DNA from: Shigella phage PSD9
Sequence record: MZ561532
Length of the DNA: 64,000 bases
Direction: 5' to 3' (one strand)
Part shown: positions 1 to 64,000 of the stretch, one piece after another
Position numbering within the stretch: the first letter of the stretch is position 1
Layout of the letters: the number at the start of each line of letters is the position of its first letter
The notes under the pieces: model-generated
Seen by the model: only the letters and a program-made list of their open reading frames with translations
What the model was told of the DNA's origin: nothing
Database searches by the model: none
Program-made: the position numbers and the translations under genes

Positions 1-60
1 CTTTAAATTTTCGACGGTATAATGAATCAAGGACTTTGCCTTTCAATTAAACCGGGTGGT

Positions 61-675
61 TCAGTAAGAAAGAACGGAAAGATTCCAAATGGTGTAATTA
101 TTCCATTTAGGATTTCTCTCAATAGAGTCTACGCGCAGCGTAGTTCCCGCAGGGAACATCATCTCATCTTCATCATTTATTAATTGTAAGTTTGCTACAC
201 GGGTAGATTCAGGAAATGCGCCAGGGAACTCTTCAGGGGGTGCAGCACATAACATTTTAAAGATTTCTTCCTGATAATTGTACACAAACGGTGCATCATT
301 AATACAAAAGATATTAAATGTGCCGTAGAAGTTATAAGATGCGAAGTTACGAGCTACATTGAAATCTTTTGAGAAGCTCATTACTCGGTCGAATTCAATT
401 ACGGCACCTACACACATTGTGGACTCTAGATACTTCATAGTCTTTTTAGATATGCCGCGATAGAGCTTATCAGGCACTACAGAAGTCAGGTTCTTACGGA
501 TGATTTTGTTCAGAGTTTCCTGGATAGTATCTGGTTTATTTTCCATACACTGCCAGAGCGTGCTCTGTTCTAAATCAGAATACACCTCATCAATTTCTAT
601 CTGAGTATTCTCACGGAAATCATCGCATTTGGCATTGTTGATAAATTCTGCTAATTTATGGCTTGGATATAACAT
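61..675 (-). CDS. ADP-ribosyltransferase, ModA/ModB-like
   Basis: R-S-E ART triad (LYRGI ... MSFSKD ... EDEMMF); lies upstream of soc as T4 modA/modB do. Confidence 0.55.
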   Translation of the reverse strand: MLYPSHKLAEFINNAKCDDFRENTQIEIDEVYSDLEQSTLWQCMENKPDTIQETLNKIIRKNLTSVVPDKLYRGISKKTMKYLESTMCVGAVIEFDRVMSFSKDFNVARNFASYNFYGTFNIFCINDAPFVYNYQEEIFKMLCAAPPEEFPGAFPESTRVANLQLINDEDEMMFPAGTTLRVDSIERNPKWNNYTIWNLSVLSY

Positions 676-729
676 ATTATTCTCCTCAGTTGATAGAAAG
701 ATAGTACCACAAGCTTCCTTGCCTGTAAA

Positions 730-1299
730 CTAAAAATCCAACATTTTTAAATGAATTGTTTTGTACTCGATTTCGTACGGGTCCCTTTTGACGGTTTCGA
801 TTTCAACAATCTCAAATCTTGATAGGCTGGAGACCATGAACTCACATTCAGTTTCAACCATATCATAGAGGTCAATACGGGTTTCATCTATTTCAAGCTC
901 ATCCACATTCCCTGCAAGAACAAGGTCGATAGCATGATTGTAGTAGTCGAAAATGAACGGTGCATTCCTGAGACTTAAAATGGTTTTGGTTCCATATTCC
1001 CATGCCCCTGCGAATTGACGAGCCTGAGAGTATTGTGTACTAAAAGAAGTAACTCGACCAGGAGACCATTGACAACCTACTGAAAGGAGCTCTAATTGCT
1101 CAAGTTCTCTGGTGGTAATCCCACGATACAACTCTACTGGAACCGCTGAAGTAACATGCTTGCGAACCAGTTTGTCAAGGTCGTAATGGAAGTTAGGGTC
1201 TTTTTTAGCATCCAGACATTTTTCTAAAAGATTCTGTTCGTGTTTTGAGAATTTGGAATTGATTCGGTCTTGATAAAGACATTTTTGTTCGATGTTCAT
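730..1299 (-). CDS. ADP-ribosyltransferase, ModA/ModB-like
   Basis: R-S-E ART triad (LYRGI ... TSFST ... ELEIDE); tandem paralog of the previous ORF. Confidence 0.55.
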   Translation of the reverse strand: MNIEQKCLYQDRINSKFSKHEQNLLEKCLDAKKDPNFHYDLDKLVRKHVTSAVPVELYRGITTRELEQLELLSVGCQWSPGRVTSFSTQYSQARQFAGAWEYGTKTILSLRNAPFIFDYYNHAIDLVLAGNVDELEIDETRIDLYDMVETECEFMVSSLSRFEIVEIETVKRDPYEIEYKTIHLKMLDF

Positions 1300-1310
1300 A
1301 TGACCTCCGG

Positions 1311-1352
1311 TGATTTAGAGGTCATTATAACATGAAGGGAGGAGGTGTAAAA
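1311..1352 (-). promoter_or_regulatory. early-promoter-like cassette (degenerate copy)
   Basis: GTTTTAC -35-like block plus TATAAT-like block upstream of the 730..1299 start. Confidence 0.35.
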
Positions 1353-1354
1353 CT

Positions 1355-1543
1355 TTATTTTACCCAAGGGGCCCAGGGTGGAGGGTCTAAGTAATAAGAA
1401 GCAAGGTCGCTAAGAGCATCTTTAGGCAACTTAAAACCGTGCTTCTGTATAATCATATCAAGTTCATTGACAAGGTCAACAGGCGGCTCCTGAGTTGTTT
1501 CAGGCTCAGGGTCCGGAATGACAAACATATCAAATAAGTCCAT
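1355..1543 (-). CDS. hypothetical protein (62 aa)
   Basis: ORF tiling the minus strand; stop overlaps downstream region. Confidence 0.4.
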   Translation of the reverse strand: MDLFDMFVIPDPEPETTQEPPVDLVNELDMIIQKHGFKLPKDALSDLASYYLDPPPWAPWVK

Positions 1544-2031
1544 TAGTAACCACCGATAGGACCGTACTCGTACATACGAGCTCGTACCTTAGCATCACGA
1601 ATAGCGTCTTCAGTCATGGTAAAGCGCAATCCAATATCAAAGTGCTTCCAAATCTGACGTTCAACTTCAATAAGGTCTTCGGTAGCGGAAATAAGATAAG
1701 TACGACCTTTAAGACGTTCGTTGGACATTCTATCGGTATCTTTATAGAAAATGTCCATTGTTCCTTCGCCATACGGGTCCGGATGGCGATAACCCTTGAT
1801 ATGTAATGCTTCAGCCAGGCTAAAAGGACAATCTTCAGCAACATCAACATTTTTGTTATGGTAAGCCTTCATCATAATATTTTCTGGAAGCTTAATATCT
1901 TTTAATCGTGTTTCTAACTGGGTTATAGAATTCGTACCATTGTCGACAAAGATAAGACACACTGTAGCATCATAAGGACGTGTCTGTCCAGATGAATCAC
2001 GTACATGGAATTCTAGTTCATAAACTTTCAT
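1543..2031 (-). CDS. hypothetical protein (162 aa)
   Basis: ORF with RBS; corresponds positionally to the T4 mrh region, no motif recognised. Confidence 0.45.
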
Positions 2032-2181
2032 TATGATTTCCTCTTCTTAGTTTACCTACTAAAGGACCATCCGGAATTTTATTTTCTTGGATGTATTTCT
2101 CGTTTTCTTCCATCATTTTACTACCAATTTTAAGAAGCAAATCCAGTGCCTCTTTAGCTTGTTTTTCGGCCTCTTCAGTAG

Positions 2182-2382
2182 TCATGATTTATCCCCATAG
2201 ATGTCACGCATAATTCTAAGAGCTTCGCGTTCTAATTTCTTTTCGCGTTCTTCACGGATACCTTTAAGAATCCATTCTTCGGACTCGCGTTTCATTTCTG
2301 CATTAGCTTGGTCCAACCACCCGTCATCAAGATAATCACCAGGACGGTCCAGCCAATCTTTAAGCCATGATAAAGGTTTCAT
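2182..2382 (-). CDS. hypothetical protein (66 aa)
   Basis: minus-strand ORF; stop/start overlap with neighbour. Confidence 0.4.
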
Positions 2383-2705
2383 TAATCACACGAGCCGGAC
2401 GATGAGTCACAGCTTCCTGAGTCATAAGACGAATAAGAAGAATCACCAGTCCAAGAACTGACAGCAGCCGCAACCATAATAGGAGTACTATCAATATGGC
2501 TTGTGCGACGAGCTTCTAAATGTTCTTTAAACTTTTTAGAATTCAAAGGAAGGGCACCCGGGCCTACATTACCGGCTTTTTCAGGTTGACGGATAACTTC
2601 TTCCATCATACCATCGCCCACATAAACATATTCCTTCAGACCTGAGATAGGAACCACCCCTTCACCAGGTTTGGTCTTGAAAAAATTCTTAAGCCAACGA
2701 ATCAT
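2382..2705 (-). CDS. hypothetical protein (107 aa)
   Basis: minus-strand ORF, Ser-rich C-terminus. Confidence 0.4.
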   Translation of the reverse strand: MIRWLKNFFKTKPGEGVVPISGLKEYVYVGDGMMEEVIRQPEKAGNVGPGALPLNSKKFKEHLEARRTSHIDSTPIMVAAAVSSWTGDSSYSSYDSGSCDSSSGSCD

Positions 2706-2947
2706 AGGAAACCTCGTTTAAATTCAACTTTATCGATATCATCAGTCTCGTGACGGATTTCGGCATTAAATTCGATAGAACCGTCTTCATGCATCATAAA
2801 TGAATGGACAATAACTTCGGTATACCAAGGAGTATAAAAGTACTTTTTCAATACATGATTAGCGATAATTTCATCCAAAGTTTTATTTGGTTTAATCCAA
2901 CGATTTAACATAGTGTTCTCCTCTATAAGATAAGACCATCTTAACAC
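2702..2947 (-). CDS. hypothetical protein (81 aa)
   Basis: minus-strand ORF with ATGA overlap to downstream gene. Confidence 0.4.
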   Translation of the reverse strand: MLRWSYLIEENTMLNRWIKPNKTLDEIIANHVLKKYFYTPWYTEVIVHSFMMHEDGSIEFNAEIRHETDDIDKVEFKRGFL

Positions 2948-2977
2948 GGCCTTCCTAGAAAGTAAACCCTTAAAACC

Positions 2978-3002
2978 AAAAAAAGGAACCCGAAGGTTCC
3001 TT
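2978..3002 (-). terminator. intrinsic terminator hairpin
   Basis: aggaacc-cgaa-ggttcct stem-loop followed by T-run on the minus strand, just 3' of soc. Confidence 0.6.
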
Positions 3003-3006
3003 ATAA

Positions 3007-3240
3007 TTAAACTACTGGGGTCGGCGTGAACATTGCTGCGTTCTTAGTTCGCCAATCGGCTGCATCAGTCACTACAGTAGTATAGGCTGCAACGGCCGAA
3101 GGGAAAGTCTGATAATGAGAGTCTGCAATACGGTGCTCGTTTGAATAAATCTCAAACGGGACCGAAACCTCAGTACCTTTAACTTCTTTACCTTCACCAG
3201 CTGGATGTGTAAAGGTTTTGATATTAACGAAACCACCCAT
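3007..3240 (-). CDS. soc: small outer capsid protein Soc
   Basis: direct similarity to T4 Soc (VNIKTF ... SHYQTFPS ... AAYTTV); late promoter upstream. Confidence 0.8.
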   Translation of the reverse strand: MGGFVNIKTFTHPAGEGKEVKGTEVSVPFEIYSNEHRIADSHYQTFPSAVAAYTTVVTDAADWRTKNAAMFTPTPVV

Positions 3241-3271
3241 AATTAACTCCTTTGTTGTTTAATTACAGGTG

Positions 3272-3279
3272 TATTTATA
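3272..3279 (-). promoter_or_regulatory. late promoter TATAAATA
   Basis: plus tatttata = minus TATAAATA about 30 nt upstream of the soc start. Confidence 0.55.
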
Positions 3280-3281
3280 AC

Positions 3282-3803
3282 TTAATAACCTCGGTCCTGG
3301 CGAGCAAAGTTCTCGGCATTTTTCAGGTAATACAATTTAAAGATTTCTTCAGCAGTCAGACCAAGACCCTGGAACATATTCAGAACGAAATGGAGAATAT
3401 CAATCATTTCAAATTTAATTTCGAGCTGGTCTTCAGGAGACAAATCGTTAATCAAGGTTTCACGACGTTCAGCATGTTGAGCTTTCCAAGGCTTCCATAC
3501 TGCTGATGCATCTTTTTCACCATTGCTCATACCGCCAAGAGAAGTCAGAAGTTCACGGAATTCATCATCAATATAATCTTTCTGATTACGCAGCCAATCA
3601 ACAACTTCACCTGCAGTAGCCAAATCATCAGGATGACGGTTATATTCAGGTTTATCTTTAGATAAACGAACCTGTAATGATTTCTGCATATCAAGCATAA
3701 CCTGCAGAGGGTCTTTATCTTCATGAATCAGAGCATTAAAATAAGCTTCCTCAGCTTTATCAACACCATCAATCAGGTTTGCGCATTCGTTAAAGTGTGC
3801 CAT
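3282..3803 (-). CDS. 56: dCTPase/dUTPase gp56
   Basis: near-colinear match to T4 gp56 (MAHFNECA ... IDDEFRELLTSLG ... EEIFKLYYLKN ... ENFARQDRGY). Confidence 0.85.
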   Translation of the reverse strand: MAHFNECANLIDGVDKAEEAYFNALIHEDKDPLQVMLDMQKSLQVRLSKDKPEYNRHPDDLATAGEVVDWLRNQKDYIDDEFRELLTSLGGMSNGEKDASAVWKPWKAQHAERRETLINDLSPEDQLEIKFEMIDILHFVLNMFQGLGLTAEEIFKLYYLKNAENFARQDRGY

Positions 3804-3867
3804 TATATTTTTCCTTTTTCAATTCATTAATAAGTTAGATAATTATAACATTAAAATTTGTAAGCAA

Positions 3868-4236
3868 TTAGGAAGACCAGCCGGTAAATTTACGTTGTCC
3901 TGAATCCCAGTGAACACCTACGTCAGGAGAATACCTATAATTAAAATCACCGTAGGATTCCGAAATTTCTAAAATATATCTTACAAAATATTCACAAAGC
4001 TCATTAGACCATGAATCAGAATACACCACGAAGTGGAAAGATGATTGGTCCTCATCATCGACATCAATCCATACCCGTTTTAATTTACCTTCCGGCGAAT
4101 CATAAACACCTGAAATATATTCACCTTTAACCGAAAGGCTTCCTTCTTCAAAAGCAGTATTCAAAACAAGCCCTAATTCTCCAGGGCTAGATTCTTCTAC
4201 CCAATCATCATGGGTATTCAATAAAATCTTAATCAT
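3868..4236 (-). CDS. hypothetical protein (122 aa)
   Basis: minus-strand ORF between 56 and the methyltransferase ORFs. Confidence 0.45.
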   Translation of the reverse strand: MIKILLNTHDDWVEESSPGELGLVLNTAFEEGSLSVKGEYISGVYDSPEGKLKRVWIDVDDEDQSSFHFVVYSDSWSNELCEYFVRYILEISESYGDFNYRYSPDVGVHWDSGQRKFTGWSS

Positions 4237-4245
4237 AATATTTCC

Positions 4246-4728
4246 TTAAAAATCAAATATGTCTAATAACGAATTAGTGGTATTAATATGAACTACTGGG
4301 GCTACATAATCATCCATCCATTCGGGATATCTGCGCCCTTCAGATCGGTCATTAGGGTCTAATGTATTTGCATATGCAAAGTTATATGAAATTATATCTC
4401 GATGTTCTTTAGTGTCACCGACAATATTTAAGATACGTTGGCATAAAAAATCATAGTTATCTTTCATATACTCAATACAATACATATCCTTTAAAGCTTG
4501 GGTTGGCGATACTCCTATTTCCAATTTCTTACGGATAACGGCTTCAACAAGATTACCATCTCCTGCTGAAGGTTCAAAGAATGTATTACCGGCCTTAAAG
4601 GATTCTTCACCACAAAGCTTTAAAAGAATTTTTGTACAGTACTCATTAGTGAATACCTCGTCAGTAGATTGTTGACGCTCACGAGATATTTCACCGTTTT
4701 TTCTTGAATTATCAATTGCTAATTTCAT
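4246..4728 (-). CDS. DNA methyltransferase AdoMet-binding module (motifs X and I only)
   Basis: DEVFTNEY ... FFEPSAGDGNL matches motif X + motif I (FxGxG) of N6A/N4C MTases; no (D/N)PP(Y/F); ATG at 4728 with GGGT RBS. Confidence 0.55.
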   Translation of the reverse strand: MKLAIDNSRKNGEISRERQQSTDEVFTNEYCTKILLKLCGEESFKAGNTFFEPSAGDGNLVEAVIRKKLEIGVSPTQALKDMYCIEYMKDNYDFLCQRILNIVGDTKEHRDIISYNFAYANTLDPNDRSEGRRYPEWMDDYVAPVVHINTTNSLLDIFDF

Positions 4729-6211
4729 CAAGACTTACCCCATTCACAACATTTTCTGCATACTGCCATTCTAAATCGGTAATGTTGAAGCGTTCTTGAA
4801 TCATTTCACGGGTCCACTTCTTGGTAAAATCAACTACAGGAGCGTTTTGAACCATTTTTTTACCGCCGGTACCACCGCCAAGTCCTAAAAAATATTGACA
4901 TGCTACTTTAATAGGGGCGTATGAATAAAATTCAATAGCATTTTCGGCTTCTTCAAAAGTATCAAAAGAGGCCCAAGCCTGTAAAGGTGGCTTTTCTTTT
5001 GTAATACGGGTTTTGGTGTTTGTCATAGCACTATAAAATAACTTGCCCATAATAATTTCAGAATTATCAGATGTAGTTGATGAAGGACCCAATTTCCTAA
5101 TAAAGTTCACATAGTATTCTTTTTCTACACCTTCATAATTATTAAGTTTTTCTTTAGTTCGGGTTTTATCTGCTATAGATTTTGCACTTTTATTATTCAA
5201 AATAATAGAAACAAAATCGTCATTATTATAATTATATTTAGCTTTTGTTCTTCCATTAATTAGGGTAAATCCTTGGGTTTCATTTTTAGAAAATTTTGAT
5301 ATCGCCAAAGCTGTTGTCGGTGAAGCAGAAAAGTACTTATTACCGCCATTGCAATCTATAATAGCATAATTTAGCCTTTTTTTAGCTTCAGGCCTGTGAG
5401 ATATAACTCCCATTGAATATAAAAAAGATGCTGGGGTGATAGATATTACATTATCTGCACATTCCAAGGCTTTATCTAAAAATTTCACATCACTCGTAAA
5501 TGGAGGATTCATGATAACTGTATTAAATTTCATTTTCTTAGGGGCCTTAATGAATTCAAATCCAGAGAAACATCCGAAAGTATCAAATACATATCGAGCT
5601 TTATCTGAATCAGTTGAAATGAATAAGATATCGGAAGTATCGTATCCGATAAGAGATAATAATGAAACAATTTCAAGGGATTCAATAACACAAATACGCT
5701 GAGACCAACCCATTGAATATGCAACCATTATATCACTCATTTCAATAAGCGTTTTTGCTGCTTCAAAAGTCATTACATTAGAGGTTTCCGCTGTTTGGGT
5801 GAATTTACCATCCATGGAGTGGATATAACGGTCATAATGGATTTTGGTATCAGGTTCAGATAAATCAAATTTAACAAAGCAGCGTTTTTCTTCAGAAAGA
5901 CCACGGACGCGGTTTGTTATAGAATCCCAATACTCATCAATGTAAATACCTTCAAGAGAAAAAGCTTCATGCTCATTAAGATTTGATTTAATAATTTCAA
6001 TCATGTCTGAAGGCTTAAGGCCTGATTCAAGAAGCTCTTGGATTTTAGCCAATTTTTCAGCATTACCTTGAGGGTCGGCCTTATTGAATTTTTTAGCTTC
6101 TTCAAAATGTTGCTCAGGCCGAGCACTTACACCTTTACCAAAGTAGAAAGGTTTTTTGTCTTGGTCTACTAAGCGATATACCTGATAAATTGTTTCCTGA
6201 TTGTAAGCCAT
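4712..6211 (-). CDS. GIY-YIG nuclease domain fused to DNA methyltransferase catalytic/TRD region
   Basis: N-term GIY-YIG pattern (IYQVYRL ... YFGKG ... R..QH ... E ... N); downstream VIMNPPF motif IV; occupies T4 dam locus. Confidence 0.55.
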   Translation of the reverse strand: MAYNQETIYQVYRLVDQDKKPFYFGKGVSARPEQHFEEAKKFNKADPQGNAEKLAKIQELLESGLKPSDMIEIIKSNLNEHEAFSLEGIYIDEYWDSITNRVRGLSEEKRCFVKFDLSEPDTKIHYDRYIHSMDGKFTQTAETSNVMTFEAAKTLIEMSDIMVAYSMGWSQRICVIESLEIVSLLSLIGYDTSDILFISTDSDKARYVFDTFGCFSGFEFIKAPKKMKFNTVIMNPPFTSDVKFLDKALECADNVISITPASFLYSMGVISHRPEAKKRLNYAIIDCNGGNKYFSASPTTALAISKFSKNETQGFTLINGRTKAKYNYNNDDFVSIILNNKSAKSIADKTRTKEKLNNYEGVEKEYYVNFIRKLGPSSTTSDNSEIIMGKLFYSAMTNTKTRITKEKPPLQAWASFDTFEEAENAIEFYSYAPIKVACQYFLGLGGGTGGKKMVQNAPVVDFTKKWTREMIQERFNITDLEWQYAENVVNGVSLDEISN

Positions 6212-6224
6212 TTTTGTATCTCCA

Positions 6225-6270
6225 GTAGTTGATATGTCTATAGTATCATATCTAGCAGGGATGTAAACTG
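6225..6270 (-). promoter_or_regulatory. early promoter cassette
   Basis: conserved gttgatatgtctatagtatca ... gatgtaaac block (minus-strand GTTTAC -35, TACTAT -10 region). Confidence 0.55.
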
Positions 6271-6275
6271 ATTTT

Positions 6276-6283
6276 TATAAATA
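6276..6283 (+). promoter_or_regulatory. late promoter TATAAATA (plus strand)
   Basis: exact tataaata about 20 nt upstream of the AGGAGG RBS of plus-strand ORF 6305..6505. Confidence 0.4.
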
Positions 6284-6304
6284 ATAATTTAACAGGAGGA
6301 TAAC

Positions 6305-6505
6305 ATGGGCAGTATTTTTTACCAAATCTGGAAATTGGCTGAAAAGAAAGACAAGAAAATGATGTTAGGTTTTCTTGCACTAGATGTGTTCCTTTGGAAT
6401 CTTCTGGTAGTCCCTGTAGCCGCCAGCCAAGGGATAATTTTACCAGCGGTTACAATGGAGCACGTGTTAAGCATAATTGGATTCTTTAGCGGAATTCCTG
6501 CCTAA
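6305..6505 (+). CDS. hypothetical small hydrophobic protein (66 aa)
   Basis: plus-strand ORF in an intergenic gap with strong RBS aggagga and late promoter; hydrophobic segments. Confidence 0.4.
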   Translation: MGSIFYQIWKLAEKKDKKMMLGFLALDVFLWNLLVVPVAASQGIILPAVTMEHVLSIIGFFSGIPA

Positions 6506-7530
6506 ATCTTGGAATATTTTGAAAGTCTCATTTTTGCCATTAAACCTTGGGCTATATTAGCTTTCATATATGCCAGTACATCATTTATATCAGCTTTATC
6601 TTTCATAATCATATCATTTATATCTTTAGAAGGCCATGGAGCCTTGTCCCAGAATAGAACCCTTTCGCCAGCATCAACTAATCGTTGCATACGCTTAATT
6701 GTGTCAGGATGGCGGGGTTCATTGTCCATTACCCAGGCACGAGTTTCTTTACACGGAACCATAGCCAAGTCCAACGACCCGCCAGTAATTGCTATTGCAT
6801 TCGGTACGAATAATGAATCGATAGGACCTTCCATTACCCACACCAACTGACGTTCGTCGACAGTATCCATTCCATATATTTTTGTAGCTTGGTCATGAGC
6901 TTTTATTGTAATATATTTTTGTGGAGCATCTTTACGTAAGGCTCGACCCTGAAAACTTTCAATTTGTTTATTCTTATTGAAAATTGGAATAACCAAACGA
7001 GGCTCAGGCATTTCTTTAGAATAGGTCCCTGGATTGACAGAGTTCACCAATGCCGGCCATTCTTTAGTAAACCATAAGCGATTCCATTTGTTTTCAGGAA
7101 TGCAACGTAGTGTTACATATTTGATAATAGGATGGTCCTTTGGCATTCTATCCAGACGTTCACAGAAATTAAGCTTTTCGATGACAGGCATCTTGGCTTT
7201 AATCTTTTCTGATATCTCCACCTTAGGTGCAGCTTGTCTCCCGAACGATTGCTCTTTATGTTTCTCAAGAATATATTCTCGATATAAATCAGGCTCATAT
7301 TCGTATAGATACTTCTTAATTCCTGCTGAATAGTCACAGTTAAAACAGTGCAGCATTACGGAGCCGTCATTGGCCGGATAGGCCCAAAAACGAGCTTTGT
7401 TCTCATCTTTTAGGGAGTCGCCACATACACGACAACGACAGTTTAATTTAAAATCACTACCAGTTACTTGTCTGAATTTAGGTTGATAATTCAAGGCACG
7501 TACAGCAAATTCTCTATCGACATATGACAT
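6502..7530 (-). CDS. 61: DNA primase gp61
   Basis: 342 aa as in T4 gp61; N-terminal Cys-rich zinc-binding region (CRCRVCGD ... CFNC); synteny next to 41. Confidence 0.85.
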   Translation of the reverse strand: MSYVDREFAVRALNYQPKFRQVTGSDFKLNCRCRVCGDSLKDENKARFWAYPANDGSVMLHCFNCDYSAGIKKYLYEYEPDLYREYILEKHKEQSFGRQAAPKVEISEKIKAKMPVIEKLNFCERLDRMPKDHPIIKYVTLRCIPENKWNRLWFTKEWPALVNSVNPGTYSKEMPEPRLVIPIFNKNKQIESFQGRALRKDAPQKYITIKAHDQATKIYGMDTVDERQLVWVMEGPIDSLFVPNAIAITGGSLDLAMVPCKETRAWVMDNEPRHPDTIKRMQRLVDAGERVLFWDKAPWPSKDINDMIMKDKADINDVLAYMKANIAQGLMAKMRLSKYSKI

Positions 7531-7568
7531 TATTTTTCCTTGGGCTCTAAATTAATAGAGCCATTATA

Positions 7569-7730
7569 TCATTCGTTTTCGGATTTTTCTTTACGCTTTT
7601 TAGATGGGATTTGTTCAGGCCCTTTGTTGACGACCGCGCCTGAGGTAGTTCCGGAGGCAATATTAGATGGGTTACCACCTGCATCGCCTGCGACCATATC
7701 TTCGTTCATAACTTCTTTAAAAGATTTCAT
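7569..7730 (-). CDS. hypothetical small protein (53 aa)
   Basis: unlisted ORF (MKSFKEVMNEDM ...) with AGGAG RBS in the gap after gene 61. Confidence 0.3.
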   Translation of the reverse strand: MKSFKEVMNEDMVAGDAGGNPSNIASGTTSGAVVNKGPEQIPSKKRKEKSENE

Positions 7731-7746
7731 AGGCTCCTGGCCTTAT

Positions 7747-7956
7747 TTATATTACGAAAATAGCTTTATCACCATTCGCATCAGTGACTTCATAGGTATC
7801 TTCATGATACAGTGGGATAATCCAAGTCACACCATCACCGGCAATAATATGGATAGCTTCTTGGTCCTTTGATACGATTTCATACTCTTCGAATAATTCG
7901 AATACAGAAATCTTAGAGCCCGTACACATTGCACTCATATTGTTCCCTTCTCTCAA
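7747..7956 (-). CDS. hypothetical protein (69 aa)
   Basis: minus-strand ORF. Confidence 0.4.
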   Translation of the reverse strand: MREGNNMSAMCTGSKISVFELFEEYEIVSKDQEAIHIIAGDGVTWIIPLYHEDTYEVTDANGDKAIFVI

Positions 7957-8134
7957 TCAGTTGGCGATGGGCCTTTTTAAGTTTACGAAGCTGGCGCTTA
8001 GTTGGCCGTGCAACATAAGCTTGAGTAGTTACTCGACCAAAAACACCGTACTTAGGTGAAGGAGAATCGATAAAGACTTCCCACTGACAAGAGTAACTAT
8101 ACACCGCTTTAGAGAATTGAGTTAAGACAAACAT
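7913..8134 (-). CDS. hypothetical protein (73 aa)
   Basis: minus-strand ORF, basic. Confidence 0.4.
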   Translation of the reverse strand: MFVLTQFSKAVYSYSCQWEVFIDSPSPKYGVFGRVTTQAYVARPTKRQLRKLKKAHRQLIERREQYECNVYGL

Positions 8135-8135
8135 A

Positions 8136-8576
8136 TTAACCTCGATTCATAAAGGCATTAAAAATCTGGTCATCTATTGAATAAACCGGAGCTTCCAGAA
8201 TTTTCAACAGACTGTTTTTGATATACTTGCTAGGGATGTCCATATTAACGCGGTCGTTCAATTCGTTGTCTGGGAGGATGTCTTTAAATTCGAATCCATC
8301 AAACTCAACCTTGTCAGGAATACCTTCAGCGAAAAAATAAACCAATTGGTGCATTGTATTGCACGAAAATAATTTAGACCTCACCGCGATAAGTTCTTGC
8401 CAATGGTTTAATTCTCTGTTAAGAAGTTTATGAGCCATTGTAATTCGATCATCGCTATCAACAAGAAAATAACCCAGGTATTGGTGGTCGTCGCTCCAAA
8501 ACATCCTGTATGCTTGTGCATTTGGATTTTTACAACGAAGTTTTTTGATAACTAAATTTCTGTTAATCTTATTCAC
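8136..8576 (-). CDS. hypothetical protein (146 aa)
   Basis: minus-strand ORF. Confidence 0.45.
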   Translation of the reverse strand: MNKINRNLVIKKLRCKNPNAQAYRMFWSDDHQYLGYFLVDSDDRITMAHKLLNRELNHWQELIAVRSKLFSCNTMHQLVYFFAEGIPDKVEFDGFEFKDILPDNELNDRVNMDIPSKYIKNSLLKILEAPVYSIDDQIFNAFMNRG

Positions 8577-8862
8577 CTGTCACCTCTTTAACGATATTTT
8601 TGTTATCGAAATTGGCATCACAATACAAATTCCAGTTATATTGCATAACACCACCTGAAGCTAATTGGTCTGACACTTCTTTAGCCATGTCAGGACGGTC
8701 GCGTTTAGTGATGTTCATGATATCAGCATAAATCTGATGCTCAACCGCTTCTTGATCGGCAGTCATAGACCATTCACAAAGGTCTTTATCCAATCCAGCC
8801 GTAACTGGAGCCGTGCCACATGACGCTACTGTAAGGATTGCTGCGATTAATAACTTTTTCAT
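8569..8862 (-). CDS. putative lipoprotein (97 aa)
   Basis: signal peptide with lipobox (MKKLLIAAILTVASC); start adjusted to the ATG preceded by GAGGAGAA RBS. Confidence 0.5.
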   Translation of the reverse strand: MKKLLIAAILTVASCGTAPVTAGLDKDLCEWSMTADQEAVEHQIYADIMNITKRDRPDMAKEVSDQLASGGVMQYNWNLYCDANFDNKNIVKEVTGE

Positions 8863-8874
8863 AATGTTCTCCTC

Positions 8875-8920
8875 GGTAGTTGATAGGTCCATAGTATCAC
8901 TACCATAGACCGTTGTAAAC
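8875..8920 (-). promoter_or_regulatory. early promoter cassette
   Basis: gttgataggtccatagtatca ... ttgtaaac. Confidence 0.55.
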
Positions 8921-8921
8921 T

Positions 8922-9161
8922 TTATTTTAATGAATCTTCCAAAGAAATTTTACGGAATTTACGTTTTGTCTGACGAATCTGACGCTTAGTGGGCTTCACA
9001 GGAAATTCGAAGAACTCTACGTATTCTTGTTCATAATCGTTGTGGCCCACTGAAAGAACTAGTTCCCAGTTGTTTACGGTACGTTGGATAAACATATTAT
9101 GCTTACCGAAAGATTTATTCCAAAAAGAGCTAGGAGTTGGTTTCATTAGTACGATATTCAT
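8922..9161 (-). CDS. hypothetical protein (79 aa)
   Basis: minus-strand ORF, basic C-terminus. Confidence 0.4.
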   Translation of the reverse strand: MNIVLMKPTPSSFWNKSFGKHNMFIQRTVNNWELVLSVGHNDYEQEYVEFFEFPVKPTKRQIRQTKRKFRKISLEDSLK

Positions 9162-9302
9162 TTATTCCTCGCCTTCATGTTTATGAGCAATTTCTTCGAA
9201 TTCGCTGTCACAGTCTAAACAGGTTGCGTTGTCCCAAGCATCAAATACCGCCTGGTCTTCACAGACCGAACAACCACATACTACACATTCAAATTCTTCC
9301 AT
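9162..9302 (-). CDS. hypothetical zinc-ribbon protein (about 46 aa)
   Basis: unlisted ORF MEEFECVVCGCSVCED ... CLDCDSEF with two CxxC pairs; hand-translated. Confidence 0.3.
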   Translation of the reverse strand: MEEFECVVCGCSVCEDQAVFDAWDNATCLDCDSEFEEIAHKHEGEE

Positions 9303-9497
9303 TTAGATTTCCTCAATGCGAGCATCATGTTCATAAACTTCTACGTCGTCGACATAGGCCTTGACTAGAATACTATTGACTTCAGCGAATTGGGTAGCCA
9401 CCCACACAATATCGTTTTCACGCACTGAAGCTTCTTTGGTAGCGGTATCACCGTTGGCGAAATGGCCGACAAATTTTACTTTAATTGATTCAGACAT
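9303..9497 (-). CDS. hypothetical protein (64 aa)
   Basis: minus-strand ORF. Confidence 0.4.
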   Translation of the reverse strand: MSESIKVKFVGHFANGDTATKEASVRENDIVWVATQFAEVNSILVKAYVDDVEVYEHDARIEEI

Positions 9498-9815
9498 TTA
9501 GATTTCCTCACAGAAGGCCCATTCAGCATGATAAACCGTAGCGCCTTTAGTATCATTTAAACAAACCACATCCACCGGAGCAATTACACGATAAAGACGA
9601 GGTTCTCCTCCCACTGAACGAGCTGCACGTCCAGCATAAATCTTAGCCAAACCGATATCTTCAGTAAAGAACACACGATTTAGGTTTTTCTTACGACCGG
9701 TTTCAGACAGAACTCCTGTTTCCTCAGGAGGACAAAGCATATTACCGATATTAGCGACACTACAACTTCCATGGTAATACACTTTATATTCTGCTTTACA
9801 GTCGATGGTTTTCAT
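9498..9815 (-). CDS. hypothetical protein (105 aa)
   Basis: minus-strand ORF; start adjusted to MKTIDCK after RBS. Confidence 0.45.
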   Translation of the reverse strand: MKTIDCKAEYKVYYHGSCSVANIGNMLCPPEETGVLSETGRKKNLNRVFFTEDIGLAKIYAGRAARSVGGEPRLYRVIAPVDVVCLNDTKGATVYHAEWAFCEEI

Positions 9816-9827
9816 TTTGTTCTCCAA

Positions 9828-9868
9828 GTTGATAGGTCTATAGTATCACGCCTACAGGAGATGTAAAC
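9828..9868 (-). promoter_or_regulatory. early promoter cassette
   Basis: gttgataggtctatagtatca ... gatgtaaac. Confidence 0.6.
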
Positions 9869-9878
9869 CCTTAAAAAC

Positions 9879-9900
9879 AAAAAAGGAGCCGAAGCTCCTT
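9879..9900 (-). terminator. intrinsic terminator hairpin
   Basis: ggagc-cgaa-gctcc stem plus T-run on the minus strand, at the 3' end of gene 41. Confidence 0.6.
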
Positions 9901-11338
9901 AAAATTTGATAGATGCTGCTAAATCGTCCAAATCACTTCTATTAACACGCGTCTGTCGATTGACCTCGGCCTGGCGATTCATCTCACCTGTAGCCTCACG
10001 AACAGTGTTCACTGGGCCTGGGTTGGAATCATCTTCAACTTCGTACCAACGTTGATTTCCTTTCTTAACGCCAATCTTAAATTTGTTGTAGTAGCTCTTA
10101 TCGCCATAACGAGATTTAAGCTGCTTAACCATCTGCATACCCATCTGAGCGAACTCTTCTGTCTCGACCACACCCAACATGAAGTCTGCAGTATGTGCAA
10201 TACCAAAGGATTCAGCAATATCGGCCATATCGATTTCGGCTGCAACGTTCGCACCACGAGTAGTCTGGGCTGCAGTCCACAACAGTAATTTCTTCTCTAC
10301 TGCAAGTCCACGTAGTTCTTCAGCAACCATCTTAATCAATCCGTAACTGTTTTCAGAGAAAACTTTCGTACGAGACGATGCACAGATAGCCAAGTAGTCA
10401 ACGATAACGACCTGTGGGACAAAGTTTTGTTTGAGCTTGTATTCGTTTAATAATGCACGGAATGTATCGGCATTAGCACCGCCAGTAGGATACTGTTTAA
10501 TCTTTAAACGACCTAAAGTAGCAGTTGAACGCCATTTATCCATCTTAGCTTTATATTCAGGCCACGAGACGTGACCATCATCGATATCATCCAGCGACAC
10601 GTCCAGAAGGTTGGCATCGATACGCTTAGCACATACTTCCTCTGCCATCTCCATGGAGATATAAAGAACATCGTAACCAGATTGAAGGTAATCAGCAGCC
10701 AATGAACAAAGACCAAGAGACTTACCTACGTTTGTTCCTGCCAACAATACGTTTTCAGTACCAAACTCAGCACCACCCTTGGTAATCTTATTCAGAATAT
10801 TAAGACGGAATGGAACCTTACGTGCTTTATCAGAATAACTTTTGAAACGTTCTTCATAGTCATCCATCCAGTCATGACCTAATTCAGAATCGAAACAAAT
10901 CGATAATGCATCACGCATGATATCCGGAATAGCACCAATACCTGGAAGTTTTCTATTTTGTTGCTCAACCGGAAGGTCGGCATTAGTTTGGATTTCAATG
11001 ATTTTTGAAGTTGCATTATACATCGCTGCTTTCTGAACGTATTTCTCCGTCTCTTTAACCAACCATTCTTGGTCTTCAGGTCCGGCATTCAGCGAACTTA
11101 AAAGCTCTTTAGCGCCTTGGTGTTCAACTTCTGAAAGCGTACTGTTATCTAATGCAATGCTCAATGCGTTCTTAGAAGGCACTGCATTATATTCATTGAC
11201 ATGTTTTTTAATTTCTTTGAAAAGGGTCTTTGCAGGACCCTGGTCAAAATAAGAATCATTCATATAAGGCCAGACCTTAGTGAAATAATCACTATTGCCT
11301 AGCAGTTGAGCCAAAATAGTTTCTACCACTTCCACCAC
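9899..11338 (-). CDS. 41: replicative DNA helicase gp41 (DnaB-like)
   Basis: Walker A GTNVGKS, DnaB-like C-terminal domain; synteny 61-41-40-uvsX. Confidence 0.9.
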   Translation of the reverse strand: MVEVVETILAQLLGNSDYFTKVWPYMNDSYFDQGPAKTLFKEIKKHVNEYNAVPSKNALSIALDNSTLSEVEHQGAKELLSSLNAGPEDQEWLVKETEKYVQKAAMYNATSKIIEIQTNADLPVEQQNRKLPGIGAIPDIMRDALSICFDSELGHDWMDDYEERFKSYSDKARKVPFRLNILNKITKGGAEFGTENVLLAGTNVGKSLGLCSLAADYLQSGYDVLYISMEMAEEVCAKRIDANLLDVSLDDIDDGHVSWPEYKAKMDKWRSTATLGRLKIKQYPTGGANADTFRALLNEYKLKQNFVPQVVIVDYLAICASSRTKVFSENSYGLIKMVAEELRGLAVEKKLLLWTAAQTTRGANVAAEIDMADIAESFGIAHTADFMLGVVETEEFAQMGMQMVKQLKSRYGDKSYYNKFKIGVKKGNQRWYEVEDDSNPGPVNTVREATGEMNRQAEVNRQTRVNRSDLDDLAASIKF

Positions 11339-11652
11339 CTCTTAGATTTAATTTTATCCAGTTCTTCTTGTATTTGCATTGTAACACATTTTTCTACATG
11401 AAGCGCCAGCTCTTCTTTTCGGTCTTCGGAAGGTGTTCCGAAATCAACCGACACTTTTCCATCTTTCTCAATAACAATATTCATCACATAAACGATGTGA
11501 GCAGTGCCATCGGGTAAAGTAAGCATAATTTCCTGCTTAACCGATCCCATTGACTTACGGATTATATCTAATGATTTCTCATAATAACGAGGGTCACTAG
11601 GACCCTCTTCGGTATCTTTAACGAAATTATCTAAATCAGATAAATCAGTCAT
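11323..11652 (-). CDS. 40: gp40-like protein (head vertex assembly chaperone in T4)
   Basis: 109 aa ORF exactly between 41 and uvsX as in T4; positional call only. Confidence 0.5.
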   Translation of the reverse strand: MTDLSDLDNFVKDTEEGPSDPRYYEKSLDIIRKSMGSVKQEIMLTLPDGTAHIVYVMNIVIEKDGKVSVDFGTPSEDRKEELALHVEKCVTMQIQEELDKIKSKRWWKW

Positions 11653-12817
11653 CTAAATCCATCTCTTCCAAATCGTTTTCGATATCAGCGGCGCTTTGGG
11701 CATTACCACCTAATTTAACAGCAACGTTCTTAGAGACACGAGAGTTAATAAGGTCGTTCACTGCATCGTCAACTTCTTTAATAGAATTAATTGCACCGAG
11801 CTTATACTTATTCTCGATTGCTTCACGGAACGGGGCATGTTTAAACAGCGGTCCCCAGAACTCGACACAATCGGTAGCTTTAGCACGCCATGCTTTTTCT
11901 TCTTGAACCATTTCGCCTGTGGTTTCGTCAAGGAATGCACGATTATACCAGCCAGCTTTAGGTTTCACGACAAAGCCAATATCAGTAGCCATTTCAAGCA
12001 ATCCACTGAATGGGTCGATACCACCTTCGAAGTTCACTGTAATCGGGAACGTTGATTTCTCTTTAACCGTACGAGATTTCTCGGCCTTCAGTGTGAAGTC
12101 ATAACCAGTGAGCTCAGTACCATCTTTAACCTGACGTTTAGAGATAAAGAACACGGTAGAAGCAGAGTACAGAATACCAGTACCACCACCCATAATCTCT
12201 TTAGGGTACATTCCACCAATTTCCATAGCCGTGTGGTTAATTGCTACACAAGGGATATCTTTGATAGTCAGATAAGGTGTTACGATACGGAACAGAGATT
12301 TCAGTGACTTAGCACGGGTCATATCACCTACAACTTTCTCGTTCAAAGCATCTTCGGTTTCTTTCTTAGAAGCAGTGTTACCAATGGAGTCGATAAAGAT
12401 AATAACCTTTTCGCCACGAGTAATTTCTTCTAACTGGTTGGTCATATCAACTTTAAGCTGTTCGACTGACTGGATTGGTGTATGAACCACACGTTCCAAA
12501 TCAACACCCATCGAACGGAAATAAGATTCTGAAGCACCAAACTCAGAGTCATAGAACAAACAAATTGCGTCTGGATATTTCTTCATATATGCCGCAACCA
12601 TGGTAAGTCCAAACAACGTTTTAAAGTGTTTAGATGGAGCAGCAAAGATTGTCAAACCTGATTGTAAGCCTGCATTCAACGCACCGCCTAATGCAATATT
12701 CAGCATAGGGATACGAGTAGGAACTTCGTCACGACCATTAAACAATTTAGATTTGGTCAGGTCGGCGGTCATTTTAGAAGTAGAAGCTTTAATCAAACGG
12801 GATTTTAAATCAGACAT
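11645..12817 (-). CDS. uvsX: UvsX recombinase (RecA-like)
   Basis: near-colinear match to T4 UvsX (MSDLKSRLIKASTSK ... FIDSIGNTASKKETEDALNEKVVGDMTRAK ...). Confidence 0.95.
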   Translation of the reverse strand: MSDLKSRLIKASTSKMTADLTKSKLFNGRDEVPTRIPMLNIALGGALNAGLQSGLTIFAAPSKHFKTLFGLTMVAAYMKKYPDAICLFYDSEFGASESYFRSMGVDLERVVHTPIQSVEQLKVDMTNQLEEITRGEKVIIFIDSIGNTASKKETEDALNEKVVGDMTRAKSLKSLFRIVTPYLTIKDIPCVAINHTAMEIGGMYPKEIMGGGTGILYSASTVFFISKRQVKDGTELTGYDFTLKAEKSRTVKEKSTFPITVNFEGGIDPFSGLLEMATDIGFVVKPKAGWYNRAFLDETTGEMVQEEKAWRAKATDCVEFWGPLFKHAPFREAIENKYKLGAINSIKEVDDAVNDLINSRVSKNVAVKLGGNAQSAADIENDLEEMDLDD

Positions 12818-12894
12818 TATATTTTTCCATAGGCATCATTATATTTTACTCACGTTTTAAGATAGGGTAATTATATCACTTCACATTTACAGCG

Positions 12895-13788
12895 TTAAAG
12901 GACCACGTCCTCATAACTTGGCATTTCGTGCTCAGAATGGATGTGGGCACCGAAATAAATGAATTCAGCCAGACCAGGATGAAATACTAAACTGGGATTC
13001 TCATGATAAATGATATGAGGTCTTGATTTCAGAATCTGATAATATTCAACCTTACTCGGTTTGAATTTAATAATCTCTACATCAGGACGATAGTCTTCAC
13101 GCTTAAATGAATCATTCGGATCGGTGATATAAAGGCGAGAACCTTCAGCCGCAGCTTGGTCTACAACTCTTTCGAATTGATAACATTTATCAGAGATACG
13201 GAATGGATGGAAAATACCATCAATTTTAATAGGCGCTAGACCTTCAGAGTAACGCTCAATTACTGCGGGATTAATTACCTTTTGGTCTACAAAAATCTTA
13301 TCAGAGGACGCACCTCGTGACACCAGGACGTCTTTCTGACATTGATTCAAGACTGTAGTATAAATCGAACGTTCAACTGAACCCACGTCGGTATCAATAA
13401 ACTCATCGATGTAATAACGAGGAACTTCAGGGTCCATTGTAATGTTAAAGTTGAATTGTACGGTATGAGCACCATCATAACCTGTGATATCGGTTACCAA
13501 TCCTGAGCAGTCATAGTATTCGATTAACGAATCAACAACGAACTCATTTTCAGACCAAAAATGTTTACGAGTTTCATAAGCATTTTCTTTATACCAAAGA
13601 GGTACAAAATTCAGTTCAGGAAATAATTCAATGCATTCTTTGATATCGCTCGAATTTCTAGGATAAGCCAGATAATCACCTGGGCAAGCACGGTTTAAAT
13701 GGAGTTGAAAATTACCGTCCTTAAGGACGGCATATTCACCTGTTTCGTAACTACGCATACTGAAAATAGGAACGATAAACAAACTCAT
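12895..13788 (-). CDS. hypothetical protein at the beta-glucosyltransferase locus (297 aa)
   Basis: occupies the T4 beta-gt position between uvsX and 42 but has no similarity I recognise to T4 beta-gt. Confidence 0.5.
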   Translation of the reverse strand: MSLFIVPIFSMRSYETGEYAVLKDGNFQLHLNRACPGDYLAYPRNSSDIKECIELFPELNFVPLWYKENAYETRKHFWSENEFVVDSLIEYYDCSGLVTDITGYDGAHTVQFNFNITMDPEVPRYYIDEFIDTDVGSVERSIYTTVLNQCQKDVLVSRGASSDKIFVDQKVINPAVIERYSEGLAPIKIDGIFHPFRISDKCYQFERVVDQAAAEGSRLYITDPNDSFKREDYRPDVEIIKFKPSKVEYYQILKSRPHIIYHENPSLVFHPGLAEFIYFGAHIHSEHEMPSYEDVVL

Positions 13789-14483
13789 TTCAGGAATCCT
13801 CGAACGTAGTCAAAATCACGTTCAAATACGTGTGCACTAACCATAGTATGGGAATACGTACCCAGACCAACACCACACTGTTCAGCAATAAAGGCCATCA
13901 GTTTACCCTGCAGATAGAAATCCAGCTGCATAACAATAGCACAGTTCTGTGAACGCATATGGGTATGTGCATAAAGACGTCCATCACGAATATAATATGT
14001 CACTGAATCAGTACATGGATATTCTAAGGATTCGTCAGAATCAAGGAGGGCTTGGTCTTGTTCTTGGAGAATTTGGAACACAACTCGTCTTGAGTTAGGC
14101 TTCTCTTTAAGCTCTTTAAGTAAGGCTGGGAGTTGGGCCACAATTCTAGGTCCATAGAAAGTGTTGAAGTTTGCAGGCAATACGTCACTTTTCGGCTTAT
14201 CAATGAACTTAGCAACATTAGGGTATTCCTTAAATGCTTCGGCGGCGTCAGTACCACCAGAAATCATAAACTTCCAGAAAGATTCGGCATAATCATAGCT
14301 GATACGATTAATACGAGGGTCGGTGAATTTATAGGTGCTTGCATCCAGTACTTCTACCGAAGCAGAACCAATTTCATAACAACGGCCGATACGAGAATCA
14401 ACTGCAAACTGTGGAGCTTCCAGGATTTCTTCGTTCATTTGCTTAAACGCGTTTTCAAAACTAACAGCGGTAATGTGTTTCAT
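13785..14483 (-). CDS. 42: dCMP hydroxymethylase gp42 (ThyA fold)
   Basis: thymidylate-synthase-family C-terminal region (PCTDSVTYY ... H.R. ... MQLDFYL); T4 position. Confidence 0.8.
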   Translation of the reverse strand: MKHITAVSFENAFKQMNEEILEAPQFAVDSRIGRCYEIGSASVEVLDASTYKFTDPRINRISYDYAESFWKFMISGGTDAAEAFKEYPNVAKFIDKPKSDVLPANFNTFYGPRIVAQLPALLKELKEKPNSRRVVFQILQEQDQALLDSDESLEYPCTDSVTYYIRDGRLYAHTHMRSQNCAIVMQLDFYLQGKLMAFIAEQCGVGLGTYSHTMVSAHVFERDFDYVRGFLK

Positions 14484-15016
14484 TTATTCACCTTATTTTC
14501 AATATATTCATTCAGACGTTTTAATTCTACCATATCGACGTTAAGCAAGTTATTATGGCCGTCGTGATTTAAGATTTTAAACACGTTTTCAAAACATGTT
14601 TCGTATTGGCGGATAGTTAGGTTGAACTCATCTTTGGTTAATTTAATAAGGTCATCTTCAAAGTCTTTATCCAGTGGATTACGGGTTAAAATAACCTCAA
14701 TAATATTGAATTCAGATTTAAACCTTTTCCAATCTTCCAGTTCTACATAAGGGTCCATTTCACCGCGAAGGAATCCCGAGTAAACAATATTACTTGGATA
14801 ACCACGGTCAAGGATGTAAACGAAATTAGGGTCTAAAAACTTATACAACGTCTCGACTAAAGCCTTGTCATTATCGGTCCCTAATGAAATGCATTTGCCA
14901 TTAATCTTTTTAGGGAAATCAATAAGACGATATTTCTTATCAGATAAAAGTGATTCAATTAAAGTAGACTTCCCGGAATTATCCGGGCCGTCGATAACAA
15001 TGATTTTTGGTTTCAC
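14480..15016 (-). CDS. P-loop nucleoside/nucleotide-type kinase (178 aa)
   Basis: Walker A IVIDGPDNSGKST at the N-terminus, typical of small NMP/dNK-type kinases. Confidence 0.6.
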   Translation of the reverse strand: MKPKIIVIDGPDNSGKSTLIESLLSDKKYRLIDFPKKINGKCISLGTDNDKALVETLYKFLDPNFVYILDRGYPSNIVYSGFLRGEMDPYVELEDWKRFKSEFNIIEVILTRNPLDKDFEDDLIKLTKDEFNLTIRQYETCFENVFKILNHDGHNNLLNVDMVELKRLNEYIENKVNK

Positions 15017-15387
15017 GGATGATATGCCTTATAGGTTTCAAGAGTTCCTTCACGAACCATTTCTTTAAAGTGGTCAGGACGGATTGCTCGGTCATCGATG
15101 ATAAAAGTATAACTCGGCTTATGTGTAAGCAGATTGTGATATTTCAATCCAATCTTTTCAAGGTTCTTAACTAATGCAGGAACTACTTCAACCAAGATTC
15201 GACCCGGGCCGCATGAAGTCATACCACGGGCAGTGAACAAGGTAATCTCGTACCCTTCATCATAAAGCTTATTAATCATGGACACCATTTCGGTGTCCGG
15301 TTTAAAGTTTTCGTAATCACGGTCATCTTGCCAGTGAGTAATGGTATTATCGATATCAAAACACAGATGCATTAAATTTTCTTCCAT
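15013..15387 (-). CDS. HAD-superfamily phosphatase (124 aa)
   Basis: HAD motif I DIDNTIT, motif II-like TARG, motif IV IIDD. Confidence 0.65.
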   Translation of the reverse strand: MEENLMHLCFDIDNTITHWQDDRDYENFKPDTEMVSMINKLYDEGYEITLFTARGMTSCGPGRILVEVVPALVKNLEKIGLKYHNLLTHKPSYTFIIDDRAIRPDHFKEMVREGTLETYKAYHP

Positions 15388-17045
15388 TGTTTGTGGAGTT
15401 CGGTAGAACCTGTAGGTTTATATTTTACACCAGTTTCCTGGTCAAGCAAAACCCACTTATCAGGACAACGAGTGATAATTTGAGCCGTGATAGGGTCGCG
15501 AACTTCATCAACGAATTCACCTGTGATAAGCTTACGCTTACGAGGATGCCGCTTCAGCAGCACACTCAGTTGATATAGCCCATTGTAATAAGCGCCCAGA
15601 GCTTTCAGAGGGTTATTTTTAAAGTAACCTGCCAATGCCATCCAAATAACGGCAATCCAGAGCTTGTGCTTAAATGTACACATCGGAATATCATCTAAAG
15701 GCATAACCTTTTCAATATCAACGAATACACGAGTTCCGTTACGAGTTAAGCCACCCCATAGAGGGTCAGAGTTAAATTTGTCATAACCATCGATAGAATA
15801 AAGCACCTTAGCTTCATCATAAATCGCAGGGCCTTTAGAACTATTACCAAAATAACCACGTGGGTCGATGATTTTAATATTACCTTCGTCCGACAACATA
15901 ATATTACTGTAGTGCGGGTCGCCATGAATAAGTTGGTACGGTTCTTTATGTTCAGACAGAATTTCTAGTGCATGACGAAGAAGTTTTTCAGGGTCGCCTA
16001 CCTTAAAGTCATTGACATGGGTAATGCCCTGTGGAGCAAAGCCTTCAATCAATCCGGCAATAGAAGCATTACGAATAAGGACCTTGTCCAATACTTCTTT
16101 CTTAACATCAGAATACCATTGCTCATCGGACGGATTATCGATAGTCCCACCGAACGAACGTAATGCACTAATAACCTTATAAACCATTAGGACTTTAGTT
16201 TCTTTAGACATAAACCGGTAGGCATCTGCCATGGTTCGACCAAAGATACGTTCCATTTTAATGAATTCGCCTGGAGCAAAGTCTACAATGCTAGGAACGA
16301 ATTCGGAATCAATAGAATTATACCAATTGATTTCTTTAGATTGGATTTCTTTACCCAATTCGTTAGTTGGTACTTTAATAGCTAGATTCTCGGTGAACTC
16401 TAATTTATTAAATTCACGGTTAATTTCAGAATCTTCATGCGCCTTAGCCAGTTTCAGTTTGTCACCAACATCAACTACAAAGTCTAACTTACGTTCAGTC
16501 AAATGGACCATTGAATCCAGGTTGTCAGCAAGGTCTTCACCATAATTAGAACGGTCGAAACCTGTCCAATTAGCCACCTGATACAAGCCAACTACGCCAC
16601 CACCGGTACCAATTTCACGCAAGTACGGTTCTTCAAATGTAAAACGACAGTCAGTCCCATAGGTATAACAGTAGTCGTTATCCCACTCAACTTTATGACC
16701 TTCAGGAATAATATCACACCAGTTAAACAAGACATTGTGCCCAATGATATCTTCGGCAATGCAATCGATAGCATGAGCCGAACCATTGGCAACATCAACG
16801 TTACGAATAGTGAATTTAGGCTTATCACTATTAATCATGTTAATGGATTTAATATAGCCTTTAACGAGGTCGTTAAATTTGCTGTGAATAACCAGAATAA
16901 TTTCATCTGATTGATTACTATACAAATCATACAAATGTTTTAATACAGTATGTTGTTTGTAGTTAACCAGTACCTTCGGGATTTCGTTGGTAATTGGATA
17001 CAACCGTGAGCCAAGACCCGCGCCTAAAATAACAACCTTTTTCAT
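15372..17045 (-). CDS. bifunctional sugar-1-phosphate nucleotidyltransferase / APH-fold kinase
   Basis: N-term ILGAGLGSRLYPIT (RmlA/GlmU-type NTase signature); C-term LIHGDPHYSNIM ... IIDPRG (choline-kinase/APH catalytic loop); start adjusted to MKKVV. Confidence 0.7.
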   Translation of the reverse strand: MKKVVILGAGLGSRLYPITNEIPKVLVNYKQHTVLKHLYDLYSNQSDEIILVIHSKFNDLVKGYIKSINMINSDKPKFTIRNVDVANGSAHAIDCIAEDIIGHNVLFNWCDIIPEGHKVEWDNDYCYTYGTDCRFTFEEPYLREIGTGGGVVGLYQVANWTGFDRSNYGEDLADNLDSMVHLTERKLDFVVDVGDKLKLAKAHEDSEINREFNKLEFTENLAIKVPTNELGKEIQSKEINWYNSIDSEFVPSIVDFAPGEFIKMERIFGRTMADAYRFMSKETKVLMVYKVISALRSFGGTIDNPSDEQWYSDVKKEVLDKVLIRNASIAGLIEGFAPQGITHVNDFKVGDPEKLLRHALEILSEHKEPYQLIHGDPHYSNIMLSDEGNIKIIDPRGYFGNSSKGPAIYDEAKVLYSIDGYDKFNSDPLWGGLTRNGTRVFVDIEKVMPLDDIPMCTFKHKLWIAVIWMALAGYFKNNPLKALGAYYNGLYQLSVLLKRHPRKRKLITGEFVDEVRDPITAQIITRCPDKWVLLDQETGVKYKPTGSTELHKQWKKI

Positions 17046-17105
17046 TATCTGTTCCTCAAGTGAATGTAGGTACATTATACACTATTTTTAATAAATTGGT
17101 ATTGC

Positions 17106-17606
17106 TTAAATCTTATCTTTACCGATTTCAATACACTGTTCTATTGCCGCCGGTACTTTGGTCTTGAGCTTATCGATTTGTTTCTTATAATCACGAGCTT
17201 TACCGAAGCTCTCGGTTTCGAGCATTTCGTAATAACGAGCCTCGTGGATGGAAATCTGTAGATTGATATGGTTTACGCACATCGCATACAGTTTCTGCTT
17301 TTTGTACAAATCATCTTGACGCTTCATTTCTGCCTGGTGTTTGGCTAGTACCGCTTCACGCTTGGACTCTTGTTCACGTTGGAATTCGATTTCTTGTTGA
17401 GCATATTTTGCACAGTTATTACCGCATTGATTATTAGCTCGGGTGTACACAAGTCCAGAACCTGCACGGAATTTCATTTCGCCATCGAATTGTTTCTGTT
17501 CAGCTGCGATACGAGCTTTACCAACTTCATCGGCCGAAACTGTATCACCATATTGGACCGCGCAACCTGATAGGAGCATACTCATTGCGATAATTAACTT
17601 TTTCAT
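17106..17606 (-). CDS. putative lipoprotein (166 aa)
   Basis: signal peptide with lipobox LLSGC; coiled-coil-rich mature part. Confidence 0.5.
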   Translation of the reverse strand: MKKLIIAMSMLLSGCAVQYGDTVSADEVGKARIAAEQKQFDGEMKFRAGSGLVYTRANNQCGNNCAKYAQQEIEFQREQESKREAVLAKHQAEMKRQDDLYKKQKLYAMCVNHINLQISIHEARYYEMLETESFGKARDYKKQIDKLKTKVPAAIEQCIEIGKDKI

Positions 17607-17747
17607 AATATCCTCAATTAAAACAGTTATACTTAATTTGTGCTATAAGAATAATCCATCCAATGATGAGTGTCGGAATCATTGGCGGAATTGCCACTGC
17701 CCAATAAACGGTAAAGGCAGCCATTATAAGAAATAAAACAATTATTT

Positions 17748-17984
17748 TCATTGTTTAACAATAATGATTTGTGCGTTTGATTTACGTTCAGCGACGATAG
17801 CCCAGATTAAAGCCACTACCCAACCAATCATCGTCCAGCCTAACAGGAGATTAAGGAAGAAAATTCCTACATTACTACGAGTGCCTCGCAGAAGAGCCAG
17901 AATCCATGGTAAAAAGTAACCGATGAACATAATAACCAGAGAACCGAATCCTAAAACACCAGCACTAACGATTAAAGCTTCCAT
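17748..17984 (-). CDS. imm: superinfection immunity protein Imm
   Basis: two-TM protein with the Imm-family pattern YFLPWILA ... NLLLGWTMIGWVVALIWA; T4 position beside 43. Confidence 0.7.
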   Translation of the reverse strand: MEALIVSAGVLGFGSLVIMFIGYFLPWILALLRGTRSNVGIFFLNLLLGWTMIGWVVALIWAIVAERKSNAQIIIVKQ

Positions 17985-17998
17985 TGTAATTTCCTCAT

Positions 17999-18046
17999 GT
18001 AGTTGATAGGAAGGATACTACCACGTTCCTTGTGGTATGTAAACAC
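17999..18046 (-). promoter_or_regulatory. early promoter cassette (variant)
   Basis: gttgataggaaggatactac ... gtatgtaaac immediately 3' of gene 43. Confidence 0.45.
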
Positions 18047-20758
18047 TTAAAAGTCGAACATATCAAATAATGTTGCTTTTTTCTCGTAGTCGATTTTAGC
18101 AGACTCAGTAAAACCGGTCAGAGGTTTGATAAAGGTCTTTTGGAACAGTACGTTGTAGTCCATCCAACGGAGGACTTGGTCACGAATCTGAACCGGAAGT
18201 TCAATACCTGACGGCCATGCCATACAAGCTTCACCAAACGGGTTGCCTTCTTTAAGTGGCAGTACATATACCTTTTCACCATCAACGATACGAGGCATAG
18301 TCAAATCACCTGCAGAAGCACGCATGTAAGCTAAGCAACCTTTGATGTGGTATGGACATTTAGAACCCGGGAATCCACCTTCATTATATTTCTCGATGTT
18401 GTTAGCACTGGATACTGCTGCAATGCTTACATAATCGAGTTCGTTAAATTCCTTATTAAACTGTTTGAAATATTCTTGCAAAGATGCCTCGCCTTCCTGA
18501 AGCATACGACGGATACATTCCTTCAGAGCTTTCTGAACTGCTTTAGGTGTACTTGATTTCTGAGTTTCGAGACCCATGATTTTCAAGTGTGGTTCAGCAT
18601 AACGAGTACCTTCCATGTCCCAAACGTTAAGTGCATAACGTTTCTTGCCTGTCCAGAATCCACCAAGGCCTTTAGAACCAAGTGGAGGACCTGCGATAGC
18701 TTCTCGGTCCATGAACATCAAGTGTTGTTTGTTGTTCATGTATTCGCACATCTCACGGAAGCCTGCATCAATAGCTGGTTCCATACGTTCACGTGCAAAT
18801 TTATCTAAGAAGTCGACCCAGTGGTTAGTATCACGGAATTTATCTTCGCCTACTTTATTGATGATTGCATCTGCCTTAACATAAATGGAGTCAGTATCAC
18901 CGTAGAGCACGAACTTCTGGTTTTCAGTCTTACACACACTATTCAGATATTCGTTAACCTTACGTTCAATCCATTGGAGGGCCATTTGACCAAACAATGT
19001 GATTGCAGTTGCGTTCCTGAGGTCATAGTAACGGAACCATACGTTACCAAGTGCACCATAAAGGGAGTTGATAAGCAACTTACGGTTAATCTGAGCAGTG
19101 TTACCTGCAACTTCAGTGAGCTCGGCTTTCTTCAACATTTCTCTTAAAGAAGGCGCTGACAGTGCTTTAATCTGGGCTTTGATTTCGTCAGAGAAGTCAA
19201 AACGATAATCGATATCCAGTGGACTATCAACTGAGAGATTAGGATTTTCCAATGCTTCTTTAATTAACTCGCCATTACGTTGAGCTGCAAGCATGTAACC
19301 TTTATGTTCTTTACGCTGCAAGAATACCTTTGTGATTTCTGTCGGAATCACACCTTCACGGTCTTTATAATACATCATGCCGTTAGGAGAGCAACTGTAG
19401 GTGTCGCTAGGACGCGGAGCTGTTCCGGCAATATATTCATGTATCGGTGCGTTAGCGAATGTCCCTGCGATGGTCTCTGGGCTTATATTCACTTGTCGAA
19501 TGATACTCGGATACAGAGATGTAAGGTCGAAACTCATTACATATTTGTAAGCGTTAGGAATCGGTTCCTTAACGAAAGCACCAGGATAAGGTTGGACCAC
19601 GTGTGAGCGAGCTTGTGGAATTACCTTGCCTTGTTCTTTAAGGCTATTAAAGATAATAGCGTCCCAAGTCTTAATTGGGCTGAACACCGACTGAATCTGC
19701 ATCTTGGCATAATAACCCATGTCCAAACTCAGAAGAATGAACTGACGCTTCATATCAATCTGCACTACACGATATACGTCGATAATGTTATAGGAAATAT
19801 ATCGTTGGTGGTTCGTCTCACGTAACTTAGAGATTGGACCATCATATTTCAACTTACCCACTTTCAATTCATATTCAGAAACATAATCCAGAGAATAAGA
19901 AGGCTGGTTGGTGAAGCTGAATTTTTTATAGAGGTCGATATAATCCAGAACAGAGATACCGAACAATGTAATGATTTCACGAGCACCGTACATGTTCTCA
20001 ATAACTTTAACACGAGTTTTACGATGTGGGCTTAATCGCTTAGCAGTGTTCTCACCGAACAGATTTTTCAGACGGTTATAAACGTACGGTACGTCAAACG
20101 ACTCAACGTTCCATCCAGTCAAAATCACAGGAGTTTTCTGTTGCCAGAAATTCAAGTACTCAAGCATCATTTCTTCTTCAGAATTAAACGGAAGATAAAC
20201 GATTTTGTCAATGATTTCCTGTGGAACTTCGTCACCGCCTTCGTCTTGGAGTTTCTCAGCGATTTTAATCGACCACTCTTCGACAGTACCATAAGGCGAA
20301 ACTAAAAGGTCGAATACATAGAATTTATCGTCAATCGAGTCGTAGTGGGTAATGGCATCGATAGGATGTTTAGCCTGAGCTGGTTCAGGGAATCCATCAG
20401 GAGATGTTACCTCGATGTCGAAGTTAGCAATACGAATCTTAGAAGAATCATATCTGATTTCTTTACGATAGGTATCAGACAAATAGGCTAATTTATAGTC
20501 GTCCATACCCAGGGCTTCGAGACCCATATCGTCCATACGTTTCATCCATTGGGATGCATCACGCATAGAGTCGAATTCTTTCTTAACACAACCCTTACCA
20601 TAGATATCAATGTATTTTACGGCTTGCTCTGGATTAGCATGCATAAACATTGTAGGCTTGTAAGGAACTTCACGACTACGTTCGTTACCATTTTTATCGA
20701 TGTAACGTTCGAGAATATTATCACCGATTTGTTCGACTGTCAAATAGAATTCTTGCAT
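18047..20758 (-). CDS. 43: DNA polymerase gp43
   Basis: colinear with T4 gp43 over the full length (exo and pol motifs such as YGDTDS); start set to MQEFYL, matching the T4 N-terminus MKEFYI. Confidence 0.97.
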   Translation of the reverse strand: MQEFYLTVEQIGDNILERYIDKNGNERSREVPYKPTMFMHANPEQAVKYIDIYGKGCVKKEFDSMRDASQWMKRMDDMGLEALGMDDYKLAYLSDTYRKEIRYDSSKIRIANFDIEVTSPDGFPEPAQAKHPIDAITHYDSIDDKFYVFDLLVSPYGTVEEWSIKIAEKLQDEGGDEVPQEIIDKIVYLPFNSEEEMMLEYLNFWQQKTPVILTGWNVESFDVPYVYNRLKNLFGENTAKRLSPHRKTRVKVIENMYGAREIITLFGISVLDYIDLYKKFSFTNQPSYSLDYVSEYELKVGKLKYDGPISKLRETNHQRYISYNIIDVYRVVQIDMKRQFILLSLDMGYYAKMQIQSVFSPIKTWDAIIFNSLKEQGKVIPQARSHVVQPYPGAFVKEPIPNAYKYVMSFDLTSLYPSIIRQVNISPETIAGTFANAPIHEYIAGTAPRPSDTYSCSPNGMMYYKDREGVIPTEITKVFLQRKEHKGYMLAAQRNGELIKEALENPNLSVDSPLDIDYRFDFSDEIKAQIKALSAPSLREMLKKAELTEVAGNTAQINRKLLINSLYGALGNVWFRYYDLRNATAITLFGQMALQWIERKVNEYLNSVCKTENQKFVLYGDTDSIYVKADAIINKVGEDKFRDTNHWVDFLDKFARERMEPAIDAGFREMCEYMNNKQHLMFMDREAIAGPPLGSKGLGGFWTGKKRYALNVWDMEGTRYAEPHLKIMGLETQKSSTPKAVQKALKECIRRMLQEGEASLQEYFKQFNKEFNELDYVSIAAVSSANNIEKYNEGGFPGSKCPYHIKGCLAYMRASAGDLTMPRIVDGEKVYVLPLKEGNPFGEACMAWPSGIELPVQIRDQVLRWMDYNVLFQKTFIKPLTGFTESAKIDYEKKATLFDMFDF

Positions 20759-20814
20759 TTCATTTCCTTTATAGACGAGTGATTGTCTTTTGTTTGTTGA
20801 TGAATCATTATACT

Positions 20815-20837
20815 CCAAAAGGGACCGAAGTCCCTTT
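20815..20837 (-). terminator. hairpin (terminator or gene 43 leader structure)
   Basis: gggac-cgaa-gtccc stem followed by T-run on minus strand, between regA operon and gene 43. Confidence 0.5.
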
Positions 20838-20839
20838 GC

Positions 20840-21055
20840 TTAAATTTCTATTGTAAAACGTTTAATGGATGGATTGCCATATTCGTCTTTAGTTCTAATC
20901 ATAACCTGGAAGACTTGCTGTCCGGGATGTAATAACTTATGGAGGTCCTTTTGAAATTCTATTTGGAGCTCTTCGGAAAGGTCAAAAACAGTTTGAGTTG
21001 GAGAAAGTCCGTATACCTCTTTAAGACGTTCACATGTTTCAATTTCAAGAATCAT
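20840..21055 (-). CDS. hypothetical protein (about 71 aa)
   Basis: ORF between regA and 43, absent from T4 as I recall it; start taken at the ATG adjoining the regA stop. Confidence 0.35.
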   Translation of the reverse strand: MILEIETCERLKEVYGLSPTQTVFDLSEELQIEFQKDLHKLLHPGQQVFQVMIRTKDEYGNPSIKRFTIEI

Positions 21056-21056
21056 A

Positions 21057-21419
21057 TTAATTACCAATGGTGTACTTAGACAGTAGTTCCCAGTCATTTT
21101 TCTGCTTAAAGGAAATGACACGGAAGTTATTGGTGATTTCGAACAGTTCAGAGTCGTCTACGATATCAATCAGTCCCCACTCCTTAAGAAGCTGGGCAAT
21201 TGAATCACGACGTTGGTAGTCTTCACCATCGATATCAACTTGGCGGCCATCCATACGCAACATCTCTTTAAAGTGGACGATATAGTATAGCCCTTGCTTT
21301 TGCAGAATGTGGCAGGATTGATATAGTTTCTTTTCTTTATTATTAGCGATACCCATACGAGTTAGGGTCTCTTTCACTTTCAAGAAGTCTTCAGGTTGTT
21401 TCAGAGTAATTTCAATCAT
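21057..21419 (-). CDS. regA: translational repressor RegA
   Basis: almost identical to T4 RegA (MIEITLK.PEDFLKVKETLTRMGIANNK ... TNNFRVISFKQK). Confidence 0.95.
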   Translation of the reverse strand: MIEITLKQPEDFLKVKETLTRMGIANNKEKKLYQSCHILQKQGLYYIVHFKEMLRMDGRQVDIDGEDYQRRDSIAQLLKEWGLIDIVDDSELFEITNNFRVISFKQKNDWELLSKYTIGN

Positions 21420-21425
21420 TTTAAT

Positions 21426-21998
21426 TTACCATTCCAATGCTTTCTTTTTCAAGTCTTTTTGTTCTTTAACATTTTTAGTTACGGATTTCAGGAACTCGTC
21501 AGTAACCAGCCCTTTCATCTTCTTAAGAACCGCTGGAAGATGTCCTTTAATTTTATAAGTCTCGAGATAACGATAAGCGTCATCATTATTAATTGAATGG
21601 TATTTCATCAATAAACGAGTAATAAAAACTACACTAACTTCATCATCATGGGCCTTAGCCCATTTACCAAATCTCTTACCCTTAGGAACTGTGTGTAAAA
21701 GATAGTTGAAATGACTTTGGTCATCAAGTTTCAAACAGTTAACCATTGCAGCTTGCATAATGCAATCCACATGTTGGCTCAAACTATTATCGAGCCAAAA
21801 TTGATTATAGTTTTCCGATTGAGCCAGGTTACGTTGGTTCTTACCATACGTGATATCGTTCATAATAGCGAACAGTTCGTTTTCAGCCTTTTCTTTAAAT
21901 GAATCGGCCAAGGCTTGAATTGCAGCGTCATTACGTGATTTCCAAGCAACTTCATGTTCGTTCAGTTCGACGTCATCATCAAAAAGACTTATAGCCAT
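21426..21998 (-). CDS. 62: clamp loader small subunit gp62
   Basis: matches T4 gp62 (ADSFKEKAENE ... GKWAK ... LKGLVTD.FLK.VTKNVKEQK.LKK.ALEW). Confidence 0.9.
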   Translation of the reverse strand: MAISLFDDDVELNEHEVAWKSRNDAAIQALADSFKEKAENELFAIMNDITYGKNQRNLAQSENYNQFWLDNSLSQHVDCIMQAAMVNCLKLDDQSHFNYLLHTVPKGKRFGKWAKAHDDEVSVVFITRLLMKYHSINNDDAYRYLETYKIKGHLPAVLKKMKGLVTDEFLKSVTKNVKEQKDLKKKALEW

Positions 21999-22948
21999 TG
22001 GAGCTCCAGAGCAAGTTGGATGAACAGATAAGTCATGTGAATTTCTGGGTTAGCCGCAATACCATGGTATTGGTTATTTTCACCGACAATTTCGTACATT
22101 CTAACAATGCTTGGCCCAGGCAATTTACCATAGAGTTCGTTAGCCAGCGACATAATAAAGTTGGAATAATCGTTGACATGACGTGGAGCTAACGCACGGA
22201 GTTCTTTAAAGTTTTTATCTTTAAGTGCAGCCACTACTTCATCAATAGGCGAATTGGTATTCATTACAATACTCAAAATGCCTGTATCGATTTTACCACT
22301 GGATGAGTAACGGTCTAGTTGGTTAACTGTTTTACGGAAGTCAGGAAAGTTTTGTTTAACTAAGGCAGCAATAACTTTAAGGTCTTCGACTTCGATATTT
22401 TCGTTTTTACAGATTGCTACAGCACGATGAATCATTTCTTTCATCATGGATGTTTGGTCGGCCGGAGTGGCTTCACCAAATTTAATAACACGACAACGGG
22501 ATTGAAGTGGGCCGATAATACCATCAATATTGTTTGCTGTAATAATTACAGAACAGTTTGAGGAATAGGCTTCTAAGAACGAACGAAGGTGACGTTGAGC
22601 TTCAGCAACACCGGCGCGGTCGAATTCGTCGATAACAATTACCTTACGCTTACCTTCGATAGATTTAGAAGATGCAAAACGAGTAAGTTCATTACGAACG
22701 AAATCAATACGGCAGTCAGAACCGTTAACAAACAGCATATCTGAATTTGTATCAGCACACAATGCTTTAGCTACGGTAGTTTTACCTGTGCCTGGTGAAG
22801 CAGAGACTAGGATAATGTTAGGGATTAGACCCTTATTAACAATGGCTTGGAGGGTTTCTTTATCATGCGCAGGCAGAATACACTCAGATAAAGTACCTGG
22901 ACGATATTTCTGTTCCCACATGAATTCATTATTGTTTACTGTAAGCAT
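21989..22948 (-). CDS. 44: clamp loader ATPase gp44
   Basis: 319 aa; Walker A SPGTGKTT, DEFD Walker B; T4 order 62-44-45. Confidence 0.9.
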   Translation of the reverse strand: MLTVNNNEFMWEQKYRPGTLSECILPAHDKETLQAIVNKGLIPNIILVSASPGTGKTTVAKALCADTNSDMLFVNGSDCRIDFVRNELTRFASSKSIEGKRKVIVIDEFDRAGVAEAQRHLRSFLEAYSSNCSVIITANNIDGIIGPLQSRCRVIKFGEATPADQTSMMKEMIHRAVAICKNENIEVEDLKVIAALVKQNFPDFRKTVNQLDRYSSSGKIDTGILSIVMNTNSPIDEVVAALKDKNFKELRALAPRHVNDYSNFIMSLANELYGKLPGPSIVRMYEIVGENNQYHGIAANPEIHMTYLFIQLALELQWL

Positions 22949-23009
22949 ATTAATTTCCTCAGGTTTGTTTTTACATTATACTCCAAGGGAGGAATTTCCT
23001 CCCTATGCT

Positions 23010-23708
23010 TTAGAACGAGTGGCTTGAGCCTGCTTCCATAGCCAATACATAAGAAGCTTGTGAACCTTCAAACTTGGCTGCGAAACGAGCGTCCTGGCCT
23101 TCACCACGGGCCCATAACAATACATGGTAATCGGCAGGCATCATTTTCATATTAGTTTTGTTGATAATGAATTTGAATTCAGGGCCATCATGGTCTGCAA
23201 CCACTAAGGAATACAATGGACGTGCCAGGTCCTTATCATCAACTTGTTTGTAGCCATTGATTACAATTTTACCATTGTCTACAGTAATAGCAAATGTATC
23301 AATACTCAGTCCAGAGGACACACGCATCAACTGTTGGTAATCTTCGGCTTTAAGGTCAAAAATAACTTCAGCCACCGGGAACGGAATAGCTTTGCTTGGG
23401 AATGCAATTGTACTTGGGTCGGCAATAGGCCACTTAATAGTTGAACGTTGGTCTTTAATAATTAGAGTGGTTTGGTCTTCACTTACCGAAACTTCAGCAC
23501 TTTCAGATACCAATGACAGAATACTTAAGAAGCCGTTCAAATCATAGATTGCGGCTTCGATATCAAAGGTATCACTTACAGTAGCTTCACCATAACTTGC
23601 ACCCGTTACTGAACGAGTTAGAATAGTGTTACCAGGCTTAAGCATGATACCTGGGTTAATACTGGAGAAGTTTTTCAGAATGTTCAGAGTTTCTTTAGAG
23701 AATTTCAT
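23010..23708 (-). CDS. 45: sliding clamp gp45
   Basis: 232 aa ORF upstream of gene 44, as in T4 (228 aa); positional plus size. Confidence 0.85.
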   Translation of the reverse strand: MKFSKETLNILKNFSSINPGIMLKPGNTILTRSVTGASYGEATVSDTFDIEAAIYDLNGFLSILSLVSESAEVSVSEDQTTLIIKDQRSTIKWPIADPSTIAFPSKAIPFPVAEVIFDLKAEDYQQLMRVSSGLSIDTFAITVDNGKIVINGYKQVDDKDLARPLYSLVVADHDGPEFKFIINKTNMKMMPADYHVLLWARGEGQDARFAAKFEGSQASYVLAMEAGSSHSF

Positions 23709-23736
23709 AATGTTTCCTTATCAAGTCAAAAATTAA

Positions 23737-24150
23737 TTAAGCAATAACGATCATTTGTTTACGAATGGATTCAGGCAGAGATTCAATATACTCTGGAATC
23801 TGGGAAGCAACAATAGCACCGGCTTCAAGCAGTTGTTCGTCAAAATCTACGCAATAATCATCTTCGAGACGTTCAGAACCATCACGGTCGATAACCAGTT
23901 TAGCACCTGCGGCCAATGAATCATTATAATGGCGACGCATAATTTCTACCCACTTATCAGATACGTCGTTATCAATGATACCGTAGAGCATGAACTTAGT
24001 TTCTTGTGGAAGAGACTGCAGACGACGTGCAGAGTCGGTATCAATATTCAGTACCCATGATTTACGGATACGGTTTTGATTATGTGGGTTGGAATCAGTA
24101 CGAATGGTTTTAACTTGGATATCTTTAACAGTAATAGCGTTAGCAAACAT
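23737..24150 (-). CDS. rpbA: RpbA-like protein (positional)
   Basis: ORF at the T4 rpbA position between 45 and 46; start adjusted to ATG after RBS; no motif check possible. Confidence 0.35.
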   Translation of the reverse strand: MFANAITVKDIQVKTIRTDSNPHNQNRIRKSWVLNIDTDSARRLQSLPQETKFMLYGIIDNDVSDKWVEIMRRHYNDSLAAGAKLVIDRDGSERLEDDYCVDFDEQLLEAGAIVASQIPEYIESLPESIRKQMIVIA

Positions 24151-24210
24151 AATATTTTCTCTCATTTGGTTGGTAGATGTATTATAAATCAATATTTTAA
24201 AGCACTTAAT

Positions 24211-24402
24211 TTAATCAAAGTATTCATAAACGAACCAGGCAGGATTCCTGTTCGACATGATTCTATCATACTCTGACTTAAAAGCATTTCGGAGATAATC
24301 TTCAGTAACAAGATGTTCGTCTCCAGAGAAGTTATTAACTAAAACATACCGCTTTAGTTCAGGAACGGCCAACAAATGCTGGCCTGTTATAAAATCACTC
24401 AT
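24211..24402 (-). CDS. hypothetical protein (63 aa)
   Basis: minus-strand ORF overlapping the gene 46 stop. Confidence 0.4.
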   Translation of the reverse strand: MSDFITGQHLLAVPELKRYVLVNNFSGDEHLVTEDYLRNAFKSEYDRIMSNRNPAWFVYEYFD

Positions 24403-26081
24403 TCCATCACCGTGAATCGTCCAACTTTCTTCATTTGAAGATGTTGGCCATAAGCTTGTGGGTCATGGTCTCGGTGAGAGATAATGAACACGTTCGTATC
24501 CTCAAGGCTATTCAAGATGGTTGCAATGGTCTTAACGCCTTCAGCGTCAGTAGCACTGTCAAATACCTCATCAAGAATTAACGTGCTGATATTAACACCT
24601 GATACCTTAGAAGCAATATCGCGCCATGTAAAAAGTAGTGCGATATCAATACGTGCTTTCTCACCCTGTGAAAATGAAGCATAACTAAAGTCTTCACGTC
24701 CACGTGATTTAATCGTCTCATTGAACTCTTCGTCTAGTGTAAAGACGTAGTCCGCTTCCATAATCTTCAAATAAGAATTTATCTGCTTATTAAAGATAGG
24801 AATGTATTTCTTAATAATGGAACCTTTAATACCGGTATCCTTCAACATTTCTGTTAGAATTCCACGATGATATTTTTCCATTACCAATGTGGATTTGGTA
24901 GAGACGATTTTATCAAGCTCTGCTTGAAGCGCGGCAATCTCTTCGGCATTACTTACGAACTCAGCAGCTGCTTGGTCGATTAATACTTTAACTTTTTTAG
25001 CTTTCTCTACGGCAGTAATGGCTTGTTGCTTATGAGTAGCTATCTGAGATTTAATAGCCAGCGCTTTATTACGTTGTTCGGTTACTTGGTCCTTAATGAG
25101 CTTGAGTTCTTGGTACTGTTCGTTAATCTTATCCAAAGATTTTTGAAGCTCAAAGTTCTTATCCTTAATTTTAGTAAGGATATTTCCATGCTCTTCCAGT
25201 CCTTGCATACATGTAGGACAACTACCACCGGTTTCGTATAATTTCACGACCTTAGTAAAGGTTGCCATATCATTCTTGATTGCAAATCCTTTATTGCTCA
25301 GGTCACTCATAGAGTTGCTAGGGTCATCATCGACGATGACATTGAGTAATTCATCAGTCAGTTTTTCTATATTGCCCTTCGCAGTCCTGGCTTCTTTAAC
25401 TAGCTCGTCATACATTACTTGTAGACGTGCTGCGTTCTCGCCGGATAATTTACGCTGACGTTCTTCGTTGTCATTATAAATTTTAATCTGTTGGGTAATA
25501 GAATCCTGTTTAACGTCGATTACTTGGATTTGGCTATTAGTCTCACGAATCAAAGATTTGTTCAACTTATCCATATCCGCTAATACAGAAACCTCTAAAA
25601 GGTCTTCCACCAGCTTTCGACGCGCTGGGGTTGACAAACCCATGAAAGGGGTATACCCTGCCGTGCCAAGAACGACAATCTGTTTGAAGCTTGCATAGGA
25701 CATTCCGATAAGCTGTTCAAATTCTGCTTGGAAGTCTTTACTGCTGGCAGATTCATCAAGACGTTCACCGCCACAAGAGATTTCAAAAATATTGGGTTTT
25801 TGCCCGCGCTTGATATAGTATTCTTTGCCATCATATTCCATCCACAGTTCGACCAAAAGGTCTTTCTTATTACTTGAGTTAATCAACTGCCCTTTCTTAA
25901 CATCACGAAAAGGCTTACCGAACAGAGCAAATGTAACGGCTTCAAGGAACGTAGATTTACCAGCGCCGTTTTTACCGGTGACTAAGGTCTTTTGGACCTT
26001 ATCAAGTTGGATTGTAATAGGTTGCTGGCCTACCGACATAATATTTTTATACGTTACTTTCTTTAACTTAAAAGTCTTCAT
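24399..26081 (-). CDS. 46: recombination nuclease subunit gp46 (Rad50/SbcC-like)
   Basis: colinear with T4 gp46 (MKTFKLKKVTYKNIMSVGQ ... GKNGAGKST ... ILDEVFD ...); start set to MKTFKL. Confidence 0.95.
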   Translation of the reverse strand: MKTFKLKKVTYKNIMSVGQQPITIQLDKVQKTLVTGKNGAGKSTFLEAVTFALFGKPFRDVKKGQLINSSNKKDLLVELWMEYDGKEYYIKRGQKPNIFEISCGGERLDESASSKDFQAEFEQLIGMSYASFKQIVVLGTAGYTPFMGLSTPARRKLVEDLLEVSVLADMDKLNKSLIRETNSQIQVIDVKQDSITQQIKIYNDNEERQRKLSGENAARLQVMYDELVKEARTAKGNIEKLTDELLNVIVDDDPSNSMSDLSNKGFAIKNDMATFTKVVKLYETGGSCPTCMQGLEEHGNILTKIKDKNFELQKSLDKINEQYQELKLIKDQVTEQRNKALAIKSQIATHKQQAITAVEKAKKVKVLIDQAAAEFVSNAEEIAALQAELDKIVSTKSTLVMEKYHRGILTEMLKDTGIKGSIIKKYIPIFNKQINSYLKIMEADYVFTLDEEFNETIKSRGREDFSYASFSQGEKARIDIALLFTWRDIASKVSGVNISTLILDEVFDSATDAEGVKTIATILNSLEDTNVFIISHRDHDPQAYGQHLQMKKVGRFTVME

Positions 26082-26331
26082 CGTTATAAGCATCCTTGAT
26101 GCATGATTCGGCCATATGGATTAATGTTTCTGGAGTATCATCTACCATTACATTAAAGCTAAATTCCACAGCCCAATCAGTAGCAACATAAACTTTAATA
26201 AGCTCGTTGGTGTCGCGAGTGCTCACGGCTTCAAACCAGAACTTAATGATATTCGTTTGGTTATCGTCATCAATAACGATGCAGTCGTGTTCTAGTTCAA
26301 GGCCTGATTTTTTGAATTCATCTAAAGTCAT
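26068..26331 (-). CDS. hypothetical protein (87 aa)
   Basis: small acidic ORF between 47 and 46. Confidence 0.45.
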   Translation of the reverse strand: MTLDEFKKSGLELEHDCIVIDDDNQTNIIKFWFEAVSTRDTNELIKVYVATDWAVEFSFNVMVDDTPETLIHMAESCIKDAYNDEDF

Positions 26332-27350
26332 CGTGTAACCTCATTATAAAGTTGTGCGGCCATAGTCTTAAGGGCTTTAACATCGTCTTCAGTGTGGCCA
26401 TCAGGAAGGGCATCGATATAATCATACATCATATCCAAGAGGGACTTAACTTCATCTTCCTCTTCAGAATCATCGATATCAACACTGTTATCTACCTTAG
26501 ACACAATACGTAAAGAGTGAACAACCTTTTCAAGTTCAGATTCGAACTTGGTAAGCCCGTCATCAATTTTATCGACTATAACACGAACCGCAATATTTGT
26601 AAAATCTTTGTAATCGATAGTCGCATTCGGATAATGAATCTTACGATGCCAACAAGTTTCATTGATGATGAAATCCATTTTATGGGTTTCTGTATCGAAA
26701 ATCCAGAAGCCACGAGGGTCGTTCTCATCACCTGCAGTCAGGGTCCATGGCGTACCAATATACTTGACGTTTGCTGCATCAGAAATGGTGTGGAAGTGAC
26801 CAGACCATACTTGCTTATACTTCTTAAGGAAATCAGGTTCTAAACCATGTGATTTCATTCCTTTATAGAAATAGAAACCATTTAATTCCCAGTGGCCAAT
26901 GCAGAAATCTGCTGTAGTATTTTTGATATGGTCCATGATATCGGTCGTGTTTTCTTCACACATCCATGGAATCAAATCAATTTCGGTGCCATCAAAGTTA
27001 ACAGTAGTAGGTTTCTCGTAAACAGTAAAATTTTCATACTGAGTAAGAAGTTCAGAAACCGCATTAGGAGTTATGCTATTTTTAAACGTTGCATCATGGT
27101 TACCAATTATAACATGGACTTTAATACCTGCATCGCTGATAATTTCCACCAGACCACGATTAAATTCCATACATTTATGGGTGATAGCCTTGCGTACATC
27201 GAACCAATCACCATATTGAATCCATGTATCAATATTGTTTGCTTTAGAATATTCTACAGCCTGTTTAATACCGTTAAGCTGGATTTCCTGAATCCAAGGG
27301 TCATCGGCTTTTACTCCGATATGCAAATCACCTATATTCAAAATTTTCAT
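26328..27350 (-). CDS. 47: recombination nuclease subunit gp47 (Mre11/SbcD-like)
   Basis: calcineurin-like phosphoesterase motifs (GDLHIG ... GNHD ... GHWE ... GHFH); 340 aa. Confidence 0.9.
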   Translation of the reverse strand: MKILNIGDLHIGVKADDPWIQEIQLNGIKQAVEYSKANNIDTWIQYGDWFDVRKAITHKCMEFNRGLVEIISDAGIKVHVIIGNHDATFKNSITPNAVSELLTQYENFTVYEKPTTVNFDGTEIDLIPWMCEENTTDIMDHIKNTTADFCIGHWELNGFYFYKGMKSHGLEPDFLKKYKQVWSGHFHTISDAANVKYIGTPWTLTAGDENDPRGFWIFDTETHKMDFIINETCWHRKIHYPNATIDYKDFTNIAVRVIVDKIDDGLTKFESELEKVVHSLRIVSKVDNSVDIDDSEEEDEVKSLLDMMYDYIDALPDGHTEDDVKALKTMAAQLYNEVTR

Positions 27351-27404
27351 AATCTACCTTTATAATGTATTTCATAGATTCATTTTATCATCCAAATATA
27401 AAGC

Positions 27405-27426
27405 AAAAAAGGAGCCTAAGCTCCTT
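27405..27426 (-). terminator. intrinsic terminator hairpin
   Basis: ggagc-ctaa-gctcc stem plus T-run on minus strand. Confidence 0.55.
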
Positions 27427-27647
27427 TACCAACTAATACACCGTACAGAGGTTCGTGATTAGACCTGAACTTGATAGGCTTATAGGTAATAGTACCTTCA
27501 TTTTCTGCTTTAATACGAGCGGCTTCAAATTGAAGTATCATCTCATTTTTGTCAGATTTAATCTTATCAAAATCCATCGAATTCGTCATTCATACAACCT
27601 CTTAAACTTTTTCGTATTCGTCTTTCATTAGCCGCCTGTCCACGTTA

Positions 27648-27848
27648 TCATCGTTGCCACCATTTCTTAAGTTGATGAGAATCTACCCAAACCTTGGCTA
27701 CGGGCTCAATCCGAAAAATTCCATCGGAATACTGGCCGACCATTTTATATTCGGTTTCGGACTGCTTAATACAGATATTACCGTATGAGCGAAGTCTAAA
27801 GGCGGCTCCAATAAGAAGCCGTTTAAAGGGTTTATTTACTAGGGCCAT
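27648..27848 (-). CDS. hypothetical protein (66 aa)
   Basis: minus-strand ORF in the region where T4 carries alpha-gt. Confidence 0.35.
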   Translation of the reverse strand: MALVNKPFKRLLIGAAFRLRSYGNICIKQSETEYKMVGQYSDGIFRIEPVAKVWVDSHQLKKWWQR

Positions 27849-28143
27849 TGACGATTTCCCAAATTTGTTTGCGGGTAGATTCCCACATCAATTGAACAAG
27901 TTCATCAGTAACAGGTTGACGGTAAATACCACGTAATTTAATTAAAGCGTACTTATATGCTTCAAAGTTGTTTTCAAGTACAGCGCCTTGGGCATGGAGA
28001 TTTAAACGACGGATTTCACGAGCATTCTTCTTAAGAATCTTAGCCGCTTGAGAATTAGCTTCTTTAATATTGTGCTCTTCTAAACGTTGCTGGGCTTCTT
28101 CAATTTGCTCATCAGTCAATTGAGAAATGTCATGGCTTTGCAT
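27832..28143 (-). CDS. hypothetical protein (103 aa)
   Basis: minus-strand ORF. Confidence 0.45.
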   Translation of the reverse strand: MQSHDISQLTDEQIEEAQQRLEEHNIKEANSQAAKILKKNAREIRRLNLHAQGAVLENNFEAYKYALIKLRGIYRQPVTDELVQLMWESTRKQIWEIVNGPSK

Positions 28144-28144
28144 A

Positions 28145-28411
28145 TTAATCCTTTGGAGTCAATTCAATAGTGAAGTAGAAATTAGCGTTCTCAACATGAT
28201 AACGGTAATCTACGTTATTGTCAGGAGAAGTGAATTCAATATTCCTGACGTTAAGTGGGTCAATATCAATAGGAAGGCCTTTAACATCCCGTAATATCAA
28301 TTTAATAAAATAAGGGAGTGCTTCGAAGTCTTCCATTCCATCTAAAAGTGGAGTGATATTAATCTGATGTTCCATATAAAAAATCCAGTTCACCGACTTT
28401 AGGTTCGGCAC
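28145..28411 (-). CDS. hypothetical protein (88 aa)
   Basis: minus-strand ORF overlapping the gene 55 stop. Confidence 0.4.
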
Positions 28412-28916
28412 TCTTATCAGACCCTGGTGCTTTAGTTAAAGAGGTTTCATACTGAGTCATTTTGTCGTAGATATCTTGGATAAAGGTTTCATCTGCAATA
28501 CCTACCATGTCGTCATCATTACTGTCATAGACATTATGGACGAAGTAGCTATATTTCTTTGCCATTTCTTTACGTTCTTTTTTGATACGCTGAACGAAGG
28601 CATTAAAACAAGCCATAGTGATATATGCATGTGGGTTGTCGTATTTTGTTTCGTCGAAGTTGTGAAGACCTTTAATCGAAGCTTCGATTCCATCAGCAAT
28701 CATTTCTTGCTTCCAAGATTGGGTATATCCTGAGAAGTTGAAACGTTTACTTAGTCCTTCAGCAATGAGCATAATAGCCAAGCCGATAACGTCGTTCTGG
28801 CGAACTATTTTATTAGGATCGGTATTTTCTCTGAGTTCTGTTTTCCATTGGGTGATAGCTTTCAGAAGCTCCTTATTATTTACATAGTTATTTTTAGTCA
28901 GTTTAATTTCGGTCAT
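28359..28916 (-). CDS. 55: late-transcription sigma factor gp55
   Basis: colinear with T4 gp55 (NYVNNKELL ... [55 protein letters not shown] ...). Confidence 0.95.
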
Positions 28917-28982
28917 TGTTACCTCAGATAACTCAAATCATAGGTCTATTATATCATAGTATTTGAAGACCCTTTTAAAGCA

Positions 28983-29246
28983 TCAACGGAGTAAGCAATA
29001 AGCCTGAAATACGGTTTCAAGGATTTGTGTGAACTCGGAATAAGAAATTGTATCAGTACATCCATGTTCAGACATATATCCACAAAATTCTTTAAAAAGA
29101 CCTGGATATTCGCGATGGTTGTATTTGGAAATATGAGACTTCCATACTAAAGAAGTCTCACCACAAACAAACTCAACATCCATACAGTTATCTATTAAGA
29201 AAAATCCGAGACCTTCGTAGGCGAGGGTGGTGGATATGGGTTTCAT
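28983..29246 (-). CDS. hypothetical protein (87 aa)
   Basis: minus-strand ORF. Confidence 0.4.
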   Translation of the reverse strand: MKPISTTLAYEGLGFFLIDNCMDVEFVCGETSLVWKSHISKYNHREYPGLFKEFCGYMSEHGCTDTISYSEFTQILETVFQAYCLLR

Positions 29247-29509
29247 TGTAGGAATCGAGCTCCTTCCAATGCGTCATCTAGGTTATCGAACTCGTCGACG
29301 TAATCAACACCGCCAACCTCATCTTTTGCATACAGCCAATACTGTTTAAACTCGTATTCAATAATAAAGTGGTCGCCTTCAATTTGAAGAACCCCATCAC
29401 CATTAAATTGAACTGCATAACCTGTAAAGCGGACATCATTCAAGAGTTCTTCTTTCATAGCAATCATTTCCAAGTTTTTATCGTAATTAGAGAGTTTTAT
29501 TTTAATCAT
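29243..29509 (-). CDS. hypothetical protein (88 aa)
   Basis: minus-strand ORF with ATGA overlap. Confidence 0.4.
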   Translation of the reverse strand: MIKIKLSNYDKNLEMIAMKEELLNDVRFTGYAVQFNGDGVLQIEGDHFIIEYEFKQYWLYAKDEVGGVDYVDEFDNLDDALEGARFLQ

Positions 29510-29835
29510 TTCGCTGCCTTAACAATTTTCAGGTCAACGAATTTTTTCTTACGTTGGTTTTTCATACGACGGATAGTTTTATCAGAGATTTCACCAGGGG
29601 CCCAAGCTTTAGATTCTACACCAAAGGCAGCGACATCGAATTCATCGAGGATATATTGAACCAGAATTTCACGAATACCGTTCTTACCAATTTTCTGGTC
29701 TTTAGAGTGCATGATAGGTAACAGTTCAGCAACCCATTGGTCAAGAACCTGAGGAGTTACAAAACCTGTTTTCATCAGTTCGTTTACTTTATCGAAAGCG
29801 AAAGAGTTCAGTACGTTTTTAATAGCTTGTGACAT
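29506..29835 (-). CDS. hypothetical protein (about 109 aa)
   Basis: start adjusted to MSQAIKN after GAGGAAA RBS; early-promoter-like block upstream (29851-29895). Confidence 0.4.
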   Translation of the reverse strand: MSQAIKNVLNSFAFDKVNELMKTGFVTPQVLDQWVAELLPIMHSKDQKIGKNGIREILVQYILDEFDVAAFGVESKAWAPGEISDKTIRRMKNQRKKKFVDLKIVKAAK

Positions 29836-29903
29836 AATAATTTCCTCAGTTTTAAAGTTATAATCCGTAGGACCATTATACTCTGGTCCCAAGAGTTTGT
29901 AAA

Positions 29904-30104
29904 CTATTTTTGACTCATTGCACCTTTCCAGCCTTCGTACATAGATGCAGCTGAAATTAATAAAGCGCCTGAACAACTTGAATATTTGTGGTTCCAAAAC
30001 CAGTTCAGAAAAACTTCGTCATCAATACCTTGGGCTATCATATTTTCAAAGAACTGACGACGAGCTTCAGCAATTCGCTGTGATAATTTAGATTCAGGAT
30101 TCAT
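29904..30104 (-). CDS. hypothetical protein (66 aa)
   Basis: minus-strand ORF. Confidence 0.35.
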   Translation of the reverse strand: MNPESKLSQRIAEARRQFFENMIAQGIDDEVFLNWFWNHKYSSCSGALLISAASMYEGWKGAMSQK

Positions 30105-30243
30105 TTAAATTTTCCAGTTTCCGTGTTTATCAATGAATTTAATCCAGTCATTTACTGACCACGTGGTTGTATCGCCCTTTGGACTAACATTTAAAGTGTA
30201 TAGTCCTTGCTTAAAAAGCATTCGTTTGATATTCATATTTTCC

Positions 30244-30537
30244 TCAGCTATAACGATAACATTCGTTTGATTTACGTTTTGCAACTCGATGAGAAGTATT
30301 GTAATCAGGTTCATCGTCATTGTAAACATCTTTTTTCAGCTTTCTCACTTCTTTACGAAGCTGGCGGTTCATTTCGTTCTTAACTTCAGAATCAACACCG
30401 CGCATACGTTTCCACTTGTCGGAACGGAAGATATTTTCTTCAACCAGTTCCTGACTTACTCCGTCCGGTGCTTTACGACGTCCGGAATAATAAAAATCTT
30501 TTACAGACAATTCTTTACGACGAATAGTTTTACCCAT
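30244..30537 (-). CDS. hypothetical basic protein (97 aa)
   Basis: Lys/Arg-rich ORF. Confidence 0.4.
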   Translation of the reverse strand: MGKTIRRKELSVKDFYYSGRRKAPDGVSQELVEENIFRSDKWKRMRGVDSEVKNEMNRQLRKEVRKLKKDVYNDDEPDYNTSHRVAKRKSNECYRYS

Positions 30538-30539
30538 AG

Positions 30540-30794
30540 TTACCTCAGCAGTTTGTATCCAATAAGATTTTTAATGTATTGGACATCTTTGACATCCAAA
30601 TCTAACTTAATATCTTTCAGACGGTCGCACAGGGTCAAAAAGGTTACATGTTTCCAATTCTTCACTGGGCAACAATAAGTCTTAGGACCATTTGCAATTT
30701 CAATATTCTTATCAGTGACGGTGAGAAAAATCAGGCGCTCATCATCCAGATTAAGGGTAACGATATTTTTCATTGAATGTAATTTCAGACTCAT
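30540..30794 (-). CDS. hypothetical protein (84 aa)
   Basis: minus-strand ORF. Confidence 0.4.
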   Translation of the reverse strand: MSLKLHSMKNIVTLNLDDERLIFLTVTDKNIEIANGPKTYCCPVKNWKHVTFLTLCDRLKDIKLDLDVKDVQYIKNLIGYKLLR

Positions 30795-30973
30795 GATTTA
30801 ATTTCCTTAGCTACTGAACAAAATAAAGAACGGTCGCACACCATCAATGGAGCATCAGGGTGAGTCAAAGGTTGATACCATACATCGAGATTTGTTACCT
30901 TTGTTACTTGAACAGGGTAGCCATTTACTGAATAATACTGGTCGGCTTTAATTTCTTTATCTTGGATAGTCAT
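30791..30973 (-). CDS. hypothetical protein (60 aa)
   Basis: minus-strand ORF downstream of an early-promoter-like block. Confidence 0.35.
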   Translation of the reverse strand: MTIQDKEIKADQYYSVNGYPVQVTKVTNLDVWYQPLTHPDAPLMVCDRSLFCSVAKEIKS

Positions 30974-30980
30974 AATGTTC

Positions 30981-31025
30981 TCCTCATGTGTTGATAGGAT
31001 AGACTATAACACGTGAGGAGAGGAA
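30981..31025 (-). promoter_or_regulatory. early-promoter-like cassette (degenerate)
   Basis: gttgataggatagactataaca ... gtaaatac. Confidence 0.35.
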
Positions 31026-31032
31026 GTAAATA

Positions 31033-31350
31033 CTAATCTTCAATTAAATCTTGGTCATAACCAAGTTCAATCAAAAGCGATTTGAAGGCAGGAATATTTT
31101 CTATTTTCTTATTATCGACAAATATGACAGGATAGCGTATCGCTAAGCTCTTGAAGCCTGCACGTTTGGCCAATGATACTATAAGAGGCTTGTCGTATAC
31201 TGCGCCTGACGGCGTCTGGTTAATCACAGGATAGAAAGTATGTGGGATAGAAAGGGAATTTAGGAGCGATAGAACAGCAATGCACCCTGGACAGCGCATG
31301 ACTGTCTCAGGGATACCGTAAATCTCAATTTTAGTTAACTTTTGGTCCAC
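31033..31350 (-). CDS. thioredoxin-fold protein, glutaredoxin-like
   Basis: CPGC redox motif near N-terminus (VMRCPGCIAV); size 105 aa. Confidence 0.4.
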   Translation of the reverse strand: MDQKLTKIEIYGIPETVMRCPGCIAVLSLLNSLSIPHTFYPVINQTPSGAVYDKPLIVSLAKRAGFKSLAIRYPVIFVDNKKIENIPAFKSLLIELGYDQDLIED

Positions 31351-31627
31351 AGGAAATAACTCCTTGGTAGTCCCAAGTTTTTAGAACTTCGTCTTCATTA
31401 GTTCCGTATGGGACGTAAATCTGGATAAGGAACCCGGTATCATCAAAAGAGAAATAGACAGTAGGTTTAATACCATGAATCTCTGACAGAGCATAGATGT
31501 CCTTGAGGTCGTCTTCCTTACCTTTAAAGAATTCAGGGTTCAGGTCACAGTCATGGAAGTACCAATCATCACCAAACTTGTCCCAAGCGGTCCAATTCAA
31601 AGCTACATATTCTTCAAAACGTTTCAT
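31331..31627 (-). CDS. hypothetical protein (98 aa)
   Basis: minus-strand ORF. Confidence 0.4.
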   Translation of the reverse strand: MKRFEEYVALNWTAWDKFGDDWYFHDCDLNPEFFKGKEDDLKDIYALSEIHGIKPTVYFSFDDTGFLIQIYVPYGTNEDEVLKTWDYQGVISCGPKVN

Positions 31628-31851
31628 TCTTTCACCTTCATCATTTTTGCAATAACACTATGAACAGCCTGGATTCGTTTGTCGAACTCGGACCCTTCAA
31701 GACCTTTTTCAGTACTCAGAGCACCAATAATCATGAACAGCAATCCAAACGGAATAGCCAGGATTAAAAGGCATACGATAAACAGAACCAATGTTATATT
31801 AGCCAGGATATCAGAAACAGCATTACGAAATTTATTCATTAAAGAACCCAC
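31624..31851 (-). CDS. hypothetical membrane protein (75 aa)
   Basis: two hydrophobic helices. Confidence 0.4.
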   Translation of the reverse strand: MGSLMNKFRNAVSDILANITLVLFIVCLLILAIPFGLLFMIIGALSTEKGLEGSEFDKRIQAVHSVIAKMMKVKE

Positions 31852-31980
31852 ATGTTAGTTACAACAAATAACCATTGAGCAGGATACTCAACACCCATGC
31901 GCCGGATAATATCATTCATAGATTCGGTTAAAGCATAAAATGTGTAGCCATAAAAATTAATCATTTAAGCGATTTCCTCA

Positions 31981-33054
31981 TTAAGATTTCAAATAAGTTA
32001 TATAACTTTCCAACCATTCAATCATTTCTGATTTTTCGGCAGTAGTCATAGGATTAACTATATCTTTAAAACTGTTAAGCATTACTTGAGACGTAACTTT
32101 TGTCTTTTCGGTTTTTACCAATTCGATAGAGCCAAGTTTTTTAATATGGTCTTCTTTGCTTTCGACTACTAATTTAACAGCTCTTCCATCTTTAATAGCT
32201 TTGTTAGCCTGACCGCGAGTCATACCGTAAAATTCTTCTAACTCGGAATTGGATAAAAATTTTGTTCCTGAAGAAACGTCCTGAAATTTATAACGCTGAC
32301 GAGCAATATCTGGTGGAAGGCCCCATCGGTCTTTAATTAGGTCGAGGGTTCCTTGAAGAAGCCTTGTTAAATGGTTGCTACTTAAATCATTATTACGAGC
32401 GAATTCGTTTTGATTTATTACTTCCACCGGCTTGTTTTCTTCATAGTCCCATATAGTAAATTTAGAGCAATTATAGGTAACAGAATGTTTTTCCATTTTA
32501 GAACGACCAAATTGCCATCCAGATTTAATATACTCACTAACTTCATCAGGTTTAACGTACTTGGTTTTCTGGCCAATTTTATACATCATAGGCCAAGAAA
32601 CATGCTCATTCCCTTTATCAAATTCCATCCATCTTGCAATATCATCCTCTGTTAAATCGTCAAAGCAGTTAGGGTTGAAATGCCCGCCAATTTGTTTATT
32701 GAGCCACATAGGGTCTCGTAAAACATCATTGGCTAATTGCATTTCCATTTCTGCCATAAGAGTTTTACCCCAAGTAGGGTACCATCCTACAATAAGATAT
32801 TCTTTTGGACTTATACCCTTTTCTATCATTGCGTTCAATTCATTGGATGATGAGGTATAGGTTTTCCAATCAGATTCCTCAAACCCTTTTTTAGGACCAC
32901 GTTTAAATGTGCAAGGTGCAGCTTTGATTCGTTTCCAAATCTTTTTAGCACCGACATATTTTTTGCCATCTTCAAAAGTGATTACATACACAAATCCAAT
33001 ATAATTTTTAATATCAACTTCTTCAAATACCGCCCAATGCCCGAAATCTTGCAT
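31981..33054 (-). CDS. putative GIY-YIG homing endonuclease (Seg-like)
   Basis: N-terminal GFVYVITFEDGKKYVGAKK GIY-YIG-like block; 357 aa; lies where T4 carries nrdD/nrdG. Confidence 0.45.
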   Translation of the reverse strand: MQDFGHWAVFEEVDIKNYIGFVYVITFEDGKKYVGAKKIWKRIKAAPCTFKRGPKKGFEESDWKTYTSSSNELNAMIEKGISPKEYLIVGWYPTWGKTLMAEMEMQLANDVLRDPMWLNKQIGGHFNPNCFDDLTEDDIARWMEFDKGNEHVSWPMMYKIGQKTKYVKPDEVSEYIKSGWQFGRSKMEKHSVTYNCSKFTIWDYEENKPVEVINQNEFARNNDLSSNHLTRLLQGTLDLIKDRWGLPPDIARQRYKFQDVSSGTKFLSNSELEEFYGMTRGQANKAIKDGRAVKLVVESKEDHIKKLGSIELVKTEKTKVTSQVMLNSFKDIVNPMTTAEKSEMIEWLESYITYLKS

Positions 33055-33091
33055 GACCTATACCCTTACCATTATTAGATAAGGGTATTTA

Positions 33092-33277
33092 TTATTTTTC
33101 AAATGTACTATAAAACGAGCGATGCAAACGTTTAAATTGGCGAATCATCTTTTTAGTAGGACGGGTGTATAATCCTACACAGGTGGCCATAAACTGGTCA
33201 GTTGGACTTCCTTTAATAAGAAGTTTCCAGACCTTGGCACCGTTTAACTTTTCGGTATAGACTAATACAGTTTTCAT
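33092..33277 (-). CDS. hypothetical protein (61 aa)
   Basis: minus-strand ORF. Confidence 0.35.
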   Translation of the reverse strand: MKTVLVYTEKLNGAKVWKLLIKGSPTDQFMATCVGLYTRPTKKMIRQFKRLHRSFYSTFEK

Positions 33278-33576
33278 GCGACCTCAAATTCATTATCATC
33301 GTTAGTCCAAAAACACCAGAATGCAGATTTGGTGCCTTCATACATTTCTTTAGTGTATTCATATACCTTACCATTGAACTCAATAGCAGTCACACCAATG
33401 ATTTCAGGATTACCCCAGGGAGAAATCTCCACCTTCAAGATTTTAACTTCAGCACCTTCACAGAGCTTACCAGATTCAAAACCGCGATTTCCGTTTAATT
33501 CAGGCCAGTCAACATAATGGTCAACGGTTTCTTCAGTAATACGAACAGTTTTACCTTCAAATTCAAATAAATTCAT
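33274..33576 (-). CDS. hypothetical protein (100 aa)
   Basis: minus-strand ORF. Confidence 0.4.
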   Translation of the reverse strand: MNLFEFEGKTVRITEETVDHYVDWPELNGNRGFESGKLCEGAEVKILKVEISPWGNPEIIGVTAIEFNGKVYEYTKEMYEGTKSAFWCFWTNDDNEFEVA

Positions 33577-33791
33577 CAGAAGGCCTCATCGGAAAAGCGA
33601 AGTTGAGCTTCAAGCCAATGAATATAATCGGCGGCAGCTTTAATCAAATCGGATTCTAAGTCAGGTAAAGAACCTGAATCCGACAATTCGTAAAGCGAAT
33701 GTTCAATCAGACGGCCTTTATGACGGCCAACTTCAATTTTGGTACTCATATCCAAACTCCATATCGATGAAATCATTGTTTGAAGGTTCAT
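33576..33791 (-). CDS. hypothetical protein (71 aa)
   Basis: minus-strand ORF. Confidence 0.4.
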   Translation of the reverse strand: MNLQTMISSIWSLDMSTKIEVGRHKGRLIEHSLYELSDSGSLPDLESDLIKAAADYIHWLEAQLRFSDEAF

Positions 33792-33865
33792 TATACTCTA
33801 TTTCGGAATCGTTGTAAACCGGTTCCTCTGGCTCGGTAGTTTTCCACCGAGCGACATACCATGGC

Positions 33866-34243
33866 TTATCGGTCACACCAATAACAACTTACTTCAAAAT
33901 CAGGTTCACCGTTGTCCCAGTACCAAGGACCAACCGGATGCCAATCGCCGTGTTCATCTTCTTCAAATTCTTCGGATTCAAGCCCAACGTATTGCCATTG
34001 GACTTCGTAATCGGCGGCGCCGATTACAACAGTGTTCTCGCCATATGGATGGGCTACAGCAAAGTCTATACCTTCTGCTTTAGCCAACCAAACCATATAT
34101 TCGTATAGTTTATATTCCAGGTCATCTTCGGTACCATCACCTAGAAAAATGGTTTGTTCGTTTAATTCAATCATTTGAAGTTCCAGAATGAAGCACCAAC
34201 CAGAAATAAAGGCCAACAAATCATAGACGTCAACCACCAACAA
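33866..34243 (-). CDS. hypothetical protein (125 aa)
   Basis: minus-strand ORF, acidic. Confidence 0.4.
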   Translation of the reverse strand: MLVVDVYDLLAFISGWCFILELQMIELNEQTIFLGDGTEDDLEYKLYEYMVWLAKAEGIDFAVAHPYGENTVVIGAADYEVQWQYVGLESEEFEEDEHGDWHPVGPWYWDNGEPDFEVSCYWCDR

Positions 34244-34328
34244 AAGTCACCTGAATCATCTAATTTAGCTAGGGTCTTAGCATAACCAATACCGATGATA
34301 AGATACAAAACAACCAACAATAATTCAA

Positions 34329-34592
34329 TCATTTGAAGTATGCTCGCAGTTGGTCAAAGCCACCAATATGACTTCCATCAGGAGCAAATACCTGAGGCAT
34401 AGTCAAACCTACCTGAGATTCACGTCCAAGAGCAGTCAAGAGTTCAGCAATCTTCTCATCATCAAATACGCCTTTTTCCGGCATCACGTTAATGAATTCG
34501 TAAGGTTGTTTCTTAACATCAAGCAGACGTTTGGCATTATCACAGAAAACACAACGGTGAATATTTGAATCATAACCATAAACTTTAAACAT
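34329..34592 (-). CDS. nrdC: thioredoxin/glutaredoxin NrdC
   Basis: near-identical to T4 NrdC as I recall it (MFKVYGYDSNIH.CV.CDNAKRLL ... GGFDQLR.YFK); 87 aa. Confidence 0.9.
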   Translation of the reverse strand: MFKVYGYDSNIHRCVFCDNAKRLLDVKKQPYEFINVMPEKGVFDDEKIAELLTALGRESQVGLTMPQVFAPDGSHIGGFDQLRAYFK

Positions 34593-34593
34593 T

Positions 34594-34830
34594 TTAAATT
34601 CCTAATATTTGTTTGAATGCTTCAGAACGGTCAAGTTCTGTTCCATATTTTTCCATGTGCTCATATTTTAAATTATACACATCAGATAGTATATTATTAT
34701 ACGAGCGAGTTAAAGCAGATTTTAAAACCGAATAACTGTCTGGGAATTTACCATGCTCTTTATAATAAGCTAGGGTAAGTTCGCGGACTGCCTTATCGGC
34801 AGCCTCTACATATTCTTTACGCTTTGCCAT
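34594..34830 (-). CDS. hypothetical protein (about 78 aa)
   Basis: start adjusted to MAKRKEY to avoid a long overlap. Confidence 0.35.
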
Positions 34831-35128
34831 TTTCTTCTCGCTCAAATTTATGTTTACAATGGCGGCATTTGTAACGAAGATTACTAGTCTGCCAATGGAC
34901 CAATTGAACCTGTTCTGTGCCGCACTTAGGACAGTTAGGAACATTCTTAGAAGCTTGTTCTCGTCGTGCGACCATAGCCATTACAGCATCCCAATTAACG
35001 GCATCACCATAATCATCACAACCATGAATTTTACCAACCAATTCAACTTCAACATCCGCGGCTTTAATAAATTTCAATAAGCCGGTATTAGATGCTGAAG
35101 CAATATCTTCAGCTAAACGTTGTTTCAT
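34817..35128 (-). CDS. hypothetical zinc-finger protein (103 aa)
   Basis: CPKCG ... CRHCKHKF zinc-ribbon pattern. Confidence 0.4.
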
Positions 35129-36135
35129 TTCAGCAGCTCCAGAGCCTGTTCAAGACGGTCTAAACGATTGGTAGACTCTTCCAAAAGTTTTTTGGCAGCA
35201 GTATATTGTCCGGCCAGTTTTTTGTTGATAGCAAGGGCATCTTTATACGCTTTTTCTAAGGCAACGACTTCTGGTAACTTGGATTTAGTAATTGGTGTAG
35301 GGGCCATGATAGGGCTGTTCAAGTCGTTAATCAAGTCTTCTAATGTTGCAGGCTCTTTATCAGTATTCACAATTTCCTCACATTTTTCTTGGTAAATTTC
35401 AGCGTCAGTTTTTGGAACGGTACATTTGATTTCACGGACTGTTACTAAGACTTCATATCCTTTCCAGCCTAAGTGGTGTTTAACTTCTTGGGTCTCATAT
35501 TTCTCTACGGTATCCATCAGAGCTAAAGCTTGTTCGATAGTATTCAAGGTATCGTAAGCAATATCTTGATACTTTACAACTTCCACATCATCTTTAGGTT
35601 TCCTATTAGGCGACCAAATAACAGAAATAATAGCTTTTCCTTTATAACTATTTGTTTTAATCATGCAATTAGCCATAGGGTGAATAGTACGACAATCACC
35701 GGAAACTATAGTTTTAGAGGCCGCTTTGAGAATTAATGCAGAGTTAGCCTTGAATTCGCTAACCCAACGTTGCGGAAATAACCTATTAGGGTCCATACCT
35801 TTAATTTTGATATAACCTTTTATGGTATCACCAAACCATTTGTAGCTAACAACACGGTTGGAACCTGGATATTTCTCTTTACCGAACTCAGAAAGGATGT
35901 CCTTATTGACCAGTCGCGAAAGCAGTCGAGAACCTTTAAATGTTTTAATGATATCATGAATGCACAAACGGCCTGCAATCTTTTCGATTTCAGCTTTGAA
36001 ACAGCGCGATAATGCATCATCAATTTGGTCGACCCATTTATTGATATTAGAAACTATTACCTCGTATGGGGTTAACGGAGGGGTGTTGGTAGTGATATAC
36101 GTAGTAAAGGCATTAATGTATTCAGTACGAGTCAT
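35125..36135 (-). CDS. hypothetical protein with C-terminal coiled coil (about 336 aa)
   Basis: start adjusted to MTRTEY after GAGGAGAA RBS; C-terminal heptad-like [12 protein letters not shown]. Confidence 0.45.
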   Translation of the reverse strand: MTRTEYINAFTTYITTNTPPLTPYEVIVSNINKWVDQIDDALSRCFKAEIEKIAGRLCIHDIIKTFKGSRLLSRLVNKDILSEFGKEKYPGSNRVVSYKWFGDTIKGYIKIKGMDPNRLFPQRWVSEFKANSALILKAASKTIVSGDCRTIHPMANCMIKTNSYKGKAIISVIWSPNRKPKDDVEVVKYQDIAYDTLNTIEQALALMDTVEKYETQEVKHHLGWKGYEVLVTVREIKCTVPKTDAEIYQEKCEEIVNTDKEPATLEDLINDLNSPIMAPTPITKSKLPEVVALEKAYKDALAINKKLAGQYTAAKKLLEESTNRLDRLEQALELLK

Positions 36136-36193
36136 GATATTCTCCTCAGTAGATTTAAAAAGATTATACTCCATCCATCCTTGGATGTAAACA

Positions 36194-37063
36194 TTATTTT
36201 AGAGCTAATACTGCCGCGCGGAGCTTGTCACGCTGGAGTTCCATGTTCTTGATGCGAATCAATACGTCTTGAATACTCTTTTTCTCATCTTCGATCTGGC
36301 CGTTTAAACGGTGGATTGATTCCTGGAGGTGGTCCTCATGATACTTCTCGATAGGTTTCATCGTAGGGTTAGTAACCACCAAAGAATTCTCGGGTTTAAT
36401 TTTCCAATGATACGGTTTGGAATTGAATGGACTCGGTACAGCCGTGGTTTTGAATTTGTCATAGGCTGCATACTGGCCTACAGGCCCATATGATGCGGTA
36501 GAGATACGTCGTTCCATTTGTGGGTCCTTTTGTTGGGATTGATAAGGGGCATAAGACAAAAGATATTCACGAGTTAGTTTAACATTAAAATACACTGCAT
36601 CAGCCCGCTCAAAACAATCAGCATATTCATCGGTTGTAACTTTATATGATTCTACTGCCTTAATACGGGTCATTGCCTCTCTGAATAAGGTTTCGAATGC
36701 TTCACGAAGGGCCTTATTACCTTTTGAGGTAGGACGGAAACGAACTTGAATACCGTCAGGCAGAATATTAATGACTAGGTTACGAGCCGTAAAATTAATA
36801 TTCTTGATATTGACAGGAACCGTAGAAATACGTCCTGCAGTAGCCAAGAGGTCTTTGATATTAGCTCGCAGTGTTGCACCAAATAAATGAGCAGGGCAAC
36901 GGCAATAATCGTTCAAAGAACTAATATAAGTCCCTTTACGACCTACACCATAAGTATAATTACCATTACAAATATGACCGAAGTCGGCCAGCCGATCGAT
37001 AGCGATACGACGAGTCGTGTCATGGTCATAGATGGAATATTCTTTACGTGTTTTAATGTTCAT
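36194..37063 (-). CDS. hypothetical protein with C-terminal coiled coil (about 289 aa)
   Basis: N-terminus MNIKTRKEY resembles neighbour MTRTEY; C-terminus ELQRDKLRAAVLALK. Confidence 0.45.
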   Translation of the reverse strand: MNIKTRKEYSIYDHDTTRRIAIDRLADFGHICNGNYTYGVGRKGTYISSLNDYCRCPAHLFGATLRANIKDLLATAGRISTVPVNIKNINFTARNLVINILPDGIQVRFRPTSKGNKALREAFETLFREAMTRIKAVESYKVTTDEYADCFERADAVYFNVKLTREYLLSYAPYQSQQKDPQMERRISTASYGPVGQYAAYDKFKTTAVPSPFNSKPYHWKIKPENSLVVTNPTMKPIEKYHEDHLQESIHRLNGQIEDEKKSIQDVLIRIKNMELQRDKLRAAVLALK

Positions 37064-37064
37064 A

Positions 37065-37280
37065 TCAGAGTCCAAATAATTTTTCATAGAGTTTAGCGAT
37101 AGGCCACAGAATTAGCATACATAACCAGGCAAAGCAAAATACTGGCCATACAAATGTAATGAATACCGCATCATAGCTTGATTCAATTTTAACCGGGTTC
37201 CACGCGCCTGTTTTATGCGCAATCAAAGCAGTAATAAATCCTATCACAAGATAAGCAAGAATAAAACCAATAATTTCCAT
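37065..37280 (-). CDS. hypothetical membrane protein (71 aa)
   Basis: two predicted TM helices. Confidence 0.4.
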   Translation of the reverse strand: MEIIGFILAYLVIGFITALIAHKTGAWNPVKIESSYDAVFITFVWPVFCFAWLCMLILWPIAKLYEKLFGL

Positions 37281-37282
37281 AA

Positions 37283-38125
37283 TTAATCCTTAAGAAGATT
37301 TAGGATATCGATATATTTTTGACGTTCAGCCTTGGCTTTAGCATTCAGACCAGAGAGTCGGAAAATCTCATCATCTTGTTGTTGAATTGTAACATTAAGA
37401 CAAGTAAGCAAATTGCTAAAATACTCGATTTGAGCTTGGTGCTTCTCATTGCTGCGCACTGGTACAGGTTCCGGTTTAGGAGCTTCTGAATGACTCTTAA
37501 CATCATTACCTGGCTTAACAAGTTTAATACGCCAGCCTGTACTGGTATTAACATTATCGAAGGTAAGAATACCACTACGTTCGAGTTCGGACAAAGCCAA
37601 TCGAAGATGGAATTTCCAGTTGTCATATTGACAACCACTAAAAGTTGAAGTAAGATACTCGTTTTCGTTACCTGGTTGGTTGACAATATTAAAGATAATC
37701 CAATCGCCTGAACCATTAGTCTTAAATGGCATTTGCTTATCTTGACCTTTTGCAAGGCGAGCACCCAGTGCTAGTAAACGACGTTGGTTAGTACGAAGGT
37801 CTTTAACAACTTCATCAAATGACATCGCTGGAATTAAACGACCATAGAGGTCATAGCCTTTGTTATAATTTCTAAGAATAATTCTGGCGTTAGCACGAGT
37901 CAACATACCGGCCCTGTGAAGAGATTTCATGACTCGGTCTTCTAACGTAAACAAACCTTTAGTCTTGTCAAATATTTTAGTGAATTCATCTACAGAAATA
38001 CAAACTTCAAACTTTTCCCACATCATGGCCAAAACCTTTTCAACCACTTCTTTATTCAGTGGAATACGACCAAATTTAATAACTTTTTTAACTTCAGAAC
38101 GAATTTGATTAATTGCCTGTGACAT
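37283..38125 (-). CDS. hypothetical protein (280 aa)
   Basis: minus-strand ORF; coiled-coil-like C-terminus. Confidence 0.45.
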   Translation of the reverse strand: MSQAINQIRSEVKKVIKFGRIPLNKEVVEKVLAMMWEKFEVCISVDEFTKIFDKTKGLFTLEDRVMKSLHRAGMLTRANARIILRNYNKGYDLYGRLIPAMSFDEVVKDLRTNQRRLLALGARLAKGQDKQMPFKTNGSGDWIIFNIVNQPGNENEYLTSTFSGCQYDNWKFHLRLALSELERSGILTFDNVNTSTGWRIKLVKPGNDVKSHSEAPKPEPVPVRSNEKHQAQIEYFSNLLTCLNVTIQQQDDEIFRLSGLNAKAKAERQKYIDILNLLKD

Positions 38126-38188
38126 AATAATTTCCTCAGTAAGTAATTAAGAACCTAGAACCATTATACCATCCTTGGTATAAAGCGT

Positions 38189-38713
38189 TTATGCGAGAAC
38201 CGTCTTTAAACGCTCTTCAAATTTATGAAGCAGAGCTTGGCGTTCAGCTCGTTGTGATTTGTACTGCTCGATACGACCTGAAGTGAGGGCGTACTGTTCG
38301 TTTACTGATTCCCGCATAAATTCAGGAATCTCTTTACAAGCTTTGATTTCGTCAAACTTATCAATAACTGCTTGTTGTTCAGCAATCAGATTATCGAAAT
38401 AAGCGATATCAGATTTAACGTTTGCCAGGTCAGATTCGGTAGGCATTAAACGTTTGTTACGTTCATCTTGATAAGCTTGATTGGTTTCACGACTCCAGTG
38501 AAGAGTACGTTTTTTGTTAGTGTTTTTATAGAGCTCTACAATACCAACTGAATCGATGATAACAATCCAGTTCCAACGGCTTTTGTAAATCTCTCCTCCA
38601 GATACAGTAATCTCATTACCACAAGCAACGTCGTTAAAGAACTTGCTTTGTTTTTCGGATTTGAAATTACCATTGTTATAATTGATGAGTGAAAAAATAT
38701 CTTTAGCGTTCAT
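38189..38713 (-). CDS. hypothetical protein (174 aa)
   Basis: minus-strand ORF following an early promoter cassette. Confidence 0.45.
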   Translation of the reverse strand: MNAKDIFSLINYNNGNFKSEKQSKFFNDVACGNEITVSGGEIYKSRWNWIVIIDSVGIVELYKNTNKKRTLHWSRETNQAYQDERNKRLMPTESDLANVKSDIAYFDNLIAEQQAVIDKFDEIKACKEIPEFMRESVNEQYALTSGRIEQYKSQRAERQALLHKFEERLKTVLA

Positions 38714-38724
38714 GTTAACCTCCA

Positions 38725-38770
38725 GTAGTTGATAGGTCTATAGTATCATTTCTACTGGAGATGTAAACAA
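38725..38770 (-). promoter_or_regulatory. early promoter cassette
   Basis: gtagttgataggtctatagtatca ... gatgtaaac. Confidence 0.6.
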
Positions 38771-39112
38771 CTAATAGAAACTTTTTTCACCGGCTTGACC
38801 ACTAAACCAGGCGGATTGGGTGTTCTCTTTCCGTTGGTGTTCAATACGAATGCGATATTCATTCCTGATGGCGCAGAGTTCATCTCGGAAGTAGCCTGCC
38901 AACTTTACCTGCTTGCGGTCTAGATTTATTAAGGCCTGGGTGTTAACGGCCAAGCGCAGTCTCCTGAAGTCTCCTCCACTACACGGATTTTTATAGAATT
39001 TCTCAGAAAACTTAGTACTACATTCATTAGTATAGTCTTCAACAGACTGTTTCATAGCTTTGGAAAAAGTCTGACCTGCGTTATAAAGATTGTAAATAAA
39101 TTGTTCAAACAT
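38771..39112 (-). CDS. hypothetical protein (113 aa)
   Basis: minus-strand ORF. Confidence 0.4.
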   Translation of the reverse strand: MFEQFIYNLYNAGQTFSKAMKQSVEDYTNECSTKFSEKFYKNPCSGGDFRRLRLAVNTQALINLDRKQVKLAGYFRDELCAIRNEYRIRIEHQRKENTQSAWFSGQAGEKSFY

Positions 39113-39121
39113 AATTCACCC

Positions 39122-40102
39122 TTATTTCAGAAGTGTAACTTCAGCGATTTCGCTCCAGTCATTTTTATCGGTGGCAATGAAGTCCGCCAGATAAAGAGCT
39201 GTACGTAATGATACGTTACGAAGACGAGATACATTAGCCTTCATCCATGCTAAAGCTTGGTAAGTCTCGGCATCAGTCAGACCACGGTTTTGCATCATAT
39301 CAGTGGACAGGATAACGTCTTCAACACGAACCATAATCTCTTCGTTAGAGTGAACTCCGAGGTCTAAGTAAACTGAACGAGATACTAAAGCCTGGAGGTG
39401 TGGAGCAAGTTTAGTTCCACGCTCTAATTCACGGTCAATATCAACGTTGGTGATGAACACGATGGTGCCTTCATACTCAAATTCTTTATCGATATTTTTA
39501 TCATCAAGATAAGAACTTGAAGTGCTCCAGCACACCTTACGTTTTTCACCAGTATCCAATGCTGCTTTTAACAGGTTCAGGATATCCATATCAGAGAATA
39601 CATCAACATCATCAATAAGAAGAACACTATTAGGGCCGCGGTTATTCCAAAGCTGCTCGTAAAGACCGATTCCACTAATCTTTCCGTTGATTGATTTATA
39701 TTCGATAGTTTCATTTTCGTGGGCATTCTGTAATGCTTTATCCAAAGAATATGTTTTACCAATACCTGCGGCACCAGAGATTATAAGGGAACGAATTTTA
39801 CCATCGATGATTCCGTTAGTCATCATGTTCATTACTTTAAAACGTTTGTTGATACGGTGTTTCATTTCTTCAGCGGATTCAGTAACCATTGCAGGAGCTG
39901 GTGCGCCTTCGGTTTCGATATCACATTTGAATACCCATACACCACGTTCAACACCATCAATCTGTACGAATACCTTGCCATCACCGAGGTGAGCTTCGGA
40001 TTCATGAATTTTGTTAGGGAACCAGGTTTTACCTGAACTCATGAAAGTACCAGAGATTTCATTACCGCGATAGATACCTTTGTTGATTTTGATAGTTAAC
40101 AT
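39122..40102 (-). CDS. P-loop ATPase (about 326 aa)
   Basis: Walker A ISGAAGIGKT, Walker B LLIDDVD; start adjusted to MLTIKINKG after GGAGAATA RBS. Confidence 0.55.
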   Translation of the reverse strand: MLTIKINKGIYRGNEISGTFMSSGKTWFPNKIHESEAHLGDGKVFVQIDGVERGVWVFKCDIETEGAPAPAMVTESAEEMKHRINKRFKVMNMMTNGIIDGKIRSLIISGAAGIGKTYSLDKALQNAHENETIEYKSINGKISGIGLYEQLWNNRGPNSVLLIDDVDVFSDMDILNLLKAALDTGEKRKVCWSTSSSYLDDKNIDKEFEYEGTIVFITNVDIDRELERGTKLAPHLQALVSRSVYLDLGVHSNEEIMVRVEDVILSTDMMQNRGLTDAETYQALAWMKANVSRLRNVSLRTALYLADFIATDKNDWSEIAEVTLLK

Positions 40103-40122
40103 TATATTCTCCATTTCACTCA

Positions 40123-40170
40123 GTAGATTTGATAGGTCTATAATAACATGTTTAAAGCAGATGTACACAC
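40123..40170 (-). promoter_or_regulatory. promoter cassette with MotA-box-like element (middle promoter candidate)
   Basis: minus strand reads GTGTACATCTGCTTTAAACATGTTATTATAGACC: TGCTTTA box upstream of a TATTAT -10. Confidence 0.45.
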
Positions 40171-40401
40171 TTATTTTGCAATAATTTCACAGAAGCCATC
40201 TTTATAGCGGGCCCATGTTTCACCATTTACTGTATAAAGAGCAGCTTTACGGCCATTAGGCATAACAACTTGTTTACCTTTGTTTTTAGTTACTGCTTCA
40301 ATAATTTCGTATTCTTCAGCACGATCAGCTTTAAAGGTATCTTCCAGAGCGATCAAGTTAGTAGTGTAAGAACCGTATTTGTAATTTTTGATAGCGTACA
40401 T
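40171..40401 (-). CDS. hypothetical protein (76 aa)
   Basis: ORF flanked by two near-identical promoter cassettes. Confidence 0.4.
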   Translation of the reverse strand: MYAIKNYKYGSYTTNLIALEDTFKADRAEEYEIIEAVTKNKGKQVVMPNGRKAALYTVNGETWARYKDGFCEIIAK

Positions 40402-40433
40402 TTTTATATCTCCGTTTGGTTTAAGTTTTCAGC

Positions 40434-40480
40434 TCTTTAGCTGATAGGTCTATAATAACATGTTTAAAGCAGATGTACAC
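40434..40480 (-). promoter_or_regulatory. promoter cassette with MotA-box-like element (duplicate of 40123-40170)
   Basis: gataggtctataataacatgtttaaagcagatgtacac repeated about 310 bp apart. Confidence 0.45.
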
Positions 40481-40500
40481 TACTTTTTTGCACTAAACCC

Positions 40501-40524
40501 ATAAAAGGCCCGAAGGCCTTTTAT
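40501..40524 (-). terminator. intrinsic terminator hairpin
   Basis: aaaggcc-cgaa-ggccttt palindrome with flanking T-run, at the 3' end of the NTase gene. Confidence 0.55.
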
Positions 40525-41534
40525 CATTTATAATACGAGTTATGGTTTTCTAGGTAAACCTGCTCAACGAACTTGTCCCAGAACTTCATGTCTACCTTCT
40601 CAGGCATACCGTTCTTGGCCGCCCAGATGGCATTGGTTTCGACTTCATCAACGATAGCTTCAAGTTCGGCCTGTACATCTTTAAAAGCATGAAGCCCTTG
40701 TTTGATTTCAAGGATAAACGGTGCTGTACGTAAAGGATATTGGAGGTCACCTGTTTGATAGATTTCCTTCAACTGGTATCCAGCACGATAAGCGTGGCTC
40801 AGAGCTTTCCAGTCAATACCTTCGTTAGCTTCAGCTTTACGAGCACGTTCACCATATTCCGCATCAAGCTTATTCAGGGATTGCTTGAGCTCTGTAATTG
40901 ATAACGTTGTTTGGTACTTACGTCCGAGAACAGTATAGAACGTTTGCGGACCTGTTTTCTCATGGTTATGGAATACCCATTCACAGAACTCATTTTCAGG
41001 GAGTCTGTGTTTGATATCTTCTACCTTAGTACGACGAAGTCTATCAGGGATTCCTTCTTGATAATCGACCCACTGTTCAGGAATCTGGTTAACAATAGCC
41101 AGTACACCACGCAGTGCAGCTAGTCGAGAACCCTTAACACCATATTTAGAAGCTTGCTTACGGACGTACCCTAAATAGGCTTTCATGTTAGTCGTATAGA
41201 ACCGAGAACGATTGTCTTGGATAAATTTCCATACACCAGGTAAATCAGATTTAACCACCAGTTCAGGTGGAGTGTGGAGCATATCCAGAGCAACGGTTTC
41301 GCCTTCAGCAGCCAGTTTAAAGAAATATTTCAGACTGTAAAGCTCGTGGTCAACATCATCTTTAGTGTTTTTGGAAGCAGTGTTATTCGTATTCAGGTTG
41401 GTATGGTTCATAGCCGTACCTAACAGAATATCACGCGGATGTGGAACAAAGATTTCTTTAAAATCAACATCAGATTCTGGAGTACTTGTTCCATAAAGGT
41501 GGCTACCGAAGTAGCCTTTCATAACTGTTCTCAT
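40524..41534 (-). CDS. Pol-beta-superfamily nucleotidyltransferase (336 aa)
   Basis: N-terminal GS ... SDVDF NTase signature (YFGSHLYGTSTPESDVDFKEIFV) followed by a helical region. Confidence 0.55.
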   Translation of the reverse strand: MRTVMKGYFGSHLYGTSTPESDVDFKEIFVPHPRDILLGTAMNHTNLNTNNTASKNTKDDVDHELYSLKYFFKLAAEGETVALDMLHTPPELVVKSDLPGVWKFIQDNRSRFYTTNMKAYLGYVRKQASKYGVKGSRLAALRGVLAIVNQIPEQWVDYQEGIPDRLRRTKVEDIKHRLPENEFCEWVFHNHEKTGPQTFYTVLGRKYQTTLSITELKQSLNKLDAEYGERARKAEANEGIDWKALSHAYRAGYQLKEIYQTGDLQYPLRTAPFILEIKQGLHAFKDVQAELEAIVDEVETNAIWAAKNGMPEKVDMKFWDKFVEQVYLENHNSYYK

Positions 41535-41989
41535 TCTTTGTCCTCGAAGTGGATTACCGGACAGACCTTAGATTTACGAGCTTTAATGTATTGAATAACG
41601 ATGGTTTCTTTAGTTTCTCGGCCTTCACGCTCAGCTTGAATACGTTGCCATTCCTTTTCTTCTCTACGGGCATCATACCATGCGTGTAAATTCATCGCAC
41701 CGAATGCCAAACCAATGGATAGCGCAATAATAAGAGCTATTGCAACCAATCCTAAAACAAACCCTAGACTCAACAGAACAGGGGTACTTAATACAAAGAA
41801 ATGCTCTAATACACCAACACCTGCAACAGTTAATCCAAAAAGCGTACTACCTGCAACAACAGCACAAGCAAAACAAGCCCAAACCATTTTCCAGAAGTAA
41901 GCACATAAAGAGTGCGGTCGAGAATGACTGTCATAAAAACGGTCATGAAGTTTAGCGTGCCAAGAGTTTGCATTGATAATCATAATCAT
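41531..41989 (-). CDS. hypothetical multi-TM membrane protein (152 aa)
   Basis: long hydrophobic helices; ATGA overlap with the NTase gene (translational coupling). Confidence 0.45.
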   Translation of the reverse strand: MIMIINANSWHAKLHDRFYDSHSRPHSLCAYFWKMVWACFACAVVAGSTLFGLTVAGVGVLEHFFVLSTPVLLSLGFVLGLVAIALIIALSIGLAFGAMNLHAWYDARREEKEWQRIQAEREGRETKETIVIQYIKARKSKVCPVIHFEDKE

Positions 41990-41999
41990 AATATTTTCC

Positions 42000-42560
42000 T
42001 TAAGAGTTCATAGTTGGGATAACAGAGTTCAGATAAGAGACTAAAACTTTTAGTTCGTCTTTAGTAAATACCACTTCACTTTCACCATCGTGTCTTTGGG
42101 TCAAGGATAACAAATCACGGCCCTGATGTTGATACACGGTTAATTCAGTATCATAATTCAGTTCTTCTTCATCACCTTCAAAGGTTTCACTAGAACGAAT
42201 CACGGCATCTTGGCCAGGGACTTTCCATTCAACTTCCGGCTTGCATTCTTCCTGGAACAGTTTGAAAATACAATCAAAGAATTTATCAGAATCGCTGATG
42301 CTCAGACATTCAATACCATTTTCCAGATTAAACCCGGTTTCATTTTTATAGATATAGGCAAACATATCATCATTGATATCGATAGGAGCACTAGCCCGAC
42401 CGTTAAGATAATCGTGTCTATCTAAAACCATTAAATCATAAAGCGGTTTAATATCAGCGATAGTCAGTACGATTTTATCGTCTTCTTGTGAAAGCTCAAT
42501 TGCGTTATTAACTACTTCAGCGGACAGTTCGCCAAACAATTCAGTTGTTTCAATAATCAT
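42000..42560 (-). CDS. hypothetical acidic protein (186 aa)
   Basis: minus-strand ORF. Confidence 0.45.
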   Translation of the reverse strand: MIIETTELFGELSAEVVNNAIELSQEDDKIVLTIADIKPLYDLMVLDRHDYLNGRASAPIDINDDMFAYIYKNETGFNLENGIECLSISDSDKFFDCIFKLFQEECKPEVEWKVPGQDAVIRSSETFEGDEEELNYDTELTVYQHQGRDLLSLTQRHDGESEVVFTKDELKVLVSYLNSVIPTMNS

Positions 42561-42570
42561 TTTCTATTCC

Positions 42571-42768
42571 TCAACGGTTATGTTTTAAAATACTATAAAG
42601 CTCTTCGACTTGGTCTGCATTCAGACAAATCATATCATTTTCTTGTTGGAGCGTGATTCCACCTTTTTCTTCCCAATCTTTAACAAAGACGTCATCGTCA
42701 GATTCTTCAACATCTGCTAAAAGGGCAATCACACCATCTTCAGAACAACCATTTGGATCGTATAACAT
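42571..42768 (-). CDS. hypothetical protein (65 aa)
   Basis: minus-strand ORF, acidic. Confidence 0.35.
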   Translation of the reverse strand: MLYDPNGCSEDGVIALLADVEESDDDVFVKDWEEKGGITLQQENDMICLNADQVEELYSILKHNR

Positions 42769-42889
42769 TTACAATTTCCTCACTAACCATGAAAAGAATA
42801 AACCGATTAAAATAGGGCCTATAATCATTGTTGACCAAGCCCAAGGTTCAAGATAGTAAATCATCTTCAGGCTCCTGTGCCATCAGCCA

Positions 42890-43072
42890 TTATGCTTTCA
42901 ACTCATTAAGATACTCAACCAAGGCCGCTTTAGAATTAGCCAAATCTCGTTTACACTGCTCTATTCCGGAATATGAATAGCCTTCGCAATGTTCTACTGC
43001 ACTATCATAAGAATCACGTTCAATAGCAGTAGCTAGTTTAAGGATTTGTTCAATCTGTTCAGTAGTTAACAT
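42890..43072 (-). CDS. hypothetical protein (60 aa)
   Basis: minus-strand ORF. Confidence 0.35.
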   Translation of the reverse strand: MLTTEQIEQILKLATAIERDSYDSAVEHCEGYSYSGIEQCKRDLANSKAALVEYLNELKA

Positions 43073-43076
43073 AATA

Positions 43077-43313
43077 TCACCAGTATTTGTTGATAGTAGA
43101 AATTAATTCTTGGGCTTGGGTAGTCTTCAGTTTACATCCACAACCCTTTAATGTGTCTTTAAGGAGCCACGGTTCCTTGAGCTCGTCCTTTTCTAGACGA
43201 ATTCTGTATCCTCGATAATCAGCGAAGATACTTCGGTCGTCGAATATCTTAATCTCAAGGATACGACCGTTGATTTCATATTCTAATGAAACCGTAGTAC
43301 TTGTAAGTTTCAT
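43077..43313 (-). CDS. hypothetical protein (78 aa)
   Basis: ORF following an early promoter cassette. Confidence 0.4.
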   Translation of the reverse strand: MKLTSTTVSLEYEINGRILEIKIFDDRSIFADYRGYRIRLEKDELKEPWLLKDTLKGCGCKLKTTQAQELISTINKYW

Positions 43314-43327
43314 ACTGTTCTCCTCAT

Positions 43328-43370
43328 TAGTTGATAGGTCTATAGTATCATGTTCCTAGAGGATGTAAAC
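43328..43370 (-). promoter_or_regulatory. early promoter cassette
   Basis: gttgataggtctatagtatca ... gatgtaaac. Confidence 0.6.
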
Positions 43371-43378
43371 ACCTAAAC

Positions 43379-43407
43379 GAAAAAAGGTCCCACCGAAGTG
43401 AGACCTT
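43379..43407 (-). terminator. intrinsic terminator hairpin
   Basis: ggtctcac-ttcg-gtgggacc stem with T-run on minus strand. Confidence 0.5.
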
Positions 43408-43410
43408 TGA

Positions 43411-43794
43411 TTATTCTAACGTCAGCAAATACTTAGTCTGGTAAAAGACGCCAGTGATATCGTCCAAAGTCGACTGGATGGCCTTAGGAAGTGTATCATA
43501 GATTTTATCAGATGCTTTAAGAAGCTCGTCAAGGAAATCTACAGGGTCCTTAGGCAAGTCTGAAGCAGACGGTAATGATGCTTTATATTCTTTGCCACTG
43601 AATCCAAGATATTGCTCACTAAATTGGTCCAGCGGTCCTTGAACTTCTACATAATAGAAGTCATACGCTTTGTGTCTTGCATAGCTTTTGGTTTCTAAAT
43701 GGGCTGACTTAAAATAGGCTAAAGAAACCAGTAGCCAACCAATATAAGAATCCACTTCAGACCCTCGACTGGGTACGAAATCATTGAACTTCAT
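43411..43794 (-). CDS. hypothetical protein (127 aa)
   Basis: minus-strand ORF. Confidence 0.4.
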   Translation of the reverse strand: MKFNDFVPSRGSEVDSYIGWLLVSLAYFKSAHLETKSYARHKAYDFYYVEVQGPLDQFSEQYLGFSGKEYKASLPSASDLPKDPVDFLDELLKASDKIYDTLPKAIQSTLDDITGVFYQTKYLLTLE

Positions 43795-44074
43795 CTTCCA
43801 CCTTCATTAGTTTTACATAACGCTCTCCGATGGCCCGACCTTCAATTGAGCACGCTTCTATAGTCCGACAACTTGAAATCTTCCAGGAAGCCGTAACATA
43901 GGCCCAATAGTCTTCGGAGGCCTTTACGCTGGGTCTACTCATTTGCGCATAAACAGGCATCGCACTACTAGCAAATGCATCCATCAATTTATCATTGGCA
44001 CCATTTGCTAGTGAAACTGTAGGGCTTAAACATCCCGCCATAAGGATACAAGCCGCTGTACGGAAAATATCCAT
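43781..44074 (-). CDS. putative secreted/lipoprotein (97 aa)
   Basis: N-terminal signal sequence with LMAGC lipobox-like site. Confidence 0.4.
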   Translation of the reverse strand: MDIFRTAACILMAGCLSPTVSLANGANDKLMDAFASSAMPVYAQMSRPSVKASEDYWAYVTASWKISSCRTIEACSIEGRAIGERYVKLMKVEDEVQ

Positions 44075-44166
44075 ACAAAAGTCCTTTGTTGTTTTATACT
44101 ATTTGCCTTTCGGCCTTAACCGATAGCGATTACCAAAAGCTAAAGCTCTACGGTTAGTATTATTAT

Positions 44167-44445
44167 TTATAGCTTTTTAAGCTTACGACAATAAGAATAG
44201 AACACGTCGTTAAAATTATATTCAACCCAATTCCTCTGTATAGGCGAGGTAATGGAAAGCATATAATGCGCTTTAATTAAATCCATCCCGTTTTTATTAG
44301 GACACTCTTTATTATTAGCATTATACGTCGCTGCTACAACCTCTATCTCTCTTTTGTAAGCCACATCATCCATGATAGGCGAAAGAACAATATAAGAAAT
44401 AGCCACAGCGAACGCTAGAATTAAAATCTTTGAATTTAGGTCCAT
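44167..44445 (-). CDS. signal-anchored periplasmic protein (RI-like by position)
   Basis: N-terminal hydrophobic anchor; sits beside tk where T4 has rI/rI.1; no sequence match verified. Confidence 0.3.
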   Translation of the reverse strand: MDLNSKILILAFAVAISYIVLSPIMDDVAYKREIEVVAATYNANNKECPNKNGMDLIKAHYMLSITSPIQRNWVEYNFNDVFYSYCRKLKKL

Positions 44446-44452
44446 AATACCC

Positions 44453-45025
44453 TCAACTCGTTATTTCTATCCAGTGCTTCCTGCACAATGACACGTAAGA
44501 ATCGTTGCCACCTATAGAAACTTGGGCGCCGTCCTTAATTGCGATACCATCCTGGACCCTAGCAGTCATAGTAGCTTTACGGCCACAATGGCACACACCT
44601 TTGTACTCAACGAGTTTATCTGCCGTAGCGAGTAATTCAGCAGAGCCAGGAAACAGTTTACCCTGAAAATCAGTTCTTAGCCCATAGCACATAACCGGAA
44701 CATTATAATTGTCTACTATCTTCGCCAGTTGTTTTATCTGTGCAGGTTCTAAGAACTGTGCTTCATCCACAAATACACAGTGGATATCTTTTTGAGATTC
44801 AGCCCAACGATAGAACTCGTATAGGTCCATATCCGGAGTCACGGCATTAGCCTCTTGACTAATCCCTATACGAGACGAAATGCTATGGCTTGATTCTCTA
44901 TTGTCTATCGCAGGCTTTAAAAGGAGTACGCCCATACCGCGTTCTTTGTAGTTATGAGCTGCCGTTAGCAATGAAGCGGTTTTCCCGGAATTCATCGCCG
45001 CATAGTGAAAATAAAGTTGAGCCAT
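44453..45025 (-). CDS. tk: thymidine kinase
   Basis: TK-family P-loop (AAMNSGKT), C-terminal Cys zinc site; 190 aa. Confidence 0.85.
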   Translation of the reverse strand: MAQLYFHYAAMNSGKTASLLTAAHNYKERGMGVLLLKPAIDNRESSHSISSRIGISQEANAVTPDMDLYEFYRWAESQKDIHCVFVDEAQFLEPAQIKQLAKIVDNYNVPVMCYGLRTDFQGKLFPGSAELLATADKLVEYKGVCHCGRKATMTARVQDGIAIKDGAQVSIGGNDSYVSLCRKHWIEITS

Positions 45026-45034
45026 ATTACCTTC

Positions 45035-45220
45035 TTAAAGACTATTTACATAAGCAATTAATTCATTTTCTTTCTCATCAAACCGACTGGCGAATTCTTC
45101 CTGGTGTTCGGCATCTATAGGGCCATATTCATCATAAAAAGAATTTGCTTCTGCATGCTCATCTAGAAGTTCATGGATAAGCTCAAACAATTTATCTTTC
45201 TGCTCTTTACTCAGACTCAT
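45035..45220 (-). CDS. hypothetical acidic protein (61 aa)
   Basis: minus-strand ORF. Confidence 0.35.
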   Translation of the reverse strand: MSLSKEQKDKLFELIHELLDEHAEANSFYDEYGPIDAEHQEEFASRFDEKENELIAYVNSL

Positions 45221-45444
45221 TTTGGTTCACCATATCGTACAAATTTAGGATGTTCGCAATAACCAGAATGAAAACCTTCGCCTTTATGGTTAATGCACCC
45301 TTTATTGGAACAGTACCACCAGTAATCAAATTCACATTCCATTTCATCGTTGCATAAAGCTGCTATTACTGGCCATTCGCATTTTTCACATTTAGCCGTT
45401 TTAAGAATTCGGGCTTGGCTCATAACCATTGCACCTTTAAGCAA
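45217..45444 (-). CDS. hypothetical Cys-rich protein (75 aa)
   Basis: CEKCEW ... CNDEMECEF ... CSNKGC ... C.H pattern suggests zinc binding. Confidence 0.4.
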   Translation of the reverse strand: MLKGAMVMSQARILKTAKCEKCEWPVIAALCNDEMECEFDYWWYCSNKGCINHKGEGFHSGYCEHPKFVRYGEPK

Positions 45445-45632
45445 TATTCTTCTACATGCTGTTTACGTTTATTTTTATCTATAAAAGTATATTCAACGTA
45501 TTCACCGATATACCGTTTATCGGTGTTGTGTTGACTTTTTATAGGGCATTTAGTTACTCGGGTTTCGGTCCAACGTCGAATAATTTCCGCTTTGTTTTTA
45601 GGGTCAAACGGATGCGGGTAATGGGCTTTCAT
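45420..45632 (-). CDS. hypothetical protein (70 aa)
   Basis: minus-strand ORF. Confidence 0.35.
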   Translation of the reverse strand: MKAHYPHPFDPKNKAEIIRRWTETRVTKCPIKSQHNTDKRYIGEYVEYTFIDKNKRKQHVEEYCLKVQWL

Positions 45633-46071
45633 AATCTACCACCACTAAATTAATATCAGGAGTAAACAAATTAATCAATTGGTAAACCTTGTCCCAATCA
45701 CCACCAGCAATACCACAACCAATGCGAGGAATATAAATTCTTGGTTTAAACAAAAGACCTTTTGCGGTACGGTTTAATTCTATCATACAGTTTACTAAAG
45801 CACCATAATCAAGATTAGGGCCTGGTTCGTATTGGGTATATAAATTATAGCAAATTTGGCCATTATTACCTGTAGCTTGAGTAAACGTGCCAAGTTTTGC
45901 CAAATTGCCTAAATAAGTAGTTTTATCGATAGCGAGAATAGGCGGATAAGCCTTAGCCAATTGCCCAGCTACACCTGAACCCATTGTGTGGAAACAGTTG
46001 CACCCGTGTGCAACATTATTACCTTGAAGAAACAGGGCGACGATATCGCCCTTAATATAATCAATAATCAT
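45604..46071 (-). CDS. macro-domain-like protein (putative ADP-ribose binding/hydrolase)
   Basis: GDIVALF ... VAHGCNC ... GSGVAG ... IPRIGCGIAGG resembles macro-domain core blocks; tentative. Confidence 0.4.
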   Translation of the reverse strand: MIIDYIKGDIVALFLQGNNVAHGCNCFHTMGSGVAGQLAKAYPPILAIDKTTYLGNLAKLGTFTQATGNNGQICYNLYTQYEPGPNLDYGALVNCMIELNRTAKGLLFKPRIYIPRIGCGIAGGDWDKVYQLINLFTPDINLVVVDYESPLPASV

Positions 46072-46424
46072 TTAGAGTTTAATCCTCGATTGTATGAGTC
46101 AACGAGTCTGTCTACCATAGACGCGCACATTTCTTTGTACTTTTTATCAGATGGAATACATTCAGTAACGTTTAGACGTTGCTCGTATCTTTTAGAAAGA
46201 GTTTTCTCTTTCATTCGGCGATGCTCTACGTCATTCTGCCCATCTTTAAAAGCAGCCGTGATTTTTGAACTGAATTCGATAATGCATTCAGTATTACTCG
46301 GATGACAATAATCTTTTGCTGTACGGGTAGCATACTCGACAATTGAATTATTACTATCATAAACTTGTGACGCTAATACTCCCGGAGCAATCAACATAAG
46401 CGCTATAGTCATCTGCTTAATCAT
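46068..46424 (-). CDS. hypothetical secreted protein (118 aa)
   Basis: cleavable N-terminal signal peptide. Confidence 0.4.
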   Translation of the reverse strand: MIKQMTIALMLIAPGVLASQVYDSNNSIVEYATRTAKDYCHPSNTECIIEFSSKITAAFKDGQNDVEHRRMKEKTLSKRYEQRLNVTECIPSDKKYKEMCASMVDRLVDSYNRGLNSK

Positions 46425-46964
46425 TTAATACACCGCCTCAAACATCTTTTTAGATTTTAGGTAATTGGCCTTTTCTAGAACTTCAGAAGCATATTTACTG
46501 CCTGCTTTGGCGTTCCAGCCCGCATTATAAGAAGCAATCGCTTTTCTCAGGTCACCTTTGTGAACATCAATCCAATAAGACAGTTCAATGTAGGCCCAAG
46601 AGGCACTGTTCTGTCGTTTTTGGACCATACGAATTATTTCTTTGTCAGACATCTTCCAACCTACCTGTTGAACACGACTTCTTAACGTAGGCAAGTAATT
46701 TTGGAACATGCCATAAGCATGGTGCTTATCTTTATTTAAACCCTGATTAATTCCGGCAGATGATTCCTGCCATAGTAATCCGGCCATAATATATCCTAAT
46801 CCTTTTTGATTAGGGTTTTCTTTGAACTTTCCCGACTTTTGGTATTGTTCACCGAAAGCATACGCATAATGTAAATTATCGAGTTGTTCATTACTGAAAG
46901 TAGGCTCTACGCTATGGGCAGACATACTAACTGTCAATAGTAAAGTGGCTAATACTTTTTTCAT
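46425..46964 (-). CDS. soluble lytic transglycosylase-like protein (SLT domain)
   Basis: signal peptide; SLT motifs (QESS ... YGMFQ ... ASYNAGWN). Confidence 0.55.
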   Translation of the reverse strand: MKKVLATLLLTVSMSAHSVEPTFSNEQLDNLHYAYAFGEQYQKSGKFKENPNQKGLGYIMAGLLWQESSAGINQGLNKDKHHAYGMFQNYLPTLRSRVQQVGWKMSDKEIIRMVQKRQNSASWAYIELSYWIDVHKGDLRKAIASYNAGWNAKAGSKYASEVLEKANYLKSKKMFEAVY

Positions 46965-46976
46965 GAGACCTCATTA

Positions 46977-47435
46977 TTAAAGATAGATTACTTTCGTGCT
47001 GGTTTTACCTTCTAAACGTTTAGAGTTAACAAATGCCATACGACATTTAAGGGAATATCCTTTATCAGGATGTTTACGGTCTACAGTCATACCTAGCCAT
47101 AAGGTTTTATCGGTAATTTCGAGACGCAATGGGCGATACACTTTACCAGGGACAATTTCGGATTCTACATCAGGTAGAGGTTCCTGGATTAAAAATTCAT
47201 GAATTTCTTTAACATGGTTATGGAGTTGCTTGAATAAAGCAAAAACGTATTTTTCGTCGATTTCACGTTGGATAGCACGGTCCAACAAGTGATTAGAGTA
47301 CTTAATAAAGAAGGCTGGGACTCCGCTCTTGATGGCGGCTTTTTTGATGGACGTATTCAGTTCACGGAATTCGGTTTCGAACTGACGACGTAATTTATTG
47401 CGGCGGATGAATACTTCTGAATTAATTTCTGACAT
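46977..47435 (-). CDS. regB: endoribonuclease RegB
   Basis: colinear with T4 RegB (EVFIRRNKLRR.FE.EFR ... HLLDRAIQREIDE.YVF ... RLEITD..LWLG). Confidence 0.9.
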   Translation of the reverse strand: MSEINSEVFIRRNKLRRQFETEFRELNTSIKKAAIKSGVPAFFIKYSNHLLDRAIQREIDEKYVFALFKQLHNHVKEIHEFLIQEPLPDVESEIVPGKVYRPLRLEITDKTLWLGMTVDRKHPDKGYSLKCRMAFVNSKRLEGKTSTKVIYL

Positions 47436-47448
47436 TTTGTAATCTCCT

Positions 47449-47494
47449 GTAGTTGATAGGTCTATAGTACCACGTCTACAGGAGATGTAAACTG
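47449..47494 (-). promoter_or_regulatory. early promoter cassette
   Basis: gtagttgataggtctatagtacca ... gatgtaaac directly upstream of regB. Confidence 0.6.
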
Positions 47495-47496
47495 CT

Positions 47497-47706
47497 TTAT
47501 TCTTGGAATGGGGTAAGTTTTCCAGCAGCTGAACAAATTTCTACCAGTACAGGGTAAAACTCTTTCACTTGTTCAAGGCGTTGGGCTGCATACTGTACTT
47601 CACCTTCTTCGAGACAAGCCATTTGGTCGTCAAGCAAGTATTTGTGGTAGCCAGTACAGGCTTCACCGATGATACGCTGGAAATCTTGTAAACTTTCAAT
47701 TTTCAT
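47497..47706 (-). CDS. hypothetical protein (about 69 aa)
   Basis: start adjusted to MKIESL. Confidence 0.35.
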   Translation of the reverse strand: MKIESLQDFQRIIGEACTGYHKYLLDDQMACLEEGEVQYAAQRLEQVKEFYPVLVEICSAAGKLTPFQE

Positions 47707-47984
47707 CAGTATTTTTCCTCGGGTTGGAAAACGGAACGACACGCCCACATGCTTGCTTCTTTCAGACGGTCAATTGCATTACGAATCTGGGTGATGCGTT
47801 CATGAGCCTGGTCTAGTTCTTGTTCAGAAACCTCTTCGGTATCTAAGTTCATATAATGAGTAACATGTTCTTCTTCCAGAGCTTTAAACATTAACCCAAG
47901 ACGAACTTCAGCATCTTTGATAGCGTTTACTTTACCGATTTTATCGTCGGTATGCGGCTTATAACCCTTGATATCTTCAATCAT
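47706..47984 (-). CDS. hypothetical protein (92 aa)
   Basis: minus-strand ORF. Confidence 0.4.
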   Translation of the reverse strand: MIEDIKGYKPHTDDKIGKVNAIKDAEVRLGLMFKALEEEHVTHYMNLDTEEVSEQELDQAHERITQIRNAIDRLKEASMWACRSVFQPEEKY

Positions 47985-48199
47985 TTCACTTCCTCGCCAG
48001 TTGCGATATCATATTCTACCAAACGAAGGCCTTCAGTCCAACCTTGCACGGAGATATAGGTAGTCGGGTAAATCATTTCTTTACCATTCCACCGACCGCC
48101 ATCCCAGACTTCCAGAAAGTCTTGTTCACCTGGTCCATTAAGCCATTCAACAAATCTTTTCAGAGCTTCTTCAGAACCTTCAATTGTCAATTTAGACAT
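47981..48199 (-). CDS. hypothetical protein (72 aa)
   Basis: minus-strand ORF. Confidence 0.4.
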   Translation of the reverse strand: MSKLTIEGSEEALKRFVEWLNGPGEQDFLEVWDGGRWNGKEMIYPTTYISVQGWTEGLRLVEYDIATGEEVK

Positions 48200-48536
48200 A
48201 TTTTTTCCAATCAGAAATCATATGAATCTCTTGGTCATAAGTCAAGAGACTACGAGCAATAATACCCTTACAAGGCCCTGAGATGAACTCGAGAGTGAAG
48301 TAAGGAACCTGTTTCATTAATCGGATACTAGGAGCATGACATCTAAAACGAGAGCCCTTAAAGGGCCCTGTCATGAATACATATTCCAATGGGTAGAAAT
48401 AAGCATATTCGAAATTTGCAGTAAGGTCCTCTCTTCGAACCTTACGTGAGAAATAACAGAACTCAAAAAGTTCTTCATCAGTCATCATTGCATTCCTATC
48501 ACAAAGAACAGAGGCAAAGGCTTGTCGCCTTGGCAC
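48192..48536 (-). CDS. hypothetical protein (114 aa)
   Basis: minus-strand ORF. Confidence 0.4.
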   Translation of the reverse strand: MPRRQAFASVLCDRNAMMTDEELFEFCYFSRKVRREDLTANFEYAYFYPLEYVFMTGPFKGSRFRCHAPSIRLMKQVPYFTLEFISGPCKGIIARSLLTYDQEIHMISDWKKYV

Positions 48537-49012
48537 ATAAATTTATTAATCATTACCTGGTAAGCTTCATAGAACTTATCCATCGCTGGAAGGCGCATTG
48601 GCTCTTCGATAATAATCAATAATCGAGTAACAGATAGTCCACGATACTTATGGAAATTGTCTTCATCAAGGAAACTGCGCACAGTATCATAGACAACAAA
48701 ACCAGGACCTTCGACTTGGAGATGTGGGTGTGCCTTAGAAACCTGTTTTATTACATTACAAATTTCTCGCGAGCGATGCGAAGAACTCGACATAACAATC
48801 ACATCATTACCCTTGGAAACCCAATCAGCGGCGAACTGAGCAAGGGCACTTGTTTTACCTGTTTGGCGTCCGCCATCAAGTCGAAGAGTACCAAACTCTT
48901 GCATTCTTGAAGCAGGTTCATACCAGGTATATTGGTCTGAGTCTAAACGTTCAATGGCGCGTTCAGCGAAGGCGTGCATTAAGGTTAGATAAATGGGAGT
49001 TAAAAATTTCAT
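48485..49012 (-). CDS. P-loop NTPase-like protein (about 175 aa)
   Basis: GGRQTGKTSAL Walker A; start adjusted to MKFLTP. Confidence 0.45.
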   Translation of the reverse strand: MKFLTPIYLTLMHAFAERAIERLDSDQYTWYEPASRMQEFGTLRLDGGRQTGKTSALAQFAADWVSKGNDVIVMSSSSHRSREICNVIKQVSKAHPHLQVEGPGFVVYDTVRSFLDEDNFHKYRGLSVTRLLIIIEEPMRLPAMDKFYEAYQVMINKFMCQGDKPLPLFFVIGMQ

Positions 49013-49161
49013 AGTATTTCCTTTGAGGGCCGTTCCTTGGCACATTAATTCGTCCCTTTCTGCATTTACCCATTACCGCACTTGGGCTCGACCTTATTAC
49101 AGGTTGGCGGGAGTCCCTCACAGAATTGTGAGGTCCAGGTTGCTCCCATTTAAAATGCTAA

Positions 49162-49419
49162 TTAACGTTCTTCGTGTTTAAAACCTTTCTTAGTAAACAG
49201 CTTAACAACATCTGCTACTTTACGAAGTTGATCTGCATCAGCAACCAGTTGCTTAACCACTTTCTCGTCAGTTTCTTTAGAGCTAAAAGCGTGCTCAAGT
49301 TCGTCATCATTAGGGTCGGCCATAGAAACTTCAGTGCCGGAAGGTTTAACGTTTACAATCATATTCCAACGTTTAGAAACTAAAGTGGATTCTGTAATAA
49401 ATTCTTGGTAAGTTTTCAT
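49162..49419 (-). CDS. internal head protein (CTS-bearing)
   Basis: N-terminus MKTYQEFITES = T4 capsid-targeting sequence consensus. Confidence 0.6.
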   Translation of the reverse strand: MKTYQEFITESTLVSKRWNMIVNVKPSGTEVSMADPNDDELEHAFSSKETDEKVVKQLVADADQLRKVADVVKLFTKKGFKHEER

Positions 49420-49427
49420 ATTAAGCC

Positions 49428-49787
49428 TTAAAGATGGTCTAGTGCCGGGTTATGAGGTTTTTCTGCTTTAGTAGTGTTTTTATGCCAATCTGATTTAGAA
49501 ACACGGATGGCATCCGCGCCATAAGAACTCTTAAGGAGACCTTTTTTATTGTACACACTTATTGAAGTAAGAGAATCACCATTCCATGTAGCATGAATGA
49601 AGTTAGATTTAGATTTAAGTTCTTTAGCCAAGCTCTGGTTAGTGGCCATGGAAGCAAAGTCTTTACCTGTAACTTTAAAAACTTCAGATGGGTTCAGCCC
49701 TTCTTTGGCCTTAGCCAATTGTTCAGGAGACATAGCTTCGTTAATGCGCTGAGTAGATTCAGTAATAAATTGTTGGTAAGTTTTCAT
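49428..49787 (-). CDS. internal head protein (CTS-bearing)
   Basis: N-terminus MKTYQQFITEST capsid-targeting sequence. Confidence 0.6.
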   Translation of the reverse strand: MKTYQQFITESTQRINEAMSPEQLAKAKEGLNPSEVFKVTGKDFASMATNQSLAKELKSKSNFIHATWNGDSLTSISVYNKKGLLKSSYGADAIRVSKSDWHKNTTKAEKPHNPALDHL

Positions 49788-49829
49788 ATTATTCCTTAAG
49801 TTGATAGAAGTATTCTATCACGGATTTAA

Positions 49830-50246
49830 TTAAGCGTAAATAGCCTTGCCGTAATGTTTGTACCAGGTAGAGCGTTGTGCAATTTTTTCGTCCAAACGGG
49901 CCTGAGATATAGCAATAGAAGCTTCGTGTGGAGTATAGTCACCACGGAATTCCTGAGGAATGTCACTAATGTCCTGGACAGTAGTATCCTTGATATTAAA
50001 ACCACGTTTTAAACATTCGGCTATAAGCTCAATTTGTCGCTTACGTAAAAATTCAAGCTTATCGTAAAAGAATGTAACATGGCCTGTGCCAAGGATAAAA
50101 GTAGGACTGATTTTGAAATCACGGACACGTTTACCATTAGCAACATGCTTACGAACTACACCGAAAACACGTGGCAATTCACGATATTCAGCCATTAAGT
50201 GTTGGTCAGCCAATTCAGATACTAAGGTAAGGTTGATACGAGTCAT
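49830..50246 (-). CDS. denV: endonuclease V (pyrimidine dimer glycosylase) DenV
   Basis: 138 aa, essentially identical to T4 DenV as I recall it ([29 protein letters not shown] ...). Confidence 0.95.
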
Positions 50247-50258
50247 TTTTAATCTCCT

Positions 50259-50304
50259 GTAGTTGATAGGTCTATAGTATCATGACTACAGGAGATGTAA
50301 ACAA
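50259..50304 (-). promoter_or_regulatory. early promoter cassette
   Basis: gtagttgataggtctatagtatca ... gatgtaaac upstream of denV. Confidence 0.6.
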
Positions 50305-50326
50305 CTTTTATCAAGTATCGGCTTTA

Positions 50327-50923
50327 TTAATTACCACGGGCTGCATTAGCAACGGCGTAAGCGTACTGAATATTAGCGTCTTTAAACGTACCTTTAGAGG
50401 TATCTATCTCTGCCTTAAAGCCGCCTTTAACCATAACATCGGCAAATTCTTTACGGAAAGTCATTGCATCAAGACCTTTCCATGCGGATTTATGCTTGGC
50501 AAATTCAAGACCGGCGAAGTTAACTGCTTTAGCCAATTTATTATCAATAGTCCATTTACCTGCTTTAGGTACAAATACAGGACCTTTCTGTTTAGAGAAC
50601 AGTTTTAAATTCCAGCGACGAAGGTCACCGTCAGCTTTAACAAAAGCTGCGTCCAAGTTACTAGCAACAACATCTTGGATATGGGCAAATTTAAGTCCAT
50701 CAGCTTCAATATTTAGGTCGTTACGCCAGCGAAGTCCTTCCCAGGCGAAAGCTTTAAAGTCGGAAGCTTTTGTAGCCAAGTACCGTTCAATAGGAGCTGT
50801 TTTAGCGTCAAAACCGTTTCCTGGGTTGTCAACGCCGTTTCCTTTGTAAGTCCACTCATCTTTATTAATGCCTTGGACCTTTCCTACAGAAGCTTCGGCG
50901 ATAAATTCTTTATACGTTTTCAT
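50327..50923 (-). CDS. ipIII: internal head protein, IPIII-like
   Basis: N-terminus MKTYKEFIAEA capsid-targeting sequence; 198 aa, size and position of T4 IPIII. Confidence 0.6.
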   Translation of the reverse strand: MKTYKEFIAEASVGKVQGINKDEWTYKGNGVDNPGNGFDAKTAPIERYLATKASDFKAFAWEGLRWRNDLNIEADGLKFAHIQDVVASNLDAAFVKADGDLRRWNLKLFSKQKGPVFVPKAGKWTIDNKLAKAVNFAGLEFAKHKSAWKGLDAMTFRKEFADVMVKGGFKAEIDTSKGTFKDANIQYAYAVANAARGN

Positions 50924-50968
50924 ACGGGTTCCTTAAAGGTAAATATTTTAATTGGTCTGTTCAAGTAA

Positions 50969-51007
50969 CTGTAGATATACTATCACAATTCTAGGAGATG
51001 TAAACTG
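50969..51007 (-). promoter_or_regulatory. early promoter cassette (partly degenerate)
   Basis: ctgtagatatactatca ... gatgtaaac. Confidence 0.45.
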
Positions 51008-51010
51008 CTT

Positions 51011-51499
51011 TTATCTATAAGCAGCCCATGTGCCGGTTTTAAAGGTGGCGATAACACGCTTAGCACGATTAGGAGTTTGTTTATACCAACGGGATTGAGC
51101 CAGGTTAACTGCTGCATCGTTCCAACGTTTCTGTTGGAGCATACGTAAAGAGTTAGTGAACCCTGCTACACCTGCTTCACCCATTTGGAATACCATATTA
51201 ATCAGTGCACAACGACGAACTTCGTCCAATACATCATAAACAGGTTTCAATTTAGGATTACGCAGAATAGCTCTACGAGCATTTTCAACCGATCGATTAA
51301 AGAGTTGCTCGGCTTCAGCCATAGTAATACGACCATTACAAACTCGACCCATAAGCTTATCAAGTTCAGCACGAGCAACATCTTTAGAAGGGTTCTTAGT
51401 AATCAATTGGCCAATACCAATAGTCCAATAACCTTCAGTGTCTTTATAAAGATTTAAATCAAGACCTTCGTCTTGACGTAACATATCAAAAATATCCAT
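51011..51499 (-). CDS. e: lysozyme (endolysin) E
   Basis: colinear with T4 lysozyme ([17 protein letters not shown] ... [43 protein letters not shown] ...). Confidence 0.95.
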
Positions 51500-51500
51500 A

Positions 51501-51529
51501 ATACCTCCTGAGTATAGGAGGTATTTATA
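51501..51529 (-). promoter_or_regulatory. RBS-sequestering hairpin overlapped by late promoter TATAAATA
   Basis: inverted repeat atacctcct/aggaggtat (51501-51524) contains the SD of e; minus-strand TATAAATA at 51522-51529. Confidence 0.6.
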
Positions 51530-51979
51530 TCAAAAGAGCGAATCTAAAACCTTAAACATCGACGGGCCCATGACATATTCCCATTGCGGACGTTTAATCA
51601 AGGCAAAAGCATCAAATTCAGGAATAGTACGACCATCAGGGAACGTATGGTAAGCCGTACATTTGCAATCCTTGAACTGCTCGTGTTCCACAGGCACTGT
51701 ATATAAGAACAGATGTAGATTCTTATTGCTTGAATATTTGAACTCACCTAGGTCTTTCAGGAACGCAGGATCGTATGCTGTGAATCCAATCTCTTCTTCG
51801 GTTTCGCGCATTGCCGCTTGAATAGGCTCTTCGCCTGGTTCGACATGACCCTTAGGAATGTCCCATTTATGACGCATATTCTCTGGATTACGAGAGCCTG
51901 TTACACGGCCCATGACCAGTTCTTTATCAACGGTCATGAATAAAATACCGGCAGATAGTTCTTTCACTTTCTTACTCAT
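51530..51979 (-). CDS. nudE: Nudix hydrolase NudE
   Basis: Nudix box GHVEPGEEPIQAAMRETEEEIGF; start adjusted to MSKKVKEL (149 aa). Confidence 0.8.
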   Translation of the reverse strand: MSKKVKELSAGILFMTVDKELVMGRVTGSRNPENMRHKWDIPKGHVEPGEEPIQAAMRETEEEIGFTAYDPAFLKDLGEFKYSSNKNLHLFLYTVPVEHEQFKDCKCTAYHTFPDGRTIPEFDAFALIKRPQWEYVMGPSMFKVLDSLF

Positions 51980-52208
51980 CGTCTCGTTCCCATGATTGTT
52001 TAAAAATATCTTGCATAATAATTTGAAGTCTATTTTCTGATGATGGACTTTCACTATCAGACACTTGAAGCATATAGTCACCAATAGGACAGAACATATC
52101 CATATCGCTTTCTAAGTCTTCTTTAATTTTCTCTTCTGATGTTCCGGTATCATAGGAATACAGGTAAGAATCACATGACTCAGATTTAATATAAATTGCA
52201 ATACTCAT
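51972..52208 (-). CDS. hypothetical acidic protein (78 aa)
   Basis: minus-strand ORF. Confidence 0.4.
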   Translation of the reverse strand: MSIAIYIKSESCDSYLYSYDTGTSEEKIKEDLESDMDMFCPIGDYMLQVSDSESPSSENRLQIIMQDIFKQSWERDDE

Positions 52209-52792
52209 TTACGGCATTCCTTAATAAAAGAGTTTAATGTATTTTTCTTAGTGATATCGTCATATACCTTTTTAACTTTAGAAATACGAAAAGGTACTTC
52301 GATAACAGAGGTCCATAAAAATGATGCGATAAGACCTAAGATAGCAGCAGACATCGCTGAAGCGAATACACAAATAGGCAGGTCATTATCTGTTGTCAGG
52401 AAAAACCCTAGGAGTGGGAAAAATAATATACCCATCCAAACATAGAATCTAGAACTCACCAATTTGTCGTATTCATCACTCCAGGCACGGAAGCCGTATT
52501 TTTTGCTATAACAAATCAATGGGTCTGGAGTCTGTTCTTTATGTGGTTCCGCTTGCCAGCCGTTTACGATATAGCCCATTTTATATTCCTCAATTAAAAG
52601 CTGCTTCATTTCGGCAGTACAACCTGACCAATCTATTGTACTGGCTGAAATTCCTTCATCACCGTCATCGATATTTCGCCAGGACTTTTTAATAATCATA
52701 GTCTCACCACTTGGGATAATAATTCCAGCATTTTCCGACCGACGGATGAAGTTTGTATCAATACCCATACAACCAGGTTCATAAAGGGCCAT
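52205..52792 (-). CDS. hypothetical membrane protein (195 aa)
   Basis: two C-terminal TM helices. Confidence 0.45.
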   Translation of the reverse strand: MALYEPGCMGIDTNFIRRSENAGIIIPSGETMIIKKSWRNIDDGDEGISASTIDWSGCTAEMKQLLIEEYKMGYIVNGWQAEPHKEQTPDPLICYSKKYGFRAWSDEYDKLVSSRFYVWMGILFFPLLGFFLTTDNDLPICVFASAMSAAILGLIASFLWTSVIEVPFRISKVKKVYDDITKKNTLNSFIKECRK

Positions 52793-53478
52793 TACCAGCC
52801 CTCCATAGGGAATTCCAGATATACTTGAGCATTAACGCGGATTTCATTAGTAATCTTTTTAACACGGTCGGTATTACGAGAGACACGACCAAACCAGCGC
52901 CAACCGTTACTTACTGCACGAGAACCTGTATGCCACGTCTGCCAATCAAACTGGAGCAACGTGCGGTCAGGAGCATCCCACTTAGTTAATTCATTAGACT
53001 CAATTTTTTCCAGAACTTCTTTATGCCACTGGCGATAGATAAGTTCGCCTTCAGGAATCTGACTGAACTGGGCAGTTCCGGTTGCAAAATGAGTAGGACA
53101 CACATCAGCGTTAACAAGACCAAGAATATGTTCAGAATGGTATCGAGGATTATCATAATCAGGTTGCCCTGCGGTAATAAAGTGTTGACCCACCGGAATA
53201 TCCGGGCGTGGTACATCATCATGGTGGAAGCCTGGAATTGCAGGGTACCAGCCGGGCATTAACATGTGTACACGGGAATCAAATACGCATTCAACGGCTT
53301 TCCACTCATCAGGGAGATTAGTAATAAAGCTACGAGTAATAGGACCACCATTTTGTGCAGCAAAATTCAAATCACAGTTAAAGAACATAGGCTCGTTTTT
53401 AATATCATCATTAGAAATATGACCTGCAAAACCACCTACTGCACGAGCTTTAGAATTAAAAGTTTTCGGACCGTTCAT
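52792..53478 (-). CDS. hypothetical protein (228 aa)
   Basis: minus-strand ORF; His/Asp-rich segments, no secure motif. Confidence 0.45.
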   Translation of the reverse strand: MNGPKTFNSKARAVGGFAGHISNDDIKNEPMFFNCDLNFAAQNGGPITRSFITNLPDEWKAVECVFDSRVHMLMPGWYPAIPGFHHDDVPRPDIPVGQHFITAGQPDYDNPRYHSEHILGLVNADVCPTHFATGTAQFSQIPEGELIYRQWHKEVLEKIESNELTKWDAPDRTLLQFDWQTWHTGSRAVSNGWRWFGRVSRNTDRVKKITNEIRVNAQVYLEFPMEGW

Positions 53479-53492
53479 AATATTTTCCTCAC

Positions 53493-53705
53493 TTACTTTT
53501 TGTTGAAAAAGTACATTTTACCTTTAGGAGATAAGGATACACGAAGTGCGTTACCAATACCAACTGAACATTTAACCAGGTCAGCAGATTTCAATTCACC
53601 AAATGCTTGACGAAGGTCACCATCACGAGTGTTAACCATCAGGCATTTAGCACCAGCTGCACGAACTTCGTTTAACATGTTGATTGCTTGGTTAGAAAGT
53701 TTCAT
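53493..53705 (-). CDS. hypothetical protein (about 70 aa)
   Basis: start adjusted to MKLSNQ after GGAGAATAA RBS. Confidence 0.4.
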   Translation of the reverse strand: MKLSNQAINMLNEVRAAGAKCLMVNTRDGDLRQAFGELKSADLVKCSVGIGNALRVSLSPKGKMYFFNKK

Positions 53706-53728
53706 TTTATTCTCCATTTCACTCTGTT

Positions 53729-53771
53729 GTTTTGATAGGTCTATAGTATCACACCTATAGACCTTGTACAC
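53729..53771 (-). promoter_or_regulatory. early promoter cassette (GTACAC variant)
   Basis: gttttgataggtctatagtatca ... ccttgtacac. Confidence 0.5.
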
Positions 53772-53783
53772 TGTTTTGTGCAA

Positions 53784-54743
53784 TTATTTTTCGAAAGGAC
53801 GAATTAAATGTTGGTTACGCTTAAACCGTTCAATGTAGTCGTTTTCACCTAAAGTCTTGTACATATTAACCACAGCTTGGTAGTTTTCCCATGCATAAGT
53901 GCGGAACCAACCTGAAGTGATTGAGGTGCACACTTTCTCAAGGGCCATATAGAAACTTAATGATGGTGAAATATTGAAGTCATTAGGAACCTGTGAACGT
54001 TCTAGTGCCAGGACACAAGTTTCTTCATACACACCAGCCAGTTTAATAGCTTCAGGCAAAGCCTCGAACTTCTCACGAGAGGTCATGACTTCAGAACCTT
54101 CCTTCATATAAAAGGTATATGCAGGGCGCCCTGCCAATGCCACTGCTTCATGAATAGAGTCATGGTCCAGCGTATAAATGGTATCATTAAAGAACGATGA
54201 TTTGTTTACATCCAATTTAGGGTGGGAATAGCTCAACGTTTCTTTTTGACGTTGCAACATAATTTCCTGGAGTTCTTCGTTAAGGGTGATACCTTTATTA
54301 CGAAGGTATTTGATGTGGGACATGGTTTTCAAGAAGAACGGATTATTCTTAAGGAAACGATGAGAGGTTTTGATAGCCAGACAGATATCAGGGGTGGCCC
54401 AATAGAAACCAGTAAGACGGTCCTTTTTAATATGATTTTCAGCATATTTCAGGAGACGATAGCTTGAAGTGAAATCTTCGTCTTGAAGCTCACCGGTAAT
54501 TTCTCGTACGTTAGTCAGAGCACGAACGATATAAGCTTCAAAATAGGTTTCTTTACCATTATGCATACATTTGAAAGCCTGGACATCAGGATTGTCAACG
54601 TGTACATGGGCGCCGAACATACGTGCTTTAAAGTGATTCCATGAGCCTTGGTCGGCAATGAAATCCCAATCAGAATTTTCGATATGCTTACTTTCAATCA
54701 GACCAGCGTGGTGCAGTGCACGAGAACCAATAACTAACATCAT
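53784..54743 (-). CDS. hypothetical protein, possible NTase-like fold (about 319 aa)
   Basis: N-terminal IGSRALHHAGL ... SDWDFIA loosely resembles Pol-beta NTase signature; start adjusted. Confidence 0.4.
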   Translation of the reverse strand: MMLVIGSRALHHAGLIESKHIENSDWDFIADQGSWNHFKARMFGAHVHVDNPDVQAFKCMHNGKETYFEAYIVRALTNVREITGELQDEDFTSSYRLLKYAENHIKKDRLTGFYWATPDICLAIKTSHRFLKNNPFFLKTMSHIKYLRNKGITLNEELQEIMLQRQKETLSYSHPKLDVNKSSFFNDTIYTLDHDSIHEAVALAGRPAYTFYMKEGSEVMTSREKFEALPEAIKLAGVYEETCVLALERSQVPNDFNISPSLSFYMALEKVCTSITSGWFRTYAWENYQAVVNMYKTLGENDYIERFKRNQHLIRPFEK

Positions 54744-54762
54744 AATATTTTCCTCAGTAAAC

Positions 54763-55002
54763 TTAAATTTCAGCGACGTAATCGTTATGCAATTCCCACA
54801 TATCATCAGAATTATTCTTAATGATAGGAATTATCTCATTAGAGATTTCTTCAGCATAAGGGTCATTGATACAGTGGGCATCTTCAAAACGAACACCGTA
54901 ATCAGACTTCTTATAAGAGAAGCCATAAATCTTTTTAAACTTGGCGCGAGTAATGCGTACCGGTTCATTGGACTTATCGGACATCGGAGCGTAATACCAC
55001 AT
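54763..55002 (-). CDS. hypothetical protein (79 aa)
   Basis: minus-strand ORF. Confidence 0.4.
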   Translation of the reverse strand: MWYYAPMSDKSNEPVRITRAKFKKIYGFSYKKSDYGVRFEDAHCINDPYAEEISNEIIPIIKNNSDDMWELHNDYVAEI

Positions 55003-55045
55003 ATGTTCTCCTCATGTTTGTGTAGGGTAATAGTAACATGATTTT

Positions 55046-55396
55046 CTAGAGTTGTACATCACTTCTGCAATATTCTAAAAATAATTTATCATTGTCTACT
55101 GTATCCCAACGACGCCAAGACGGGTTCCAGACCAAAGCGTTGTCACCACAATCATTGAGCTTAAAATGGTCGTAGTACATAGCTATGTGTCTAGTCTCGT
55201 CACCAGAGAACCCCAGTATAGGCTCACCGCGGGTGTGATACATATGATGGTGCATTGAGAGGTCGCATTTGTAAAACATCTCACGTTTACCACGAACGAA
55301 CAAGAAGGCCTGTCCATTCATATAGAATTCTTTATTTGTTTTCAAAAGATATTTGAATACTGAATCTTTATGCATAAGTCCTCCTACCACATCCAT
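55046..55396 (-). CDS. hypothetical protein (116 aa)
   Basis: minus-strand ORF. Confidence 0.4.
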   Translation of the reverse strand: MDVVGGLMHKDSVFKYLLKTNKEFYMNGQAFLFVRGKREMFYKCDLSMHHHMYHTRGEPILGFSGDETRHIAMYYDHFKLNDCGDNALVWNPSWRRWDTVDNDKLFLEYCRSDVQL

Positions 55397-55405
55397 GTGG
55401 TTAAA

Positions 55406-55633
55406 TTATTTTCCTAACGAAATACGAGTAGGTTTTTTACCGAAATAGTCTTCATAAGAACCATCTAAACGACCTGCTTTAGACCGACAATATGAATCGT
55501 ACTTTTTGTAATAAGTCATCTCAGTATTATAACGCGGGTGTCTATCAGCCATAATAATACTTAACGGCCAACCTTTGGCATAATCGCGAAGACCATTTAT
55601 TTTACGAATGTATCTTTTCTTTAATTTTAGCAT
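55406..55633 (-). CDS. hypothetical basic protein (75 aa)
   Basis: minus-strand ORF. Confidence 0.4.
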   Translation of the reverse strand: MLKLKKRYIRKINGLRDYAKGWPLSIIMADRHPRYNTEMTYYKKYDSYCRSKAGRLDGSYEDYFGKKPTRISLGK

Positions 55634-55851
55634 GAGCTCGGATACCAGATTTTACCATCGGCCTGAGCAACGAAGGTGCGTCCAGCTTCTTCACCATAAC
55701 AAGAACTATTCAGCCAATCTTCGAGACGAACTTCACCGTCATAATCGTCGAGCTCAACACCAAAACTTTGAGCAGAAGCCATATCTTTTACTTTCTTATA
55801 CAGTGCAGCCAGTTCAAGTGCAGCTTTTTCTAATTCATTAATATCAGACAT
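55627..55851 (-). CDS. small acidic protein, W-x-SS-x-C C-tail family (paralog 4)
   Basis: ends ... KIWYPSSC. Confidence 0.45.
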   Translation of the reverse strand: MSDINELEKAALELAALYKKVKDMASAQSFGVELDDYDGEVRLEDWLNSSCYGEEAGRTFVAQADGKIWYPSSC

Positions 55852-55862
55852 TTTTTATCACC

Positions 55863-56075
55863 TTAGCAAGACATAGAGGATGTAAACCAGAAACCTTCAC
55901 CTTCCGGAATACCGTAGTCATCACGGACCCATTCGTAATCATCATATTCCGGGTTCTTTGGAGAAATGTATTCTCCACGACCAGAAACACGGAACTCTTC
56001 ACCCGTTTCGTCAGCCACAGACTGGCCTTTACGTACTAATTCACGGATTTGGTTTTCAATTTCATCAATAGTCAT
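55863..56075 (-). CDS. small acidic protein, W-x-SS-x-C C-tail family (paralog 3)
   Basis: ends ... FWFTSSMSC. Confidence 0.45.
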   Translation of the reverse strand: MTIDEIENQIRELVRKGQSVADETGEEFRVSGRGEYISPKNPEYDDYEWVRDDYGIPEGEGFWFTSSMSC

Positions 56076-56084
56076 TTTATTTCC

Positions 56085-56366
56085 TTAACATTCAGAAGAA
56101 GAGGACACCCAACCACCATTTTCTAGGCTGGTAGTGTAATCATGTTGGTTTACAATAGCGTACTGAGCTTCACCGTATTCTTCCCAGTGGGCAAGGTCGG
56201 CTTTCAAGGCGCCAGGAGAATAATAGTCACCGCCCATACCGCGAGCAGGGTATATATTAAAATGAGTCTCATATTTGTTTGCAATTTCCTCGGCACGACG
56301 AATAGCTTTATGGATATCATTTACTGCGTCAGCCAGCTCTTTATTTTTATGGTAATCATTCATCAT
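56085..56366 (-). CDS. small acidic protein, W-x-SS-x-C C-tail family (paralog 2)
   Basis: ends ... GGWVSSSSEC. Confidence 0.45.
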   Translation of the reverse strand: MMNDYHKNKELADAVNDIHKAIRRAEEIANKYETHFNIYPARGMGGDYYSPGALKADLAHWEEYGEAQYAIVNQHDYTTSLENGGWVSSSSEC

Positions 56367-56375
56367 AAAATTTCC

Positions 56376-56666
56376 TTAGCACATTGCCGAAGAGGAGATC
56401 CAAGCACCAACTGTAACGACGCCATTTTCAACTTCACCACCGTTGTTTTCAATTTCATCTTTAAACCACTGGGAGCATTCATAACCGACAGGATAATATG
56501 TACGGCCTGAACCATAATCACCAGTACCGAATTGGATACCATACTTATCGGCAATAGCTTCACATTCATGTTCGATGGTATCTACTTTATTTAGAAGAGC
56601 ATAGATAGCCTTTTCTGCAGATTTCTCGTCGTTGTGTTCTGGGATTTCGATTTCAATTTTATTCAT
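56376..56666 (-). CDS. small acidic protein, W-x-SS-x-C C-tail family (paralog 1)
   Basis: ends ... GAWISSSAMC. Confidence 0.45.
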   Translation of the reverse strand: MNKIEIEIPEHNDEKSAEKAIYALLNKVDTIEHECEAIADKYGIQFGTGDYGSGRTYYPVGYECSQWFKDEIENNGGEVENGVVTVGAWISSSAMC

Positions 56667-57013
56667 GATTTACATTCCTTAATAAAGGTTTCAAGGTCAT
56701 TACGTTTGGTTTGTTTTACATACTCATTATAATTAGCCATCGATACAGCATATCTCTTTTTACGTGGCTTGTTTATTTTATTGGTTTGGGCAATATCAAA
56801 GACCAATGGGATAAAATACCCTATTAAAGCAGGAACCCAAATCCAGGCAAGGTTCAATTCAAATATGTTTTGTGTCGTATCATTAACGACTCCACCAGCA
56901 ATTAGTCCAACAAGTCCGGCAATCGTACCAGTGACAAGTCCAGCGAATAAAGAAATAGCAATATCATAATCTGCTAATGCGTAACCAGGGTCGGTTTTAC
57001 TAGGCTTATACAT
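56663..57013 (-). CDS. hypothetical membrane protein (about 116 aa)
   Basis: TM helices; start adjusted to MYKPSK. Confidence 0.4.
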   Translation of the reverse strand: MYKPSKTDPGYALADYDIAISLFAGLVTGTIAGLVGLIAGGVVNDTTQNIFELNLAWIWVPALIGYFIPLVFDIAQTNKINKPRKKRYAVSMANYNEYVKQTKRNDLETFIKECKS

Positions 57014-57542
57014 TTTGAACCTCTTTAGCGTATTCACGGCATTCAGCAATAAAACGATTAAGCTTCCGTTGTTGTTTTCGAATCTCTGATGTATACTCAT
57101 TGGCTAAAATAATAAGCTCGTCTTTATCGTAATTTTTAATATCAGAGTAAGATGGGCGGCGGTCGACCATACCAAAATGGTCACCATTTTCTAACATCAA
57201 ATAGCATACTAAATGGTAATCATCGTCGGCATTAGTAAGCTGTTTATAATCGCTTGGTTCATTTAAAGAGTATACTGAATAGCGTAGCCCAGCGAATTCC
57301 ACTCGTTGAATAGCCAGATTTACGTCAATAATTTCCAAAGCATCTTCAAAAGAAAGGTCTTCAGCTAAAGCAAAAATAAAAGGTAATTTGGTAGTATCGC
57401 CACGGCTAGATGTTCTGCTTAAGAAATCGTTTGAATAGCCTAGGTCTTGGCGAATTCTATAAAGAACTGAATTGGTTTCATGGGAAAGACCACTATTTTT
57501 AAACCAATCAATATTTGATATCAAATTATCATATAAACCCAT
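57006..57542 (-). CDS. hypothetical protein (178 aa)
   Basis: minus-strand ORF. Confidence 0.45.
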   Translation of the reverse strand: MGLYDNLISNIDWFKNSGLSHETNSVLYRIRQDLGYSNDFLSRTSSRGDTTKLPFIFALAEDLSFEDALEIIDVNLAIQRVEFAGLRYSVYSLNEPSDYKQLTNADDDYHLVCYLMLENGDHFGMVDRRPSYSDIKNYDKDELIILANEYTSEIRKQQRKLNRFIAECREYAKEVQNV

Positions 57543-57590
57543 AATATTCTCCTCTCCTCCAAATAGGGAGACCGAAGTCTCCCAGTAAAA

Positions 57591-58184
57591 TTACTTAAGT
57601 GAATTAATGTAGTCTTCGATATCAGCAGAAGTCGTATCCATTCCAACTTGTGGGCCTTTAAACGTTTCTACACGCAGTAGGGTGTCTTCAATATCAATCT
57701 TGGTCAGTGCAGCGATTTCAACAACATCATCGGCAGTAGCAATACCAAGGGCAGCCATATTACGAGTTTCACGAATGTACTCGAGCTTAACGGCTAGTTC
57801 CTGACGAGAGTCATCAAGTTCCTTAACCTTCAGTTTAATTTCATTACGCATTTCGATATAATCATCGGCTTTCTTACGAAGCTGGGTAGCTGTACGACGA
57901 TAAAGGAGGCCAAGTTTAGCATGTACCTGGACATCAGCGCCTTCGGCAATCAGTTTACGAATTTCACGTTCTTTAGAAGCAGCGAGCTGGTCTTTTTCAT
58001 TAGCCAACGCACGAATACGTTTTTCTTCATTCACAGACTTAACATGAGCAGTCTGGAGTTCAGTGATTTTATCAATCAGAGTAGAAGCAGCTTTTGTGTA
58101 TTGGTCTTCGATTGACAGGTTCTGAGCCATTGCGGTGCCCAGTTTAGAACGAATGAATTCAACGATTTTCTTTAAAGTGTTCAT
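57591..58184 (-). CDS. hypothetical coiled-coil protein (197 aa)
   Basis: heptad-rich sequence, loosely PspA/IM30-like. Confidence 0.4.
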
Positions 58185-58260
58185 AGTATTTCCTTCAGTT
58201 GGTTAACGTTTTGTAATCCATGAGGACATTATACCCTGTCCTCTGAGGTTTGTAAACATT

Positions 58261-58659
58261 TTATTTCATTTTTGCGAGGCAAATTTCATTGGCTTCCCAT
58301 TGAGCTTGCTTAATAATAGCTTTGGATACAGGAGCCCTTTGGCCATAAGTTTTTGACGTTGAGAGAACAATACATTTGTTTGCTTCATTATGCCAGCCCC
58401 ATGATTTTTCGCCATGAGTACCTTTAACTACAGCTGACACCTCAACAGAGCAACCACCATCAGAAATCTTGGTTTCGACAACCCATTCATTTCTCTCAGC
58501 AGCTTCAATTTCTAATCTAGTTTTTTCTTCATACATCGCGGCCCAATCAGTTTTTGCCAAGTTGAAAGTAAGAGCTTTCTCTAATTCTTTGGCATATTTT
58601 TGTTGTTCAGGTGTTAATGAATTATACAACTCTTGCATTTCTTTATCTTCGATATTCAT
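58261..58659 (-). CDS. hypothetical protein (132 aa)
   Basis: minus-strand ORF. Confidence 0.4.
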   Translation of the reverse strand: MNIEDKEMQELYNSLTPEQQKYAKELEKALTFNLAKTDWAAMYEEKTRLEIEAAERNEWVVETKISDGGCSVEVSAVVKGTHGEKSWGWHNEANKCIVLSTSKTYGQRAPVSKAIIKQAQWEANEICLAKMK

Positions 58660-58717
58660 TATGTTCTCCTCAAATTATGGGCTCATAATATCTTAATCAT
58701 GAGCCCATGTAAACGTT

Positions 58718-58996
58718 TTATTTCATATTATTGAAATAATTTTCTGCATCAAAATCATTACCATGGTAAACTTTGGTAGACGATTTGGCGTAACCTTCAG
58801 CTGAGAACATATTAATCACAACTTTAATTGTATACCACTGTCCATCTTCATTACCCATTACTGCATAGGTTTCATACACCGGGTGTTCAGGACCGATAAC
58901 CTTAATATCGTTAACTGTGGCACCAAATTCTTCCGGAACACATTTCATAAAGAAATTAAACACTTCACCATAATTATCCATTTTACTCTCCTTCAC
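58718..58996 (-). CDS. hypothetical protein (92 aa)
   Basis: ORF downstream of an early promoter cassette. Confidence 0.4.
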   Translation of the reverse strand: MKESKMDNYGEVFNFFMKCVPEEFGATVNDIKVIGPEHPVYETYAVMGNEDGQWYTIKVVINMFSAEGYAKSSTKVYHGNDFDAENYFNNMK

Positions 58997-59001
58997 TCTG
59001 T

Positions 59002-59048
59002 TGTTTTGATAGGTCTATAGTATCATGTTCTACGAAAGAGTAAACATC
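59002..59048 (-). promoter_or_regulatory. early promoter cassette
   Basis: gttttgataggtctatagtatca ... gagtaaac. Confidence 0.5.
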
Positions 59049-59069
59049 TTTTTTAAACCTTTTAGAAAC

Positions 59070-59100
59070 AAAAAAAAGGCCCAACCTTTCGGAAGGGCCT
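59070..59100 (-). terminator. intrinsic terminator hairpin (copy A)
   Basis: aggccc ... gggcct stem with A-run on plus = T-run on minus; identical hairpin at 59696-59724. Confidence 0.6.
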
Positions 59101-59104
59101 AGAA

Positions 59105-59659
59105 TCAGTTCTTGTAGAACCGGAATGGGTTTATGTGGAAGGCTAACATAGCCTTAGGGATTTTACGAGACAAAAGGCTCTTAAGCTTCCAACCACAGTA
59201 CACGCGAAGGTAAAAGGTAATCCCACCAACCTTAAGATATGGAACTGAAGCAAATACACCCCAGGCGTCGTCATTCCACATCCATAACCATCCGTGATGA
59301 GCTTTATCAGGAGAACCGGATTCCACGTCGGGATTACCTCGATAATGGAATTCCGAGCTACAATCACGACCGAGTTTATGGTAAGCAAAGTTATAAGCTT
59401 TATTTCGCCATAGCCAAGCTACTCTCTGAAGATAAACACCACCCGGCATTTTCCTGATGTTAGCCCAACGTTTAATATGACCTTTGTCGCCGTCAATTGG
59501 ATTATCGTATGTCATCATCCAATCAAAGCCATATGGTAATTTACCGGTCTTTTTATTGTGGAAAGGGACTACAAAAGGTGCAAGGATAACAGCCAGAACC
59601 ATAGAGATAAAATCTAGAGGAACCAACAGTACCCAACTCAAATATTTTAAAAGTTTCAT
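59105..59659 (-). CDS. hypothetical membrane protein (184 aa)
   Basis: N-terminal TM helix; Trp/His-rich; late promoter upstream; flanked by identical terminators. Confidence 0.45.
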   Translation of the reverse strand: MKLLKYLSWVLLVPLDFISMVLAVILAPFVVPFHNKKTGKLPYGFDWMMTYDNPIDGDKGHIKRWANIRKMPGGVYLQRVAWLWRNKAYNFAYHKLGRDCSSEFHYRGNPDVESGSPDKAHHGWLWMWNDDAWGVFASVPYLKVGGITFYLRVYCGWKLKSLLSRKIPKAMLAFHINPFRFYKN

Positions 59660-59686
59660 ATTATTTCCTAGGTTAGTTTAACTACA

Positions 59687-59694
59687 TATTTATA
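59687..59694 (-). promoter_or_regulatory. late promoter TATAAATA
   Basis: plus tatttata about 25 nt upstream of the 59105..59659 start. Confidence 0.5.
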
Positions 59695-59695
59695 C

Positions 59696-59724
59696 AAAAA
59701 AGGCCCAACCTTTCGGAAGGGCCT
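59696..59724 (-). terminator. intrinsic terminator hairpin (copy B)
   Basis: same aaaaaaggcccaacctttcggaagggcct element, 3' of the tRNA cluster. Confidence 0.6.
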
Positions 59725-59774
59725 TTAACCTAGGGTAACCTTGTCGGGGTTCCACCTGCTAGGCAAGTGTTTGT

Positions 59775-59866
59775 ACGAAACGCCGGGATTCGAACCCGGT
59801 TATTAAGTAGTTGACGCCACTCAATATTTTTAAAAGGCCGTATCTCGACCATATCCGAACGTTCCG
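59775..59866 (-). ncRNA. tRNA-like element (aberrant; canonical T-arm, no clear anticodon arm)
   Basis: minus strand has CCGGG-TTCGAAT-CCCGG T-arm and a 7-bp acceptor-like closure (CGGAACG/CGTTTCG) but an AT-rich interior I cannot fold as a tRNA. Confidence 0.3.
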
Positions 59867-60108
59867 TCAAAAACGCTACTCGGCTTACGGCAAAGATATT
59901 TCCTCGAATCGATAATTCGGTGCGCCGTTTCTGCTGTGATGTAAGGGGACGTTAACAGATCGTAAAGATTTGTTAATGCCAGTCCTTACTCAGGGAACAT
60001 CAGTCCGACGACTTACCGGTAGCGACCCGGTTTCTTGTTTGTTGCGCCGGTGAATGCTGGTAATCAGTCTTCATACGACGGCTTGACTATATAATAGTCT
60101 TCATTTGG

Positions 60109-60180
60109 TATCCCGCCCTGGGATCGAACCAGGACCGCAAACTTAGAAGGATCGTATGCTATCCATTACACCAGCGGGAC
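60109..60180 (-). tRNA. tRNA-Arg (anticodon UCU)
   Basis: hand-folded cloverleaf: acceptor GTCCCGC/GCGGGAT, D-loop AATGGATA, anticodon loop CTTCTAA, T-arm CCTGG-TTCGATC-CCAGG. Confidence 0.6.
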
Positions 60181-60188
60181 GTAGTTGG

Positions 60189-60262
60189 TGACCCAGACCA
60201 GATTTGAACTGGTAACCTTTCCCTTATGAGGGGACTGCTGCTAACCATTGAGCTACAGGGCC
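60189..60262 (-). tRNA. tRNA with CAU anticodon (Ile2-like or Met)
   Basis: hand-folded: GGCCC acceptor start, D-loop AATGGTTAG, anticodon loop CTCATAA, T-arm ACCAG-TTCAAAT-CTGGT; several stem mismatches. Confidence 0.5.
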
Positions 60263-60267
60263 TTAAT

Positions 60268-60540
60268 TTAAATTACAAATCCAGCAGGAGCATTATCATC
60301 TTTAGCCATGTGCTGAATTGTGTGATAAGTCATTTCTTCAGGAGCAACCAGATAAGCCGCAGCGTTAACTAGTGGAATTATTTTTGGTTTAGCGAATGTG
60401 CTATCGGCAATTGCCATAAAGGGCTCGCCGTCGGTCTCAACTTCGCCAAATTGACATTCATATGAAATAGAACAACGTTTGGTAGTTGTTGTCTTGGTTT
60501 CTGGGTCGTAAAAAGCTAATTTTAATACTAACATAAACAC
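60268..60540 (-). CDS. hypothetical protein (90 aa)
   Basis: minus-strand ORF adjacent to the tRNAs. Confidence 0.4.
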   Translation of the reverse strand: MFMLVLKLAFYDPETKTTTTKRCSISYECQFGEVETDGEPFMAIADSTFAKPKIIPLVNAAAYLVAPEEMTYHTIQHMAKDDNAPAGFVI

Positions 60541-60708
60541 CTCAAATAAAATTAAGTAAAGTAAGTTTGATTAATAGACCTTGTCTATTATGAAAGGTTC
60601 TTTGAGGGAAGAACCTTTGGTAATAGAGGGTATTAATGATAGAGTAATAATAACACATTACTCTTAAAGCATATTACTATTTTTAGGAATAGTCTGGTCA
60701 AATTTGAT

Positions 60709-60999
60709 TCATTGTGGCCACATATTAATGTAATCAAGTTTAATAGAAGCAATCTTCAAAGGATTTTTAAAGATGTCGTATTCGATCAATCCGTTTTCAG
60801 TTGCGGTGTAGAAAGTAAAGTTAACAGAATTATAACGGCGACCATTAACTTTTAGTTTAACGTCGCTTGAACTACGACCAATATTAACCTGTTGGACATC
60901 AAGCACAGCACCTTTGCCAAAGTTGCGAATCAGTAGCTCTGCTGCAACCTGGTCTGAATTATAGCCATTCTCTGGATTAGTAACCTTAACGTATAGCAT
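60709..60999 (-). CDS. hypothetical protein (96 aa)
   Basis: minus-strand ORF. Confidence 0.4.
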   Translation of the reverse strand: MLYVKVTNPENGYNSDQVAAELLIRNFGKGAVLDVQQVNIGRSSSDVKLKVNGRRYNSVNFTFYTATENGLIEYDIFKNPLKIASIKLDYINMWPQ

Positions 61000-61407
61000 T
61001 TAACCCTCGTCTACAATAGTATGGGTATTAGCATTAACAATCTGCCACCAGTCACAGTCAAAACGATTAGAACCGTAACGAGGCTTTTTCTCATTTTCGT
61101 TAATAATATCACGTAGTTCGTCTTCAGAAAATGCTTTAGCGATTAAATCGGTATAGCCACCACGTGGATAATAGTTATCACCCGCGAACAAAAGGAAATT
61201 TACTTTACCAGAAGGAACATATGCTTCCTTAGGATACTTGTTTCCTGCATGGTCTACCACTTCAATATAACGATAAGGGATATCAGTACTTTCAACCCAT
61301 TGCCAAGCTGCAGAAGGGGATTCAAAAGCATCTACACCTAAACGGTTATCTTCATCTTTAGACGGGTTATTTTCATAATCCGCATATACATAATATTCAA
61401 TGTTCAT
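61000..61407 (-). CDS. hypothetical protein (135 aa)
   Basis: minus-strand ORF with ATGA-type overlap. Confidence 0.4.
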   Translation of the reverse strand: MNIEYYVYADYENNPSKDEDNRLGVDAFESPSAAWQWVESTDIPYRYIEVVDHAGNKYPKEAYVPSGKVNFLLFAGDNYYPRGGYTDLIAKAFSEDELRDIINENEKKPRYGSNRFDCDWWQIVNANTHTIVDEG

Positions 61408-61592
61408 TATTCACCTTTAGAGATTTTATCCATAACGAAAGAAATTGAACCAATTAAGAATGCCACTACTAAAGAGATTATATTCTCGGAAGTTGAAAGC
61501 ATATCGAGCATGAATCCTGCAAACATACTAAAGCCAAAAGCAGTAACAGCGGCCGGTGCAGTAACATTTCTAATTAATTCACAACGTTTCAT
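61407..61592 (-). CDS. hypothetical small membrane protein (about 61 aa)
   Basis: two hydrophobic helices; start adjusted to MKRCEL. Confidence 0.4.
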   Translation of the reverse strand: MKRCELIRNVTAPAAVTAFGFSMFAGFMLDMLSTSENIISLVVAFLIGSISFVMDKISKGE

Positions 61593-61612
61593 TTTATTCT
61601 CCAATCACTCAT

Positions 61613-61658
61613 TTGTTTTGATAGGGCTATAGTACCATCACTAAAGCCCGTTGTAAAC
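61613..61658 (-). promoter_or_regulatory. early promoter cassette
   Basis: gttttgatagggctatagtacca ... gttgtaaac. Confidence 0.5.
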
Positions 61659-61660
61659 AA

Positions 61661-61933
61661 TTATTTTAAATAAATTGCATATTTTTTATAACCAGCCGTC
61701 TCGTGGCGCAGCCCTTTTTCATTAGCAAAACGTTCAATATTGTTAATTTGATTCTGGTCAAGTTCTGAAGTATCAAATACAAAAAAGTTTCGCTTATTGC
61801 CTAAAGTTACGTGATTAGTCAAATCGATGTTATAGAGATGATTTATATTATCAATCATGGTCTTAACAGATTTGTTAATTTTTACTTCTTCATTAAGAAT
61901 AGATTCAGCGATAAATTCTTGGTATGATTTCAT
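61661..61933 (-). CDS. internal head protein (CTS-bearing)
   Basis: N-terminus MKSYQEFIAES capsid-targeting sequence. Confidence 0.55.
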   Translation of the reverse strand: MKSYQEFIAESILNEEVKINKSVKTMIDNINHLYNIDLTNHVTLGNKRNFFVFDTSELDQNQINNIERFANEKGLRHETAGYKKYAIYLK

Positions 61934-61934
61934 T

Positions 61935-62159
61935 TTATTCAGCGCCAGCGGCTTTCAAAAGTTTTTTAAGATTGGCTATGCCGCCAGCAGAAAACGTGAC
62001 CTTGCCACCTTTTTCATTGATAGAGCCAGTCAATTTAGCAAGCTTATCACTAGGGACTTTTTTAAAATCAGCCAGTGTGCCATCAAAGGTTTTTGTAACA
62101 ATTGGCAGTTCATCTTCATGTCTTTTAGCTTCGGTGATAAATTCTTGATAAGTTTTCAT
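61935..62159 (-). CDS. internal head protein (CTS-bearing, IPI-position)
   Basis: N-terminus MKTYQEFITEA; lies beside 57B as T4 ipI does. Confidence 0.55.
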   Translation of the reverse strand: MKTYQEFITEAKRHEDELPIVTKTFDGTLADFKKVPSDKLAKLTGSINEKGGKVTFSAGGIANLKKLLKAAGAE

Positions 62160-62183
62160 TTTGATTTCCGTTTGGTTAGTTTG

Positions 62184-62228
62184 TTTTGATAGGTCTATAG
62201 TATCATGCCTATAGACCTTGTAAACAAC
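62184..62228 (-). promoter_or_regulatory. early promoter cassette
   Basis: gttttgataggtctatagtatca ... ccttgtaaac. Confidence 0.55.
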
Positions 62229-62236
62229 TTTTTAAA

Positions 62237-62929
<693 letters not shown>

Positions 62930-62937
<8 letters not shown>

Positions 62938-63691
62938 TTTTATTTCCTAATAATTTATCAATAGTGGTGTATAGTTCAGAAAGAGTGCCGTTATTTTCAA
63001 CAACAACGTCACCAGGTAAAATTGGTAGACCCGCTTCAGTGATGTGCGAGTCTTGTACTTGACCGGTTTCAGCGCGAACTACATGAATAATCGTAGCACC
63101 CATCGCTCTGAGCGAATCAATTTCGTGTGTTTGACGAACATCAGGTACGACATAGTATTTCGCATCAGAGTATATTTTATCAAAATAGTCTAAAGCGAAC
63201 AACTTAACCCAATACATCTTATCAAATTGGTTAACAATAATATCAGTCCCAAGGGTCTGCATGAGACGACGTACTGACCAATTGTTATTTTTATTTATTA
63301 CTTCAAACAGTTGGTCTTTTGTTTCTTCAGACAGATACTGGACTGGGGTAAGACCATAATGATATGCGGTACGAACATCAATCCCTGGAATAGGAAGGAT
63401 ATTATTCAGTTTAACAATAGCATTTTCAAAGATATCAATAACGTCATATGGTTTTAAAGGAATGATTTCTTCACGGTCGTAACCGATACCTTCAAAACAG
63501 TTGAAATCCAGTTTAGGCATATAACTACGGTCGAATACAGGGTCATCAGAGATGTATTCATAGGCTTCAGCCAGATACTTTTTAATAGGACCTGCGAGCT
63601 GAAATTTTACCGAATCCATATTTTCGATTACATAGTTAGCAACGGTATCCTTACCGCTACGTTTGATTCCTACAATTGATATTAGTTTCAT
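62930..63691 (-). CDS. 1: deoxynucleoside monophosphate kinase gp1
   Basis: colinear with T4 gp1 (KRSGKDT ... QLAGPIK ... RRLMQ.LGTD.IVN.FD.MYWVKLFALDY ... HITEAGLPI). Confidence 0.9.
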
Positions 63692-64000
63692 TATTTTCTC
63701 ATAGATGGATGCATAGACATACGAGCCACACGTTGTTCGGCATACGAATCAATTTGTGGACGACCTGTAACTATTGTACCATCTATTTCTACAGCAAACG
63801 ATTTGAAGTTGAATGTTGCTGTAGCGATTATCGCAGGGTCAGAATCCTCTTTATAAGAGTACTGGATTTCCGAGAGGTCGGATGGCCAACCACCGTAATA
63901 ATGAATACTCATTACTATTTTCTGTTTGTTATTATCAAGGATATGGAGCGTAATTGCTTCAGGTAAGCCTTTAGGATGCCAGGCTTCTGAATCATGGGTT
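63691..64000 (-). CDS. partial CDS running off the window edge (gene 3 position)
   Basis: open minus-strand frame continuing past 64000; follows gene 1 as T4 gene 3 does; no sequence verification. Confidence 0.3.
   Translation of the reverse strand, partial: THDSEAWHPKGLPEAITLHILDNNKQKIVMSIHYYGGWPSDLSEIQYSYKEDSDPAIIATATFNFKSFAVEIDGTIVTGRPQIDSYAEQRVARMSMHPSMRK

Follow-up and report, generated by a model that had tools for sequence, protein, structure and literature searches.

A natural division into two polypeptides is known for a few methyltransferases of the cytosine-C5 type. One of them is M.AquI, a naturally split C5 methyltransferase whose alpha and beta subunits are made from overlapping ORFs (as cited in PMC5944983, refs 45 and 46). 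Here we analysed a stretch of 64,000 nucleotides from Shigella phage PSD9 (MZ561532; the window), in which two ORFs, ORF1 and ORF2, would likewise form one methyltransferase from two polypeptides in overlapping frames. As far as M.AquI is described in that source, the PSD9 pair differs from it: it is predicted to be of the N6-adenine type, it is split between motifs III and IV, its genes stand in permuted order and the detached half apparently persists as a decayed copy. GIY-YIG domains fused to NPPY methyltransferases, or in an operon with them, were described in Lactobacillales (Dunin-Horkawicz et al. 2006, PMC1564403). There, a Slx1-type GIY-YIG is C-terminal on a COG4123 methyltransferase, and these proteins are bacterial, unsplit and without a target-recognition domain (TRD) of the PSD9 type. 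In the literature, we found no description of PSD9, its family, split phage adenine methyltransferases or GIY-YIG-methyltransferase fusions in T4-like phages, nor of an N6-adenine enzyme whose Rossmann fold is divided between motifs III and IV, with or without a fusion of such a divided enzyme to GIY-YIG.

Four other groups of enzymes are comparable. The Type IIG/IIL enzymes (Eco57I, MmeI, BpuSI) have a nuclease, a gamma methyltransferase and a TRD in this order on one chain, as does ORF1. Eco57I is the top methyltransferase Pfam match, MmeI and BpuSI are among the fold matches, and the variability of the PSD9 TRD fits a change of specificity. However, the PSD9 nuclease is GIY-YIG and not PD-(D/E)XK, a helical spacer domain is missing and the genes are phage-borne. 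Moreover, the AdoMet site of the Type IIG/IIL enzymes is self-contained, whereas in PSD9 we propose that the AdoMet-binding half acts in trans. The gamma methyltransferases (M.TaqI, CamA, M.BseCI, HsdM; PF07669, PF02384) differ from PSD9, where motifs X and I-III are found on a separate polypeptide encoded downstream and the motif IV chain has an N-lobe without the glycine loop (G-loop) and an N-terminal GIY-YIG. Circularly permuted methyltransferases (beta-class amino and M.BssHII-type C5) have the order IV-VIII, TRD, X, I-III, which in PSD9 is reached only at the level of gene order and in the Aeromonas phage relatives within a single chain. Unlike them, PSD9 shows no classical beta homology; its permutation lies within the gamma lineage and is realised as separate genes. 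Finally, the T-even GIY-YIG homing endonucleases (Seg, I-TevI) share with ORF1 the N-terminal GIY-YIG, the insertion between conserved genes and the presence/absence pattern, but they carry NUMOD or HTH DNA-binding modules, while ORF1 has a methyltransferase-TRD body and a GIY-YIG of the LEM-3-like subtype.

The two ORFs belong to a cassette of three genes, all on the minus strand in the ORF listing, which is flanked by the genes for primase gp61 (6502-7530) and dCTPase gp56 (3282-3803). In the blastn comparison with phage IME341, homology stops at 3848 and restarts at 6277, and in IME341 the two points are only ~18 bp apart. IME341 thus has an empty site, other Dhakaviruses such as dhaeg also lack the cassette and the site is otherwise collinear, which amounts to a presence/absence polymorphism. 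With 3800-6600 as the megablast query, 47 phage records matched, all of them in the flanks alone. The first-pass annotation had noted that T4 has its single-chain Dam at this locus. This agrees with Dhakavirus MX01, which has a T4-type Dam exactly at the gp61/gp56 junction as an alternative cassette, and no T4-type (alpha-class) Dam was found in the window (tblastn with MX01 Dam, no match below E=2). The leader at 6209-6276 is common to PSD9 and MX01, although in MX01 it precedes the different cassette. Flank identity in blastn is 83-94% on the gp56 side and 96-97% on the gp61 side, which is only suggestive of co-conversion. The 2.4-kb cassette is mobile and has been gained or lost at the gp61/gp56 junction of T4-like phages.

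Table 1. Features of the cassette, with positions in the window.
Feature	Position	Strand	Basis
Three-gene insert of 2.4 kb (upstream leader, ORF1, ORF2, ORF3)	3849..6276	minus	blastn vs IME341
Sigma-70-like promoter match in the leader upstream of ORF1, TTTACA-16-TACTAT with TG	6240..6267	minus	consensus scan
ORF1 (PSD9_103), 499 aa: GIY-YIG, linker, N-lobe without G-loop, motifs IV-VIII, TRD, C-terminal helical part	4712..6211	minus	
GIY-YIG nuclease domain (putative), residues 1-106	5894..6211	minus	
Degenerate N-lobe (predicted), residues 141-226: beta1' 173-176 (CVIE), beta2' 195-198, beta3' 215-217	5534..5791	minus	AF2
Motif IV NPPF, residues 235-238 (VIMNPPF 232-238)	5498..5509	minus	read from sequence
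Recombining hypervariable block, residues 227-412: catalytic loop, motifs V-VIII, TRD	4976..5533	minus	nucleotide identity
ORF1/ORF2 overlap, 17 nt counting the stop	4712..4728	minus	read from sequence
ORF2, 160 aa, free-standing AdoMet-binding N-half (predicted)	4246..4728	minus	PHROG, family alignment, AF2
ORF3, 122 aa, acidic, accompanies the ORF1/ORF2 pair	3868..4236	minus	conserved position, dN/dS

The GIY-YIG block that the first-pass annotation saw at the start of ORF1 is borne out by the profile search. Residues 22-104 match Pfam PF22945 LEM-3_GIY-YIG (E=3.8e-9; 37.1 bits, with a curated cut-off of 27 bits), and the homologue from Vibrio phage phi-ST2 matches the same family at E=6e-16. 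The N-terminal domain has the GIY-YIG alpha/beta fold, and its nearest structure is the restriction nuclease PD-T4-3. In 11 homologues Y12, G25, R31, E80 and N100 are invariant, and Y9, Y23 and H35 are conserved in at least 90%. Judged by these residues, the domain keeps the full catalytic set and is a putative nuclease.

The VIMNPPF sequence of ORF1 also proved to be motif IV of an amino-methyltransferase fold. N235, P236 and P237 are invariant as NPP(F/Y) across all homologues, including very distant ones. It is followed by 261 residues and not by about 170, as had been stated, and the variable block with the TRD covers 227-412. Sequence searches of the PDB with ORF1 and ORF2 gave nothing significant, and folds were compared instead. 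In Foldseek, the ORF1 body covers entire enzymes of the PH1948/METTL5 type (TMt 0.61-0.63); phmmer aligned ORF1 190-259 to PH1948 70-148 in the PDB search that had no significant matches. The predicted structure is that of a Class I Rossmann methyltransferase with a TRD like the solved gamma enzymes. ORF1 is thus predicted to be a complete TaqI-like seven-stranded fold and not half an enzyme, with its own N-lobe minus the glycine loop.

This N-lobe, which was missed in the first pass, is modelled with a pLDDT of ~83-93, yet it contains neither a GxG loop nor an FTP motif X. In the alignment, 'CVIESLEIV' of ORF1 stands where intact relatives have 'LDSCSGMGNF', so the AdoMet-contacting loop between beta1 and the helix is deleted and not merely substituted. 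Strand beta2' still ends in an acidic residue (ILFISTD). We considered the N-lobe as a decayed copy of ORF2, but neither hhalign nor BLASTP found similarity between them. On this comparison a recent duplication as its source is rejected, while an ancient one may have occurred. The dN/dS in parts of ORF1 is 0.11-0.25.

ORF2 contains what ORF1 lacks. As had been noted, it has motifs X (DEVFTN, residues 23-28) and I (FFEPSAGDGN, 50-59) and no (D/N)PP(Y/F) motif IV; motifs II (CIEYMKDN) and III (ANTLD) are present as well, followed by a conserved tail (D.SEGRxYPxW). Its family of 56 small proteins aligns as TGEVFTP / FLEPAAGDGNF / EYMKDN / ANTLD. The match of ORF2 to PHROG 21201 'DNA methyltransferase' (E=3.7e-64) is far beyond chance. 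AF2 predicts a three-stranded half-Rossmann beta1-alphaA-beta2-alphaB-beta3 (pLDDT 88), for which Foldseek returned HsdM, BseCI, CamA, BsaXI and DrdV; in the first three the match is to the N-lobe. Purifying selection on ORF2 is strong (dN/dS 0.04). The ORF listing starts it at TTG 4731, with an ATG at 4728. Since homologues and gene calls on other contigs begin at this ATG, we set the start there. The tail sequence 'EGRRYPEW' was considered as a degenerate motif IV and ruled out by locus L008, where the same tail is directly followed by a separate 'MKFDNVIMNPPF' gene.

The first-pass annotation had assigned the enzyme to the beta class by its motif order. Only the gene order (ORF1 then ORF2, giving IV-VIII, TRD, X, I-III) is beta-like, and motif IV of ORF1 is itself preceded by an N-lobe. 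The glycine loop of motif I and motif X, which precede motif IV on the same chain in the gamma enzymes, are both on ORF2. All profile and fold neighbours are gamma-class (Pfam Eco57I and N6_Mtase; folds of TaqI, CamA, BseCI, HsdM and MmeI), and there was no match to PF01555. Moreover, relatives with canonical gamma order exist. By sequence and predicted fold, the enzyme is of the gamma (TaqI/Eco57I/HsdM) lineage.

The family is widespread in phages, with 282 matching stretches in IMG/VR. A word-indexed protein search gave no more than 8 close homologues, whether started from ORF1 or from a profile of 15 sequences, and the distant ones came to light in an exhaustive search. At 88 loci the N-half stands alone beside C-half-only genes that start with 'MKFD..NPPY'. 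The C-half-only gene can be downstream of the N-half, which is the canonical order (L008, L041, L026, L031; in the first three of these the split lies between motifs III and IV), or upstream of it (L014, L021, L036, L086). Locus L046 has one N-half with three tandem C-half-only genes. In Aeromonas phages (L007, L015-17, L020) the N-half is fused behind the C-half, giving the order IV-VIII, TRD, X, I-III in a single chain; in ZPAH1, matches to PHROG 11371 and Pfam show this permutation explicitly. At about 10 loci, ORF2-like genes adjoin partners with their own intact G-loop, whose N-halves are paralogous to the small neighbour (E 1e-5 to 7e-16). As judged from these architectures, the ORF2-like N-half is a trans-acting module whose partners are C-half-only in either order, without a G-loop, intact, or joined to it by fusion. 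Other homing endonuclease genes were seen near related loci, phi-ST2 among them.

The block after motif IV is hypervariable and recombining, which was also overlooked in the first pass. Between PSD9 and the metagenomic contig L091, nucleotide identity is 98-100% in codons 1-226 and 66-71% in codons 227-445; windows of 60 nt place the breakpoints near 5530 and 4975. Within two clades, residues 1-226 share 93-100% identity, but block 227-412 is just 51-81% identical between any two alleles. The TRD block is exchanged between near-identical phages, which implies differing DNA specificities.

We favour, with a probability of roughly 0.6, that ORF1 and ORF2 act as one unit, a two-subunit N6-adenine DNA methyltransferase of the gamma lineage with a nuclease, similar to a restriction-modification or homing system. 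ORF1 has the invariant NPP(F/Y) without a G-loop and ORF2 has motifs X and I-III without motif IV; they look as though each completes the other to one enzyme. The two would be translationally coupled. ORF2 would be a separate 160-aa subunit with the AdoMet-binding subdomain, and ORF1 would provide the catalytic NPPF loop, motifs V-VIII and the TRD, along with the vestigial N-lobe and the GIY-YIG nuclease. ORF2 would dock on the beta4 side of ORF1 and supply AdoMet, DNA adenine would be methylated, and the nuclease would cut unmarked DNA of a competitor phage or the host, leading to a homing-like or restriction-like spread. Such a layout would be that of a single-chain Type IIG-like restriction-modification enzyme, but with a GIY-YIG cutter and with the cofactor half in trans. 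As a counterpoint, AF2 places the degenerate N-lobe of ORF1 with high confidence exactly at the position that ORF2 would take, so canonical complementation requires the lobe to move. Furthermore, since ORF2-like genes also occur beside intact-G-loop partners, the small subunit may act in another way, or do more than supply the missing half.

An extended version of this two-subunit reading would be a phage-borne, self-spreading hybrid between a restriction-modification system and a homing element. The ORF1 TRD would aim both the GIY-YIG cut and the N6-adenine mark at the same sequence, and ORF2 would displace the vestigial N-lobe and switch the enzyme from cutting to methylating. Unmarked DNA of a co-infecting phage or the host would be cut and the cassette copied into it, with fast TRD swapping that keeps altering the specificity. 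The family would moreover retain all stages in which duplication leads to circular permutation: [N-C], [N-C][N], [N*-C][N], [C][N] and [C-N]. All these elements together we consider rather unlikely.

Alternatively, ORF1 could be a free-standing GIY-YIG homing endonuclease, in which a dead methyltransferase body serves for DNA binding and base flipping; there would be no methylation and ORF2 would be a passenger or have another role. The missing G-loop, the hypervariable DNA-recognition block and the homing endonuclease genes near related loci would fit this. So would the cassette polymorphism next to gene 56, which is a known target region of T4 SegF, and the match of ORF1 304-497 to PHROG 314, labelled 'homing endonuclease' (E=1.8e-50). 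However, a body that served only for binding would not be expected to keep NPP(F/Y) invariant even in very distant homologues, ORF2 is always kept, overlapped and strongly constrained, and the same C-half occurs without the nuclease yet with an N-half partner (L008, L014, L041). We regard this explanation as unlikely, though worth keeping in mind.

It is also conceivable that ORF1 alone is a complete and active methyltransferase with non-canonical AdoMet binding, in which case ORF2 would be a truncated paralogue whose role is accessory or regulatory; dimerisation, a cut/methylate switch or partnering of another protein would be examples. The complete predicted fold with a TRD, the acidic residue kept in beta2' and the small N-half genes paralogous to the N-halves of their intact partners speak for it. 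Against it, the AdoMet-contacting loop is deleted in ORF1 and motif X is lost, and C-half-only partners and fused permuted proteins indicate that the small module can be the sole N-lobe present. We regard this explanation as improbable.

The first-pass annotation offered one enzyme in two polypeptides or a gene interrupted by a frameshift; the complementary motifs support the former, and the junctions remove the latter. In PSD9 the ORF2 ATG lies 14 nt ahead of the ORF1 TGA in another frame (offset 1), as had been noticed, and a Shine-Dalgarno-like GGGG lies 10-14 nt before this ATG. The same gene pair is found in metagenomic contigs L091 and L092, Klebsiella Jiaodaviruses PKO111/KpV477, Vibrio phi-ST2, Aeromonas Ah1 and the distant contig L006; it thus recurs in assemblies made independently and in four T4-like phage genera. 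The junctions differ between them: the genes overlap by 17, 14, 14, 4 and 8 nt or are separated by 39 nt that include a hairpin, and the frame offsets vary. At each readable junction the ORF2 start is preceded by a purine-rich run of Shine-Dalgarno type (equivalents in L091, L092, L001, L002, L006), and no conserved slippery site was seen among the compared junctions. Stand-alone small genes make up 64 of the 69 non-redundant relatives. ORF1 and ORF2 are two genuine genes, and the conserved motifs appear to be divided over separately translated, conserved genes as in a naturally split enzyme. The overlap in different frames and the single-chain Aeromonas proteins with the same module order might have suggested that a sequencing error, a recent frameshift mutation or programmed frameshifting divides what is really a single gene, but given the varied junctions, the separate ORF2 start signals and the purifying selection on both genes this is hardly credible.

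Family members are annotated as 'hypothetical', or the small half alone as 'DNA methyltransferase', so phage methylome predictions are probably wrong at such loci. The architectures resemble a living series of circular permutation intermediates, from the canonical split, through permuted splits in which the leftover N-lobe is intact or decayed and the C-half-only genes with a shared N-half, to the fused permuted form. Circular permutation has so far been followed mostly in models and in laboratory evolution. Should one TRD serve both the nuclease and the methyltransferase, cutter and marker would form a compact pair that can be reprogrammed naturally, and T4-like phages would have a new means of competition.

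The genomic context of phi-ST2 raised a link to 7-deazaguanine modification, which we did not retain: genes of this kind do not adjoin the copies in PSD9, Klebsiella and Aeromonas, and near the phi-ST2 copy there is a homing endonuclease gene. The sigma-70-like match in the leader is a weak promoter candidate, as it is no better than chance and such sites in the region do not exceed the shuffled expectation. NCBIfam and PADLOC held no useful family for the cassette proteins, and ORF3 had no match there or in Pfam and PHROG. ORF3 lies 10 nt after ORF2 in L091 and L092, has an unannotated copy in PKO111 (55% identical) and shows a dN/dS of 0.09.

By sequence comparison and structure prediction, the unit at the gp61/gp56 junction of PSD9 joins a nuclease to a methyltransferase that is split and permuted, both with a predicted function. 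PSD9 is a T4-type, JS98/Dhakavirus-like phage, part of which makes up the window. What the first-pass annotation had observed was confirmed. ORF1, identical to "hypothetical protein PSD9_103", carries a GIY-YIG block (Pfam LEM-3_GIY-YIG, E=3.8e-9, score over the gathering threshold) and VIMNPPF at residues 232-238; ORF2 carries both DEVFTN and FFEPSAGDGN and starts in another frame, 14 nt ahead of the ORF1 stop codon. Its interpretation, one beta-class enzyme divided or interrupted by a frameshift, was supported only in part.

Features of the cassette and its flanks (window positions)
Feature	Position	Strand	Remark
Primase gp61	6502-7530	minus	1st in transcription order
66-aa ORF	6305-6505	plus	between cassette and gp61; right edge of insertion site
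Leader	6209-6276		shared with MX01
ORF1	4712-6211	minus	499 aa; 2nd in transcription order
GIY-YIG domain of ORF1	5894-6211	minus
ORF2	ATG 4728, end 4246	minus	160 aa; 3rd in transcription order
ORF3	3868-4236	minus	122 aa; 4th in transcription order
Terminator-like GC hairpin, then T run	4169-4188	minus	inside ORF3; consensus scan only
dCTPase gp56	3282-3803	minus	5th in transcription order
Insertion relative to empty-site Dhakavirus IME341	3849-6276

The frameshift reading was contradicted by the same pair in independent assemblies and several phages, with varying junctions and low dN/dS. The two genes are conserved and coupled in two related phages from independent metagenome assemblies, both of which keep ORF3 (L091, ORF1 85% identical; L092, about 52%, or 52.5% over aligned codons), in Klebsiella Jiaodaviruses at the same gp61/gp56 locus, and also in Vibrio phage phi-ST2, Aeromonas phage Ah1 and the distant contig L006. 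The ORFs overlap by 17, 17, 14, 14, 4 and 8 nt, with a frame offset of 1, 2 or 0; in Ah1 a 39-nt spacer with a GC hairpin and then a T run replaces the overlap. Wherever the junction could be read, a purine-rich stretch resembling a Shine-Dalgarno site stands ahead of the ORF2 start. Since dN/dS against L091 is low (ORF2 0.04, ORF1 segments 0.05-0.28; ORF3 0.09), ORF1 and ORF2 are two maintained genes. The acidic ORF3 had no family match. It starts about 10 nt after ORF2 in PSD9, L091 and L092, and Klebsiella phage PKO111 has an unannotated copy with 55% identity (L001 4916-5275). The 66-aa ORF is conserved in MX01, IME341 and PKO111, where it is annotated as hypothetical.

ORF2 belongs to a family of 56 clusters (128-224 aa), nearly all stand-alone, with five conserved elements: TGEVFTP (motif X), FLEPAAGDGNF (I), EYMKDN (II), ANTLD (III) and a tail D.SEGRxYPxW. 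Some members match Pfam N6_Mtase. The AF2 model (pLDDT 88) runs helix, beta1, alphaA, beta2, alphaB, beta3 and tail, so that the modelled fold is one half of a Rossmann methyltransferase, with three strands. In fold it is closest to the N-lobes of HsdM, M.BseCI, CamA, BsaXI, DrdV and PacII.

The ORF1 model (pLDDT 80.6, pTM 0.76) comprises the GIY-YIG domain (residues 9-93), whose active site is intact, then a linker, a methyltransferase fold complete with all seven strands, and one further domain. Strand positions are beta1' (173-176), beta2' (195-198), beta3' (215-217), beta4 (229-234) followed by NPPF, and beta5 onward. In the alignment the N-lobe reads CVIESLEIVSLL where intact relatives have LDSCSGMGNFPL; the strand continues directly into the helix. 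Because the glycine loop and motif X are absent, ORF1 is without a canonical AdoMet site while its catalytic loop is retained, and ORF2 is the exact converse, so that the motifs are complementary. This residual N-lobe had no detectable similarity to ORF2 in profile alignment and pairwise protein comparison. The beta-class assignment holds for the gene order; nothing else is beta-like, and the folds are gamma-type. Among solved structures, PD-T4-3 (9u75; 27% identity, 113 aligned residues) comes closest to the GIY-YIG domain; it is a restriction nuclease of E. coli that acts against T4 and is specific for 5hmC DNA. A related nuclease domain is thus found in a phage from the very group at which this defence is aimed.

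We propose that ORF2 would bind AdoMet and dock on beta4 of ORF1, creating a composite active site. The complex would methylate adenine at a sequence that the target-recognition domain (TRD) defines; sites without the mark, or DNA close to them, would be cleaved by the GIY-YIG domain, which would serve for restriction-like attack and/or homing. The proposal is weakest in that the AF2 model of ORF1, with confidence, fills the docking place of ORF2 with ORF1's own N-lobe, and this vestigial lobe would need to move away or pack differently. It is weakened further by some relatives that still keep the small gene although their N-lobe is intact.

In an exhaustive search and 88 loci around ORF2-like genes, 64 of the 69 non-redundant N-half genes were stand-alone, and we sorted their partners into six groups. 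C-half-only genes, starting MKFD..NPPY, were found at 17 loci. They lie directly downstream of the N-half in L008, L041, L026 and L031 (the canonical gamma order, with the break falling between motifs III and IV) and directly upstream in L014, L021, L036 and L086; the L008 C-half is 50% identical to ORF1 227-497. At about 15 loci the partner N-lobe is without GxG, including all six GIY-YIG fusions and the nuclease-less L057. At about 10 loci the partner has an intact G-loop, and its N-lobe is a paralogue of the adjacent small protein (E 1e-5 to 7e-16). Single chains that are fused and permuted, with the C-half before the N-half, occur in Aeromonas phages and ZPAH1, and at 21 loci no partner was recognised within the flanking sequence examined. 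The gene content of the C-half-only and fused cases shows that the predicted small module can be an enzyme's only N-lobe and does complement C-halves. The family is a modular system. Its architectures read as the series [N-C], [N-C][N], [N*-C][N] (PSD9, N* being the lobe without G-loop), [C][N], [C-N], as expected if permutation proceeds by duplication; there are also canonical splits, [N][C]. L046 (140-4914) makes up the sixth group: a tandem array of C-half-only genes, three in number (290, 295 and 271 aa) and all with the start MKFDVV.GNPPY, precedes a single N-half gene 1.7 kb downstream, which suggests one AdoMet-binding subunit common to several catalytic/TRD subunits and hence several specificities.

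The specificity part of ORF1 is swapped between relatives. Nucleotide identity between PSD9 and L091 is 98-100% over ORF1 codons 1-226, 66-71% over codons 227-445 (dS saturated over the TRD) and back to 80-95% downstream. The breakpoints lie near 5530 and 4975, the left one at the exact start point of stand-alone C-half genes. Two separate clades show 93-100% identity over the N-terminal 226 aa and, between any two alleles, only 51-81% over residues 227-412. Purifying selection on the block is kept (dN/dS 0.11). Restriction-modification enzymes whose target-recognition modules are exchanged typically show such a pattern, and it argues for functional, diversifying DNA sequence recognition by residues 227-412.

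The cassette is also mobile. It was absent from most Dhakaviruses in a nucleotide search, and its flanks are 93-97% identical to theirs. Escherichia phage MX01 has a T4-type Dam at this site, following the leader that it shares with PSD9, with a 186-aa "hypothetical" protein ahead (L089 1568-2907). This protein has a PD-(D/E)XK-like D..EIK motif (FDIVIEK..IIEIK) and matches Pfam DpnII (GATC endonuclease) weakly, under the cut-off (E=9e-4), and the two may form a phage-borne pair of GATC nuclease and Dam. A search of the 64 kb with the MX01 Dam found no T4-type Dam. The phi-ST2 and Ah1 pairs occupy unrelated loci, and the Ah1 protein has at its N-terminus a T5orf172-like nuclease domain in place of GIY-YIG. 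We read the phi-ST2 pair as a mobile insertion; a link to modified-base metabolism is a possible alternative. This pair (L002 2986-5144) lies within a 7-deazaguanine cluster (folE, queD, queC, queF) and adjoins an HNH "mob-like" homing endonuclease.

The closest working likeness of the predicted unit is a Type IIG enzyme, with nuclease, gamma methyltransferase and TRD; however, the defining PD-(D/E)XK nuclease and self-contained AdoMet site are missing. M.AquI is presented in PMC5944983 as a natural two-polypeptide methyltransferase from overlapping ORFs. The PSD9 pair is alike in this, but chemistry, split site and order differ. Bacterial GIY-YIG/NPPY-methyltransferase linkages were noted earlier (PMC1564403), and PMC2731913 describes MmeI-like proteins whose GIY-YIG partner is separate; neither matches the PSD9 layout, for which our literature search found no describing paper. 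The unit matters to specialists in restriction-modification and phage genomics.

Two further loci deserve mention. The Ah1 genome holds, about 13 kb apart, the split pair (L013), in which a T5orf172-like nuclease is joined to a methyltransferase lacking the G-loop and accompanied by a small N-half, and a 415-aa paralogue that is fused and circularly permuted (L017). In L004 (1587-5453) an intact 367-aa methyltransferase is flanked by 398-aa and 324-aa ORFs, and the small N-half gene is found two genes downstream of it. Since the 324-aa ORF has KFGEH at its N-terminus and then Walker A and DEAD-like motifs, a helicase may be split around the methyltransferase gene.

Follow-up and report, generated by a model that had tools for sequence, protein, structure and literature searches.

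The question raised by this locus is which DNA modification the phage carries in place of that made by the T4 glucosyltransferases. The 64,000-nucleotide stretch of Shigella phage PSD9 analysed here (the window) comes from a JS98-like (Dhakavirus) coliphage with 99.4% identity to phage E33. On its minus strand, from 17045 to 12895, five tightly linked and translationally coupled genes occupy the pol-to-uvsX slot inside the replication gene block, and they overlap at all four junctions (ATGA, ATGA, GTGA, and one overlap of 16 nt). The open reading frames were found where the preliminary description had placed them, and the motifs GAGLGSRL, HGDPHYSN and DIDNT are present. A syntenic RB69 counterpart was detected by tblastn for all five proteins, and the homologies of the cluster reached E-values as low as 1e-130, far past the chance level.

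Homologs of T4 alpha-gt or beta-gt were found neither in the window (tblastn, phmmer) nor in the remainder of WG01, whose genome is near-identical. The preliminary description had reported no alpha-gt between genes 47 and 55; by tblastn and phmmer this was confirmed, and the interval from gene 47 (26328-27350) to gene 55 (28359-28916) contains a single ORF of 90 aa or more, which encodes 103 residues with a DUF2654 match. Its proposal that a DNA hypermodification system replaces the T4 glucosyltransferases is supported. We consider it likely that the five genes are a reduced form of the RB69-type cytosine hydroxylation-arabinosylation pathway, with mono-arabinosyl-5-hydroxycytosine as the product. 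Such a product should guard against cleavage of the DNA by restriction and CRISPR nucleases. The RB69/HY126 pathway has been described by Lee et al. (NAR 2026), He et al. (Nat Chem Biol 2026) and Thomas et al. (2018). Lee et al. listed Dhakaviruses, by synteny, among the predicted 5hodC producers, so the modification role of the cluster is already known. The cluster is real yet already explained, the RB69-type pathway having been worked out in 2025-2026; we found no chemical analysis of Dhakavirus DNA in the literature.

The most upstream gene encodes a 557-aa nucleotidyltransferase-kinase fusion (15372..17045, minus strand). Its N-terminus is a sugar-1-phosphate nucleotidyltransferase (about 16398-17045, with GAGLGSRL at 17001-17024) and its C-terminus an APH/choline-kinase-fold kinase (about 15372-16406, with HGDPHYSN at 15903-15926). 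The Pfam matches (NTP_transferase, 2.5e-8; APH, 9.1e-6) agree with the domains assigned earlier. The protein is colinear in tblastn with RB69p053 (44%) and RB69p052 (41%), phrog_4098 covers its full length (5e-269), and, judged by sequence, its orthologs are RB69 gp52:53, HY126 AfhE and DLP3 gp82. The longest ORF spans 15372-17075, and ATG 17075 sits within a TATAAT box. ATG 17045, with a GAGGAA Shine-Dalgarno (SD) sequence before it, is the true start; thus the earlier length of 557 aa was right and the earlier end at 17075 was 30 nt too long. The leader upstream of the five-gene block (17046..17100, minus strand), in which the TATAAT box and the SD were read, is a possible promoter only, since a consensus promoter scan of the cluster region gave 19 sites against 17.8 expected, which is not above chance.

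The second gene encodes a small HAD phosphatase of 124 aa, or 119 aa with a Met6 start (15013..15387, minus strand), whose DxDxT motif reads DIDNT (15343-15357). The protein shows 62% identity to RB69 gp51 and matches phrog_1238 (5e-41) and the PDB entries 9IQW (2.8e-53) and 1XPJ (2.8e-12); these matches mark RB69 gp51 and HY126 AfhF as its orthologs. Its RefSeq name, 'phosphoheptose isomerase', is a mislabel. The third gene encodes a thymidylate-kinase-like P-loop kinase of 178 aa with a GTG start (14480..15016, minus strand) and the P-loop GPDNSGKS at 14966-14989. Its matches were RB69 gp45 (37%, E = 4e-31) and phrog_761 'thymidylate kinase' (9e-40), with weak matches only in Pfam and PDB. 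It is, on the sequence matches, the ortholog of RB69 gp45 and DLP3 gp78, and members of this family are mutually 36-46% identical, with the exception of Marfavirus (76%).

In phage HY126, as relayed in PMC13326640, AfhE and AfhF convert arabinose-5-P by a C1 kinase into Ara-1,5-bisphosphate, by the HAD 5-phosphatase (AfhF is reported as an arabinose-1,5-bisphosphate 5-phosphatase) into Ara-1-P, and then into UDP-arabinofuranose. Because of the orthology to AfhE and AfhF, for which this order was shown, the same order may be expected in the Dhakavirus. The C-terminal kinase domain of the fusion would phosphorylate arabinose 5-phosphate at C1, the HAD phosphatase would take off the 5-phosphate, and the N-terminal nucleotidyltransferase domain would form UDP-arabinofuranose. 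The earlier combination of phosphatase, kinase and pyrophosphorylase was therefore roughly correct, and its order and the salvage of a free sugar were not, judging by the reported AfhE/AfhF route. The sugar source is assumed to be host arabinose 5-phosphate, the product of KdsD/GutQ, because no isomerase was found in the phage. E. coli makes arabinose-5-P for Kdo synthesis.

The identity of the sugar is the point at which another explanation survives best. The fusion shows 80% identity to that of Marfavirus and 72% to that of Providencia PSTCR6. Against RB69, DLP1 and Thanatos the value drops to 40-45%, whereas the enzymes of these three are 52-65% identical among themselves. The Dhakavirus, Marfavirus and PSTCR6 fusions share 70-80% identity, and by these values the Dhakavirus enzyme belongs to a divergent, uncharacterised clade. 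Its sugar or nucleotide specificity is thus not guaranteed by its likeness to the enzymes of the experimentally studied phages. The base could be 5-hydroxycytosine with a different sugar or nucleotide carrier, if the fusion-HAD-kinase cassette of Dhakavirus, Marfavirus and PSTCR6 used a substrate other than arabinose-5-P with UTP and so gave an undescribed 5-O-glycosyl-cytosine. The low identity of the kinase to RB69 gp45 and the missing isomerase fit this, as does the occurrence of hexoses on 5hoC in Rhizobium phage RL38J1. The core proteins are much nearer to RB69 (uvsX 90%, gp43 83%), which suggests that the cassette has been exchanged. However, HAD identity is even (57-66%) across all lineages compared, which argues for an unchanged bisphosphate substrate, and the transferase is closer to that of RB69 than are those of proven arabinosylating phages. 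Thanatos also lacks an isomerase (pol-uvsX locus searched) yet bears a pentose, and arabinose-5-P is available in E. coli. We regard a different sugar as unlikely.

The last gene of the cluster encodes a compact GT-B protein of 297 aa (12895..13788, minus strand), which, by its 64-70% identity to RB69 gp46:47 and 52% to Thanatos TH1_063, is the ortholog of these two proteins and of DLP3 gp79. Its predicted structure is a canonical two-Rossmann GT-B fold, and the best matches are all nucleotide-sugar-dependent transferases. We propose it as the candidate for adding the first arabinose: it would move one arabinose to the 5-hydroxyl, giving ether-linked 5-O-arabinosyl-5-hydroxycytosine. It has been reported that TH1_063 converted UTP and xylose-1-P into UDP-xylose in vitro and did not xylosylate DNA, dCMP or dCTP (PMC12838424), and Lee et al. 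(NAR 2026) found single transferases inactive on 5hoC DNA. These results would agree with a UDP-pentose-forming enzyme, transfer being left to another protein such as the fusion. However, the acceptors in the TH1_063 assay had no 5-hydroxyl and the sugar was the wrong one, the fusion already supplies a nucleotidyltransferase domain, the modelled fold is that of a transferase, and no other transferase candidate was found in the genome by phmmer. Thus, a role in sugar activation instead of transfer is very unlikely for this protein.

The fourth gene encodes a ThyA-superfamily protein of 232 aa (13785..14483, minus strand; Pfam Thymidylat_synt, 4.9e-14), in which YPCT (14010-14021) contains the catalytic Cys157 and RSQN (13944-13955) the diagnostic Asn180. 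Aligned to E. coli ThyA, it keeps Cys146 and carries the changes L143E, N177D and D169N. The preliminary description took it for gene 42 and expected 5-hydroxymethylcytosine (hmC) in the DNA. If so, the sugar would sit on hmC, as ara-hmC or another glycosyl-hmC. N177D specifies dCMP and L143E is shared with hydroxymethylases, the label dCMP hydroxymethylase is used in older literature and many GenBank records, and the RB69 modification was first described as ara-hmC (PMC6024577). However, by tblastn the protein shares 79% identity with RB69 gp48, a proven hydroxylase, and only 25% with T4 gp42, the PDB search ranks 9IQU/9IQC (6e-126) far above T4 gp42 1B49 (1.3e-5), and the D169 site is Asn here (MRSQN) but Asp in T4 gp42 (MRSND). 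On these grounds the gp42-type identity was rejected, and hmC as the base is extremely improbable. D169N is a published diagnostic of 5-hydroxy-dCMP synthases, and the signature RS(Q/E)N is common to RB69, DLP1, Thanatos, Marfavirus and PSTCR6. RB69 gp48 makes 5hodCMP with oxygen from 18O2 (PMC13326640), and flavin and O2 chemistry has been demonstrated for it and the HY126 enzyme. Because of the 79% identity to RB69 gp48 and the D169N signature, we infer that the ThyA homolog is a dCMP 5-hydroxylase (5-hydroxy-dCMP synthase). The RB69 modification has been revised by NMR/MS to ether-linked arabinosyl-5-hydroxycytosine (PMC13326640, PMC13390438); the earlier link to RB69 therefore stands for the correspondence of the cluster and falls for ara-hmC.

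Arabinosyl-5-hydroxycytosine being the probable product, the hydroxylase would act at C5 of dCMP supplied by the gene 56 dCTPase. Gene 56 (dCTPase/dUTPase; 3282..3803, minus strand; Pfam dUTPase_2, 2e-6; positional equivalent of WG01 gp028, 'gp56 dCTPase') has an accessory role, supplying dCMP and excluding dCTP from DNA. The accessory gene 1 dNMP kinase (62930..63691, minus strand; Pfam DNMK PF21448, 1e-89) and host NDP kinase would then give the triphosphate, which the phage polymerase would insert for dC. RB69 gp159, the gene 1 homolog, phosphorylates 5-hydroxy-dCMP in vitro (PMC13326640). That the module acts instead on host envelope sugars (Kdo, LPS or capsule precursors) is hardly credible: arabinose-5-P is a Kdo precursor, 9IQW is titled 'capsule biosynthesis protein' and the RefSeq label names a heptose-pathway enzyme, but the genes are coupled to the cytosine hydroxylase within the replication block, and in RB69, NP, DLP3 and Thanatos the presence of an orthologous module correlates with DNA shown by LC-MS/NMR to be arabinosylated.

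Compared with RB69/HY126 (Mosigvirus; RB69 gp45-gp55 and gp3, the 'Afh' proteins of HY126), the same five families occupy the same slot, and both accessories, gene 56 and gene 1, are shared as well. Four RB69 genes had no counterpart either in the window or elsewhere in WG01: gp55 (arabinose-5-phosphate isomerase), gp50 (U32-family), the small gp49 and gp3 (second transferase). The rIIA.1-39 slot, the home of gp3 in RB69, holds only ORFs of 107 and 53 aa here. The U32-family gene, which RB69, Marfavirus, PSTCR6 and Thanatos all have, is highly conserved (79-86%); its lack here was counted against the best explanation. The Dhakavirus kinase gene comes after the HAD gene whereas that of RB69 adjoins uvsX, and the fusion and kinase are far more diverged from RB69 than the neighbouring core genes. 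Because no second transferase is present, only mono-arabinosylation is predicted, as in Shewanella phage Thanatos, whereas RB69 makes mono- and di-arabinosyl products.

Thanatos (TH1_060-TH1_065), from another host and phage lineage, likewise lacks an isomerase in its pol-uvsX locus, which holds one first-type transferase together with the fusion, HAD, kinase and ThyA homolog (RSEN signature). Its DNA carries a single O-linked pentose and its fusion gene is essential (PMC12838424). It differs in retaining the U32-family gene (79% to RB69 gp50), and its fusion falls in the RB69/DLP clade (55% to RB69, 44% to that of the window). The nearest relatives of the sugar-activation cassette are those of Klebsiella Marfavirus (PhiKpNIH-6) and Providencia PSTCR6; no experimental work on either cluster was found in the literature. 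The Marfavirus HAD protein, kinase and ThyA homolog are 84%, 76% and 86% identical to those of the window. Both phages share the fusion-HAD-kinase order and have no isomerase in the locus, but they keep the U32-family and small gp49-like genes, which the window does not, and PSTCR6 has two kinase paralogs in tandem. In T4, the base is 5-hydroxymethyl, formed by a folate-using hydroxymethylase, and the sugar donor is host UDP-glucose. Here the base is predicted to be 5-hydroxy (D169N), the hydroxylase of studied homologs uses flavin and O2, phage enzymes must make the donor, and T4 alpha-gt and beta-gt have no sequence-level homology to the window proteins.

We compared positions 12800-17700 with 50,697 phage records by Megablast. 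Full-length matches were found to the Escherichia phage vB_EcoM-E33 (99.4%) and to WG01 (99.1%), which is classified in Straboviridae, Tevenvirinae, Dhakavirus; JS98, JS10, Bp7, IME08 and related phages were 93–97% identical. The minus strand carries all the relevant genes, and their order is that of T4: 41 (9899-11338), 40 (11323-11652), uvsX (11645-12817), a 297-aa ORF (12895-13788), a 232-aa thymidylate synthase (ThyA) homolog (13785-14483), a 178-aa P-loop kinase (14480-15016), a 124-aa HAD protein (15013-15387), a fusion of a nucleotidyltransferase with a kinase (longest ORF 15372-17075), a 166-aa lipoprotein (17106-17606; lipobox LSGC, phrog_1754 of unknown function), a hydrophobic 45-aa peptide (17617-17754; phrog_3610, 56% identical to RB69p054), imm (17748-17984) and DNA polymerase (18047-20818). 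The start of the peptide gene overlaps the imm stop. The lipoprotein and the peptide are probably related to the envelope or to superinfection and not members of the DNA modification pathway.

The five genes from the fusion to the 297-aa ORF form a module, and they are translationally coupled because consecutive genes overlap (ATGA, ATGA, GTGA and 16 nt). A scan for promoters and terminators in the module gave no more hits than expected from shuffled sequence; therefore, the operon structure rests on these stop/start codon overlaps. The length of 557 aa proposed for the fusion in the preliminary description was right. GAGGAA stands before the ATG at 17045, and the RB69 protein begins at the equivalent MKK. 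The ATG at 17075, upstream of this start, sits within a TATAAT box. All ORFs and motifs quoted in the preliminary description were found in the window, and Pfam supports the NTP_transferase, APH and Thymidylat_synt assignments.

Proteins of the RB69 pol-uvsX region were matched to all five module proteins by tblastn. In RB69, a sequencing error divides a single gene into gp47 and gp46, and gp53 and gp52 are likewise one gene. Lee et al. reported that the DNA of RB69 and of the Acinetobacter phage DLP3 contains 5-hydroxycytosine bearing one, two or three arabinose units, that an ether bond joins the sugar directly to C5, and that 5-hydroxy-dCMP is made by RB69 gp48 and DLP3 gp80, which bind flavin and take the oxygen from 18O2 (PMC13326640). 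An independent study of the Mosigvirus NP confirmed 5-ara-dC and 5-ara-ara-dC and stated that ara-hmC had been assigned to RB69 in error (PMC13390438). The proposal of a non-glucosyl DNA hypermodification module thus holds in that the module matches that of RB69, while the base is predicted to be 5-hydroxycytosine and not hmC.

The ThyA homolog belongs to Pfam PF00303 (Thymidylat_synt, 4.9e-14) and was aligned with E. coli ThyA, T4 gp42 and RB69 gp48. Its Cys157 (YPCT) corresponds to C146 of E. coli ThyA, so that a thymidylate-synthase fold with the catalytic cysteine is present, and L143E and N177D (E. coli numbering), the latter associated with dCMP specificity, were also found. At the position of ThyA D169 it has Asn (MRSQN...MQLD), compared with MRSND in T4 gp42 and QRSCD in E. 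coli. Lee et al. (NAR 2026, PMC13326640) reported D169N to be diagnostic of 5-hydroxy-dCMP (5hodCMP) synthases and validated it on nine diverse homologs. The same signature occurs in the homologs from RB69, DLP1, Thanatos, Marfavirus and PSTCR6. By tblastn the protein is 79% identical over 231 aa to RB69 gp48, an experimentally verified member, and only 25% identical to T4 gp42. Its best PDB matches are 9IQU and 9IQC/9IR2 (E 6e-126), and T4 gp42 (1B49, E 1.3e-5) ranks behind MilA and many true thymidylate synthases. We infer that these entries, together with 9IQW, belong to the study of phage HY126, because the accessions are adjacent and 9IQZ is labelled 'phage HY126 glycosyltransferase'. The Asn at D169 and the low identity to gp42 rule out a dCMP hydroxymethylase of the gp42 type, and with it the earlier argument that a gene 42 is present and the DNA would carry hmC. 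The protein is instead a predicted 5hodCMP synthase, which would convert dCMP to 5hodCMP in a flavin- and O2-dependent reaction.

The fusion shares with AfhE, its ortholog in the Mosigvirus HY126, and with DLP3 gp82 a two-domain architecture of about 550 aa, in which an N-terminal sugar-1-P nucleotidyltransferase is joined to a C-terminal kinase of the APH/choline-kinase fold. In the long ORF, Pfam placed NTP_transferase at residues 13-110 (2.5e-8) and APH at residues 356-427 (9.1e-6), and the GxGxR and HxD...N motifs are present. It is colinear over its full length with the two RB69 halves (tblastn, 44% to gp53 and 41% to gp52), and it is 44% identical to the DLP1 and Thanatos enzymes over about 560–580 aa. 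Its gene overlaps the HAD gene, the adjacency expected of AfhE-type genes. The HAD protein carries DIDNT at residues 11-15, which is the DxDxT nucleophile motif, matches PDB 9IQW (E 2.8e-53, residues 3-124) and is 62% identical to RB69 gp51, as expected of a homolog of AfhF, the HY126 phosphatase. As far as the HY126 work is relayed in PMC13326640, AfhE is an arabinose-5-P kinase and UDP-arabinose pyrophosphorylase, and AfhF is a phosphatase acting on Ara-1,5-P2. Similar activities are predicted for the two proteins here: the fusion would use arabinose-5-P and UTP, and the HAD protein would remove the 5-phosphate from arabinose-1,5-bisphosphate.

The 297-aa protein is 70% and 63% identical to RB69p047 and RB69p046 (tblastn) and falls in phrog_3891 (8e-159); its gene overlaps the ThyA-homolog gene by 4 nt, so that both family and synteny agree with RB69. 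DLP3 gp79 and Thanatos TH1_063 are further members of this family. The structure model has a GT-B fold with two Rossmann-like domains, and its structure matches were sucrose-phosphate synthase 6KIH (17.9), BshA (17.0), PimA (16.1), the HY126 transferase 9IQZ (14.2) and T4 alpha-gt 1Y6F (13.4). These features suggest a putative first DNA arabinosyltransferase, moving arabinose from UDP-Araf to 5-hydroxycytosine. Another explanation is that the protein forms a UDP-pentose and does not transfer the sugar; its Thanatos homolog is reported to form UDP-xylose, and we give this explanation a low probability. Lee et al. found single transferases inactive on DNA containing 5-hydroxycytosine, and could not decide between the nucleotide and DNA as the acceptor of the first sugar (PMC13326640). 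No report of in vitro arabinose transfer by any member of the family was found in the literature consulted. Sequence searches of the PDB were uninformative for the 297-aa protein, for the kinase and for RB69 gp50.

The kinase is thymidylate kinase (TMK)-like and 37% identical to RB69 gp45 (tblastn). In RB69, in DLP and in the hexose-using Rhizobium phage RL38J1, genes for such kinases are found in linkage with those for the transferase and the ThyA homolog. It is conceivable that the enzyme is a dedicated kinase for a glycosylated nucleotide. In Providencia phage PSTCR6 (L009:11021-12265) the module contains two tandem copies, 46% identical to each other, and the DNA polymerase gene of this phage is split by an insertion. 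The tandem copies gave the idea of two paralogous kinase families, which was rejected because all kinases are about equally distant (36–46%).

We then considered which genes of the longer pathways are absent, using the regions 1-19000 and 72000-169936 of WG01 for the genome outside the window. The preliminary description had found neither T4 glucosyltransferase, alpha-gt or beta-gt, at its T4 position, and a search of the whole window agrees: the best tblastn match in the window had E 0.019, the best phmmer E-value was 0.08, and no homolog was called. Outside the window, no match at E <= 0.1 was obtained in WG01, which is 99% identical. Homologs of RB69 gp3, gp49, gp50 and gp55 were found neither in the window nor in the rest of WG01 by tblastn and phmmer, and for a second transferase of the 297-aa family the next best HMM match had E 0.27 over the same range. 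Accordingly, there is neither a gp3-type GT4 second transferase, the mark of the poly-arabinosylating variant (RB69 gp3, DLP3 gp76/77), nor a SIS-domain arabinose-5-P isomerase, the mark of the self-sufficient variant (RB69 gp55, DLP3 gp83). The slot between rIIA.1 and 39, the site of gp3 in RB69, contains only ORFs of 107 aa and 53 aa. No hidden transferase was seen among the window's other large ORFs; the families that Pfam assigned to them were limited to homing endonucleases, DUFs of the nrdC.x type and an NTPase.

In the phage collection, the gp3 homologs fell into two groups, one with an identity of 95% or more (Mosigvirus) and one under 60% (Acinetobacter, Tegunavirus). There was nothing between them, and none came from Salmonella Dhakaviruses. 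Among phage records named for Escherichia, Enterobacteria or Salmonella, those with the fusion exceed those with the isomerase by about 50, an excess that agrees with the Dhakavirus count. The Shewanella phage Thanatos is similar to the window in having one transferase of the 297-aa family and no isomerase in the locus; its DNA contains a single O-linked pentose and was described as mono-arabinosylated by Lee et al. (PMC13326640). No chemical data on Dhakavirus DNA were found in the literature. We predict by analogy that this DNA contains mono-arabinosyl-5-hydroxycytosine made from host arabinose-5-P, because gp3 and gp55 are absent and Thanatos likewise combines one transferase and no isomerase in the locus with a single pentose. 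Supply by the host is assumed, on the basis that KdsD and GutQ provide arabinose-5-P for Kdo synthesis.

RB69 gp50 (L002:6493-7662) belongs to the Peptidase_U32 family (Pfam, 7e-11). It is the most conserved module gene in other genera (79–86% in Marfavirus, PSTCR6 and Thanatos) and is absent from Dhakavirus. The U32-family proteins RlhA, TrhP and UbiU/UbiV are O2-independent hydroxylases, and RlhA produces 5-hydroxycytidine in rRNA; therefore, gp50 could by analogy be an anaerobic route to 5-hydroxycytosine beside the O2-dependent ThyA homolog. No link of gp50 to anaerobic 5-hydroxycytosine was found in the literature consulted. Between gene 55 and position 53784 (window 28916-53784) there is no ORF of at least 400 aa, so that a gene the size of nrdD is missing from its T4 site between 55 and 49; nrdD and nrdG are also absent from the WG01 annotation. 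If the absence of nrdD holds, Dhakavirus has neither the anaerobic reductase nor a U32-family gene.

Two other loci were recorded. A minus-strand segment of about 2.4 kb (3868-6211, GC 0.32), which lies between gene 56 (3282-3803) and the primase gene 61 (6502-7530), has a low GC content and no DNA match in the 50,697 phage records, and only its flanks match other Dhakaviruses. It has three ORFs: one of 122 aa without a family, one of 161 aa in the phage 'DNA methyltransferase' family phrog_21201 (4e-64), and one of 499 aa that combines a LEM-3-like GIY-YIG nuclease domain at its N-terminus with a region resembling homing endonucleases at its C-terminus. At the protein level the closest match, in Klebsiella phages PKO111 and KpV477, is only 50% identical and adjoins a methyltransferase there; in phage MX01, dam occupies the equivalent slot. 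At 31981-33054 (minus strand) lies a 357-aa SegE-like GIY-YIG homing endonuclease (Pfam PF19835, 5e-34). In a 2010 review of T4-related genomes, JS98 and JS10 have no entries for genes of this kind.

Pairwise identities showed that the fusion enzymes form two clades. The window, Marfavirus and PSTCR6 enzymes are 70–80% identical to one another, those of RB69, DLP1 and Thanatos 52–65%, and identity between the clades is only 40–45%. The clade of the window is thus apart from that of all experimentally studied members. The kinase parallels the fusion in being 76% identical to its Marfavirus homolog and 37% to that of RB69, and the HAD protein is conserved more evenly (84% to Marfavirus, 57–66% elsewhere). 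The core proteins are much nearer to RB69 (uvsX 90%, gp43 83%), and the transferase is 64–70% identical to that of RB69, compared with 46–48% for DLP1 and 48–53% for Thanatos. Alternatively, the fusion, HAD and kinase may activate another sugar phosphate or use another nucleotide carrier, which would place an undescribed 5-O-glycosyl-5-hydroxycytosine in virion DNA; we consider this quite improbable. We read these identities as those of a sugar-activation cassette that was exchanged or is fast-evolving and that most likely kept its arabinose specificity. A strict link between loss of the isomerase and the divergent fusion clade was rejected, as the pol-uvsX locus of Thanatos is without an isomerase and its fusion is nevertheless of the RB69 clade.

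Public database labels for these genes are misleading, 'thymidylate kinase' among them. In RefSeq (e.g., NC_031928) the HAD protein is called 'phosphoheptose isomerase', and the transferase and the fusion 'hypothetical protein'; the gene of the predicted cytosine hydroxylase appears in public records under the names 'dCMP hydroxymethylase' and 'thymidylate synthase'. How sensitive the phages are to restriction, type IV and CRISPR defences depends in part on DNA modification, which is relevant to Dhakaviruses used or proposed for phage therapy and to the cloning and sequencing of their DNA.

Why phages of the RB69 and JS98 types should possess a "gene 42" but no glucosyltransferases was a question that Petrov et al. 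(2010) did not resolve. This question has since been answered in print: the enzyme hydroxylates and does not hydroxymethylate cytosine, and phage-made UDP-arabinose decorates the base. Lee et al. named Dhakaviruses among the genera with a syntenic cluster (PMC13326640), so the system is already published with Dhakaviruses included by synteny. The remaining value lies in a reduced gene set and in an enzyme clade without a characterised member. The Dhakavirus pathway, which has five genes, a single transferase and no isomerase, may be the most reduced one in nature and, if so, would offer a convenient minimal system to reconstitute. The cassette clade is common only to Dhakavirus, Klebsiella Marfaviruses and one Providencia phage, and in Dhakavirus it occurs without the isomerase, the U32-family protein and the second transferase.

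Follow-up and report, generated by a model that had tools for sequence, protein, structure and literature searches.

The 336-residue protein encoded on the minus strand of the Shigella phage PSD9 window (the 64,000-nucleotide stretch of record MZ561532 analyzed here) is, as judged by sequence comparison, the product of the Dhakavirus ortholog of T4 nrdC.11 and a member of the RlaP family (PF10127). We lean towards the view that, in infected cells, this RlaP-family enzyme adds back nucleotides missing from damaged RNA ends. The gene nrdC.11 is already annotated and widespread as an accessory gene, with approximately 1,500 phage records. The finding is thus reframed as one of an accessory gene of a known family and not of a new nucleotide-signaling pair. 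New here are the RNA-repair gene neighborhoods of the bacterial and archaeal NrdC.11-type homologs.

Organization of the nrdC.11 Locus

The window shares approximately 99.6% identity with Escherichia phage WG01, a Dhakavirus. The region of interest comprises the following elements:

40501-40524, minus strand: 10-bp hairpin with UUCG tetraloop and U-rich tail, terminator-like site
40524-41534, minus strand: nrdC.11 ortholog, 336-aa nucleotidyltransferase (open reading frame, stop codon TGA)
41531-41534, minus strand: ATGA stop/start overlap of the membrane ORF and nrdC.11, read from the sequence
41541-41545, minus strand: putative Shine-Dalgarno sequence GAGGA for nrdC.11, read from the sequence
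41531-41989, minus strand: 152-aa membrane protein (open reading frame; PHROG 944, E=9e-57)
43342-43369, minus strand: promoter-like site after the upstream hairpin (consensus scan only)
43383-43408, minus strand: upstream UUCG hairpin (consensus scan only)

Both open reading frames and their ATGA overlap, described before in a sequence-only reading of this DNA, were confirmed at these positions. The plus strand reads TCAT at 41531-41534, which corresponds to ATGA on the minus strand, so that the ATG of the enzyme overlaps the TGA of the membrane ORF. The GAGGA motif lies 6 nucleotides 5′ of the nrdC.11 start codon, within the 3′-end of the membrane ORF. The first base of the hairpin at 40501-40524 is the final base of the nrdC.11 stop codon, and its RNA fold has a free energy of -16 kcal/mol (z=-3.2). 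It is probably a terminator or an RNA-stabilizing hairpin that ends the transcription unit. Together with the upstream hairpin it would delimit a unit of six genes, namely orf78, orf60, orf65, mobD.1, the membrane ORF, and nrdC.11. A MotA-box reading of the TGCTTTA sequence 3′ of nrdC.11 was dropped, as its spacing to any -10 element is unsuitable, and an Rfam scan of positions 38000-45500 yielded no match.

Identity and Catalytic Motifs of the Enzyme

Alignment with T4 NrdC.11 (NP_049709; 'tk.-11') covers 336 of 336 residues without a gap at 81% identity. Moreover, the enzyme is 100% identical to the WG01 protein, and the label nrdC.11 is used for the same gene in phages JS10, JS98, and Bp7. 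As in JS10, JS98, RB33, and T4, the gene is flanked by nrdC.10 and mobD.1, and its position in the nrdC-tk hyperplastic region is conserved. The T4 and PSD9 genes thus agree in the N-terminus of their products and in their location between nrdC.10 and the mobD.1 region, whereas they differ in the gene upstream, which is mobD in T4 and the membrane gene in PSD9. Because T4 NrdC.11 likewise comprises 336 residues and the gap-free alignment begins at residue 1, the start codon of the 336-aa frame is supported; the WG01 RefSeq record places the start of the enzyme four codons downstream.

The nucleotidyltransferase signature noticed in the sequence-only reading is real and far beyond chance. The stretch YFGSHLYGTSTPESDVDF holds its motifs G10-S11 and D22-x-D24, and the protein carries D62 in addition. 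Residues 8-135 match PF10127 with E=8e-11 and 42.5 bits against a gathering cut-off of 23 bits (Pfam), and the protein matches PHROG 388, 'nucleotidyltransferase', with E=1e-132. In addition, every one of the at least 120 homologs listed carries a precomputed PF10127 label. In the family alignments of 40 and 55 sequences, residues G10, S11, D22, D24, D62, and D84 are invariant, and these catalytic residues are shared with T4 NrdC.11. The NrdC.11 family comprises 3214 cluster representatives. In line with the Pol-beta superfamily, we observed the hG[GS] and [DE]h[DE]h motifs, a third carboxylate on a later strand, and a minimal alpha/beta nucleotidyltransferase fold. With its catalytic residues intact, the protein is best explained, from its sequence, as an active nucleotidyltransferase.

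The subfamily had been considered unassignable from the letters alone, a view superseded by the Pfam and PHROG matches and the identity with T4 NrdC.11, which place the enzyme in PF10127/RlaP. A match to a characterized T4 nrdC.x protein had been named as an outcome that would speak against the earlier proposal. The matched protein does belong to the nrdC.x group, but it is not a characterized one.

Architecture of the Enzyme and Comparison with RlaP

The enzyme, modeled with AlphaFold2 at a pLDDT of 86.8, follows the plan of a minimal nucleotidyltransferase joined to a helical bundle:

41130-41534, minus strand: N-terminal nucleotidyltransferase core, residues 1-135
41502-41507, minus strand: G10-S11
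41463-41471, minus strand: D22/D24
41349-41351, minus strand: D62
41283-41285, minus strand: D84
40905-41087, minus strand: beta-rich insert, approximately residues 150-210 (DSSP on the AlphaFold2 model)
40527-40898, minus strand: C-terminal helical bundle, residues 213-336

Residues R230, K243, H247, and R250 of the helical bundle are invariant. In the model, DSSP assigns strands of the insert to residues 154-157, 165-168, 184-191, 195-202, and 205-208. The insert is peculiar to the NrdC.11-type subfamily and possibly contributes to substrate recognition.

The enzyme resembles RlaP of Pseudomonas fluorescens and P. aeruginosa in combining a nucleotidyltransferase domain with a C-terminal helical domain. 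However, canonical RlaP comprises approximately 265 residues, and NrdC.11-type proteins are about 70 residues longer and contain the beta-rich insert. When a profile of the NrdC.11 clade was compared with 12 canonical RlaP proteins by hhalign, the match (94% probability, E=9e-8) aligned the catalytic residues but extended over residues 2-94 only, and the C-terminal half could not be aligned. Likewise, T4 NrdC.11 belongs to cluster 5 of the RlaP sequence similarity network (SSN), whereas the assayed enzymes belong to cluster 1a (bioRxiv 10.64898/2025.12.29.696909). As the C-terminal half and the insert are unlike canonical RlaP, the substrate specificity may differ.

The folds closest to the model are minimal or KNTase-like nucleotidyltransferases, and the weak Foldseek matches include terminal uridylyl- and poly(A)-transferases. 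Neither the enzyme nor the membrane protein had a PDB sequence match, with single sequences or with profiles. The architecture had earlier been compared to CD-NTase, OAS, and poly(A) polymerase-type enzymes, an affiliation that these nearest folds contradict. For CD-NTase/CBASS/OAS, PADLOC returned nothing, cGAS, CD-NTase, and OAS structures are absent from the top fold matches, and the likeness to CD-NTase/cGAS/OAS amounts to the generic Pol-beta GS...DxD catalytic motif alone. Near nrdC.11, no cyclic-nucleotide-sensing effector was found, and the locus does not classify as CD-NTase/CBASS.

RNA-Repair Genes beside Bacterial Homologs

The bacterial homologs of the enzyme share 30-51% identity with it. 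We considered 66 bacterial or archaeal loci encoding NrdC.11-type homologs. In 20 of the 66, RNA-repair genes are located within 8 kb, and in the other 46 no repair gene is nearby. A canonical RlaP gene directly follows the NrdC.11-type gene in 13 of the 66 loci; the remaining repair genes are RtcB (five loci), Ro60/TROVE (four), RtcA (two), and Hen1 (two). A Nitrosospira locus displays the order Ro60-RtcB-RtcA-NrdC.11-type-RlaP-Hen1, and on a phage contig an RNA ligase gene lies 3.5 kb upstream of an NrdC.11-type gene. The repair-gene neighbors in 20 of the 66 loci support RNA 3′-end repair by the phage enzyme beside PseT, RnlA, and RnlB. Moreover, the location of the NrdC.11-type gene directly upstream of canonical RlaP suggests a non-redundant role.

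WG01 encodes PseT, RnlA, and an RNA ligase at the Rnl2 position, all away from nrdC.11. In the phage, neither RNA ligase nor Pnkp nor RtcB genes adjoin nrdC.11, whose neighbors are without assigned function, and a search of the window for canonical RlaP, RtcB, RtcA, Hen1, and Ro60 returned nrdC.11 itself as the sole match. Given that bacterial homologs are often paired with canonical RlaP and that the window contains none, the phage enzyme may work differently.

The Membrane Protein Is a Frequent Neighbor

The 152-aa protein matches a protein of Shigella phage PSD9 at 100% identity, and its WG01 counterpart is ORF95, annotated as 'membrane protein'. Across the alignment of its family, the N-terminal motif 'NSWHxKL ... 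P(S/T)LCxYFWK' and the C-terminal motif 'KA(R/K)KxKxCP' are conserved. Its hydrophobic portion was located with a Kyte-Doolittle profile:

41693-41890, minus strand: hydrophobic block, approximately residues 34-99

The protein had been credited with several hydrophobic helices; the hydrophobicity was borne out, but it forms a single block of approximately 70 residues (about 33-99) and likely two transmembrane (TM) helices. The AlphaFold2 model, although of low confidence (pLDDT 62, pTM 0.31) and too poor for a fold search, contains helices at residues 28-64 and 69-121. According to this model, the most likely arrangement is a hairpin of two TM helices, joined by a short loop near residues 62-68, and the charged termini of the protein would suggest an N-in/C-in topology. 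A profile of the membrane protein matched neither HalA nor any other chain among solved structures, and Pfam matches to Oleosin and TMEM125 were rejected, being below the cut-off and reflecting hydrophobic composition only. The family is common to T4-like phages and some jumbo phages.

The membrane gene lies directly upstream of nrdC.11 and overlaps it in the Dhakavirus loci examined, with one exception. In one Dhakavirus, a gene for MobD (79% identical to T4 MobD) is inserted between the two. The 4-nucleotide overlap is shared by all Dhakavirus-like loci and some Tequatrovirus loci. In T4, the mobD homing endonuclease gene is directly upstream and overlaps the nrdC.11 start, and the membrane gene is absent at the locus. 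Among 39 viral loci centered on the nucleotidyltransferase gene, the two genes are directly adjacent in 13, separated by one to five genes in 20, and six have no membrane homolog. Conversely, 12 of 36 loci centered on the membrane gene contain no nucleotidyltransferase gene within 7 kb, and in the Aeromonas phages AS-zj, AS-sw, CC2, and 65.2 approximately 70 kb separate the two. In no true bacterial locus of the enzyme homologs did we find a membrane homolog. The membrane gene is therefore a frequent neighbor in T4-like phages and not an obligate partner. A previous suggestion that the two genes resemble a signaling or abortive-infection pair runs counter to the genome comparison, as they are separable in nature and the cellular enzyme homologs occur without a membrane partner.

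The ATGA overlap is not distinctive either and is routine in this region: within the annotated 14.5 kb surrounding nrdC.11 in WG01, 6 of the 31 other gene junctions are 4-nucleotide overlaps, and 12 of the 31 overlap in some form. In other T4-like phages, the start of nrdC.11 is likewise overlapped by whichever gene precedes it.

Our argument is based on gene positions, and counts of presence and absence were set aside. An initial impression that half of the phages bearing the nucleotidyltransferase lack the membrane gene (775 versus 1547 records) was withdrawn after divergent queries, which detected the membrane family also in Klebsiella T4-like phages, Aeromonas phages, and Rak2-like jumbo phages. 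The membrane family and nrdC.11 co-occur in most T4-like genomes. We infer that the membrane protein functions independently of the enzyme; given the co-occurrence, a functional link in trans may exist.

Proposed Role in RNA Repair and Alternatives

RlaP adds one or two NMPs to the 3′-OH of RNA, an activity established so far only for RlaP of P. fluorescens and of P. aeruginosa; the substrate preference of the assayed enzymes is only partial, and the restoration of over-damaged tRNA requires RlaP (bioRxiv 10.64898/2025.12.29.696909). RlaP was predicted to replace the nucleotides removed by RloC prior to ligation (PMC7824862), and it was proposed that RloC overcomes T4 Pnk/Rnl1 repair by excising the wobble base (PMC2610378). 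By analogy, NrdC.11 would add one or a few NMPs in an untemplated manner to the 3′-OH of broken RNAs, and these additions would replace the nucleotides that host ribotoxins had trimmed from the ends of tRNA or other RNAs. RloC-type anticodon nucleases, which excise the wobble base, are candidate ribotoxins. The healing and sealing steps that rebuild a functional RNA could then fall to the PseT polynucleotide kinase/phosphatase and to RNA ligases 1 and 2. The RNA 3′-end as substrate and the repair role in the phage are thus proposed by analogy with RlaP, and NrdC.11 would serve as a non-essential counter-defense accessory, a role that had been raised from the letters alone and that we judge plausible. 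The upstream gene would encode a separate two-TM inner-membrane protein in the same compact early transcription unit. The shared unit and the ATGA junction would provide co-expression and possibly translational coupling, and the enzyme would function without need of the membrane protein. [quoted passage not shown]

We consider it unlikely that the enzyme is directed to RNA outside repair, in that it tails or marks host or phage RNAs or rebuilds the 3′-CCA of tRNA. Oligo-adenylation or uridylation might lead to RNA decay or transcript stabilization, and 3′-CCA ends attacked by host toxins might be rebuilt outside the ligase pathway. The addition of one or two NMPs with partial substrate preference, the lack of linkage of phage nrdC.11 to ligase or kinase genes, and the uridylyl- and poly(A)-transferases among the weak Foldseek matches are consistent with such activities. 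However, bacterial homologs reside within RtcB/RtcA/Hen1/Ro60 repair operons, and the likeness to class II CCA-adding enzymes and poly(A) polymerase is confined to the nucleotidyltransferase core. Doubtful to a somewhat greater degree is the nucleotidylation of a protein or small molecule, which would neutralize a host defense effector in a KNTase/LinB- or MntA-like manner. KNTase and LinB adenylylate antibiotics, and MntA neutralizes a HEPN toxin by AMPylation. A minimal nucleotidyltransferase with a HEPN-like or KNTase-C-like helical bundle would suit this activity, and there is a weak NCBIfam match to MntA (E=0.068), but at 13.1 bits it falls far short of the 60-bit cut-off and spans the GS...D motif only. 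The enzyme has no sequence match to kanamycin or lincosamide nucleotidyltransferases or to MNT-HEPN proteins, nor an Rx4-6H HEPN motif; no HEPN toxin gene adjoins nrdC.11 among the ORFs of the locus, which does not classify as an MntA/HEPN-MNT type VII system. The genomic context of NrdC.11 indicates RNA repair and not antibiotic resistance or toxin-antitoxin function, and its bacterial neighborhoods are RNA-repair operons and not toxin-antitoxin pairs. Furthermore, RlaP is reported to have labeled RNA only among E. coli macromolecules (bioRxiv 10.64898/2025.12.29.696909).

A two-gene module of membrane protein and enzyme is highly improbable. In such a module, the nucleotidyltransferase product, an oligonucleotide or cyclic nucleotide, would gate or control the membrane protein, in the manner of Hailong (HalB nucleotidyltransferase with HalA channel) or of CBASS with TM effectors; alternatively, the membrane protein would anchor the enzyme at the inner membrane. 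Hailong is likewise an operon of a membrane protein and a nucleotidyltransferase, the ATGA overlap and the membrane-then-nucleotidyltransferase order are kept in Dhakavirus and part of Tequatrovirus, and the families co-occur in most T4-like genomes. Against this stand the gene separations described above, the missing membrane partner at bacterial loci, the empty PADLOC result, and the routine nature of ATGA overlaps. Moreover, identity to HalB is 11% over 131 aligned residues, scarcely above that to other minimal nucleotidyltransferases, and the membrane protein, without a HalA match, has just 152 residues, most likely folded as a two-TM hairpin. The two genes have not been kept together as a unit and do not classify as Hailong, which is a host defense system, whereas nrdC.11 is a phage early gene. 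A comparably slim chance is given jointly to two further versions. In a Hailong-like phage device acting in trans, the two-TM protein could use its conserved His/Cys motifs on the cytoplasmic side to sense a short oligonucleotide made by the nucleotidyltransferase or an RNA end modified by it. Such sensing could control superinfection exclusion, the timing of lysis, or the permeability of the membrane, and the gene separations could reflect action in trans. In the milder version, NrdC.11-type proteins may be a functionally distinct second class of RlaP that pairs with the canonical enzyme in bacteria and acts by itself in phages, by which T4-like phages would gain the missing answer to wobble-excising RloC.

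Returning to the preferred role in RNA 3′-end repair, a T4 deletion from nrdC.11 to mobD.3 is viable on a laboratory host, which fits an accessory role and is silent on which one. As a side point of nomenclature, many database records give the NrdC.11 protein the wrong name 'thioredoxin'.

The enzyme is an NrdC.11 ortholog of the RlaP family

Two overlapping genes were identified by ORF calling in this part of the window:

41989->41531, minus strand: membrane gene, ORF of 152 amino acids
41534->40524, minus strand: enzyme gene nrdC.11, ORF of 336 amino acids

The sequence-only reading had described an ATGA overlap of the two genes and a nucleotidyltransferase (NTase) motif near the N-terminus of the longer protein, both of which are borne out. 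Positions 41531-41534 read TCAT on the plus strand and ATGA on the coding strand, where the nrdC.11 ATG overlaps the TGA of the membrane gene, and a GAGGA Shine-Dalgarno sequence is located 6 nt ahead of this ATG. The enzyme N-terminus reads MRTVMKGYFGSHLYGTSTPESDVDFKEIF and includes G10-S11 and D22-x-D24. Over the 2.5 kb surrounding both genes, identity is 99.6% to Escherichia phage WG01 (Dhakavirus, Tevenvirinae) and 92-94% to JS10 and JS98. In this group of phages the enzyme gene is labeled nrdC.11, and for JS10 and JS98 RefSeq annotates the upstream gene as 'membrane protein'. The enzyme matches the WG01 protein at 100% identity and aligns with T4 NrdC.11 at 81% identity along its full 336 residues; since the latter alignment is gap-free, the start codon is settled, and the WG01 RefSeq CDS of nrdC.11 begins four codons too late.

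Pfam assigns the enzyme to PF10127, 'RlaP, RNA repair pathway DNA polymerase beta family' (E=8e-11, 42.5 bits versus a cut-off of 23 bits), a name reportedly coined by Burroughs and Aravind from a linkage to RNA ligases. In addition, PHROG 388 'nucleotidyltransferase' matches at 1e-132. PADLOC gave no match, and NCBIfam yielded nothing beyond a sub-threshold MntA match confined to the GS...D motif. The database names of many orthologs are wrong: numerous GenBank and UniRef entries read 'thioredoxin', which seems to have been carried over from the gene name nrdC, and single entries read 'putative HNH homing endonuclease' and 'ArsR family regulator'. The 336-residue protein is an NrdC.11 ortholog and an RlaP-family nucleotidyltransferase.

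Clustered at 50%, the family has 3214 representatives, of which 808 reach E<=1e-30; nearly all are 310-350 residues long. Two alignments, of 40 and 55 members and together spanning 32-96% identity to the query, show no variation at G10, S11, D22, D24, N56, D62, D84, Y123, Y131, R230, K243, H247, or R250, and because of this invariance the enzyme is very likely catalytically active.

Modeling with AlphaFold2 from the 55-sequence alignment gave a confident structure (pLDDT 86.8, pTM 0.72): a minimal NTase domain at the N-terminus is followed by a beta-rich insert (approximately residues 150-210) and, at the C-terminus, by a bundle of helices. The Foldseek comparison proposed by the earlier reading did recover an NTase fold, though the agreement with the minimal-NTase architecture is weak. 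No cGAS, CD-NTase, or OAS structure was found among the matches, poly(A) polymerases and TUTases were reached solely as poor matches, and the predicted viral structures retrieved were other phage and giant-virus nucleotidyltransferases. These results place the modeled enzyme in the minimal-NTase/KNTase-like branch and not in the CD-NTase/OAS/poly(A) polymerase branch, with which the sequence-only reading had noted a shared architecture.

The membrane gene is a syntenic neighbor of nrdC.11

The membrane protein belongs to PHROG 944 (E=9e-57) and contains a single hydrophobic block (approximately residues 33-99), which a low-confidence model splits into two long helices. Together with the highly charged ends, this suggests a two-TM hairpin with cytoplasmic N- and C-termini. 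The family alignment revealed an N-terminal NSWHxKL...P(S/T)LCxYFWK and a C-terminal KA(R/K)KxKxCP motif; W10, H11, C29, Y31, K141, and C143 are invariant among homologs of 26-77% identity (loci L006-L083) and could bind a metal or hold the two ends of the molecule together. No relatives were detected among solved structures. Further members of the family occur in 230-kb phages of Aeromonas, in T4-likes of Klebsiella, and in Rak2-like jumbo phages (Serratia phage BF, GAP32, CBB).

The sequence-only reading had noted that pairs of an NTase and a membrane protein occur in nucleotide-signaling abortive-infection systems, and had given equal weight to an anti-defense or nucleotide-modifying function. 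Comparison of homologous loci argues against such a pairing, as the adjacency is repeatedly broken. In T4, the mobD homing endonuclease gene precedes nrdC.11 and overlaps its start (locus L003:10430-11209), and there is no membrane gene between mobD and mobD.1. In a VR26-like Dhakavirus, the gap separating the membrane gene from nrdC.11 is occupied precisely by a MobD gene (locus L008:3237-4001) 79% identical to that of T4. Among 39 NTase-centered viral loci, 13 have the membrane gene adjoining nrdC.11, 20 have 1-5 unrelated genes between the two, and in six no membrane gene was detected; where genes intervene, the nrdC.11 start is usually overlapped by its immediate upstream gene, most often by 4 nt. 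Conversely, 12 of 36 membrane-centered viral loci contain no NTase within 7 kb. Aeromonas phages carry both genes far apart, with the two genes at 144.6 kb and 71.6 kb in AS-zj, at 142.4 kb and 211.7 kb in phage 65.2, and 16 kb apart on opposite strands in AP1. Bacterial loci of the NrdC.11-type, the long subfamily of enzyme homologs, lack a membrane homolog save for one 167-kb 'bacterium' contig, whose size and gene content mark it as probably a T4-like phage genome. Moreover, 4-nt overlaps are frequent in the region (6 of 31 other WG01 junctions). The membrane gene is thus a syntenic neighbor, and the evidence speaks against a functional unit of the two genes, or in any case against an obligate one; the earlier observation is correct but ordinary, and a Hailong-like or CBASS-like pairing is unlikely.

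The junction directly upstream of nrdC.11 is an insertion site of the mobD homing endonuclease, which in T4 replaces the membrane gene. Several contigs whose size fits a T4-like phage genome appear in public collections under bacterial genomes or MAGs, namely L086 (CAVJPU010000002.1, 167,038 bp) and P0106, P0108, and P0119 (168-169 kb, labeled Escherichia coli); such entries can inflate the apparent 'bacterial' occurrence of phage genes.

A probable role of NrdC.11-type enzymes in RNA repair

Scanning of 185,579 species genomes yielded 80 loci with full-length enzyme homologs (30-51% identity), and the neighborhood counts rest on the 66 in which the NTase ORF was callable. Canonical RlaP, the shorter PF10127 form (255-290 residues), is encoded directly downstream on the same strand in 13 of the 66; RtcB is present in five, Ro60/TROVE in four, and RtcA and Hen1 in two each, and 20 loci contain at least one of these RNA-repair genes within 8 kb. 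An uncultured Nitrosospira sp. (L114:3555-12277, CAADGK010000054.1) displays the order Ro60 - RtcB - RtcA - NrdC.11-type - RlaP - Hen1 - AAA_5 ATPase. The NrdC.11-type NTase is likewise followed by canonical RlaP in L090, L094, L125, L130, L141, L143, L152, L153, L156, and L161. Moreover, on a 141-kb phage contig an RNA ligase gene precedes the enzyme homolog, 3.5 kb upstream.

When the profile of the NrdC.11 clade was compared with that of the canonical RlaPs of the scanned loci, the two matched at 94% probability across residues 2-94 only, and GS, DxD, D62, and D84 were paired with invariant residues of canonical RlaP. Together with the neighborhoods, this result defines the NrdC.11-type as a distinct, longer subfamily that differs from canonical RlaP in its C-terminal half and that, in cellular genomes, is associated with RNA repair and often paired with canonical RlaP; these neighborhoods are new evidence from the present analysis. 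In paired bacterial loci the two proteins measure approximately 320-330 and 265 residues, respectively, and their co-occurrence suggests that both NTases act jointly and are not redundant. In T4-like phages only the NrdC.11-type appears to be present, and no canonical RlaP was found within the 64,000-nt window. The near-identical phage WG01 encodes the PseT polynucleotide kinase/phosphatase, RnlA, and an RNA ligase at the Rnl2 position.

Two Pseudomonas RlaP enzymes attach one or two NMPs to the RNA 3'-OH and favor damaged RNA, and after over-damage aminoacylatable tRNA was regained only with RlaP; the same preprint (December 2025) explicitly lists T4 NrdC.11 in the RlaP family (SSN cluster 5, function unknown) (bioRxiv 10.64898/2025.12.29.696909). 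[quoted passage not shown] By analogy, NrdC.11 would most probably add nucleotides template-independently to damaged RNA 3'-ends, thereby supporting the phage RNA repair pathway.

Neighboring genes and transcription context

The downstream neighbor NrdC.10 (39122-40102, minus strand) is a P-loop ATPase (GAAGIGKT) of PHROG 1250, of unknown function, with sub-threshold Pfam matches only (AAA_14/AAA_22/STAND-type) and a possible C-terminal HTH; it stays near nrdC.11 in most T4-like loci. Many Tequatrovirus/Mosigvirus-like loci (L016-L037) contain a small hydrophobic ORF (77-97 residues) directly downstream of nrdC.11, a slot that in the window holds a non-hydrophobic ORF of 76 residues (40171-40401). 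The gp57B homolog (WG01 ORF148, window approximately 63287-63742) is annotated as 'RNA ligase' in WG01; this label is probably misleading, since T4 gp57B is the anti-CBASS phosphodiesterase Acb1.

Hairpins and promoter-like sites from consensus scans are located as follows:

43342-43408, minus strand: UUCG hairpin similar to the one at 40501-40524, then promoter-like site TTTACA-16-(TG)TACTAT
40501-40524, minus strand: 10-bp hairpin with UUCG loop, beginning at the last base of the nrdC.11 stop codon (-16 kcal/mol, z=-3.2)
40452-40479, minus strand: promoter-like site TGTACA-16-(TG)TATTAT, beyond the downstream hairpin

An Rfam scan of the region returned no RNA family. Both hairpins consist of a GC stem and a UUCG tetraloop and, judging from the consensus scans, would bound a six-gene early unit comprising orf78, orf60, orf65, mobD.1, the membrane ORF, and nrdC.11.
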